This document shows positions 1-64,000 of a DNA stretch of 64,000 nt, piece after piece. Under the pieces are notes generated by a model. It saw only the letters and a list, made by a program, of their open reading frames with translations, had not been told where the DNA came from and did no database searches. Position numbers and translations under genes: made by a program. The stretch is from Squalus acanthias (taxonomy: Eukaryota). Numbering within the stretch: the stretch's first letter is position 1; every line of letters starts with the position of its first letter. The stretch spans positions 48,486,001-48,550,000 of the forward strand of contig CM059432.1 of the NCBI GenBank assembly GCA_030390025.1. The letters run 5' to 3'.

Positions 1-1349
1 AGTCTGACATTAGTAGGGAAAATACTAGAATCTATTATTAAGGACGTGGTAACAGGGCACTTAGAAAATAATAGGATTGGGCAGAGTCAACACGGATTTA
101 TGAAAGGGAAATCGTGTTTGACAAGTTTTTTGAGGTTGTAACTAGCAGAATAGATAAGGGGGAACTAGTGGATGTGGTGTATTTGGATTTTCAGAAGGCA
201 TTCGATAAGGTGCCACACAAGAGCTTATTAAACAAAATTAGGGCTCATGGGATTGGGGGTAATATACTAGCATGAAGTGAAGATTGGTTAACGGACAGAA
301 AACAAAGAGTAGGAATAAACGGGTAATTTTCAGGTTGGCAGGCTGTAACTAGTGGGGTATCGCAAGGATCACTGCTTGGGCCTCAGCTATTCACAATCTA
401 TATCAATGATTTGGATGAGGGGACCAAATGTAATATATCCAAGTTTGCTGATGATACAAAGCTAGGTGGGAATGTAAGTTGTGAGGAGGATGCAAGGAGG
501 CTTCAAGGGGATATAGACAGGTTAAGTGAGTGGGCAAGAATATGGCAAATGGAATATAATGTGGAGAAATGTGAAGTTATCCACTTTGGTTGGGAAAATA
601 GAAAAGCAGTGTATTTTTAAAATGGTGAGAGATTGGGAAATGTTGGTGTTCAGAAGGACCTGGGTGTCCTTGTACACGAATCACTGAAAGTTAACATGCA
701 GGTACAGCAAGCAATTAAGAAAGCAAATGGTGTGTTGGCCTTTATTACAAGAGGCTTTGAGTAGAAGAGTAAAGATGTCTTCCTGCAATTATATAGGGCC
801 CTAGTGAAACCACACCTGGAGTATTGTGTACAATTTTGGTCTCCTTACCTAAGGAAGGATATACTTGCCATAGAGGGAGTGCAACGAAGGTTCACCAGAC
901 CAATTCCTGGGGTGGAGGGATTGTCCTATGAGGAGAGATTGAGTAGACTGGGGCTATATTCTCTGGAGTTTAGAAGAATGAGAGGTGATCTCATTGAAAC
1001 ATACAAAACCAGGGCTTGACAGGGTAGATGCAGGGAGGATGTTTCCCCTGGCTGGGGAGTCTAGAACCAGGGGTCACAGTCTCAGAATAAGGGGTCGGCC
1101 ATTTAGGACTGAGATGAGGAGAAATTTCTTCACTCAGACGGTGGTGAATCTTTGGAATTCTCTACCCCAGAGCGCTGTGGAGGCTCAGTCATTGAGTATA
1201 TTCAAGACAGAGATCGATAGATTTTTGGATATTAAGGGATAGTGCAGCAAAGTGGAGTTGAGGTCGAAGATCAGCCATGATCTTATTGAATGGCAGAGCA
1301 GGCGAGGGGCCTAATGGCCTACCCCTGCTCCTATTTCTTATGTTCTTAG
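1..1349 (+). mobile_element. CR1 LINE 3' part (decayed RT and 3' UTR)
   Basis: [22 protein letters not shown] and RRMRGDLIE motifs broken by stops; tail cctatttcttatgttctta. Confidence 0.95.
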
Positions 1350-1422
1350 AAGCTAATTATTTTGCCATTAGCAAACTGAGGATAATATAACCTATATTCT
1401 TGTAACAAAAATGAAGGAATAC

Positions 1423-1610
1423 CTCTCAGATTTTTTGTTTTTTAGCTGTCTGGCACTTCGTTGTTTGGAGGTTTCAGTCATTTGTCGATAACTTGGAATC
1501 TTTGTTCGTCTAGCTCCCTTCTTGTGATTCTCTTTACAGCTCTCACTTTCACTCTCAGATGTATGATCAATATCTCGCTTTGCTTTTACTGTAGTTGAAG
1601 TAGCTGGAAC
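1423..1610 (-). CDS. LRRCC1: LRRCC1 coding exon 7 (188 nt); the gene continues beyond the window start
   Basis: Translates VPATSTTVKAKRDIDHTSESE...RRTKIPSY...KKSE, resembling the KRDxDxTSES and RRxKIP motifs of LRRCC1. Acceptor cttcag|G, donor GAG|GTATTC. Confidence 0.9.
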
Positions 1611-3774
1611 CTGAAGAATGAAGAAATCCAGCATGAAGTACATTTCCTCTGGTAAGTCAGGTTCCACAAAATATTGATTGCAAAAAGCCAATTTAAGCAG
1701 AATTAGTCTTAATAGCCATGCAACTCTTTACTGTAAAATATATTTTAGGTCACAGTGAAATAAATAGGAGCACAATGATTTATCAGTGATATAAAACCGG
1801 TGGTATACTTGCCCAGAATTTTAACTTTAGAATACTATTTGTCTTCCACCCATCCCTCCAAGATTATGCTTTTAGCTAGTGCAACTAAATGCCTATGTTT
1901 TAACTCTGTTTGAAATAATTTAGCACTGTAGTTAAGGGCATAGACAATTTTAAAATGCAAACAATAATTTTGACTTGCACAACTGAAAATGGGACACAGG
2001 ATCCCATGGTAACAATGAATGACCCAGACCAAAATATCTGAATTACCAGGACTTCAGTATTAGGTTTAAACTCATCAAAATAACTATTAGCATGGTTAAA
2101 CTCTGGCAATGTCGGTCTTCTTATTCATGGTTGTCTGAATAGTTATTTTTACGATAAACCATTGTGTGTTGGGGTTCACAAGTCTGCCTGCTCAGTCACA
2201 CTGACAGAGAGTCAAATATAGCTACACTCAGGGTTGCATGGAACTTTAGAAATATCCCAACTCCTTTTTTAAAGATAGCATTTCATTTTTTTTTTAAATA
2301 CTCCATCTTTAGGGAAATAAATTATTCTTTAACGCGCATGTCTCTGGCTTTCTCTTATTTTTCCTCAGACTAGGTTTCACACCTGATTAGGCCTAGAAAG
2401 CACAACAATGTCTATCAAACCGCATAGATGAACATGTTAAAAACGCTGTTCCAGCAATCCAAGTACCATCTCTGGTATTGCATTTTCAAAATTAGCAAGA
2501 GGAATGTAGCTTCCATTTTGACGTTAGGGAAATTTCTGTCTTTATTTTGTGTAGGTATTTGTCACATTAATAGGGGCACAGTTACATGACGGTATCCATT
2601 TGAGACCAGTCCCTGTTTAGAGCAATATGGAACCAGTGCTCCCCAACTTATACTGTTGAAACTGCATCACTCTCCAGTCATGCAAAGCAGGCGTGTGTGC
2701 AGACATGCTTACGTGCATGTATAGTGCTCAGCTCACCAGCATCCAAACACCAGTTACATTTTTTATACTAGCAGAGTTGATGAGGTAGTTATAAAGGATA
2801 ATAATTAATTGTAAACACTTCCCACTGTCAGTTTGACTGCCACGGAACTTTGGAAAGTTTGCTTTGCAGTTATCCTACAGCTAATGCAAAGCTAAAGTAA
2901 TCCAAAACTACAATTTACAAAAATGCAAAGCACGGTCAATTCAGTGCTTCAGTTAGGTTATATCGATGAATGTGTACCTCTGTGAAGCTGAACATGCTTA
3001 TAAATTCTACGCACAATATTCAATCTTTACTCTCTGCTACTCTAAAGAAATTCCCTCACTGCTGCATTTAAACAAAAATTGCTTCTGTTTTAAAACACAT
3101 TTCCAGTTTCAGAAAATACTTTTTGCAGGGTGTTATACACATCATAGCAATATTTTCCAGATGGGGATTCACATGCCTTTTGTGAGATTTTCCATTGGTT
3201 GTAAAGCGCTTTGGGGTGTATTGAGGTTGTGAAAGGCGCTACATAAAGTTTGTCTTTTTTTATTTCTTTGATTAATAAATGCCACCCGTGAATGCACAAC
3301 CATCTGAAGTGATTTTAATTCAAACTGCAACCAGGTGTTAATATGGAGGAAAAGAAATAGAAACACACCAGCAGGACAATTTGGTCCAAAAGGGATACAA
3401 TATATGCTGTGTGTTACAGATCTAAATAGCAGTCAATATTTCAAAATTATTTGAACATTTGCATTTCCCCAGTACATGAATGATGCCTAGAAGATTAAGG
3501 TTCATTATTTATCCTCATTCACGAAAATCTTTCATCATATATTAAGAAATTTATTGCAAATCATATTAAAACACCTCCCACTAAACATGTGATACTGTAT
3601 ATGTACCAACATTTACAAAACCTGCAATAATTACAATTGCGTATACAAAATTTTAATAATGTGAGTGAGCAATTTTTAAAAACACTGCCTAGTCTGGCCA
3701 CATAATTACACATACAAACTGCAATGTTAAACCAACGATTTTTCCTTCAGAAGTCATTCCTTTCCAACAATCAC

Positions 3775-3993
3775 CTGCTGCAACAGCTGAGAAATCTGTC
3801 TTTCCAGCTTCTTTATTCTTATTTCATTGAACACATCGACAGTGCTGTGAATCTTCGATTGCTCCAGTTCTGGTGAAGAACTAGCCTCAGTGGCAGACAT
3901 TGGTCTTGCAGGATCAGACACTGTGGTACGATGGCGATAATGAGCAAGAACCTCATCAATTCGTGGAGTGATCACAGGTAGCCCCAATGAAGC
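3775..3993 (-). CDS. LRRCC1: LRRCC1 coding exon 6 (219 nt)
   Basis: Translates ASLGLPVITPRIDEVL...NEIRIKKLERQISQLLQQ (short coiled coil). Acceptor aaatag|G, donor CAG|GTGATT, phase 0-0. Confidence 0.88.
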
Positions 3994-5258
3994 CTATTTT
4001 TATTACAGAAAAGGGGAAGTGTGCAAACATAAAACAAAAGCGTTAGAAATTTCTATCATCTATTACAGTGGAACTTTAATTTAAAATATTAGCTTTTCAT
4101 TAAACTTAAGAAAAACAACTGTGTATATGGTTATGTTATTGTGTCATCTACTATACCAATGTACTCTGCTTGTTTACAAATCTGGGAGATTCTTGCAAGA
4201 CCTTGTGCCAGGTGAAAATTCTACTTTAATGCCATTTGCACATCCACATCAAATATTCCATATAATTTTCAAAATTTATAACAATCATATACATTAAACT
4301 TGTGAGCATTTTTAAAACCATCAGAATTTTAAATAGCAGCTTATCTCTTGAATGTGTGCAATATCTTCTTGGACGCTTCCTATGTCCAAAGGCGGCACAT
4401 TTGTTAAGCACATTAGTTATCTACCTGCAAGTGTACAAGCTTTTCTTTTTCCGAACTGACATCCGAGGTTAAAAAGGATGCACTACAGGTTGTGCCATTT
4501 AATCTGGTACAAGTCAGAGCAAATACAATTTAGTATTTCAGATATTCCTGTGTATTGCACAATACTGTACAACATCTGGTTAAAAGGAGCATCGTCCCCT
4601 TACCGTTGCTTTTTAAATTCATAAATTGCTATTCTACATATCAGGATTATTGAAGTCCATTGAACTGCTCTCACCTCATTTTCAGAAAACTAAGATACTC
4701 ATAAATGACTTGGGACACCATTGGAATGCTGGACACCAATCCCTCATATCCCCAGTTGGTATTTCATTGTTTAAAAATGCATAATTGCTGTTCATTGGGG
4801 ATCCCTTGAACTGCAGTTACCAGAGAGAATGGAAGTGCAGAAAGAAAAAAAACTGAAGAGATAGACAATTCAGATCATTTTCCAAACCGCTCACATATAA
4901 TCGTTGCACAGCTGGCTGTTCACCCTCAAAGAATGGGGCCACAGAGGAAAATTGTTCAAGCTTTTTGTCTTCATGTGCCATTTAGCTCCATAGCAGAGAG
5001 CCTAGTGGACCACATATGAAGTTTAAAGCATGTGCATTTAGGTGTTCTGATTTAGGATTTATCTGCCAACAAGGCGACAGTACCAAGGACAGCCCCTTCT
5101 AAACCTCCAGGTGCACAAAATTTAAAAAACCAAACAAACCAGTAATTAGGAAGTAGAAGCACAAATAAAGTTGCTTAGGCTTCATGAACCAGAAACAGCT
5201 GACAGGCCACTTTGGACACTCCTGATCTAGAGAGTGAAAAAAATAACAAAATACAAAC

Positions 5259-5428
5259 CTTTTCCACATTTAGGCTAGAGTCTGATGATACCAAATACTC
5301 CAAGTAGTCTTCTAAGCCAGGTATATCCAAGGGGCCTCCTTCACTTGAATGGATAGATTCACCAGACCGCTTTAGTCCATCTAGCACAGTCAGCTGAGTT
5401 AGAGATTGAAGCATTATTTCTCTGTAAC
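5259..5428 (-). CDS. LRRCC1: LRRCC1 coding exon 5 (170 nt), LRR cap
   Basis: Translates (G)YREIMLQSLTQLTVLDG...YLVSSDSSLNVEK, containing the LRRcap motif YRxxxxxxLxQLxxLDG. Acceptor tttttcag|G, donor AAG|GTTTGT. Confidence 0.93.
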
Positions 5429-6545
5429 CTGAAAAAGTTTGGGACAACTTTCAATTGTAATAGATTACTTTTTATGTGAACCATTTTGCAGTAAGAAACA
5501 CAGTCTAAAAGTAGCAGGTGCTAAATGAATACTCTACACGGTCTTTTCTAGTTCCAATCTTATTTTCTTGGATCTATGTAAAAATTTTCATTTTAAAATG
5601 TTAGAAGACATTGTTCTTTTGGCATGATGATGGTATTCTCTTTCTCTCCTTAAAACAGCTCTTGTTGCTACAACTATAGGTGAAGTCATAGTCCTGTGAC
5701 TGATTCATCAAGCAAATTGTATGCTCATACGTCACAGCTAGTAGAAAATCACAAAAATTTTATTGCAATATACAAAGATTGTGGGACATCAATGTATATA
5801 TTTTTTGTTTTGTTTTAAATACAAGCATAAAAACATTACAAACTCTAATGTACAACCCAAGACCATAAAATTTATGGCAGTAACTTATTTATGTGCTGTA
5901 ACGATTTAGGAATTTTTATTCAAGCCCTAGTTCTCTCCCTTTACTTTAATTCAAAGACCAACTATTTACCAACTCCGTGTGCCTAGTGTATGTGTGTGTA
6001 CAGATTTTAAACGCATGTGCAGAGTTTGGAAATAATCTTACTACTGTAATTGAACCAATCCCAATACAAAAAACAAAAAAAGACCATAAGTATATTTTTA
6101 TTTCTACCCTTATTACATTAAACTATTTGAAATTATACTCGTCATATTCTGAAAGACAGCTTTAATGCAGGTTTCAAAAAATACTTAACAGAAGCAATCA
6201 GTAGAGATGGTTTTCCAAATTTCCATCTAAAAGCCTAGCAACATCGTTAAAATATAATCTGCATGATACAATATTGGTTTAGCGAAGTACGTGGACTGAA
6301 TAAGCATTATATAAATCCTGCTGCATGCACACAATCCCTTTGTTAAGAGATTAAGATTGAGAAATAGTTAAAAAATCCATTTTATGCGAAAGAATCACAT
6401 ATTGTTTTCATTTTATCAATTCTGTAGTTAAAATCTTACAATTAAAACACCTGCAAATGTAGAATGTCAACAAATCTATAAGGCTGTAACTGTTGTCATA
6501 CAAAATAGCCTTGGATAGTTCTAATCGTCTCATGGATACATCAAT

Positions 6546-7286
6546 GGCCCAGATTTAGTGGTGGTAATGACGGTGAAACTGTCAGCGTTCGCCGTCATTA
6601 ACCTTCTGAAACTGACAGCAACTTCAGGATTTAGCGCATGCGCAGATAAACGCGGAAATCCTGAAGTTGCGGTCAGTCATTCACTGCTCCGTCTCAGGCT
6701 ACGCTGTGGAACTCCCAGAGCCGACAATCAATTCAAATCACTTGAACTGACGAAAAGTTCACCTTTTACGATGGAATATTGCTGTTAAAAAAAACCTAAA
6801 ACATTAAGCCTTGTTGTTGAAGAGGTGTAACTGGATTTTAACAGCGTAGTGACTGCTGAACAACCGTTCTGGCCCTAAAAAACTAATTTTATATTTGTGG
6901 AATAGCAAATTTTTCCATTAATATGATTAAGAATTACAAGTTTTTAATATAATTTTTTTCCAAGTTTATGATATTTCAGCTTCTAACTTAATCCTATGTG
7001 TCTGTCCCAATCTTTATTTTGTTTTCTGTAAAATTTATTAAAAGTAAATTATAATCTGTGCATTTTACTTCCGGGTTTGCTATCTATGAGAATTCTTCAA
7101 TGTGATTGGCTGCTTAGCCATCACTGTTGCTGGACACTGGTGATTTGCTTGATGGAGCCCCAGATTCAAACCAAGGTTGGGAGAGCTGAAATTGATGCCA
7201 CAGAGATCGCTAGATCTTTGTGGGCAGCTTTCTTTGATGTCAGTAGCGATCGCCGTCGCTTCGCCGCTGACCACAAATTCCAGGCC
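6546..7286. mobile_element. Harbinger-like MITE (copy C)
   Basis: Imperfect TIRs GGCCCAGATTTAGTGGT / ACCACAAATTCCAGGCC, GC-rich arms, AT-rich core, internal hairpins. No clean TSD. Confidence 0.65.
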
Positions 7287-7520
7287 GTTATGTTTATTCT
7301 TTTCTGTACAAGTAAATAGGTAAAGCAGTTTGTCTTATGATCCAAGATCATGCTGTGGAGCCTTTTTGTGTCTTTGGTATGTTGAGCTAATAATACCTAA
7401 TGTAAAACCAATTATTTAATAAATGGCAATTGTTTGACTCCATGCATTCCAAAGTCCAAGAATTCATATTTGGCATATAAGCAATATTGTATTACAAAAT
7501 TTACATTCCGAACACCATAC

Positions 7521-7688
7521 CTGGTGTTTGACATACTGGGTTGTCGCTTCCATCTTTCGCCAGAGTAAGGTCCGTTAAGAAGCACAGACCCACCATGCGT
7601 TGCAGCAAATGATTGAAGTTACTAATGCAATTACTGTGAAGATCTACAAGACTTAACTTGTGACCAATACCATGAAGGTGTAAAAAGC
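7521..7688 (-). CDS. LRRCC1: LRRCC1 coding exon 4 (168 nt), last LRR and start of the LRR cap
   Basis: Translates (G)FLHLHGIGHKLSLVDLHSNCISNFNHLLQRMVGLCFLTDLTLAKDGSDNPVCQTP(G). Acceptor ttgcag|G, donor CAG|GTATGG. Confidence 0.95.
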
Positions 7689-7726
7689 CTGCAACGCAAG
7701 AGGTAAGAAACAAAAATATTAGCACA

Positions 7727-7945
7727 GATAGTCATAGAAGGTTACAACATAGAAACAGGCCATTTGGCCCATCATATTTCCACCAGTGTTTTTCTCCACA
7801 AGCCACCTGGTTTAATCACACCCTACTACTCACTTCCCATACCCTTTAATATTCCTCTTGTTCAAGTCACCACCTAATTCCTTTTCAAAAAGGATTTATG
7901 GACTCCGCTTCAATAATGACTTGTGGTGGCACCATTCCAGAAGCG
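7727..7945 (-). mobile_element. Old CR1 3' end fragment
   Basis: catagaa...aggccatttggccc tail and cccataccctttaat match the reverse strand of CR1 3' ends. Confidence 0.6.
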
Positions 7946-10396
7946 TACCTCTTTCAGGGCATACACTGGTTTTGCAACCTACTAATTATATACTTGAATA
8001 GATTCCACTGTTGGTTTGTAAAATTAATGGGGGGGGGGGGCAGGTGGAGGATTCAGGAAAGGGTAAATTCAAAAGCAGCAAGAGAAATGTCAAGGCTGTA
8101 CAACAGAGTAGCGATTTGGGTAAAAATAAGCAGACTGGGTGAGGAAGGGACAAAGAGCTTGACAAAAGTAATTGGGCAATAAAGACTAAGGTGACATCAG
8201 AGAAAAATTTAAAAAAAGTTAAAGCTAAAGGCAATATATCTAAATGCGCGAAGCATTCGCAACAAAATACATGAATTAATAGCATAGATAAAAATAAATG
8301 GGTTTGATCTAATAGCCATTACAGAGTTGCAGAGTGACCAAGGTTGGGAACTAAATATTCTAGGATACTTGACTTTTAGATGAGATAGGAAAAATGGAAA
8401 AGGAGGGAGGGTAGCCCTGATAATAAAGGATGGGATAAAAACAGTAGAGAGAAAGGATCTTAGCTCAGAAAATCAAGATGTAGAAACAGTTTGGGTGAAG
8501 CCAAGAAACAAGGGGCAGAAAACACAGGTAAGAGCAGTTTATAGGCTCCCGAACAGTAGTTGTAGTGTCAGGCAAAGTATAAATCAGAAAATCAGAGGTG
8601 CATGTAACATGGGTAATACAGTAATCATGGGGAACTTTAGTTTTCAATATAGACTGGGCAAACCAAATTTGCAGTATTAGTGCGGAGGACAGGTTCCTGG
8701 AATGCATTCAAGATAGTTTTCTAGATCAGTATGTCGAGGAGCCAAGTAGAGAACAGGCTATTTTAGATCTAGGGTCTTAAATCTGAACAAAGCAAACTAC
8801 ATAAGTATGAGGAGCGAGTTGACTAACATAGATTGGGAAACTAGATTAAAAGATATGATGGTAGATAAGCAATGGCAAACATTTAATGGCTTAATTCATA
8901 ATTCACAACGAATATACAATCCCCTAAGGAATAAAAACCCCATGGGAAAAGTGGTCCAACCGTGGCAAACAAGAGAAGTTAAATATAGTATTAGATTAAA
9001 GGAAGAGGCTCATAATGTTGCCAAAAAGAGTTGTAAGCCTGAAGATTGGGAGGATTTTAGAATTCAGCAAAGGATGACCAAGAAATTGATAAAGAAAAAA
9101 GAGAATATGAGAGTAAACTATCAAGAGACATAAAAACAGATTGTAAAAGCTTCTTTATGTAAAAAGGAAGAGAGTAATGAAAGTAAACGTGGGTTCCTTA
9201 GAGGCAGAGACAGGAGAAATGAAATTGGGGAATAAGGAAATGTCAGAGACATTAAACAAATACTTTGTATGTGTCTTCACGGTAGATGACACAAAAGTCA
9301 TTGCGGAAATAGTGGGGAACTAAATGTCTAGCGAGAATGAGGAACTTAAAAGAAATTAGTATTAGTAAAGAAATAGTGCTAGAGAAATTAATGGGACTAA
9401 AAGTCGACAAATTCCCTGGACCTGATGGCCTACATCCCAGGGTTCTAAAAGAGGTGGCTACAGAGATAGTGGATGCAATCGTTTTGATCTTTCAGAATTC
9501 CCTATATTCTGGAACGGTCCCCGTGGATTGGAAGGTAGCAAATGCAACCCCGTTATTCAAGAAAGGAGGGAGAGAGAAAACGAACGATAGGCCAGTTACC
9601 CTGACGTCAGTAGTTGGGAAAATGCAAAAATCTATTATTAGGGCATGGTAACAGAGCACTTAGCATAGTATCATTGGGCAGAGTCAACATGGATTTATGA
9701 AAGGGAAATCGTGTTTGACAAAGATTTTTGAGGTTGTAACTAGCAGGGTAGATAAGGGGGAACCAGTGAATGTAGTGTATTTGGATTTTCAGAAAGCATT
9801 CAATAAGGTGCCACACAAGAGGTTATTAAACAAAATTAGGGCTTATGGGATTGGGGGGTAATATATTAACATGAATTGAGGATTGGTTAATAGACAGAAA
9901 AGAGAGAGTAACAATAAACAGGTCATTTTCGGGTTGGCAGGCTGTAACTAGTGGGGCACCGCAAGGATCAGTGAGTGGGTTTCAGCTATTTCCAATCTAT
10001 ATTAATGACTTAGATGAGGGGACCAATTGTAAGGTATCCAGGTTTACTGACAATACAAAGTCAGGTGGGAAAGTAAGCTGTAAGGAGGACGCAAAGGGGC
10101 TGCAAAGGGATAGAGACAGGCTAAGTGAGTGGGCAAGAACATGGCAGATGGAATATAATGTAGAGAAGTGTGAAGTTATCCACTTTGGTTGGGAAAATAG
10201 AAAAGCAGAATATTTTTCAAATAGTGAGAGACTGGGAAATGTTGGTATTCAGAGGGTGTCCTTGTACATGAATCACAGAAAGTTAACATGCAGGACAGCA
10301 AGCAATTAGGAAAGAAAATGGTATGTTATACTCCAATCCCTTAGTAATAAAAGCTAAGAGTAAAGAAGTTTTACTATAATTATATAAGGCCTTGGC

Positions 10397-11957
10397 CTGA
10401 TAATCTACATCCTAGGGTACTTAAGGAAGTGGCCCTAGAAATAGTAGATGCATTGCTGGTCATCTTCCAAAATTCTATAGACTCTGGAACAGTTCCCATG
10501 GATTGGAGGGTAGCTAATGTAACCCCACTATTTAAAAAAGGTGGGAGAGAGAAAACGGGGAATTATAGACCGGTAAGCCTGACATCAGTAGTGGGGAAAA
10601 TGCTAGAGTCCATTATAAAAGATGTAATAGCAGAGCACTTGGAAAACAGTGACAGGATCGGACAAAGTCAACATGGATTTACAAAAGGTAAATCATACTT
10701 GACTAATCTACTGGAATTTTTTGAGGATGTAACTGGTAGAATAGATAAGGGAGAACCAGTGGATGTGGTGTATTTGGACTTTCAGAAGGCTTTCGATAAG
10801 GTCCCGCATAAGAGATTGGCGTGCAAAGTTAAAGCACATGGGATTGGGGGTAAGGTACTGACTTGGATAGAGAACTGGTTGGCAGACAGGAAGCAAAGAG
10901 TTGGAATAAACGGGTCTTTTTCCGAGTGGCAGGCAGTGACGAGTGGGGTACCGCAGGGATCGGTGCTAGGACCCCAGTTATTCACAATATATATTAATGA
11001 TCTAGACGAGGGAACTAGATGTAATATCTCCAAGTTTGCAGACGACACAAAGCTGGGTGGGCGTGTGTGTTGTGAGGAGGATGCAGAGAAACTCCAGTAT
11101 GATTTGGACAGGTTGGGTGATTGGGCAGATGCATGGCAGATGCAGTATAATGTGGATAAATGCGAGGTTATCCACTTTGGTGGCAAAAACAGGAAGGCAG
11201 ATTATTATGTGAACGGCAGTAGATTGGGAAAAGGGGAAGTGCAACGAGACCTGGGAGTCCTTGTGCACCAGTCGTCGAAGGTAAGCATGCAGGTGCAGCA
11301 GGCGGTTAAGAAGGCAAATGGTATGTTGGCGAGAGGATTCGAGTACAGGAGCAAGGATGTCTTGCTGCAGTTGTACAGGGCCTTGGTGAGACCACACCTC
11401 GAGTATTGTGTGCAGTTTTGGTCGCCTTATCTGAGGAAGGATGTTCTTGCCATGGAGGGAGTGCAGCGAAGATTCACCAGACTGATACCTGGGACGGCAG
11501 GAATGACGTATGAAGAGCGATTGGGACAATTGGGCTTGTATTCGCTAGAGTTTAGAAGAATGAGAGGGGATCTAATTGAAACTTATAAAATTCTAACAGG
11601 ACTAGACAGACTAGATGCAGGAAGGATGTTCCTGATGGCGGGGGAGTCCAGAACCAGGGGTCACAGTCTAAGGATAAGGGGTAAGCCATTTAGGACTGAG
11701 ATGAGGAGGAATTTCTTCACCCAGAGAGTGGTGAACCTGTGGAATTCTCTACTTCACAAGGCAGTTGAGGCCAATTCATTAAATATATTCAAGAAGGAGA
11801 TAGATATATTTCTTAAGGCTAAAGGGATCAAGGGATATGGGGAGAAAGCAGGGACAGGGTACTGAATTTGGATGATCAGCCATGATCTCATTAAATGGCG
11901 GAGCAGGCTCGAGGGGCCGAATGGCCTACTCCTGCTCCTATCTTCTATGTTTCTATG
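10397..11957 (+). mobile_element. Younger 5'-truncated CR1 with an uninterrupted 478-aa RT frame (10429-11865)
   Basis: NYRPVSLTS, YLDFQKAFD, GVPQGSVLGP and KFADDTK motifs; tail tcttctatgtttctat. It splits the host sequence aggccttgg|tgagaccacacc. Confidence 0.95.
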
Positions 11958-12382
11958 GTGAGACCACACCTGGAGTACTGCGTACAGTTTTGGTCTCCTT
12001 ACCTGAGGAAGGATATACTTGCCTTAGAGGGAGTGCAATGAAGGTTCACTAGGCTGATTCCTGCGATTGTCCTATGAGGAGAGATTGAGTAGACTAGGCT
12101 TATATTCCCTAGAGTTTAGAAGAATAAGAGGTGATCGCATTGAAACACATAAAATTCTTAAAGGGCTCGACAGGGTAGGTGCTGGGAGGATGTTTCCCCT
12201 GGCTGGGGAGTCTAGAACATGGGGTCACAATCTCAGAATAAGGGGTCAGCCACATTTAGGACTGAGATGAGGAGAAATTTCTTCACTCAAAGGGTTGTGA
12301 ATCTTTGGAATTCTCTACCCCAGAGAGGTGTGGATGCTCAGTTGTTGAGTATATTCAAGACAGAGATCGACAGATTTTTGTA

Positions 12383-14230
12383 TTCATAAGAACATAAGAA
12401 TTTGGAGCAGGAGTAGGCCATACGGCTCTTGAGGCTGCTCCGCCATTCAATAAGATCATGGCTGATTTCCGACTTCAACTCTGCTTTCCCGCCCGATCTC
12501 CATATCCCTTGATTCCCCCAGTGTCTAAAAATCTATCGATCTCAGCCTTGAATATACTCAACGATTCAGGATCCACAGCTCTTTGGGGTAGTGAATTCCA
12601 AAGATTCACAACGCTCTGAGTCAAGAAATTCCTCATCCCTGTCTGACATGGCCAACTCCTTATCCTGAGACTATGACCCCTAATTCTAGACCCTCCAGCC
12701 AGGGGAAACAACCTCTCAGCATTTACCCTGTCAATCCCCCTCAGAATCACATTTTTTTTTTTTTTAAATTCGCTTATGGGATCTGGGCATTGCTGGCAAG
12801 GCCAACATTTATTGCCCAACCCTAGTTGCCCTTGAGAAGGTGGTGGTGAGCCGCCTTCTTGAACCGCTGTAGTCCGTGTGGTGAAGGTACTCCCACAGTG
12901 CTGTTAGGTAGGGAGTTCCAGGATTTTGGCCCAGCGACAATGAAGGATCGGCGATATACTTCTAAGTCAGGATGGTGTGTGATTTGGAGGGGAACTTGGA
13001 GGTGGTAGTGTTCCTATGCGCCTGCTGCCCTTGTCCTTCTAGGTGGAAGAGGTCGCGGGTTTGGGAGGTGCTGCCGAAGATGCCTTGGTGAGTTGCTGCA
13101 GTGCATCTTGTAGATGGTACACACTGCAGCCACAGTACGCCGGGGTGCCAAGCAAACGGGCTGCTTTGTCCTGGATGGTGTCGAGCTTCTTGAGTGGTGT
13201 TGCAGCTGCACTCATCCAGGCAAGTGGAGAGTATTCCATCACACTCCTTACTTGTGCCTTGTAGATGGTGGAAAGGCTTTGCCGAGTCAGGAGGGGAGAC
13301 ACTCGCCGCAGAATACCTAGCCTCTGACCAGCTCTTGTTACCACAGTATTTATGTGGCTGGTCCAGTTAAGTTTCTGGTCAATGGTGACCCCCCCAGGAT
13401 GTTGATGGTGGGGGTTTCGGCGATGGTAATGCCATTGAATGTCAAGGGGAAGTCTCTCGCTTGTTGGAGATAGTCATTGCCTGGCACTTCTGTGGTGCGA
13501 ATGCTACCTGCCACTTATCAGCCCAAGCCTGAACGTCGTCCAGGTCTTGTTGCATGTGGACATGGACTGCTTCATTATCTGAGGAGTTGTGAATGGCGCT
13601 GAACACTGTGCAGTCATCAGCGAACATCCCCTTTTCTGACCTTATGTTGAAGGTTATTGATGAAGCAGCTGAAGATGGTTGGGCCTAGAACACTGCCCTG
13701 AGGAACTCCTGCAGCGATGTCCTGGGGCTGTGATGATTGACCGTCAATCACCACAACCATCTTCCTTTGTGCTAGGCATGACTCCAGCCAGTGGAGCGTT
13801 TCCCCCCCCGATTCCCATTGACTTCAGTTTTACTAGGGCTCCTTGATGCCGCACTCGGTCAAATGCTGCCTTGATGTCAAGGGCAGTCACTCTTACCTCA
13901 CCTCAGCTCTGGAATTCAACTCCTTTGTCCATGTTTGGACCAAGGTTGTAATGTGGTCGGGAGCCGAGTGTTCTTGGCGGAACCCAAACTGGGCATCAGT
14001 GAGCAGGTTATTGGTGAGTAAGTGCCACTTGATAGCACTGTCGATGACACCTTCCATCACTTTGCTGATGATTGAGAGTAGACTGATGGGTCGGTAATTG
14101 GCCGGATTGGATTTGTCCTGCTTTCTGTGGACAGGACATACCTGGGCAGTTTTCCACATTGTCGGATAGATGCCATAGATATATTTCAATGAGATCACCT
14201 CTCATTCTTCTAAACTCCAGAGAGTATATA
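12383..14230 (-). mobile_element. Antisense CR1 3' fragment, itself split by another LINE
   Basis: cataagaacataagaa tail at 12385. The RT C-terminus runs to about 12750 and resumes at about 14180-14230 (YSLEFRRMRGDLIE). Confidence 0.85.
12752..14178 (-). mobile_element. tRNA-headed LINE family, 5'-truncated copy (RT and 3' tail)
   Basis: NYRPISLLSIISK, QFGFR and MFADDCTVF motifs; 3' stem-loop followed by poly-A (poly-T at 12752-12766). Confidence 0.9.
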
Positions 14231-16182
14231 CTAAGGGACTCAAGGGATATGGGGATAATGCAGGAAGGTGGAGTTAAAAGATCAGCCATGGTCTTATTGA
14301 ATGGCAGAGCAGGTTCAAAGGGCTGAATAGCCTACTCCACCTCCTATTTCTTATGTTCTTATGTAATTTACCAACTAATATTTTGTGATAACCATAATTT
14401 ATCACAAACTGTCACTAAAATTGGTATCCTCAATCAGAGGTCGTAAAGAAAGTTGATAGGAGAAACTTAAATTGCCATCCTGTTGTAGTGGGGGCCAGGG
14501 GAAGAATGCTTCTTGAGTTGGGGATTGAGGCTCTTTGCTAGGGCAGACTAGAAGCAGCTTTATTCTACTCTATTCGTGTTATACCTGATCTAGGAGAACT
14601 CAACATGAACAGTGAACAAAATTGTACTATACTCTACCACCAACTAGCTCAATAATAATCACGCAAATACAATAGTATCCATGGAAGCAGCGAATATTGA
14701 AAGCAAGTCACAGCAAATGACACATTGAGGCTTTGGACATCTATATGTGCACTTGATACTAGAGGGAGAGAAAACAAGGACCAGCAATATATTATTTTAC
14801 AGACACTTTAAAATGGGGCAAAACATGCACCCTCACGACAAAGATGTTGCATGGACCATCAGTTGACATATTAATCTTTGCAATTTTTTGCCACTGGTTC
14901 CTTCCAGGCTGCAACTGGAGTTGTCTGCAATATTAGTTAGGGTCTGTATGACCTCATGTTGCCCAATCTGGTGCTCCTTCTAGATGCCACCTAAGTGCTA
15001 GTGTCAAGAGAGGAACTAGCTACAAACTTCGATATGAGCCTCTTGGGAATGAAATGGCCCTCGCCTTGTGGTAGCCACGTCTTGTATTGACCTCCTGCAG
15101 GCTGCTTCTTTGCTGCTGCCTAGGCAGCCTGGCCCTGTCTCCTTCCTGCAACACATGAGGTGGCTGTACGGAGGGATCCCACGTGTTGCTATCCAGAGGG
15201 GTAGATGCATTTTGTCAGAGGACTCCTGCTATGTCCTAGTTTCAGCCAGCCAACTCAGTGGGTGGTCTGACTGAATGATTCCCACTAGATTCTGGGTGCC
15301 CTGGGAAATGATGGCTTGGATCCTGGCCTTAAAGTTTTAGAGATCAGAAGATGGCACTCTGTCCAGCCTCCCCACAAAAGCCTAAGGGCTGTAGTTTGCA
15401 CATCCACTGACTGATCCTGGTCCCTTGTGCTGGGGTACGGCTGCATATGTGCTTGGAGCTGCATCATGCTTCACCTGATGTTGGTACTTTGGGTGGAGGT
15501 GGATTGCCTCTTTTTCAATGCAGGTCCTAAGTGATCTGAATTTATGGGTTCTTCAGCAAAGCATTAACCTCTCCCATGCCTCCACTCAAGAACAGATGGC
15601 ACTTCTTCCATTTCCCACTCTTCTGGTTCCACTGTGATTCACTTAGTACAAGTCCGTACCCCAAAATAGCTCTCTATCTACCCCCATCGAGTGCATGTCT
15701 CTGGGCTGGTGAGTGGGATAGAAAAGGTGAAAGACGGCGTGGGCAAGCTAGTGCCCTAAACAGATGGGCCTGAATTATTCTCATCCCCCACTGTTTCTCC
15801 TTGTGTGAGGAGAAAGAGGTTAGAATGAAATACAGAGTGGCAAAAGAAAGAGTTACTAATATTTGATTGCTGCAAGGTAGCCTGGGCAGGACATTGCGAA
15901 GATGCATCTACAGCATATATTTGAATAATACAAGGAATGCCACATGGAATCCACTGGTACTGTACACGTTTTTTTTTAGCTTTTTCATTTAGTTAAACAC
16001 AACACTAGAATCACTAAAATCACATTTTAAAAAATACTTTTTTAGGACGTGGGCATCGTTGGCAATGCCGCATTAATTTTCCATTTGTTCTTTGGTTCAT
16101 TTTTGGAGAGCAGTGGGACTGAAAAAAGATATGGGAGTAATGACTCCCTAACTTTAGAGATGCTCAGGAACTTTTATTTTTA

Positions 16183-16680
16183 CAAGTTGCATTTATATAG
16201 TGCCTTTAACATAGTAAAACATCCTAAGGCTCTTCACAGGAGACTCACCAAACAAAATTTGACACCGAGCCAAAGAAGGAGATATTAGGGCAGATGACTA
16301 AAAGCTTGGTCAAAGAGGTAGGTTTTAAGGACCATCTTAAAAGGAGGAGAGAGAGGTTGAAAGACGGAGAGGTTTAGGGAGGAAATTCCAGAGCAGAAGG
16401 CATGGCCGCCAATGGAGGAGCAATGAAAATTGGAGATGCGCAAGAGGTCAGAATTATAGGAGTGCAGAGATCTCGGAGGGATGTAGGGCTGGTGGAGGTT
16501 ACAGAGATAGGGAGGGGAGAGGTCATGGAGGGATTTGAAAACAAGGATGAGAATTTTAAAAATCGAGGAGTCAGTGAGCATAGAGGTGATGGGTGAACAG
16601 GACTTGGTGCGAGTTAGGATATAGGCAGGAGAGTTTTGGATAAGTTCAATTTTACAGAGGGTACAAGGTGGGAGGCCGGC
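16183..16680 (-). mobile_element. L2 LINE 3' fragment
   Basis: FKILILVFKSLHDLSPPYL and LKTYLFDQAF motifs; L2-type tail. Confidence 0.85.
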
Positions 16681-17348
16681 CTCAGCAGTGGTTTGTTACA
16701 ACAATGCACTGATCATCTCCTGAAAATTGTAACTGGACTGTTTGCTGGAAGGTCATGTGATGTAATATTTTATTTTAAGTCAATGTTTGTCTCAGGATTG
16801 CAACTGAAGGCAAATTGACTTAGAATCCAGCAGTTCCACATCATTTTATCTCCAATGTATTGTCTAGTGGCTGCAGTCATTTCAATACACAGAACAGTCT
16901 GTTGTCCAAAAGCCACTAGGTAGGTAAGTTTAAACTTAATTTTTACTGAAGGGACTGGCGCGCAAGCTAGCGTTGTTATATTCATCCCCTTCTTAAATCA
17001 ATAGGAAATGTAGTGGGCATCCTACGTGTTCTCCCGATAAGCAATTTACATTGATCAAAGCCAGCTGCAAGACCTTGGCTATGCTAACTCAGTACAGCAG
17101 AAAATAAAAGATGCGGATTTCGATTCATAGGATATGTGGTCTGCTTATTCATGAACCGCTAATTGATTTGATCATCGAAGTAATTTTACTGTAATGTAAT
17201 CTTCAGTCCAGCAGTGATTTGCATTTGTATTTTGCTTTTTCTTGTTTTTAAAATATGCAAGCGAATGTGAGGAAAACTTAAGAGACATAAGCCCCGAAAT
17301 TCTTCCTCTCCTGATCTGCTTCACAACTATGGTAGGGTAGAACTTTGG

Positions 17349-17855
17349 ACTAAAATAACAACAGAAAGTGCTGGAAAAACTCAGCAGGCCAGGCAACATC
17401 CATGGAGAGAGAAACAGAGTTAATGTTTCAGGTCGAAGACCCTTCGTCAGAACTGAGAAAAAAAGCAGGAAATGAAACAGATGAAAAAGCAAGTTTGGAG
17501 GCTGGGGGAGGGAATAAAAGAACAAAAGGGGAGGTCTGTGAGAAGAAGAGACATTAAGAGATACTCAAGGCGAGACGAGATGGTAATAGGACAGGTTAAC
17601 AAACAAAAGATGGCTCTAGAAGTGTGAAATGCGCTGGCAGAATGAAAGACAGCTGCCATGTGGGAGAGAGAGAAAAAAAGGGAAAAGGCACAAACCAAAA
17701 GTGTGGATAAAAAAATAAATAAATAAATAAATATATATATATATATATATATATGGTAGGGGGCCGAGGTTATGATCTGAAATTGTTGAACTCAATATTG
17801 AGTCCGGAAGGCTGTAAAGTGCCTAATCGGAAGATGAGGTGCTGTTCCTCGAACT
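17349..17855 (-). mobile_element. Penelope-like element (family 1), 3' end and pseudo-LTR
   Basis: Reverse match to 30960-31475 (EEQHLIFRLGTLQPSGLNIEFNNF plus terminus); contains an (AAAT)n(TA)n microsatellite at about 17712-17754. Confidence 0.85.
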
Positions 17856-18017
17856 TTGGACTGCTGTGGAGTTGTGTTACTGACCTCATCCAAATTCCTG
17901 GGGCCAACTCTTGTGAATAATGGTGGGCGGGTAGGGAGTGTAACTCCTGCCTGCAATAGGAAAGTTATGCTGGGGCGGGGGAATCTCTAGCTGCTCTTTT
18001 TGGACCTCCAGAGCTAG

Positions 18018-18152
18018 GAGGAGAATCAAGGGATATGGAGATCGGGCGGGAAAGTGGAGTTGAGGTCAAAGATCAGCCATGATTTTATTGAATCATGGAG
18101 CAGGCTCGAGGGGACGTATGGCCGACTCCTGCTCCAAATCTTAGGTTCTTAG
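18018..18152 (+). mobile_element. CR1 3' terminal fragment
   Basis: atcaagggatatgg...gatcagccatgat...ctcctgctcc matches the other CR1 tails in the window. Confidence 0.8.
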
Positions 18153-18199
18153 GAAATTCAAAGGGGACAAACCAGTAAATAAAAAATACCACTATCACC

Positions 18200-19178
18200 A
18201 CTAATACAACTTTATCTTGCTTTTATGAAGCACCTGTAACATAAAAGAAATCCCAAGGCACTTTAGAGGCATAAAGAAAAAGTGGAGAGAGACAAAAGAG
18301 GAGATATTAGAAAGGTGACTAAAATGCTTGGTCAATGAGGTAGGTTTTAAGGAGGGTCTTAAAAGAGGTGGCGAGATGGATGGATTTAGGAGGGAATTGC
18401 TGAGCATGGGACCTAGGTAGCTGAAGGCACAGCCGTCACAGACAAGGGAAAGGAAGGCAGAACTTACAGGAGGTCAAAGTGAGAGGAACAGCGAATTCGG
18501 GGGATGGTTGGGGGGGGGGGTGGGGGGGGAGCGCAGAAGGGCAGAGTGGGTTGTAGTACTGGAGAATGTTGCAGAGATGGAAAGATTGAGTTGCTGGAAA
18601 GATTTAAACACAAAGATAATAATTTTACAATTCATACATTGGGGAACCAGGACCCAAAGTGGGTCAGCGAGGCCAAGGGCAACAGATAAGTAGGACAAGC
18701 AGAGTTTTGGATGGAATGAAGTTCATGGAGCGCAGAGAATGCAAGCCTAAAAAGGAAAGCATTGAAATAGTCAAATCTGGTGACAAATGTATGGGTAAGA
18801 GTTTCAGCAGCAGATGGGCTGAGGTAGTGATGAAGGCGATAGATGTTACGAAGGTGGAAGCGGACATCTTTGTGATGGAGAGCATATGGGGTCAAAAGCT
18901 CAGCTTGTGATCAAACAGAATGGTGTGATTGCCAAAATGTCTGATCCAGATGGAGATAAAGGCAAGGAGAGCATTAGAGATGGTGCCAAGGGTGTAGAGT
19001 TTACGCCGGGAACCAAAGCAAATGGCTTCAGTCTTCCAAACGTTTAGCTTGAGGAAACTGCAGCTCAAACAAGAATGGATGTCAGGCAAGCAGCCTGACA
19101 GCACAGAATCAGTGGAGGGATTGTGCTGGGTGTCATCAACATACAGGTGAGAACTAACCCCACATCTTTTTCTCAAGA
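18200..19178 (-). mobile_element. Decayed L2 LINE (RT C-terminus and tail)
   Basis: HLYVDDTQ, FHLRNI and AETLTHTFVTRFDYFN motifs. Confidence 0.8.
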
Positions 19179-19179
19179 A

Positions 19180-21052
19180 TGGGAATGGCAGCATAGTGGT
19201 TATGTTACTGGACTAGCAATCCAGAGGCCTGGACTAATAATCCGAAGACGTGAGTTCAAATCCCACCACAGCAGCAGCTGGGGAATTTAAATTCAGTTAA
19301 CTAAATAAATCTGGAATAAAAAGCTAGTATCAGTAATGGTAACCATGAAACTATCGGATTGTTGTAAAAACCCATCTGGTTCACTAATGTCCTTTAGGGA
19401 AGGAAATCTGCCGTCCTTACCTGGACTGGCTAATATGTGACTCCAGACTCACAGCAATGTGGTTGACTCTTAACTGCCCTCTGAAATGGCCTAGCAAGTC
19501 ACTCAGTTGTAACAAACCATTGCAAGATACAATAATAAGTGTAAAACCGGACAGACCACCTGGCATCGACCTAGGCACCGGCTTCGGACACAACAACGGG
19601 ACAGCCAGCCCAGTCGACCCTGCAAAGTCCTCCTCACTAACATCTGGGGACTTGTGCCAAAATTGGAAGAGCTGTCCCACAGACTAGTCAAGCAGCAGCC
19701 TGACATAGTCATACTCACAGAATCATACCTTTCAGCCAATGTCCCAAACTGCTCCATCACCATCCCTGGGTATGTCCTGTCCCACTGGCAGGACAGGCCT
19801 ACCAGAGGTGGCAGCACAGTGGTACACAGTCGGGAGGGAGTGGCCTTGGGAGCCCTCAACATTGACTCCGGGTCTCATGGCTTCAGGTCAAGCATGGGCA
19901 AGGAAACCTCCTGCTGATTACCACCAACTGCCCTCCCTCAGCTGATGAATCAGTACTCCTCCAATGTTGACCACCACTTTGATGAAGCACTGAGGGTAGC
20001 AAGGGCACAGAATGTACTCTGGGTGGGGGACTTCAATGTCCACCACCAAGAGTGGCTCGGTAGCACCACTACTGACCGAGCTGGCCGAGTCCTGAAGGAC
20101 ATAGCTGCCAGAATGAGCCTGGGGCAGGTGGTGAGAGAACCAACACGAGGGGAAAAACCTACTTGACCTCGTCCTCACCAATCTACTTGTCGCAGATGCA
20201 TCTGTCCATGACAACACTGGTAGCAGTGACCACCGCACAGTCCTTGTGATGACGAAGTCCTGTCTTCACACTAAGGACACCCTCCATCGTGTTGTGTGAC
20301 ACTACCACCGTGCTAAATGGGATAGATTCAGAACAGATCTAGCAGCTCGAAACTGGGCATCCATGAGGCGCTGTGGGCCATCAGCAGCAGCAGAATTGTA
20401 TTCCACCACAATCTATAACCTCATGACCCAGCATATCCCTCACTCTACCATTACCCTCAAGCCAGGGGACCAACCCGGGTTCAATGAGGAGTGCAGAAGA
20501 GCATGCCAGGAACAGCACTAGGTGTACCTAAAAATGAGGTGCCAACCTGGGGAAGCTGCAACACGGGACTACATGCATGCTAAAAAGCGGAAGCAGCATG
20601 CTATAGACAGAGCTAAGTGATCCCACAATCAACGGATCAGATCAAAGCTCTGCAGTCCTGCCACATCCAGTCGTGAATGGTGGTGGACAATTAAACAACT
20701 AACGGGAGGAGGAGGCTCCATGAATATCCCCATCCTCAATGATGGTGGAGCCCAGCACATGAGTGCAAAAGACAAGGCTGAAGCGTTTGCAACCATCTTC
20801 AGCCAGAAATGCCAAGTGGATGATCCATATCGGTCTCCTCCTGACGTCCCCACCATCACAGAAGCCAGTCTTCAGCCAATTCGATTCACTCCACGTGATA
20901 TCAAGAAATGGCTGAGCGCACTGGATACAGCAAAGGCTCTGGGCCCCGACAACATCCCGGCTGTTGTGCCGAAGACTCGTGCTCCAGAACTAGCCACGCC
21001 TCTAGCCAAGCTGTTCCAGTACAGCTACAACACTGGCATCTACCCGACAATG
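19180..21052 (+). mobile_element. tRNA-headed LINE family, 5' half: Pol III-type head, body, APE endonuclease, linker
   Basis: A-box-like AGCATAGTGG, anticodon-like arm CTGGA-CTAGCAA-TCCAG, B-box GTTCAAATCC. Then KVLLTNIWGL, DIVILTES, VGDFNVHH, LDLVLTN, SDH and GPDNIP motifs, with frameshifts and stops. Confidence 0.88.
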
Positions 21053-21340
21053 TAATGGTTACCATGAAACTATTGGATTGTTGTAAAAACTCATTGGTTC
21101 ACTAATGTCCTTTAGGGAAAGAAATCTGCCGTCCTTACCCGGTCTGGCCTATATGTGACTCTAGACCCACAGTAACGTGGTTGACTCTTAAGTGCCCTCT
21201 AAAATTGTCTAGCAAGCCAGTTGTACCAAACTGCTACAAAAAGGCAAGAAGGTGGTTCACCACCACCTTCTCAAGGGCAATTAGGGATGGGCAGTAAATT
21301 CTTACCAGCGACGCCCACATACCGAACGAATAAACACAAA
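21053..21340 (+). mobile_element. SINE-like derivative: 5' body of the tRNA-headed LINE joined to its 3' tail
   Basis: 21053-21230 repeats 19335-19516; 21246-21340 matches the LINE 3' tails at 34919-35013 and 45742-45840. Confidence 0.85.
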
Positions 21341-21672
21341 ACCGAGTCCCATGTGCTAGCTGACATTGGCTCCCGGTTAAGCAATGCCTCGATTTTAAAA
21401 TTCTCTCCCTTGTTTTCAAATCTCTCCATGGTCTCACCCCTCCCTATCTCAGTAATCTACTCCAGCGCTACAACCACCACCCGCCTCTCTACCTCCCTTC
21501 TTTAAGATGCTCTTTAAAACCTACCTCTTTGACCAAGCTTTTGGTCATCTGTCCTAATTTCTCCTTATGTGGCTCGGTGTCAAATTTTGTTTGATAACGC
21601 TCCTGTGAAGTGCCTTGGGATGTTTTACTACGTTAAAGGCACTATATAAATACAAGTTGGTTTTTGTTGTTG
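21341..21672 (+). mobile_element. L2 3' fragment
   Basis: Reverse complement of the L2 ends at 16183 and 52353; (TTG)n tail. Confidence 0.8.
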
Positions 21673-21674
21673 TT

Positions 21675-22222
21675 TAGCGAAGCATAGACTTAGGGATGAT
21701 CTGACTGAGGTTTATAAGATGATGAAGGGATTAGATTGTGTTCGAGTTGACAGTTTGTTGCAATTAAATTGGTTAGAGAGGACCAGGGGTTACAATGTTA
21801 AGTTGTATAAGGCCAGATCTAGCTTAGATGTCAGGAGGTGGTTCTTTTCCCAGAGAATAGTGGACCTCTGGAACAGGCTGCCAGCTCACGCAGTGGACGC
21901 CGATTCACTGAATTCCTTCAAGCAAGAGCTCAACCTTTTTTTGGCTGGGGCAGAGATCACCTCTTACAAAAGGTAGATACAGCAGGGAATTACCAGGGCC
22001 AGAGTGATCTCCTGGATTCGTTTTGACTGCCTGTGGGGTGGTGGGGGGGTTGGAGAGGAATTTCCTAGATTCCACTCCCCCAAATTAGGCTGGGTTTTAA
22101 TCTGGCTTTTCACCTCTCCCAGGAGATCACTGGTTTTGGGGGGGTGGGGAGTGTATATATTGTGATACACAAGGTATCACAATATGTGTGGGATAGGTTG
22201 GATGGGCCAGAGGGTGTTTTCC
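21675..22222 (+). mobile_element. CR1-type 3' fragment of a distinct subfamily with a longer 3' UTR
   Basis: LDVRRWFFSQRIVDLWNRLP and DSLNSFKQEL motifs. Confidence 0.75.
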
Positions 22223-22896
22223 TTTTTTTTTTAAATTCGTTTTTATGGGATGTGGGTGTCACTGGCAAGGCCAGCATTTATGCCCATCCCTAGTTGCCCT
22301 TGAGAAGGTGGTGGTGAGCCGCCTTCTTGAACCGCTGCAGTCCGTGTGGTGAAGGTACTCCCACAGTGCTGTTAGGTAGGGAGTTCCAGGATTTTGACCC
22401 AGCGACGATGAAGGATCGGCGATATACTTCTAAGTCAGGATGGTGTGTGACTTGGAGGTGGTGGTGTTCCCATGCGCCTGCTGCCCTTGTCCTTCTAGGT
22501 GGAAGAGGTCGCGGGTTTGGGAGGTGCTGCTGAAGAAGCCTTGGCGAGTTGCTGCAGTGCATCTTGTAGATGGTACACACTACAGCCACGGTACACCGGG
22601 GGTGGAGGGAGTGAATGGGGTGGTGGATGGGGTGCCAATCAAGCGGGCTGCTTTGTCCTGGATGGTGTCGAGCTTCTTGAGTGTTGTTGGAGCTGCACTC
22701 ATCCAGGCAAGTGGAGAGTATTCCATCACTCTCCTTACTTGTGCCTTGTAGATGGTGGAAAGGCTTTGGGGAGTCAGGAGGTGAGACACTCGCCGCAGAA
22801 TACCTAGCCTCTGACCTGCTCTTGCTGCTACAGTATTTATGTGGCTTTAAGTTTCTGGTTAACGGTGACCCCCAGGATGTTGATAGTGGGGGATTC
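22223..22896 (-). mobile_element. tRNA-headed LINE family, 3' fragment
   Basis: YKAQVRRVMEYSPLAW motif; same 3' stem-loop and poly-A as the other copies. Confidence 0.9.
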
Positions 22897-22899
22897 CTG

Positions 22900-23800
22900 T
22901 CCGTCATTGTCCATAGATCACATCACTACTTTTCGTATGATATCTATGGATGTTGTAGTCAAGGGGCAGCATGCAGATGAGGAGGGGGAAGGCCAAGGAT
23001 GGCAGTGCAGATGCTCTGGCAATGATCGGTGAGAGAGAAACTAAATGACGGCAGTCCCTCCGAGCTGGATCACAGAGGAGAGTAATTGAAAAAAGATAGT
23101 GTGGCTGACCATATCAAAGGCTGCAGTGAAGTAAATGAGGGGTAATGTACCGTGGTTACAGATAATGTCACTTGTGGCGTGGGGTTGGTTCGGGCTGTTT
23201 CAATGCTATGGTTGGGGCATATCTCTGATTGGCGTTATTTAAACAAGGACTTGAGGGAGAAACGAGTACATATCTGGGAGGCAACAACATATTCAAGGGG
23301 CTCAGAGGAAAAGCAGTTTGGAGGGGGATGATAGTTTGGAAGGACAGAGGAGTTAAGGGTGGGCTTTTTGAGAAAAGGGGTGATGACAACATTCGAAACA
23401 GAAGGGTACAACGCCTGGGGAGAGGGTAGCATTTACAATATCAGCTGGAATGGGGGCCATAATGGGATCTTAGTTGGACAGTAGTTTAGTTTTAATGGGG
23501 TCTCATGGATGAAAGAAGCTTGGAGAGGGCATGGGGGGTAAAGAGATGGAAGAAAATCTAGAGAGAAACAAGTTCAGAGCTAGCGTGGTCTGGGTGCTAT
23601 AGGGAGATTGGGCTTGGTGGGAAAGGGGAAAGGGGAAGCAGCAGAGGCAGTTGAATGATGGTCTCTAGCTTGGTGAAAAAGAAATCTATGAACCCCTCAC
23701 ACTTGATATTAGAGATAAAGATGGAGGGGGAAGGGTCATGGGTTTAAGAAGGCAGTTGGATATGGAGGAAAAAGGCTAGGGTTTATTTTTGCTCTCTAGG
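22900..23800 (-). mobile_element. Old L2 RT fragment
   Basis: VITPFLKKPTLNSSVLPNYHP motif. Confidence 0.65.
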
Positions 23801-24574
23801 ATACAAAACATAATAGAATTGAGTTCTTAGGGGTTTGAGGGCCAGAGCTCACACCGACATGTGGCCCACTGACTGCATTTTGGACACCGCTGACTTAGGC
23901 GATAGCTCAATGATCATGGAACTTAGTGAGTATATTATGTACAAAAGTGCACAAGAACAAAAATGTGGTCAGAGAGATGATTTCTCCATTCTCATTGAGA
24001 AACTTTGATGTAAATATTTTCATGAAGACAAACAGATGCTATTACATTCTAAAGGAATGCAAAAAATCCTGACAATGATTGCAGGGATACAATCTGATAA
24101 CATTTATTTTGCTATTCAGCCGAATCACAATTGCATTTAGGTGTGGGAGACAAACCAATTTCCTACGAATACATTTTTGCAAGAACTGACTCAGTTAATG
24201 TTATAAGAATAGCATATTTCAATAATTTGTCTCATTACTAGTTCAAAGATCTAACACTATGCCTCATTAGAACGGTAATATGTTTTTTTTTAGAATCAGT
24301 AGTTTTGGAGAGCAAACCAAAGCAGAATGTTTCCATTATCAGCAGTTGGTGGCAAGGCATCATGCTGGTATTGATGAAAAATTATTTATGGTCTTAATGT
24401 TTACAGAAGCAAAAATGTAAGGGACTTAGGAGGTTCTGACCAAGGCCACATTCTACTCTCAGTCCTTCAGTACCCCTACAGTCACTAAAACTTCCTCCAA
24501 GTCCATTTATCATTACAGTGTTTCCTCTTCAACAGTTAGTTTGATTAACAAGGCTTTCTTCTTTAACCTCTTAC

Positions 24575-24781
24575 AAAAGCAAAATACTGCGGATGCTAGA
24601 AATCTGAAATAAAAAAAGAAAATGCTGGAAATACTCAGCAGGTCAGGCAGCATCTGTGGAGAGAGAAACAGAGTTAACGTTTCAGGTCGATGACCTGACG
24701 AAGGGTCATCGACCTGAAACGTTAACTCTGTTTCTCTCTCCACAGATGCTGCCTGACTGCTGAGTATTTCCAGCATTTTCT
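24575..24781. mobile_element. Penelope-like (family 1) inverted terminus forming a fold-back
   Basis: Arms 24617-24695 and 24704-24781 are near-perfect reverse complements and match the terminus at 31350-31475. Confidence 0.85.
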
Positions 24782-25087
24782 CTTTAACCTCTTGCTCCTC
24801 TTCTACTGTGCTTCATTAATGTACTCACTACCTGGTAACAGATTTTCTGACACTGCTCCCGTTGTATTAGGAGGAAAGTTCAAAAGCATAATACTTCCCA
24901 AGTTTTGTACCCTTCTGCCTAAAGTTAATCTCCATTTAGTCAGATAATTGATGTTTCAGGAAGCAAGTCACAGAAAGTGTACAGAAGAGATACACTGGGA
25001 TGAAAGAAGGGAACATCATCTTTAGTTAACAGGAGAGATCAGAGAAACTATGGTTCTTTTCATTCGAGCGGAGAAGGTTGACAATCA

Positions 25088-28000
25088 TAGGGAGGGGTGG
25101 AAGGATTCAGGAAAGAGTAAATTTAAAAGCAGTAAGAGAAATGTCAAGGCTCTAGAGCAGAGTAGAGTTTTGAGTAAAAATAAGCAGAGTGAATCAGGGA
25201 CAGAGAGAGAGTAACAAAGGTAATAAGGCATCAGGGAAAAAATAGAAATAAGTCAAAGCTAAAGGCACTATATCTAAATGCACGGAGCATTCGCAACAAA
25301 ATAGGTGAATTAATAGCGCAGATAGAAATTAACAGGTTTGATCTAATAGCCATAACGAAGACGTGGTTGCAAAGTGGCCAAGGTTGGGAACAAAATATTC
25401 CAGGATACTTAACTTTTAGAAGAGATATGAAAAATGGAAAAGGAGGATGGGTAGCCCTGATAATAAAGGATGGGATAAAGACAGTAGAGAGACAGGAACT
25501 TAGCTCCGAAAATCAAGAAGTAGAATCAGTTTGGGTGGAGCTAAGAAACAGCAAGGGGCAGAAAACATTTGTGGGAGTTGTTGATAGGCCCCCAAACAGT
25601 ATGGCCCAAAAATTAGTGCCGCTACGCGAGAGTACGCACTGCGTACTCTCGCGTATTCTGTCTCCAATTGCCGGTTTTCTGCATGCACTGCGCATGCGCT
25701 GAAAACCGGCACTTGGTGAATGGAAAAGGGGGCGGGTCCTAGGTGAACCGCGTGCGCGCTACAGGCTGCGCGCTTAGTGGTTTCAACGCGCAGCTAAGTA
25801 CGGAAGATTCTACACATAAAAAAAGGAGGAGTAAGACCCACTTTTAACAAGGTAAGTAGTGAATTAAGTATTATTTTGAATTTTTTTTAACAGGTATATC
25901 TTTTTTAGAGACTTTAAAGACAGGTAAGTTTATTTTTATAACTTTTTAAAAGATTTAAAATTTTTTCAAAAATTTAATTTTTTATTTAAAATGGTTAATT
26001 TATTTAACTATACTTAAAATGTGATGGTTTTTTTTTTAAATTTAATTGAGGTTTAGCGGTTCTTTTGGGGGGCTATAGTATTCATAACTTTCACAGCACT
26101 TATGTGAAAGTTATGAATGGAAGATGGTGCGCTGCCATTGGCTCTAACTGAGTCACGTGATCCCACAGCTCGCACGAATTAACTACGCCGGTGGGATACG
26201 CAAGCCCAGCACAGCAGCTGTCCAGAACATCAAGTTCGTGCGAGCTGGAACTGAAAAAGCCAACGCGGAGTGAGAGATCGCGGGGAGGCCTTACCCTCGC
26301 ACGAAGGCTTCCTCACGAATTTTTGGGCCTATAAATCAGGAAATTAGAGGCGCATGTAACAATGGTAATACAGTAATCATGGGGGACTTTAATCTACATA
26401 TAGACCGGGCAAACCAAATTTGCAGTAATAGTGTGGAGGATGAATTCATGGAATGCATGCAAGATAGTTTTCTAGATCGGTATGTTGAAGAACCAACTAG
26501 GGAACAGGTTATTTTAGATCTAGTATTGTGCAATGAGAAAGGGTTGATTAATAACCTTGTACTAAAGGGGCCTTTAGGGAAGAGTGACCAAAATATGTTA
26601 GAATTTTATATTGAGTTTGAAAGTGATTTAGTTAAATCCGAAACTAGGGTCTTCAATCTAAACAAAGCAAACTACATAGGTATGAGCGGCGAGTTGGCAA
26701 AGGCAAATTGGGAAACTACATTAAAAGGTATGACGGTAGACAAGCAATGGCTAGCATTTAAAGAATTAATACATAATTTACAACAAATATACATTCCTTT
26801 AAAGCACAAAAACCCCACAAGAAAAGTGGTCCAACCGTGGCTAACAAGAGAAGTTAAGGATAGTATTAGATCAAAGGAAGAGGCTTATAATCTTGCCAAA
26901 AAAGAGTAGTGAGCATGAGGATTGGGAGGATTTTAGAATTCAGCAGAGGACCAAGAAATTGATAAAGAAAGGGAAAACAGAATAAGAGAATAAACTAGCG
27001 AGAGACATAAAAACAGACTGTAAAAGCTTCTATAGGTATGTAAAAAGGAAAAGATTAGCGAAAGTAAATGTGGGTCCCTTACAGGCTGAGACAGGAGAAA
27101 TTATAATGGGGAATAAGGAAATGGCAGAGAAATTAAACAAATACTTTGTGTCTGTCTTCACGGAAGAAGACGCAAAAAGCTTCTTGGAAATAATGGAGAA
27201 CCAAGGCTCTAGCGAGAATGAGGAACTGAAAGAAATTAGTATTAGTAAAAAAATTAGTATTGGAGAAATTAATGGGACTGAAAGCTGATAAATCCCCTGG
27301 ACCTGATGGCCGACATCCTAAGGTTTTGAAAGAGTTGGCTATAGGGATAGTGGATGCATTGGTTGTCATTTTCCAAAAATCCATAGATTCTAGAACGGTT
27401 CCCGCGGACTGGAAGGTAGCAAATGTAACCCCACTATTTAAGAAAGGAGGGAGAGAGGAAAAAAGGGGAACTACAGACCAGTTAGTGTGACATCAGTAGT
27501 AGGGAAAAATGCTAGAATCTATTATTAAGGACGTGGTAACGGCACTTAGAAAATAATAATAGGATTGGGCAGAGTCAACATGGATTTATGAAAGGGAAAT
27601 CGTGTTTGACAAATCTGTTATTTTGAGGTTGTAACTAGCAGAATAGATAAGGGGGAACCAGTGGATGTGGTGTATTTGGATTTTCAGAAGGCATTCGATA
27701 AGGTGCCACACAAGAGGTTATTAAACAAAATTAGGGCCCATGGGATTGGGGGTAATATACTAGCAATGGATTGAGGATTGGTTAACGGACAGAAAACAGA
27801 GAGTAGGAATAAACGGGTCATTTTCGGGTTGGCAGGCTGTAACTAGTGGGGTACCGTAAGGATCAGTGCTTGGGTCTCAGCTATTCACAATCTACATCAA
27901 TGATTTGGATGAGGGGACCAAATGTAATATATCCAAGTTTACTGATGATACAAAGCTGGGTGGGAATGTAAGTTGTAAGGAGGATGCAAGGAGGCGTCAA

Positions 28001-28265
28001 GGGGATATAGACAGGTTAGGTGAGTGGGCAAGAACATGGCAAATGGAATATAATGTGGAGAAATGTGAAGTTATCCACTTTGGTAGGAAAAATAGAAAAG
28101 CAGAGTATTTTTTAAATGGTGATATATTGGGAAATGTTGGTGTTCAGGGGGACCTGAGTGTCCTTGTACATAAATCACTGAAAGTTAACATGCAGGTACA
28201 GCAAGCAATTAGAAAGCAAATGGTTATTACAAGAGGATTTGAGTACAAGAGTAAAGACGTCTTAC
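25088..28265 (+). mobile_element. Decayed CR1 ORF2, interrupted by a MITE and truncated at its 3' end
   Basis: Collinear with the copy at 8030; MGDFNL, ILDLVLCN and KFTDDTKLGG motifs. Confidence 0.92.
25603..26329. mobile_element. Harbinger-like MITE (copy A)
   Basis: Perfect 12-bp TIR GGCCCAAAAATT and 3-bp TSD TAT (25600-25602 and 26330-26332); cleanly interrupts a CR1. Confidence 0.85.
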
Positions 28266-29195
28266 GTTGTGTATATGGACTTTCAAAAGGCGTTTGATAA
28301 AGTACCACATATTAGGCTTGTTTGCAAAATTGAAGCTCATGGGATAAAAGGGGCAATAGCAACATGGATATAAAACTGGCTAAGTGATAGAAAACAGAGT
28401 GTTGTAGTGAATGGCTGTTTATCAGACTGGAGGGAGGTATACAGTGGTGTTCCCCAGGGTTCAGTACCAGGACCACTGCTGTTTTTGATGTACATTAATG
28501 ACTTGGACTTGGGGTACAGGGCACAATTTCAAAATTTGCAGATGGCACGAAACTTCGAAGTGCAGTAAACAGTGAGGATACAGCAATAGACTTCAAGAAG
28601 ACATAGACAGGCTGGTGGAATGGGCAGACACATGGCAGATGAAATTCAACGCAGAGAAGTGTGAGGTGATGCATTTTGATAGGAAGAATGAGGAGAGGCA
28701 ATACAAGCTAACTGGTACAATTTTAAAGGGGGTGCAAGAACAGATACCTGGGGGGGGTGTTTGTGCACAAATCTTTGAAGGTGGCAGGACAGATTAACAA
28801 AGTAGTTAATAAAGCATATGGGATCCTGGGCTTTAAAATAGAGGCATAGAGTACAAAAGCCGGGAAGGTTTGCTAAACCTATATAAAACACTAGCTGGAG
28901 TATTGTGTCCAATTCTGGGCACCACACTTTAGGAAGGACGTGAAGGCTTTGGAGAGGGTACAGAAGAGATTTACTAGAATGGTTCCAGCGATGAGGGATT
29001 AGTTACGTGGATAGACTAGAGAAGCTGGGGGTGTTTTCCTTAGAGCAGAGAAAGCTAAGAGGAGATTTGATAGAGGTCTTCAAAATCATGAAGGGTTTAG
29101 ATAGCGTAAATAAAATGAAATGGTTTCCAATGGCTGAAGGGTCGATAACCAGAGTGCACAGACTTAAAGTGACTGGCAAAAGATCCAGAGGCAAA
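28266..29195 (+). mobile_element. CR1 RT fragment of another subfamily
   Basis: YMDFQKAFDKVPH, WADTWQMKFNAEKC and LRGDLIEVFKIM motifs. Confidence 0.88.
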
Positions 29196-30324
29196 CCATT
29201 CTTTTTGCTATCTATATAGTATTGTATATGTAATTAGTAATATTGGAAAATACTATCGTTTGAAAATGTAGTCCGACAATGGTATATTTTAAAATCTCCT
29301 GCAGTAATAGAACTAGCATTAAATGTGACAGTAATCAGAGTGCCAGGATGAATTTACTAGTGATTGAGTGTGTTTCATTTGTAGGTTTACACTATAATAT
29401 TTAAAACTTAAACTGACCATGAAATGTAATTTTATTCATATTTGAAAAAGAACTGATTACTCACATTTGCCAGTTATTGCCTTCCTTTTGCAATGTTTAA
29501 AGACTGGGTGATTAGTGCAGATATGATGCAAGATTTTTTTGTGCAACCTATGTAACATAGAATTTTTTGCAGTTTATTATGTCATTGGATTAATTTGTCA
29601 AGAGGATTGTATATACATATAGTAAATCCTTATCTGTTTTGGAGAGGAAATATGCAGCATCGGTCTCTTTCTTTTCTTTTAAAAGAGTTGTCGAGATGGG
29701 CAGCCATGACTTGAAGGAGGAGGAGCATCCAGTGCGCATGCACAGCAGCGCCCCCACCAGGCAGTGATGAGCGGCGGATTTGGCGGGTTTTTGAAAAGTG
29801 GTTCACAGAGCCAGAGCGGGACAGCGCCGCAGACAGACGTTAGGCCGGCTCCGAGACACAAAAAAGGAAGCAGATCTGCAGCGAATATAGCAGCAGTCCC
29901 GGCAGCTTTTTTTTTTTAATTGCATGGGTTCAGGGTGCAACCTACTTCCAGACTGCAGTAACCCTGAGCGAGCTCTCCTCGGGGCCCTCCCTCGTAAGAC
30001 TCAGGCGAATGTGCAGCTTGAGCTCCAGCGTGCCGGATAGAATGAACTGGCGGGCCGTATTTTGCCTACCACTGTTCTATATGCATGACTTTCTTATTAG
30101 TAGATCTTCCATGGCATTGCTCACAGCGAATCAGAAGCTACCTTGGTTTATATTGTGCAATGTACAATATTTTATCAACACCAATGCTATGAATGAATTG
30201 TGTTTTCATTGCTGGGTATTGTAGTAATTAACATATGATTTTGCATTTGTGTGTGGAAATTGTAAATCAGCGGCCTTGATTACTAATGAACATATGAATT
30301 AATTTTAATATGAATACCTCAACT

Positions 30325-31475
30325 GAGGATTCCCCTCTACTGTAGTTGACACGGCCCTTGACCATGTCCGTTCTATCTCCCGCACTTCTGCCCTTACCCC
30401 TGCCCCTCCCTCCCGGAACCACGATAGGATTCCCCTTGTCCTCACCTTTCACCCCACCAGCCTCCACATTCAACGGATCATCCTCTGCCATTTCCGCCAC
30501 CTCCAGCGTGATCCCACCACCAAATGCATCTTCCCCTCCCCTCCCCTTTCAGCATTCCGAAGGGATCACTCCTTCCGCGACACCCTGGTCCACTCCTCAA
30601 TCACCCCAACAGCCCCTCCCCTCCCCATGGTACCTTTCCGTACAAGCGCAGGAGATGCAACACCTGCCCTTTTACCTCCTCCCTTCCCACTGTCCAGGGC
30701 CCCAAACACTCCTTCCAGGTGAAACAGCGATTTACTTGTACTTCTTGCAATTTAGTATACTGTATTCGCTGCTCACAATGCAGTCTTCTCTACATTGGGG
30801 AGACCAAACACAGATTGGGTGACCGCTTTTCGGAACACCTCCGTTCAGTCCGTAAGGGTGACCCCGAGCTTCCGGTCGCCTGTCACTTTAATTCTCCGCT
30901 CCACTCCCACTCAGACCTCACCGTCCTAGGCCTTACATTGTTCCACTGAAGCTCAACGTAAGCTCGAGGAACAGCACCTCATCTTTCGATTAGGCACTTT
31001 ACAGCCTTCTGGACTCAACATAGAGTTCAACAATTTCAGATCATAACCTCAGCCCCCATCATATTTTTTTTCCCCACACTTTTTTTTTCTGTTTGTGTTT
31101 TCTTTTCTCTCTCCCACATGGCAGCTGCCTTTCATTCTGCCAGCGCAATTTACACTTCATCTAGAGCCATCTTTTGTTTCTTAACCTGTCCCATTACCAT
31201 CTCCTTTTGCCTTGAATATCTCTTAATGTCTCCTGCCTTCTATCCGATCACAGACCTTCCCTTTTGTTCTTTCATCCCCCTCCCCCCTTTCCCAGCTCCT
31301 ACACTTGCTTAAACATCTGTTCCATTTCCTGCTTTTTTCCAGTTCTGACGAAAGGTCATCGACCTGAAACGTTAACTCTGTTTCTCTCTTCACAGATGCT
31401 GCCTGACCCGCTGAGTATTTCCAGCATTTTCTGTTTTTATTTCAGATTTCCTGCATCTGCAGTATTTTCTTTTTG
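30325..31475 (+). mobile_element. Penelope-like element (family 1): GIY-YIG endonuclease and terminus
   Basis: NLVYCIRCSQCSLLYIGETKHRLGDRFSEH motif; hammerhead-bearing terminus. Confidence 0.92.
31341..31377 (+). ncRNA. Minimal hammerhead ribozyme motif, PLE family 1 (also 17418-17454 -, 24695-24727 +, 47722-47758 +)
   Basis: agtt-CTGACGA-a-aggtc(atc)gacct-GAAA-cgtt-aact. Confidence 0.7.
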
Positions 31476-32627
31476 TATATGAATTAATGTGTTACCTTTG
31501 ACTAAAGCCCAGGATATAGGATAAGATAGGGAAAACATTCCAGGTGGGCAAGAGCTAAGTTGTAAGATCATATGGAGCAGTCGTAGGGAGTTTTTTTTGG
31601 TGGGGGTGGGATGACTCATGGGTCATTAGTGTTGGAACGGTGGATTTGAGAACATTAGGAACAGGGATCATGGAAGAAAAGTAGAGATACAAGTTTCTGA
31701 GAGAACTGGAAGGGAGTGCAGCCATGCTGTTAAAAAGAGCTGTCAATGTTTAATAAGAGTGGAAGAGAGGTGTTGGGTATGGTAGCACTGGGTGTGGGTG
31801 TACTTGGATGTAGGAGGAGTCCCAGGGGGTAGGAGGACTGGGAGGCCAGTACTGGTGTAGCTGTGCTCGGAGGGTACTAGTAGCAGTGTTGGGAGGGAGG
31901 GGCAGAGGTTCAGGGTGTTGCTGACAAAAGCGTGACAACAGATGCTTCTAAGTCATAAATGGCACATTCCACTTGTAAAACATTCTTCAATGCCTTCAGT
32001 AATTTTTTTTAATGATTTGCTTCCTTTAAAGAGTCTTTAAGAGATAGAGCAGAGAGGTTTCAGACGCAAATATGCAACAGCACCACCTACCTTGAAGAAC
32101 TCAATTAGTGGCATGTACAATTAAATGGTTACTTTCAATAGTGACAGATAATTCTAACAAAAAAAGCACAGATAGATAGGCATGAAGGAAATAGAATAGA
32201 AAAAGCTTGGCAGGTAAGTGTTACACTTACAGGACATGCATGGAACAGCTGAGACCTTTAATATATTATAGATCTACATCACAAGATAGTTACAGATGAG
32301 GAAGGCCATCGCCCTATCTTAGTTCATCCATCCAAAAACATCCTGAAGTACCCCTCATTTCAGCACTCAATTATTTCTTAACAAGATTGCAGCGTTTTCA
32401 CATCCACTAGTTTTCAAGGAAGTCTATTCCGTACGCTGATCACTCTTGGGGGGTAATTTTCACTTTTAGGGATTGCGCAAAACAGGCAATATTGGATCAG
32501 CCACCCGTTGTACACCTCTCCCAATTTTCCTTTCCATTGACTTCAATTACAACTTTATAAGTCGTTTTAACAGATTTCTTTTTTTGAAACTGTGTTTGTC
32601 AAACAAAAATAGTGAGATTTGAATTCA

Positions 32628-32693
32628 TTGAAGTATTAGCCCAGGCCTCTGGATTACTAGTCCAGTAACATAACCGCTACACTAATGCACCCC
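32628..32693 (-). mobile_element. Isolated tRNA-like head of the same SINE/LINE family
   Basis: Reverse complement reads gtgtagcggttatgttactggactagtaatccagaggcctgggctaata, matching 19190-19240; anticodon-type loop CTAGTAA. Confidence 0.75.
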
Positions 32694-33063
32694 TATGAAT
32701 ATATGAAGTAGCACAATAAATTAGGTCAGTTAAATCTTATATTAGTATGTGCAAGGTGGGCCAATTCTTACAGAATTTAGTGGTGGGAAATATATTCAGT
32801 GACCTCATTTGGCAAGCCAAAGAATATTTTTGCTTAATTCATTTAATGCATCAAATTTGAATTAATTGAAAATATGCTAATTTATGCAAGCATAAAAATC
32901 CCGATGAACAGCCACAATTTAAAACATGCATATTCATTAAATGTGCAACCAAAGCACGGAGTGGCTACATTACCACCAACTCTTAGCAAGTTTATTCAGT
33001 GAGTAGCTGACCTGTACAAAAGAGTCCCATGTTCAATCCCCAAGTTAGCTCATCTCAGCTCAT

Positions 33064-35015
33064 TAGAAGAGCATGGCAGGAGCAGCACCAGGTGTACCTA
33101 AAAATGCAGTGCCAACCTAGGGAAGCTGCAACACAGGATTACATGCATGCTAAAAAGCAGAAGCAGCATGCTACAGACAGAGCGAAGCAATCCCACAATC
33201 AACGGATCAGATCAAAGCTCTGCAGTCCTTCCACAACCAGTCGTGAATGGTGGTAGACTATTAAACAACTAAAGGGAGGAGGAGGCTCCATGAATATTCC
33301 CATCCTCAATGATGGTGAAGCCCAGCACGTGAGTACAAAAGACAAAGCTGAAGTGTTTGCAACCATCTTCAGCCAGAAGTGTCGAGTGGATGATCCATCT
33401 CGGCCTTCTCCTGAGGTCCCCACCACCACAGAAGCCAGTCTTCAGCCAATTTGATTCACTCCATGTGATATTAAGAAATGGCCGAGTGCACTGGATACAG
33501 CAAAGGCTGTGGGACCCGACAACATCCCGGCTGTCGTGTTGAAGACTTGTGCTCCAGAACTAGCTGCGCCTCTAGCCAAGCTGTTCCAATACAGCTATAA
33601 CACTGGCATCTATCCGACAATATGGAAAACTGCCCTGTCCACAAAAAGCAGGACAAATCCAATCCGGCCAATTACCGCCACATCAGTCTATTCTCAATCA
33701 TCAGCAAAGTGATGGAAGGTGTTGTCGACATTGCTATCAAGCAGCACTTACTCACCAATAACCTGCTCATTGATGCCTAGTTTGGGTTCCGCCAGGACCA
33801 CTTGGCTCCAGACCTCATTACAGCCTTGGTCCAAACATGGACAAAGAGCTGAATTCCAGAGGTGGGGTGAGAGTGAATGCCTTTGACATCAAGGCAGCAT
33901 CTAACCAAGGGTGGCATCCAGAAGCCCTAGTAAAACTGAAGTCAATGGGAATCGGGGGGAAAAACACACCACTGGCTTGAGTCATACCTAGCACAAAGGA
34001 AGATGGTTGTGGTGGTTGGAGGTCAATCATCACAGCCCCAGGATATCACTGCACGAGTTCCTCAGAGCAGTGTCCTAGGCCCAACCATCTTTAGCTGCTT
34101 CATCAATGACCTGCCCTCCATCATAAGGTCAGAAGTGGGGATGTTCGCCGATGACTGCACAGTGTTCAGTGCCATTCGCAACTCCTCAGATAATGAAGCA
34201 GTCCATGTCCGCATGCAGCAAGACCTGGACGACATTCAGGCTTGGGCTGATAAGTGGCAGGTAACATTCGCGCCACACAAGTGCCAGGCAATGACTATCT
34301 CCAACAAGTGAGAGTCTAACCACCGCCCCTTGGCATTCAACAGCATTACTATCGTCGAATCCCCCACTATCAATATCCTGGGGGTCACCATTGACCAGAA
34401 ACTTAACTGATCAGCCACATAAATACTGTGGCAACAAGAGCAGGTCAGAGGCTGGGTATTCTGCAGCGAGTGTCTCACCTCCTGACTCCCCAAAGCCTTT
34501 CAACCATCTACAAGGCACAAGTCAGGAGTGTGATGGAATACTCTCCACTTGCCTGGATGAGTGCAGCTCCAACAACACTCAAGAAGCTCAACACCATCCA
34601 GGACAACGCAGCCCGCTTGATTGGCACCCCATCCACCACCTTAAACATTCACTCCCTCCACCACTGGCGCACCGTGGCTGCAGTGTGTACCATCTACAAG
34701 ATGCACTGCAGCAACTCGCCAAGGCTTCTTCAGCAGCACCTCCCAAACCCGCGACCTCTACCACCTAGAAGGACAAGGGCAGCAGACGCATGGGAACACC
34801 ACCACCTCCAAGTTCCCCTCCAAGTCACACACCATCCTGACTTGGAAGTATATCGCCGTTCCTTCCCTCCCTAACAGCACTGTGGGAGTACCTTCACCAC
34901 ACGTACTGCAGCAGTTCAAGAAGAAAGCTCACCACCACCTTCTCAAGGGCAACTAGAGATGAGCAATAAATGCTGGCCTTGCCAGCGATGCCCACATCCC
35001 ATGAACAAATAAAAA
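33064..35015 (+). mobile_element. tRNA-headed LINE family, 3' 2 kb (linker, RT, tail)
   Basis: Overlaps the 20495-21052 sequence and continues through VPQSSVLGP and MFADDCTVF to the 3' stem-loop. Confidence 0.92.
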
Positions 35016-37486
35016 GCCAGGGTGCCTGTAGGGGCACTACACTTGGCCTAAGCACCTGAGTTAGCGAGGGAAGTATTAGCCAGGGCTCCCACTTCCATCG
35101 GATTACATAGGATATACGGCACAGAAACATGCCATTCGGCCCAACCAGTCCATGCCGGCGTTTATACTCCACTCGAGCCTCCTCCCGTCTTTCCTCATCT
35201 AAATCTATCAGCATAACCCTCCATTTCCTTCTCCCTCATATGCTTATCTAGCATCCCCTTAAATGCATCTATACTATTTGCCTGAACTACTCCTTGTGGT
35301 AGCAAGTTCCACATTCTCATCACTCTCTGAGTAAAGAAGATTCTTCTGAATTCCCTATTTGATTTCTTGGTGACTATCTTATATTGATGGCCTCGAGTTA
35401 TGCTCTTCCCTACAAGTGGAAACACTCTCTCTGTATCTAAAATTCTGAAAGGTTTTGATAGAGTAAAGACCTCAATTAGGTCACCCCTAAGCCTTCTTTT
35501 TCCAAGCGAAAAGAGACACAGTCTGTTCATCCTTTCCTGATATGTATACCCTTGCATTTCTGGTATCATCCTTGTAAATCTTCTCTGCACCCTCTCCAGT
35601 GCCTCTATATCCTTTTTATAATATGGCGACAAGAATTGTACCCAGTACTCCAAGTGTGGTATAACCAAGGTTCGATACAAGTTTAGCATAACTTCCCTAC
35701 TTTTCAATTCTATCCCTCTAGAAATAAACCCTAGTGCTTGGTTTGCTTTTATTTATGGCCTTGTTAACCTGTGTCGCTACTTTTAGATGATTTGTGTATT
35801 TGTACTCCAAGATCCCTTTGCTCCTCTACCCCACCCAAACTCGCACCCTCCAAGTAGTACGTGACCTCCCTAGTCTTCCTACCAAAATGTAATACCTCAC
35901 ATTTATCTGTGTTGAATTTAATTTGGCAATTCTATGCCCATTCTGCAAGTTTATTAATGTCCTCCTGTAATTTGTTGCAGTCCTCCTCACTATTAACCAT
36001 CACCCCCAATTTGGTGTCATCCGCAAATTTAGAAATTGTGTTTTTGATTCCAAAGTCTAAATCGTTAATATAAATTGTGAACAACAACAGTGGTCCCAGC
36101 ACTGATACTTGTGGAACACCACTACTCACCTTCTGCCACTGTGAATAGCTACCCTTTACTCCTATTCTCTGCGTTCTGTCCTGAAGCCAGCCAGTAATCC
36201 ATTCTGCTACTTGTCCCAACTCTACATTCTCTGACTTTGTTCATCAGTCTATTATGGGATACCTTATTGAAGGCCTTTTGAAAATCCAGATAAATTATAT
36301 TTTCTGCATTACCCTCGTCTACTCTCTCAGTTATCTCTTCAAAGAATTCAATGAGGTTGGTCAAGCAAGAGTTTCTCTTTTGAAATCCACGCTGACTAGT
36401 CATTATTATATTTTTGGTTTTTAGATATTCTTCTATTTTCTCCTTTAGTAGGGATTACATTATTTTTCCTACCACCGATGTTAAGCTGACTGATCTATAG
36501 TTCCATGGACATGCTCTATCTCCCTTCTTAAATATAGGTATTATGTTAGCTGTCCGCCAGTCCTCTGGCACTACACCTTTTTCTAATGAATTATTAAATA
36601 TGTGTAGTAATGCCTCTGCTATTTCTTCCCTAGATTCCTTTAAAATGAGCGGATGTAATCCATCCGGACCAGGGATTTTTTCCTGTGAGTTTCATTAGTT
36701 TATTTAATATATCTCCTCTTTTTATTTTAAATGCAGTTATTTCATTACTAATCTCATGATCCAATGTCATGTCCACCTGTTCTATCTCCCTAGTAAATAG
36801 TGAAGCAAAGTAATTGTTTAATATTTCTGCCATCTCTCGATCACTGCCAATGGTATTATCTTTTCCATCCCTTAGTGGCCCTATTCCCATCCCAACCTTC
36901 CTTTTTTTAAATTGATGTGCCTGTAAAATATTTTTCTATTTTGTTTTATATTCCTTTATAATTTAATTTCATAGTTCTTCTTTGCCTTCCGAATTGTTTT
37001 TTTGACTTCTCTCTAATCTCTTCATATTTTCCCTCATCATGCCTCCCTGCTGTCCAAGTACTTAATGTATGCCTCTTTCCTTACCCTCAATTTTTCCCTT
37101 ATGGCTTTCTTCATCCATGGTGTCTCATTCGTGTTTAGTTTGTTCTTGATTTTTAGCAGAATATATTGTTCCTGCAATCTGTTGAACACCGTTTTAAATG
37201 TTTCCCATTGCTGTTCTATGTCATTGCTTGCCAATATTGTTGTCCATTTTATTTTCTATTCTAAGCCTCTCAAAATCAGCTTTTCTCCAATCTATTTCCC
37301 TGGTCTTCGTCATACTTATGTCCTTCACAATTATTATTTTAAAGCGTATTATATTATGGTCACTATTGCCTAGATGTTCCCCTACTTTTACTTCCCTTAT
37401 CTGCTCTGGTTCATTCCCCATTACTAGATCCAACAGCAAATCCTCCCTTGTTGGGCTTTTTACATATTAGGTTAGAAAGGAGTCCT

Positions 37487-49019: not shown

Positions 49020-50850
49020 ACCTACAAGTTGCATTTATATAGCACTTATATACACCACAGTGTACTCGACAAGGGTGGGGAGGAGAAAAAGAGGTCGACA
49101 TTGAGCAAGAAGTAAAGGAATTGGGTGGGATTGGCTGGTGGGGGTGGTGGTGGCGGCGTTGGAGAAAGAGAGGCTACTGAAGGCACAGCCTAAGAAAATG
49201 ATTTTTTTTTTTTTAAATCAGGCTTTTGAGGGTAAGCAGGTAACATGTAAAATAGTCAGGATGCATGTCTAAAATAGATCTACATTAGATAGTGGGCTGG
49301 CAATCAGATAGAACAGTAACAATCTGGACTCAATAGTGGTGACATAAAGACAGAGTTGGGTTGAGTCAGTGTACATGCATAACCACGCTTGTGAATGATG
49401 TTGCCAAGGGGTAGAATGTAGATGATGAATAAGAAGCAAGAGAGCTTTCTCATAAATGACCTTGCAAGCATGGGAGGAGAAATCATTTGAGGATATGTAG
49501 CAACAGGTAGGAGTGGAACCACAAGAGAATAAAACCTTTGAGGATATCAGTGTAGTGACACAGAATGTGATCAGTGGCTTTGACCAAGGTGGTCTGGACT
49601 GACCAGAAATCCAATTAGAGGGACTGCAATATGGAGTAGTGAGAGAGGTAAGGGTGTATTTGGGTAGCAATAAACATTCAAACACTGCGAATAGAAAGGT
49701 CAGTTTGGAGATAGGATGATAATTTGAAGGATAATGGGGACAAGGGCACACTTTTTAAAGGAGAGGGGTAATGATGTCAGTTTTAGAAGATGTGGGAATA
49801 ATGACAGAAGAAAGGAAGGAGTGACAATGCTAGTGGAGCCAAGAAGTAAAGTTGAATAGCTAGAAGTTAAGTTTAAAGGGGAAGGTTAAGAGAGCAGGCA
49901 GTGAGCTTTATCAAAGAAATGAGTCTGATAAGGACCAGGAGAGGAGATACTGCAATGTTGAGATTCTGGGCCAAGAAACAATTTAGGAGACAAGCGGATT
50001 GTGGGGAAATGGGGAGGGGAGCAGATGAGGTACAGAAAGGTGGCCTCAATTTTAGAAACAAATAAATCTACAAGTTCTTTACATCTAGAATAAGAGGAAG
50101 AGACAGTTTGTGCTGGAGAAAAGGATTTGGGGTTGCCCAACCCTCCAGGGGATAAGAACTTTTCATTATGAGAGGAGGATGCATATTACTTAAGTTGATC
50201 ATGATAGATTTGGCCGTAGACAGTAGGAAATTTATACTGCCCATGTATTCTGGTCTCTGGCCCATGGATTCGAGACCACAAAGACAGTTGTTGTACCAGG
50301 GAGAATAATAGGGGTAAGAAGCTATCTGGGACTGAGAGCACTGAAGTTGGATTCAAGGTAGTTATGGCGCAGATTGACAGGTCCAATTTTAGAAAAGAGT
50401 GAATTGGGAATTGGAGGCCGTTAGTGAGGGTGGCGATGTTAGAAGTGGACATGGGCATGTTCATAGTAAAATACATAAAGTTGATTGGAAATAGTCCGGT
50501 CAGTGATCATGACCTCGGAACGTAGTCTTGTGTGATAGCAAGATCAATGGAATGGGTGTAGATGGAAGTATTTGAAGGAGGAGGTTGTAAAGCAAATGGA
50601 GGACAGATAAATCAGGAGAGTGGGATACATGAATTTATGGCTCAGGCTAATGTTGCCAAGGACAAGGATCTGCTCAGAGTAATGGTTTAGTGAGGACAAA
50701 ACAGAGATTTCAGCAAAGAAGGCACTGGGTACTTTGAGATCTGGGTGAGGAAAAAGAGGATCTTGGCGAGGCAAGATGTGTGTTAGAGAGAGGTATTCAA
50801 ATGAGAAAATGGTGCCAGAGGAGTAAAGGGAAAGGCCAAGAGGAATTGTG
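49020..50850 (-). mobile_element. Very old L2 LINE remnant
   Basis: SNYHPISKLTFL and MYTDSTQLCL degenerate motifs; L2 tail at 49025. Confidence 0.65.
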
Positions 50851-52352
50851 GAGCTGGCGCTTACCTACTGTAATGTCAATTAGCTGCTTTTCAAGATGCT
50901 TAACATAATTAACTAGAACTGTTAATGTGAGCCATGACAGCTTGGGTGGGAAATGTGGTGGAACCTGTAGCCAGATAGGGCAGCCTTACTGAAGGATGTA
51001 AAATAGTCACAGTTGATGAGCTAAGTTTTGTTCAGGTCGAACACGCTAATGCTTTCATCCTGGAAGAGATTGTGGATGGGGAGAGCCTTGTTTGTGAGAG
51101 AGTGTGGATACAGAGAGAATTGGTAACGCAGGACTTGAGGGGAGGGGGAAAATCGGAGGGAGTGCGGAGATGTAATTACATTTACACAGTAGTTTAGTTC
51201 AACAATGCTATACAAGCAAGTTAGTTATTTTTCTCAGTTTCTGGCATAACCCCATTTTTAAAGTACATATCCAAAACTTCTATTTGCATTCTGAACCTTT
51301 ACTTTCTAAATGTAGTGGAATGTGGAACAGTAGAGAATGCAATAGTATCACTCGATTAAAAAAAGACAAATGTAAATAATTAAGTCAGTCACAGTAATCA
51401 TTTGCTCATCGAGCCAGTGTGTATATAACAGTTAGTACTCTTCACGCAGGAACATTTCAACTAGCTTTTAGCTCCGTTTCCTCAAAGCAGTTGATTTCAT
51501 TGTGTCAACCAGTCTTTAAATTTATTTGCTGGGTAACTGACAGATGTGCAGCATTGTTTTAAGCTGGCTTTCACTGTTAATACATCTAGTTAATTAGGTG
51601 TTCAACATCCTGGAAAGCAATTCATTGACATCACTGTCAGTGAGCACAAGCATGGAATACTTAATTATGGTAAACGATTTCAATAAATGGTAAAATATTT
51701 AAAAAGCAATAGTGTCAGCTGCAGTGATTAATCGTAGAAATAAAGCAATTCTACCATTAATTGCCTAATTGTCATCAATTTATTATTCATTTTAAAAATT
51801 GCACACTAATTAACACATTAGACACAAAATGAGCAAGCCTACTGTTCGCCAATTCGAAAGTGCCATTAAGAGCAGGGAAAATTAACAAATCTGATGCTGA
51901 ACCCTGCCCTCTGCAACTAGACTAAGATTCATTAACACACAGTATCAGTGTCAAACTGAACAGTCCATCATATTCTAGATATACTTGACCTTTATTGCAG
52001 CTAAATTAAAAGGCCCCTATTTCCTAAAGTTAATAAGGTGGACTGAGGACAATGGCAAGTAACTCAAAAATAAAAAATAAAATTCCTCTTGCACCTCTAG
52101 ATATGATCAGTCAACAATCTAGAAAGCTTAGCATACCTAATATTGTCAGGAAAAGCCTCAAACTGGGGAGCAAAAATATTTTAATTTTTAAATTAACAGG
52201 ACATAGTACTGAGTGGATTAGACATAAAATCACTTCAAAAGAAACTGAACATTAGAAAAAGCAGAGACTATTTTTTCTGTGTGCAAAACTACTATAAAAC
52301 ATTTGTTAAGTGTCAGCTTAGCCCAGTAATAGAGCCCCTGCCTCTAAGTCAG

Positions 52353-53155
52353 AACAACAACAACAACTTATATTTACATAGCGCCTTTAAAGTAGTAAAA
52401 TTTCCCAAGGAGCTTCACAGAACTGTAAAAAATTTGACACCGAGGCACACAAGGAGAAATTAGGGCAGATGACCAAAAGCTTGGTAAAAGAGGTAGGTTT
52501 TAAGGAGCGTCTTAAAGGAGGAAAGAGAGGCGGAGAGGTTTAGGCAGGGAATTCTAGAGCTTAGGGCCCAGGCAACTGAAGGCACGGCCACCAATGATTG
52601 AGCAATTATAATCAGAGATGCTCAAGAGGGCAGAATTAGAGGAGCGCAGATATCTCGGGGGGTTGTGGGGCTGGAGGAGATTAGAGATAGGGAGGGCGAG
52701 GCCATGGAGGGATTTGAAAACAAGGATGAGAATTTTGAAATCGAGGCGCTGCTTAACCGGGAGCCAATGTAGCTCAGCAAGCACAGGGGTGATGGGCGAA
52801 CGGGACTTGGTGTGAGTTAGAACACGGGCAGCCAAGTTTTGGATGACCTCTAGTTTATGTAGGGTAGAACGTGGGAGGCCAGGAGTACGTTGGAATAGTC
52901 AAGTCTAGAGGTAACATAGGCATGGATGAGAGTTTCAGCAGCGGATGAAATGAGGCAGGGACGGAGATGGGCGATGTTACGGAGGTGGAAATAGGTGGTT
53001 TTAGTTATGCCGCGCATGTGTGATTGGAAGCTCATTTCAGGGTCAAATATGACACCAAGGTTGCGAACAGTGTGGTTCAGCCTTAGACGGATGCTAGGGA
53101 GAGGGATGGAGTCAGTGGCTATGGAACAGAGTTTGTGGCAGGGACCGAAAACAGA
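52353..53155 (-). mobile_element. L2 LINE 3' fragment
   Basis: VRNLGVIFD, FHLRNIA, SRLDYSN and HWLPVKQRLDFKIL motifs; (AAC)n tail. Confidence 0.92.
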
Positions 53156-53177
53156 AGGTAATGGATTCAACGACTAA

Positions 53178-53510
53178 AGCATATAATCTAGGCTGACACT
53201 TCAGTACAGTACTTTATCAAAAGTGCCGTCTTACGAATGAGACGTTAAACCAAGTCTGCCTATTTAAGTTGACGTTAAAGATCTTATGGCATTATTCAAA
53301 GTGGAGCAGGGGAGTTCTCCTCATATCCTGGCCAACATCTATGCCTCAACTGAAGACCTCAAACAGATTATCAGGTCATTTATCTCATATGAGCAAACTG
53401 GCAGCCTCACTTGCCTCCAAAACAACAGTTCAAAAAGCAATATTTGGCTGAGAAGTGCGTTAGCATGTCCTGAGGACGTGAAAAGGGCTATAGAAAAATG
53501 CAAGCTCTTT
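53178..53510 (+). mobile_element. Deu-domain SINE, degenerate
   Basis: gtgccgtcttacgaatgagacgttaaacc core, same family as the copy at 48600. Confidence 0.65.
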
Positions 53511-54507
53511 GTTAGATTTAGACGGTTAAACTGATAAAAAATTAAAGCTCAATCATGAAGTTGTTGTTCACATATCTTGGAGAATAGTGCAAAGCAGCGA
53601 AAGGATCACAGGCTGATTAACAGTCTAACAGGCCGCAACGGGAACATTCCTATAGGTTAGTCCTACAGCGGGAGGGGTTTTCCCACAACCTATATGACGG
53701 GGGACCACCCACACCCAACGAATGCAAGTAGCCCACTGGATAACCCAGAATTTAGAGCCGGATCTCTGGTCTCCACTCGTGGAACTCGTAGAATGTATTT
53801 CAAACCCTGCACCTTCTGACTAAGAGGCTGGAATGGTACCATTAAGCCAAAGGCTCACTCCCTTAACCATGAAGTAGCACCTAATATATTGACCAGTATA
53901 GGTTCCACTTTAGTCCCCTTTCCTTTCAGGTACCATTTACAAACAAAGAGGCCAAACTGGCAATCTATTCCCATGTTTCTGTCAATGACACTCTTGAGCT
54001 CGCCGCCACAAGATCTCAGAGTGAACTGGCCAAATCTTCCCCCACCTGCCCCCCCCAAAAAAACAGTATTTCACCATCACTCACAACCTCCAATACATGG
54101 AATGGATGAGATTAGGCTCACCAAGTGAGAAAAGCACAAGAGGAGACACCATATGCTATCACTGGGTGATGAAGTACATTGGTGCATCAACATTCAGAGA
54201 GGCTCCAGTCTCAGCCAGGCCTTATGCAAGACAAGATGAAGCAATTCTCCAAAGAGACTGAGCAAAAGGACAAATCCAATTATAAATGTCCAAGCAACCA
54301 CCTCAAGGGGAGGCTTTGACAGAAGCCGGAGAGCTGACCTGTTCACTGTCTGTGAGTGTTCAGGATGCCATGGTAAAAACACAGAAAATCCATGATTACA
54401 AACTTGGTTCCATAATTCATCAAAACAAAACAAAACAGAGTTGAAGAAGGACCATTGTTTAACAAAGGCACAGAATAAATGAACATTAAGAGGTAATGAG
54501 AGAGAAT

Positions 54508-54633
54508 TCTTTTTTTATTATTCGTTCCTGGGATGTGGGCGTCGCTGGCAAGGCCAGCATTTATTGCCCATCCCTAACTGCCCTCGAGAAAGTTGTGGTG
54601 AGCCGCCTTCTTGAACCGCTGCAGTCCGTGTGG
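54508..54633 (-). mobile_element. 3' tail-only insertion of the tRNA-headed LINE/SINE family
   Basis: gggatgtgggcgtcgctggcaaggccagcatttattgcccatccc next to a T run. Confidence 0.85.
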
Positions 54634-54852
54634 TATTTCACAATCATCTGTTTTATTTATGATTCTTGGCCAAACGCAGTGGATTGCTTATTAAACTAGA
54701 ACAATGTTACATTCCAGTGAAAATTAATAGTTTATTCTCTTCATTTTAAATGATTCAAATAAATTTTTTGGCAGTAAAACATGAATTATTATACATGGTT
54801 TAAAAACATTTGTCTCCTGCTGGACAGTCGCAGAGTTAGTATAAAATATAAT

Positions 54853-56424
54853 GGGGCAGAAATTCCGTTCCCTACGGGTGTGTACGCGCTGTGTACTCAC
54901 CCATAGGGCCAACGGAAATGCCGGTTTTAGGCATGCATTGCGCATGTGCTGGAAACCGGCATTTCCAATCTGTGAAGAAAGCTCTTGACAGATCCTCTGC
55001 CTGCCTGGGAGCAGGGCCTCTGCGGGTGGAGAGTTCCGTTTTTTGGAGACCCTCCGCCCGCAGAAAACACTTACAATTCTTGCGCCTGGTAAAAGCAGGC
55101 GTAAGGCCTGCTTTTACCAGGATAAGAGTTGAAAAAAGTTTAAAAAAAAAATTCCACTGATTTATCATTTAAAAATACTTTAAAGAAAGATAAGTTTATT
55201 TTTAGCCCCGTTAAAAACTTTAATTATTTTTTTCAAAAAAATAAAATTTTTGTTTAAAATACTTAATTTATTGTAATTTAAAGTCATTTTAAAAATGTGA
55301 TTTTTTTTTTAAATTTATTTAAGTTTTACTATGTTTTGGGGGTGCTCTCCATTCATATATTTGACAGGTCTATCTGTCAAATGCAAATGTATGTGATGCG
55401 GAGATTCCGGTGTTGGACTGGGGTGGACAAAAATGAGAAGTCGCACAACACCAGGTTATAGTCCAACAGTTTTATTTGAAATCACGAGCTTTCGGAGCGC
55501 TGCTCCTTCATCAGGTAAAGTGAGGGAATACAAATCAGATACAAAGCATATATAGACAGAGAACAATGTGTTTCTGACTGCCCTCCATCACACCACCTCG
55601 GCAGAGATACAATCAGTCAGGAAGGCATTAAATCAAAGACACAGCAAAATACAGCTAAGACAATGAGGTGGGGTCACAGGGGGTCCAACGTGTCAAATGC
55701 TGCAGTCTGCAGTTAAGCATTTTACTTGTTTTAAAAACTGGAAATCACATCTGTGAACAAGACAACGACGACTCTAGTCTGAATGACTCTACGTCATGTA
55801 GCGTGACATGAAACCAAGATCCCGGTTGAGGCCGTCCTCATGGGTGCGGAACTTGGCTATCAGTTTCTGCTCGATGATTTTGCGTTGTCGTGTGTCTCCA
55901 AGGCCGCCTTGGAGAACGCTTACCCGCAGATCCGAGGCTGAATGTCCTTGACTGCTGAAGTGTTCCCCGACTGGGAGGTAACAAGATGTAATGCCTTCCT
56001 GACTGATTGTATCTCTGCCGAGGTGGTGTGATGGAGGGCAGTCAGAAACACATTGTTCTCTGTCTATATAAGCTTTGTATCTGATTTGTATTCCCTCACT
56101 TTACCTGACGAAGGAGCAGCGCTCCGAAAGCTCGTGATTTCAAATAAAACTGTTGGACTATAACCTGCTGTTGTGCGACTTCTCATTTTTGTCAAATGTA
56201 TGAAGGGAGATTCCCTTCTCTGATTGGCTCCCCGTGGCCCACGTGATCCAGGGACGCTGCAAACCACCTGCGCCTCTGGGATACGTGGGCCCTGCACACC
56301 GGCAGTTTGGAGAGGCCCAGCAACGGAACTCTGCGCCTCCCGGGAGCCCTCCGGTCCAGGCGCAGATTTTTTCCAGATCGCAGCCCTCCGCCTGCGGGAG
56401 GCCTGCGAACGGAATTTCTGGGCC
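54853..56424. mobile_element. Harbinger-like MITE (copy B), interrupted by a Penelope-like element
   Basis: TIRs GGGGCAGAAATTCCGTTC / GAACGGAATTTCTGGGCC, 3-bp TSD AAT; AT-rich core alignable with copy A. Confidence 0.82.
55394..56192 (-). mobile_element. Penelope-like (family 2) short copy with inverted pseudo-LTRs
   Basis: GIY-YIG C-terminus at about 55790-55983; inverted arms 55426-55630 and 55989-56193; flanking direct repeat caaatgtatg. Confidence 0.92.
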
Positions 56425-56493
56425 AATAAATTCATGAATATGAATTCTTTGAACATTAGAATATCTAGTACAGCAAAGAGAGTGACAACATAC

Positions 56494-56552
56494 CTGCTGA
56501 TAGTCCTATCAATTAGACACAGCTCTTGGGATGATTGATCACCATGTGCCAT
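56494..56552 (-). CDS. LRRCC1: LRRCC1 first coding exon, coding part (MAHGDQSSQELCLIDRTIS). The whole exon is probably 56494-56592, including 40 nt of 5' UTR.
   Basis: ATG in GGA-ATG-G context at 56552, donor CAG|GTATGT, upstream acceptor tttttctgatttag|G at 56592. The phase-2 end (AG) joins the next exon's C to give Ser. Resembles the CxxDKxLxS motif preceding the LRRs of vertebrate LRRCC1 as I recall it. Confidence 0.8.
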
Positions 56553-56819
56553 TCCACTTCATTATATAGTACAACTGTCAGTTATTTGAATCCTAAATCA
56601 GAAAAAGAAAAAAAATTCAATTTACTCAAACATTGAGAAGCTTCATCTCATTACTCACAGTAGGATTCTCCTATCTTTGCACCAGAGAGACTACACAGAC
56701 TGAGAACTGCAAGTATATACTTGAACTTACATTTCTATCTTTTGGACTGCTGTGCTCGATGTGATCATTCTGCTTAAATTACAGAAATAAAGTTACAGTA
56801 GTATTTACTTCACTCAATA

Positions 56820-57385
56820 ATGTGCATTTATTTAGCACCTTTAACATTATAAAACATCCCAAGGCACTTCACATAGGAGCAATCAGGCCCTGAGCGGTAG
56901 TAGAAGAGTTAGGAAAGATGACCAAAAATATGGCTGAAAAGACAGGCTTTGAGGAGGCTTTTAAAGTCAGGGAGAAAAGTAGCAAGGCAAAGAGGTTTAG
57001 GGAGGAAATTCTAGAGAGTACGGTCGAGGCAGCGAGGAGTGCTGGGAAGAGGATATGCACAGGAAGTCAGAGTCAGAGGACCAATGAGCAGCAGTTAGCA
57101 TGTAGGGTCTGAAGATGTTGCAGAGGTTCAGTGGAGCAAGGCATGTGGGGATCTGTAAACAGAGACAGGGAATTGAGTGTGTTGGGGGATCAGGAAGTTA
57201 GTAGTGGTCTGCAAGGATAGAGGTGATAGGCGAGCAGGGCTTAGTATAGGACAGGGTGCAGTAGTTTTAGAAAAGTTGAAGTTTGTTTAAGATGGAACTC
57301 AAGAGACCAGAATTGAAGGTGTTTTTTTTTTTTAGAAGAAATCATGTCTTGAGGTAATGAAAGCATAGACAAGGCTCATGCCAGC
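56820..57385 (-). mobile_element. Old L2 3' fragment
   Basis: L2 tail gcatttatttagcacctttaac and decayed similarity to 52353-52930. Confidence 0.65.
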
Positions 57386-57799
57386 ATTATTTTTTGTTAG
57401 TCAAGGCAGCTCTTTTTAATCCCAGTTACCTGCCTATTCACTATACCCCTTAATACCATTACATCTCAAGTCAGTATCTTCCTTCGAACCACCTCAGTTG
57501 ACATTCTGGGTCAATGAGAGCCACTTTCTCACAACCTTTTACGTGAAGCTGTTTTTTTCCCTGATTTGTTTTTCGCCAGTTTTCAAATTCTCACTCAGTA
57601 AATACGCATGTCCGACAATAAGACTGCTTGGTTCAATTACAACCTGCTGTACTCTCATGGGCTCATTCTGCTTAATTTTTAATTAAGAATATAAAGTCAC
57701 ACGAATCCCAATTTTATTTTATAATTACAAACTTCCCAAAATGTCTCAAATTAGAAAAATTCATGACGAACTATTTTTAAAAGGTATTTAAAATCTCAA

Positions 57800-59850
57800 C
57801 AATTTCCATTTATGTAGCACCTTCAACATAAAAACATTCCAAAGCACTTCATAAATAGGAACATGGAAAATGAACGCAGAGCAATGGAGAGAGATGGGGT
57901 GATCAAAAGCTTGGTCAGAGATGGGTCGCTCAGTTTTTAAAAAGGACAGAGAGCGTTGGCTTAATGCTGGAGCAGAGAGAGGGGTGATGCACAAGAGGCC
58001 AGAGTCAGAGGAATTCAGGGCTGGAGGAGGTTGTGGAGGGAAGGTGGAGCAAGGCCGTGGAGGAATTTACAGATGATGGCAAGGATTTTAAATTTGAGGC
58101 ATTGGGGGAGAGGGAACCAAAGTAGATCAGAAAGGTTGATACACGAGTGGGAATTAGTGCAGGACAGGAATACATGCAACAGAGTTTTAGACAAGGTGAA
58201 GTTTATGGAGGATGAGACCAGCAAGGAGAGCGTTGAAGTAGTTGAAACTGGAGGTGATAAAGCTTTATTAGGGTTTCAGTGGCAGAGGGGATGAAGTGGG
58301 GTGGGCAGTGTTGCACAGGTGGAAGTAAGCATCCTTAGTGATGGAGGAGATAAGCGGACAAGTTTAGCTTGGGGTCGAACAAGACGCAGTGGTTGCGAAC
58401 AATCTAATTCAGATTAATACTGTGGCTGGGGAGGGGGTGAAATCAGTGACAAGGGAGCTGAGTTTGTGGTGGAAGTTGAAGACCATGGCGTCTGTCTTCC
58501 CAATGTTGAGGAAGTTGAGATTTAGCCAAGACTGGATGTCAGACATGCAGTCTGACAATACGTTGACAGCCAATGGATCAAAAGAGGTAGTGTAAAGGTA
58601 GAACTGGAGATCATCAGTGTAATGTGGAAGCTGAACTGTGTCTGCAGATGATGCTGCTAAGGCGCACCATGTAGATGAGGAAGAGAAGGGGAGCAAGGAT
58701 TGATCCTTGGGTAACTCCAGAAGTGAAAGTTAAAACATTAAGATTTTTGAATTACACAGATGTTTTCTCTGCATTTACATCCCAAACATATTGCAGCTTC
58801 TCTCATTTGTTTGCTAATCTCTAAAATTTTAGTTGACAAAAAGTCAATGAATAATTGCACTGTCTATAATAATGTTGAACATACTGTAAGTAACCAGAGG
58901 TGAAAGATACAGATTTATGCCTAGTCTTCACCAAATGGTCAGAACATAACTTGGCCATCTTGTCATGGAAAGTGACAAGCGTAGGTTGGAGGCAGAAGAT
59001 ATCAGAGGAGTCACAGATATAGGTGGATAGGGGCTGGGTGAAGTAGGACACATGGGGGCGGGAAAAGAGGATAGAATCTAGGCTAGAGGAAATTAGTTCA
59101 ATGGCAAAGGAACAGATTGAAACAATTAGTCTGCCGAGACATCCCACCTGTGTACCTTGGGAAGATAGAAATGAGCTGTGCAAGGTTGGGAACAATGAAA
59201 TGGGAGGCAATGGGGCACATGAGGGGTTAAGATCTCTGGAAGAAATCAGATCAGTAACAAGAAACTGTCAACAAAATAATGGCCTGGTGTTCAGCTGTGG
59301 GCTCATGGACCAGAGGGAGATTGGAGGAATCATCAAAAAAGTTGGCATTCAGCCTCAGACAGTTAGAGGTCCTTCGCCATTGAACAACAGCATCTGCTTT
59401 GTCAGCAGGTTTGATAACGATGTCAATGTTGAAGCCAAGAGAATAGAGAGCTACAAGTTCAAAGGGAGATAGATTGGAGTGGGAAAGGGAAATAGAGAAA
59501 CAGAGACAATGTCATAGCGGCAGATTGTTCGAGATCAACGTGGATGGTGAAAACCCAGCAAGGAGTGAGGTTAGAAAGATAAGGTCAGTAGAAAGTAAAG
59601 AGGGATTAGGGGTGGGGCAGCATCCAGGAGTTACTTAATCTCCCAGCTCTTAATATCTGAAAGTAAGAAAAATAGTTTTTTGTGAAAGCATTGGATGAGA
59701 TGAAGGATGATATAGATCTAAGAACCAAGACAGCTAGGATGTTGATCTGAGCTAGGATATAGATTGAGCCAATGCTGTTGAAAGGAGAGGTCGAGAGTGT
59801 GCATGTGGCGGCCTTGGTAGAGAGGCTGAATTGCATGTGGTGCTGAGAGT
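57800..59850 (-). mobile_element. Old L2 LINE remnant
   Basis: LKFKILAIICKFLHGLAPP, YTDDLQFYL and LNIGKT motifs; the part beyond about 58730 is less certain. Confidence 0.65.
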
Positions 59851-59871
59851 AGCAGTCAGAGGGGAATAAAA

Positions 59872-60285
59872 AGATTTGCTTTTGTTTGGCACCTTTCACA
59901 TCCTCAGCACATCTCAAAGCACTTCACAGCCAATTCATTATTCTTAAAGTGCTGTTTTTATAGAAACACACAGCACAGTAAGGTAAAAGAAATAGCCAGT
60001 TATTCTTATTTGGTGGTGTTGATTGAGAGATAAATGATAGCCAGGACACCAAGAATGTTCCCTGTTCCTCTTCAAATATTGTCAGATGGTCTTTTCTATC
60101 CACCAGACCAGGCAGATAGGGCCTCAGTTTAATGTCTCATCCGAAAGATGGCATCTATGAAACTGAAGCAATTCTTTAGTATTAAATTGTCAGCCCAGAT
60201 TATGTGCTCAAGTCCTAGATAATGGCATAAGCCCATGATCTTCTGACTCAGAGGCAAGAGTGCAACCACTGATCCAGACTGACAA
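59872..60285 (-). mobile_element. Deu-domain SINE with tRNA-like head, degenerate
   Basis: gcctcagtttaatgtctcatccgaaagatggca core; tRNA-like end near 60230-60275. Confidence 0.65.
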
Positions 60286-60599
60286 GCTAAGGAATGTTGA
60301 ATATCACTAAGGTATCAATGGTCATTATCCAAAAGAGGAAGAGGGAAGCTTCAGCTAGAATCCACGTGATGAGAGTTGGAGCAGGAGGCAGGTGTAGAGA
60401 TTAAAGGAAAGACACAGCTGTAAAAGCAGGTCTTAGCAAATACAGAGTCAAAGATAAGGTAAGAGATAACAACGAGGGTGAACAGGATGAGACAACTGGA
60501 AACACAATGGAAAAAGGAATGGAACTTTGACAAGGGTTTCCAAATATGCCAGCCTTGAAGAAGTTAGGTGAAGCATTTCCCTATATGCAAAAATACTTT

Positions 60600-61022
60600 A
60601 AGACACTAACTCCATCCCTCTCCCTGGTAACTGTCTGAGGCTGAACCAGACTGTTTGCAACCTTGACATCCTACTTGACCCCGAGATAAACTTTCCGATC
60701 CCATATCCGCTTCAACACCAAAACCACCTACATCCACCTCCGTAACTTTGCCCATCTCCGCCTCAGCCCATCTGCTGTTGAAACCCTCATCTATGCCTTT
60801 GTTACCTCTAGACCAATGTTCCCTCTAATTTTTTTTGGCCTTTAAGGGGCTGCGCGGGCCATTCAAAATTCCGCGCACGCGCAGGCCGTTCAAAAGCCGA
60901 CTCACCGGCTGCACGGGACCTGCAGAGAGCTGCGTGTTTTGTTTGATAAATTGCTTCTGTGAAGCACCATGGGGCATTTTACTATGTTAAAGGTGCTACA
61001 TAAATGCAAGTTGTTGTAGTTG
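60600..61022 (+). mobile_element. L2 fragment interrupted by one end of a hAT-like element (about 60815-60936)
   Basis: L2 motif AVETLIYAFVTSR, then a CAATGTTCCCTCTAA terminus and GC-rich segment, then the L2 tail. Confidence 0.6.
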
Positions 61023-61729
61023 TAGACAAAACTTGAGATTTTTAGGTCATTCGCACACATCTCGTGCCCTCCTTATACGAATAGGGCTGTTGCTTATGCC
61101 AAACTTGTTGTCGGAGGCAACCCGATTATGTAAACAACCCAGCAGCCCAACCTCAGAAGAGCACCCCCAAATGCACCAGTGGTGTGTTTTCATTGCCTAT
61201 CCCAGGCGCCCTGTGGCCTAAGTGAGATTGCCAATTTATGCTGAATTATGAATAGATTTATGCTTTAATCATATGTCCACTAGGGACTAGATTGAGATTG
61301 CTCATTGGGCAGTCATAGGACAGATGAGACTTTCATCCCATCCCTCCGGGCTCATTTGGCTAGGGAAATGGTGGGGGGGGTTAGCTGGATGCTGCCGATA
61401 AAAAGTGCTGCACCAGGAAAACTAAATGGCAGTTCATACTGGTGTATCTTGAGTTTGGCTGCGACGCCCACATCCCATAAAAAGGAATTTTAAAAAAGAA
61501 TGACCTCTCAGCCCTTTGCAGTCCTACACCCCACACACCAGGGAAGATACAAGCCTGACTGGCACAGTCATGAATTTGCACCCAGTGTGCATGCGCTGTT
61601 GATTTATAGTTGTTCTACAACTTAGGAACACCTGGACATATACAGTTATCCCAGGCAGTGATCAAGAGATTAATCGTTAATTCCTGGACACTCCAGCTCA
61701 ATCCTGGAGGGTTGACAACAGTATAACTG

Positions 61730-62110
61730 CGGTCTTACCCGTCACACTCCAGCCGCCGCCTCAGGCCCCGCGATCCCAACTCCTGTCTCACCACAAACAT
61801 TACCAAGCTCACTAACCCGCCAGCTTCAGCCGGTCAGACCGAGCCGCTTCCGCCTCTTCCCTTTGACCCCGTCTCCATCGCAACGGCCGAGCTAGGCCGG
61901 GCCGATCGGGAGCTCCGGTTTCCCGGGGAACCGAGCCGAGCGGGCCCCGCCTCTCCCTCAAACTTTGCCGCTCAAACAGTTTAAACTCGGCGCCTCGACC
62001 CAGTTCCGGCCCCGCTGGGCCGAGCTCCGCCCGCTCCCGAGTCCCCCCGCCCACCATTAGCCGCCGCAGCCAAGAATAAGCGCAGGGCACTTAACCATCC
62101 GCCCCTTGGG
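61730..62110 (-). promoter_or_regulatory. LRRCC1: CpG island: probable LRRCC1 promoter and non-coding first exon
   Basis: CpG-dense stretch with no recognisable repeat, upstream of the ATG exon. GC boxes at 62027, 62047 and 62099, ETS-type CCGGAA near 62004-62009. Candidate donors GTG|GTGAGA (exon end 61792) and CGG|GTAAGA (exon end 61739). Confidence 0.7.
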
Positions 62111-62937
62111 TCACCATGAAAAGGCTGGCTCTTCCAGTTTTGCTCACGTCTAATTTATAAACTGGCCTTGACCAGTGGTGGTGATTTTTTTTTCTGCCCA
62201 TGTTGCTGCTGGGACATATTGGCTGCATTCACATTATGCTGTAGTGGGGCCAGCACCTCATACATTCCTAAGCACCAGCAATCAAAAATCATGAGATGTG
62301 AGGGAATTTATCCTCCTCTCAAATTGGTGGGTACTTGTACCAGTGTCCCAGGTAATGCATTGATCTGCTTCTTGTCAAGCAAGATGGATCGGGTGAAGTT
62401 CCCTCCTGAGCTCCTCTCCTTTGTCCATGGTCATTCTTTACCATCCTTTTGCCCTTTTCCTCTCCTCTCCTTCACTGCTTAAAATGCCCTGCCCCTAATA
62501 GTGAGTGAGTTTTAGCTCAATCCACAGGTTTAAAGCTATATTGTCCAACCCCCAATTCAGCTTGTTCAGTGTTTTTATTGTGCTCTTCTGAATGCCTGGA
62601 ACTCTGCCCACGTTTGATTTTCTGGACTTCTCTGCCATCTGAACTAAGCTGCTCTGCTGGAGTATACTGTATGCCTCAATTGCCACAACTCTGCTACTCA
62701 ACCGTTTTACGATTAAATTAACCTGTGCCAGTCTACAGTGCCATCCCCCACTTCTGTTGCCTGCTGAGTTGAGCTTCAGGACTGTACTTTCAGTGCACAG
62801 CTGGCTTCTCAGCTTTACTCTTGCTGTGCTGGATCCGAAACAGAAATCTGTCTTCTCCTGGGCTGAAGTCTATTTCTCCATTCATTTCTGGGCTTTACTG
62901 TGATTTACACCTTCGTCACTGCTTTCTACTAAGACTA

Positions 62938-64000
62938 TGATGCGGAGATGCCGGTGTTGGACTGGGGTGGACAAAAATGAGAAGTCGCACAACACCAGGT
63001 TATAGTCCAACAGTTTTATTTGAAATCACAAGCTTTCGGAGCTTACACCCCTTCCTCAGGTGAAGTAAAGAAATACAGAATCGACAAAGCATATATAGAT
63101 AGAGAACAATGCATGTGTAACTTACAATGGCAGACGACTACATTTAAATCATCCTGACTGTTTATCTGCCGAGGTGTGACAAAAGGCAATCAGGTCAGCC
63201 AGGAAGGTACCACATCAAAGACATAGCAAGATACAACTGAGACAATGAGGTGGAGCCACAGGGGGTCCAATGTGTCAAAAGCCGCAGTCGGTATGGGAAA
63301 CGATAAACTTTAAAATTTTTACTTTTTTACTGGGAATCACATCTGTGAACAAGCCAACGATGACTCGAGTCTGGATCACGTCATGTATCGTGACATAAAC
63401 CCAAGATCCCGGTTGAGGCCGTCCTCATGAGTGCGGAACTTGGCTATCAGTTTCTGCTCGATGATTTTGCGTTGTCGTGTGTTTCTAAGGCCGCCTTGGA
63501 GAACGCTTACCCGCAGATCCGAGGCTGAATGTCCTTGACTGCTGAAGTGTTCCCCGACTGGAACCCCCAGCTTCTGCCGTGACACCACAGACTTCTTACA
63601 GAAACTCAGCACCCACGGACCAGTTGAACCAGGAACACTCCTCGCCACGATGGACGTATCGGCACTCTACACCAGTATCCCCCACGATGACGGCATCGCT
63701 GCGACAGCCTCAGTACTCAACACCAACAACAGCCAATCTCCAGACGCCATCCTACAACTCATCCGCTTCATCCTTGACCACAATGTCTTCACCTTTGACA
63801 ACCATTTTTTTACCCAAACACACGGAACAGCCATGGGGACCAAATTCGCACCCCAATACGCCAACATCTTCATGCACAAGTTCGAGCAAGACTTCTTTGC
63901 TGCACAGGACCTCCAGCCAACGCTGTACACCAGATACATCAACGACATTTTCTTCCTTTGGACCCATGGTGAAGGATCACTGAAAAGACTACACGATAAC
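62938..64000 (-). mobile_element. Penelope-like (family 2): terminus and GIY-YIG end on minus (62938-63560) joined to an inverted RT segment on plus (63561-64000)
   Basis: The plus frame reads PSFCRDTTDFL, TMDVSALYTSIP, GTAMG and RYINDIF (catalytic DD appears as ND); the minus part matches 38215-38808. Confidence 0.92.

What the first reader, a model, noticed from the sequence alone, without database searches (positions are those of the whole stretch)
19180..21052. Candidate Pol III-transcribed, ORF1-less autonomous LINE with a tRNA-Thr-like head
Seen: the element opens with a tRNA-like module (A-box-like, anticodon arm whose loop is CTAGTAA in the 32628 copy, B-box GTTCAAATCC). After a short body it enters the APE endonuclease at about 19621, leaving no room for ORF1. 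Overlapping copies (33064-35015, 44872-45845, 12752-14178, 22223-22896) complete the RT and tail. Reading all five by eye I found no TTTT on the sense strand, whereas A4+ runs are common on that strand and neighbouring CR1s have many sense TTTT runs. Established: T4+ terminates vertebrate Pol III, SINEs use tRNA heads, and LINEs are normally Pol II transcripts. Inference: a multi-kb protein-coding retrotransposon adapted to Pol III. I cannot tell whether it is already in repeat databases.
Basis: partly seen in the sequence, partly recalled or inferred. Interest (0 to 1): 0.85.

Follow-up and report, generated by a model that had tools for sequence, protein, structure and literature searches.

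The report
LINE with a tRNA-like head
A very abundant protein-coding jumping gene in this vertebrate genome starts with the same tRNA-derived promoter module that small parasitic SINEs use, and its coding strand avoids the T-runs that stop RNA polymerase III, which suggests but does not prove that this polymerase makes it.

Summary
Window 19181-21051 is a dead copy of a ~3.3-kb LINE with a single ORF (APE endonuclease plus reverse transcriptase).

- **Shared head:** Full-length copies across this 3.7-Gb genome begin at the same nucleotide with a ~95-nt tRNA-Thr(AGT)-derived head carrying A and B boxes. A ~260-nt leader and the ORF follow.
- **Census:** I picked 30 copies without regard to the head. 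12 have the complete head and 16 are cut at scattered leader positions. None has another shared 5' end.
- **Inheritance:** Head variants co-segregate with ORF variants, and the ORF evolved under purifying selection (pN/pS 0.31).
- **SINE twin:** A ~490-bp SINE shares the head, leader and 3' tail.
- **Relatives:** None of 80 related LINE loci from elsewhere shows a head.
- **T-runs:** No ancestral sense-strand T4 exists. That alone is weak (about 2 expected under codon-aware nulls). However, TT and TTT are also depleted beyond codon usage (TTT 4 against 12.7 expected; relatives' ratio 1.00, lowest 0.74).

Lacking ORF1 is ordinary for such elements. Pol III transcription is the best reading (about 0.45) but is unproven, because I obtained no RNA evidence. 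I found no published description.

The parts
19181..19275 (+). tRNA-Thr-derived head. A box 19189-19199, anticodon-arm loop 19213-19219 (CTAGCAA here, CTAGTAA in most copies), a duplicated anticodon arm acting as a long variable arm, and B box 19254-19263. This is the 5' end of the element.
19276..19540 (+). Leader (5'UTR body), shared with the SINE twin. It carries a median of 8 upstream ATGs across family copies.
19541..21051 (+). Decayed ORF. The start codon is lost in this copy. The APE endonuclease runs from about 19625, followed by a linker and the first part of the RT. The copy breaks off at 21051.
21052..21334 (+). 5'-truncated SINE-type copy: leader nt 149-343 joined directly to the LINE 3' tail. 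It abuts the broken LINE on the same strand.
33064..35014 (+). 5'-truncated copy of the same LINE (reference nt 1318-3293), covering RT and tail.
44872..45844 (+). 5'-truncated copy of the same LINE (reference nt 2342-3299).
12755..14175 (-). 5'-truncated copy of the same LINE (reference nt 1858-3300), with frameshifts.
22224..22896 (-). 5'-truncated copy of the same LINE (reference nt 2620-3300).
32609..32684 (-). Isolated copy of the head alone (78-82% identity), followed at once by TTTTT. It is not attached to a LINE.
54510..54634 (-). Fragment consisting of the 3' tail only (reference nt 3175-3299).

Best explanation
This is a ~3.3-kb LINE family that behaves structurally like an 'autonomous SINE'.

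Structure, shown here:
- Every full-length copy starts, at one fixed nucleotide, with a ~95-nt tRNA-Thr(AGT)-derived head.
- The head keeps a type-2 Pol III promoter. The A box lies 8 nt from the 5' end and the B box about 50 nt further on.
- A ~260-nt leader and one ORF of about 970 aa (APE endonuclease plus reverse transcriptase) follow.
- A conserved ~150-nt 3' tail with an A-run ends the element.

Mechanism, inferred:
- TFIIIC and TFIIIB assemble on the boxes, and Pol III starts at nt 1. The promoter is therefore copied into every full-length daughter, as in SINEs.
- Pol III can run through all 3.3 kb because the sense strand has been kept free of T4 and poor in TT and TTT. It terminates in the 3' flank.
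- The uncapped RNA is translated at a low level, by a route that does not depend on scanning through the ATG-rich leader.
- The protein copies its own RNA by target-primed reverse transcription from the tail.

An internal deletion of the ORF gave the ~490-bp SINE twin, which uses the same head, leader and tail.
For: Shown:
- All 40 scored matches span the head/leader-to-ORF junction, and 39 of 39 other matches to 19100-19900 begin at the head. 23 of 30 loci begin with the same first 8 nt or a one-letter variant of them, with unrelated flanks.
- In 30 copies chosen without regard to the head, 12 have the complete head, 1 starts at nt 40, 16 are cut at scattered places between nt 93 and 340, and 1 is unresolved. 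No alternative 5' end exists.
- The element is 3.27-3.30 kb long. APE and RT are confirmed by Pfam.
- The A box is within 1 mismatch in 30 of 39 heads and the B box in 36 of 39. The commoner head variant, GGGAAC, is called as a tRNA in 0 of 11 copies. From the printed sequences I read its acceptor stem as pairing poorly. So the boxes are kept better than the RNA fold.
- The SINE twin starts at the same nucleotide.
- The split by head variant ranks joint first of 210 possible splits for fixed ORF differences (19 against a median of 3). ORF pN/pS between the two headed subfamilies is 0.31.

T-runs:
- No T4 is shared by 3 or more of 13 aligned copies, against 13 A4, 11 C4 and 9 G4 sites shared by at least half.
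- Over 10 full-length copies there are 8 T4 runs against 47.7 expected from base composition, evenly spread along the element.
- rhoTT is 0.72-0.80 and rhoTTT 0.21-0.50. In 62 relatives the medians are 1.06 and 1.16, and the lowest values are 0.81 and 0.54.
- With protein and codon usage held fixed, TTT is 4 against 12.7 +- 2.9 (P 0.002) and 6 against 15.0. AA, AAA, CCC and GGG sit at expectation.
- In 43 relatives the same TTT ratio has a median of 1.00 and a minimum of 0.74.
- None of 80 relatives' loci has a tRNA call or an A/B-box pattern, and 41 of them hold at least 300 nt upstream of the ORF.

Established knowledge: T4 is the minimal Pol III terminator (abstracts of PMC5725217 and PMC3141230).
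Against: - I have no transcript data. No RNA run is on record for this stretch.
- 3.3 kb is far longer than the usual Pol III products (recalled).
- Pol III RNAs are uncapped and poorly translated (recalled), so the translation step is pure inference.
- The 3' end carries AATAAA twice plus an A7-13 run. That is the arrangement of Pol II-polyadenylated LINEs such as L1.
- T4 absence alone is not significant under dinucleotide or codon-aware nulls (P 0.11-0.69).
- 6-14 TTT words per copy remain, and human Pol III also stops at non-canonical sites (abstract of PMC3141230).
- L051 and L052 are two copies of one family, so amounts to one test.
- Avoidance of U-rich destabilising motifs could also lower TTT.
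- No intact copy was found. The longest open frames are 931 and 929 aa, among 110 and 99 scored copies.
Confidence: 0.45

Rival explanations
1. Pol II element with an inherited relic. The LINE is transcribed by Pol II from an internal promoter in the head and leader, then capped and polyadenylated. The tRNA head is a leftover from a past fusion with a tRNA or with its own SINE. It is kept because it lies in the promoter/5'UTR or merely hitch-hikes. The T-run poverty then reflects composition or RNA-stability constraints.
For: AATAAA motifs and an A-run sit at the 3' end. The element codes a protein of about 970 aa that must be translated. T4 absence alone is explained by low T, dinucleotide and codon usage. 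LINEs are taken to be Pol II transcripts (passages of PMC5786205).
Against: - The RNA template must start at exactly the same nucleotide as that of the SINE twin, 8 nt upstream of an A box.
- TT and TTT are depleted beyond codon usage, on the sense strand only, and far outside 43-62 relatives. Pol II transcription does not predict this.
- A leader with a median of 8 upstream ATGs is poor for cap-dependent scanning.
Confidence: 0.33
2. The head works at the RNA level. The element is co-transcribed with host genes, and the tRNA-like fold is cut by RNase P, or otherwise marks or protects the 5' end. It would then do what the 5' HDV-like ribozymes of some RTE, R2 and other LINEs do.
For: ARAGORN folds some heads as a cloverleaf starting at nt 2. 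5' self-cleaving ribozymes are reported for RTE and other clades (passage of PMC5786205, section 23). A cut at the 5' side of the tRNA-like fold would give the sharp 5' end seen.
Against: - Only 6 of 39 heads are called as tRNA, and 4 as Thr.
- The Thr calls on canonical starts fall on the GGGAAT variant, not the commoner GGGAAC. From the printed sequences I read the acceptor stem of the commoner, CpG-bearing form as pairing poorly.
- Rfam tRNA scores stay below the gathering threshold and omit the acceptor stem.
- This model does not predict T-run avoidance.
Confidence: 0.07
3. The head is not in the LINE RNA at all. Reverse transcriptase copying a headless LINE RNA switches, within the shared leader, onto abundant SINE RNA and finishes on the SINE head. 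Headed DNA copies are then by-products.
For: LINE and SINE share about 340 nt at the 5' end. Template switching and chimera formation are known for LINE enzymes (listing and abstract of PMC6789731). 4 of 16 truncated copies start at nt 140-152, which could mark a second RNA start.
Against: Head variants co-segregate with ORF variants. No class of full-length copies begins at a common headless start; the truncation points are scattered from nt 93 to 340. The T-run avoidance in the ORF stays unexplained.
Confidence: 0.05
4. A chance SINE-next-to-LINE chimera or an assembly artefact at this one locus.
For: Only one of the five window copies has the head.
Against: The junction recurs on many contigs with unrelated flanks.
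Confidence: 0.01

Closest known systems
tRNA-headed SINEs whose body and tail come from the 5' and 3' UTRs of a LINE (Bov-tA, SINE2_Gav, CoeSINE4, WALLSI2; Kojima 2018, PMC5786205, passages and section 23 read)
   Same: The SINE twin here has exactly that make-up: tRNA head, LINE leader and LINE 3' tail (contig joints).
   Different: In the published cases the partner LINE has no head. The head is thought to be added to an already deleted, non-coding derivative, and that paper states that SINEs cannot encode a protein. Here the coding LINE itself carries the head.
ORF1-less LINEs of about 3.2-3.6 kb with one APE+RT ORF, such as the RTE clade and some L2-type fish elements (recalled)
   Same: Length of 3.3 kb, a single ORF of about 970 aa, short UTRs, and derivatives made by internal deletion.
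   Different: A tRNA-derived 5' module, an A-run tail with AATAAA, and sense-strand T-run avoidance. I did not test clade membership against named reference sequences.
Bipartite non-autonomous LINEs (RTE1-N1_LA, WALLSI3, RIME/ingi; table of PMC3747384 and text of PMC5786205)
   Same: The derivative keeps only the 5' and 3' parts of its LINE.
   Different: Those lack a small-RNA head and are held to be Pol II transcripts.
U6/L1 and other small-RNA/LINE chimeric retrocopies (PMC6789731, listing and abstract only)
   Same: A Pol III small-RNA sequence fused 5' of LINE sequence; a plausible route for how the head was first acquired.
   Different: As I recall, those are one-off dead-end copies joined to variably truncated L1 3' parts. 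Here one fixed junction to the full leader was inherited and amplified, while the ORF stayed under purifying selection.
HE1 SINE / HER1 LINE pair of sharks and rays (Ogiwara et al. 1999; seen only as a table row and reference in PMC3747384; the paper itself and PMC155270 are not held)
   Same: A tRNA-derived SINE sharing a conserved 3' tail with a LINE. It may be the same or a related pair.
   Different: I could not compare sequences. I found no statement that HER1 carries a head.
Cassandra TRIM retrotransposons, which carry a 5S Pol III promoter in their LTRs (recalled, not checked)
   Same: A Pol III promoter module carried inside a longer retroelement.
   Different: An LTR element, non-coding, with a 5S rather than a tRNA module.

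Membership tests
APE-type LINE (non-LTR retrotransposon) | Apurinic-type endonuclease domain upstream of a reverse transcriptase in one ORF | tested here: met
   PF14529 at E 3e-14, PF03372 at 1.2e-9, and PF00078 at 3e-10 and 3e-15, on open frames of natural copies.
APE-type LINE (non-LTR retrotransposon) | Dispersed copies with a common 3' end and variable 5' truncation | tested here: met
   The 3' ends coincide.
APE-type LINE (non-LTR retrotransposon) | Target-site duplications | tested here: inconclusive
   Flanks of 10 full-length copies show only weak or ambiguous repeats.
RTE clade | About 3.2-3.3 kb, one APE+RT ORF, no substantial ORF1, short UTRs | tested here: met
   The leader is about 357 nt and holds no long ORF.
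RTE clade | RT groups with named RTE references in a phylogeny | not tested
   No named LINE reference sequences were available. The best database relatives are unnamed, at 48% identity or less.
tRNA-derived SINE (SINE2) | 5' tRNA-derived head with A and B boxes at the element's start | tested here: met
tRNA-derived SINE (SINE2) | Short and non-coding, dependent on a partner LINE | tested here: not met
   The element is 3.3 kb and encodes its own APE+RT. The ~490-bp twin does meet this feature.
Pol III type-2 transcription unit | Internal A box and B box at workable spacing, near the transcript start | tested here: met
   A box at nt 9-19 and B box at about nt 72-82. Both are within 1 mismatch in 27 of 39 heads.
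Pol III type-2 transcription unit | No T4 or longer run inside the transcribed sense strand | tested here: met
   There is no ancestral T4, and the graded TT/TTT avoidance goes beyond codon usage.
Pol III type-2 transcription unit | Occupancy by TFIIIC, TFIIIB and Pol III; uncapped 5'-triphosphate RNA | not testable with these tools
   No RNA run is on record, and only contigs could be laid.
Functional tRNA gene | Cloverleaf that reaches the curated tRNA score | tested here: not met
   Rfam scores of 21.4 and 14.7 bits fall below the gathering score of 29. ARAGORN finds 0 in the window and 6 in 39 heads.

The most novel reading that the evidence does not exclude
A protein-coding, autonomous retrotransposon whose replicative full-length RNA is made by RNA polymerase III from a tRNA-derived internal promoter: an 'autonomous SINE'. 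It has been shaped over 3.3 kb to lack Pol III stop signals. It is also the parent from which its own SINE arose by a single internal deletion, so SINE birth would run from headed LINE to SINE rather than from tRNA plus LINE tail.
Probability: 0.42. Interest if true: 0.92.

Novelty: new variant of a known kind. Interest (0 to 1): 0.8.

Why it matters
Textbook and specialist accounts divide the labour. LINEs are Pol II transcripts that code for the machinery. SINEs are Pol III transcripts that cannot code and that borrow it.

A LINE that carries the SINE head in its own germ line of master copies blurs that line. It also offers a concrete intermediate for the old question of how tRNA heads and LINE tails come together.

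If Pol III really makes the 3.3-kb RNA, three things follow:
- Pol III would be shown to produce a translated messenger in nature.
- It would explain how an element with no room for a Pol II promoter stays active wherever it lands.
- It would give a natural example of a long sequence purged of Pol III terminators.

The family is also large. Five fragments make up about 11% of this 64-kb window, so it bears on how this genome grew.

Tried and rejected
- RNA evidence: no RNA holder was listed for the stretch. The four runs laid are contigs whose RNA status is a guess, so they say nothing on expression, starts or strand. I used only their contig joints, which show the SINE form.
- T4 absence as a stand-alone test: rejected as weak and replaced by the TT/TTT tests.
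- Phe codon bias (TTC:TTT 16:3 against 1.6-1.7 for other C3:T3 pairs) is only marginal, Fisher P 0.05-0.09.
- Target-site duplications are unclear.
- The 3' tail folded as a whole is no more stable than shuffles, z -0.8. Most copies do contain a perfect 6-bp hairpin, GCTGGC/GCCAGC.
- A uORF ending at the ATGA of the start codon (termination-reinitiation) was not found in any of 15 copies.
- Intact master copy: none among 99 plus 110 scored copies. The two best N-terminal candidates are 5'-truncated at nt 233 and 207.
- The apparent '55%-identity related family' at 12777-14201 was a frameshift artefact of tblastn. It is the same family at 89% DNA identity.
- Clade naming: no named references were available. 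Upstream ORF1-like frames occur in 13 of 31 more distant relatives but not in the closest one.
- Earlier scan notes: no look-alike by sequence, and the genome notes concern other elements.
- Literature: six searches found no LINE with a tRNA head or Pol III transcription. The library lacks most subscription journals, Repbase and Dfam. The 1999 HER1 paper and PMC155270 are not held.
Full report
**What is at the locus**

Window 19181-21051 (+) opens with about 95 nt that look like a decayed tRNA. An A box lies at 19189-19199 and an anticodon arm has its loop at 19213-19219. A second copy of that arm acts as a long variable arm, and the B box GTTCAAATCC lies at 19254-19263. Rfam's tRNA model matches the D, anticodon and T arms at 21.4 bits (E 0.069), below the gathering score of 29. 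ARAGORN finds no tRNA in the window.

A leader of about 260 nt follows. An ORF then starts at about 19541, where this copy has lost the ATG. Its APE endonuclease motifs begin near 19625. The copy is dead and breaks off at 21051, where a 5'-truncated SINE-type copy (21052-21334) abuts it.

**Is the head-to-LINE junction real?**

The window lies in a 3.7-Gb assembly.
- A query across the leader/ORF junction (19440-19720) was matched over its whole length by all 40 scored places, at 91-100% identity, out of 6,045 first-look candidates.
- A query from 80 nt upstream of the head to inside the APE (19100-19900) gave 39 other places. All begin at query positions 76-103 and run on to 791-801.
- In an alignment of 30 such loci the upstream flanks are unrelated. 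23 of 30 begin with the same eight letters or a one-letter variant of them, and 7 are cut 5-22 nt into the head.

Those hits were ranked with the head in the query, so I made two censuses that ignore the head.
- **First census:** 20 of the 33 places absent.
- **Second census:** the first 10 of 109 places found with the ORF's N-terminal protein. The rest could not be fetched.
- **Result for the 30:** 12 have the complete head (start at nt 1-10), one of them with an internal deletion in the head. One starts at nt 40. 16 start at scattered points from nt 93 to 340, and 1 is interrupted by an insertion.
- No second shared 5' end exists.

The chance-chimera reading is therefore refuted.

**The element**

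- Copies align to each other over 3.25-3.31 kb.
- Natural open frames carry Exo_endo_phos_2, Exo_endo_phos and RVT_1.
- The ATG sits at about nt 358 in 18 of 30 copies, behind a median of 8 upstream ATGs.
- The ORF runs to about nt 3230-3260.
- The tail holds a 6-bp hairpin, AATAAA twice, and an A7-13 run.
- All copies seen are damaged. The longest open frames are 931 and 929 aa, among 110 scored of 141,678 candidates and 99 scored of 307,391 candidates.
- Copies differ from one another by about 4-13%.
Two are on the minus strand and all are 5'-truncated. Together the five fragments make up about 6.9 kb of the 64-kb window.
- The '32628' head is an isolated head followed by TTTTT, on the minus strand, and is unrelated to the 33064 copy.

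**Relatives and ORF1**

Database relatives reach 48% identity at most. They are mostly unnamed APE+RT proteins of 930-1000 aa on contigs of 3.2-4 kb. I fetched 80 related loci from metagenome contigs. ARAGORN finds no tRNA in them and an A/B-box pattern finds nothing, while the same pattern hits 11 of 20 copies of this family. 41 of the relatives with an ORF of at least 400 aa hold at least 300 nt upstream of that ORF.

The closest relative has no upstream ORF of 120 aa or more, whereas 13 of 31 more distant relatives do. So the lack of ORF1 is ordinary for this kind of LINE, while the head is special to this family. I could not place the RT in a named clade.

**The SINE twin**

Two SINE-type copies lie in my data, at window 21052-21334 and L005 389-882. 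Each joins leader nt ~341-343 directly to tail nt ~3154-3196, and L005 starts at the same first nucleotides as the LINE. Contigs of four public runs show the same joints, skipping 2,863-2,911 nt.

This is the make-up Kojima described for SINEs built from LINE 5' and 3' UTRs plus a head (PMC5786205, passages and section 23). In that account, however, the LINE itself is headless and made by Pol II, and 'SINEs cannot encode a protein'.

**Was the head inherited by working elements?**

Heads fall into two variants that differ at nt 21, 26 and 32, all outside the boxes. I split ten full-length copies by head variant.
- The split gives 19 fixed-like differences in the ORF. That is joint first of all 210 possible 6/4 splits, whose median is 3.
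- Between the two groups pS is 0.051 and pN is 0.016, so pN/pS is 0.31 over 782 codons. Small groups add noise that pushes this ratio towards 1.

So head and ORF travelled together, and the protein was under selection in headed lineages.

The boxes are better kept than the fold. The A box is within 1 mismatch in 30 of 39 heads and the B box in 36 of 39, yet ARAGORN calls only 6 of 39 as tRNA. The Thr calls on canonical starts fall on the GGGAAT variant, and none of the 11 GGGAAC copies is called. From the printed sequences I read the acceptor stem of the commoner form as pairing poorly.

**T-runs**

*T4 alone*
- No T4 is shared by 3 or more of 13 aligned copies; there are 9 private ones. By contrast 13 A4, 11 C4 and 9 G4 sites are shared by at least half.
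- This is weak by itself. Mononucleotide shuffles expect 3.0-5.0 per copy. Dinucleotide shuffles expect only 1.3-2.8, with P(at most the observed count) from 0.11 to 0.69. Synonymous-codon shuffles expect 1.8-1.9, with P(0) from 0.11 to 0.13.

*Graded depletion*
- rhoTT is 0.72-0.80 and rhoTTT 0.21-0.50.
- T4 totals 8 against 47.7 expected from base composition over ten full copies, evenly spread along the element. A-runs sit at expectation overall.
- Among 62 relatives the median rhoTT is 1.06 (lowest 0.81) and the median rhoTTT is 1.16 (lowest 0.54). T4 totals 1,138 against 887 expected, and only 1 of 62 has none.
- Four other LINE fragments in the window carry 4, 9, 12 and 3 sense T4 runs, against 2.9, 6.2, 6.6 and 2.4 expected.

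*Beyond codon usage*
- With the protein and codon usage held fixed, TT is 72 against 83.7 +- 3.8. TTT is 4 against 12.7 +- 2.9 (P 0.002) in L051, and 6 against 15.0 in L052.
- AA, AAA, CCC and GGG are as expected.
- In 43 relatives the same TTT ratio has a median of 1.00 and a minimum of 0.74. Here it is 0.31-0.40.

So the avoidance of T-runs is specific to this family and to its sense strand, and it is not a by-product of composition. T4 is the minimal Pol III terminator (abstracts of PMC5725217 and PMC3141230). The latter paper also reports non-canonical stops.

**Verdict on mechanism**

*Shown:* a headed, single-ORF LINE family, amplified as a unit, with a SINE twin and a T-run-poor sense strand.

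*Inferred:* Pol III starts at nt 1 from the boxes, reads through 3.3 kb, and the uncapped RNA is translated at a low level. I put this at about 0.45.

The main rival, at about 0.33, is Pol II transcription with the head as an inherited relic. The AATAAA-plus-A-run tail and the need for translation favour that rival. The shared start nucleotide with the SINE and the T-run avoidance count against it.

Roles for RNase P-type processing, or for template switching onto SINE RNA, are less likely.

I obtained no RNA evidence. Six searches of the held literature found no description of such a LINE. Repbase, Dfam and the 1999 HE1/HER1 paper could not be consulted.

Noticed in passing
window 32606-32684 (-): An isolated copy of the tRNA-like head (78-82% identical to the LINE head), followed immediately by TTTTT and with no leader, ORF or tail. 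It could be a tRNA-like pseudogene, a head-only retrocopy, or a relative of the source gene of the head.
   Followed up: partly
window 21051/21052: The headed LINE copy stops inside the RT. It is followed on the same strand by a SINE-type copy that starts at leader nt 149. This is either a nested insertion with loss of the rest of the LINE, or one insertion made by template switching from SINE RNA to LINE RNA.
   Followed up: no
genomic copies L058, L064, L066, L069 (5' ends at element nt 140-152): 4 of 16 leader-truncated copies begin within 13 nt of each other, just after the A-rich stretch of the leader. The SINE fragment in the window also starts at nt 149. This may be a second RNA start or a reverse-transcription stop.
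   Followed up: partly
element nt 2401-3100 (10 full-length genomic copies): A4 runs are also very rare in this one segment: 4 against 33 expected, although they sit at expectation elsewhere in the element.
   Followed up: no
window 153-1007, 9346-11592, 26367-28713 (+) and 35875-36679 (-): Fragments of other LINE families (RT 24-40% identical to this one) with a very C-poor (13-14%) and G-rich sense strand, and more T4 runs than expected.
   Followed up: partly
whole window: This one LINE family contributes five fragments, about 6.9 kb or 11% of the 64-kb window. It also contributes a SINE-type copy, a head-only piece and a tail-only piece (54510-54634, -). First-look candidate counts in the genome were 141,678 and 307,391, which are not copy numbers.
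   Followed up: partly
L155 3440-3456: In one well-preserved 5'-truncated copy, the element's 3' end is followed by T5 and T9 runs rather than a plain A-run.
   Followed up: no
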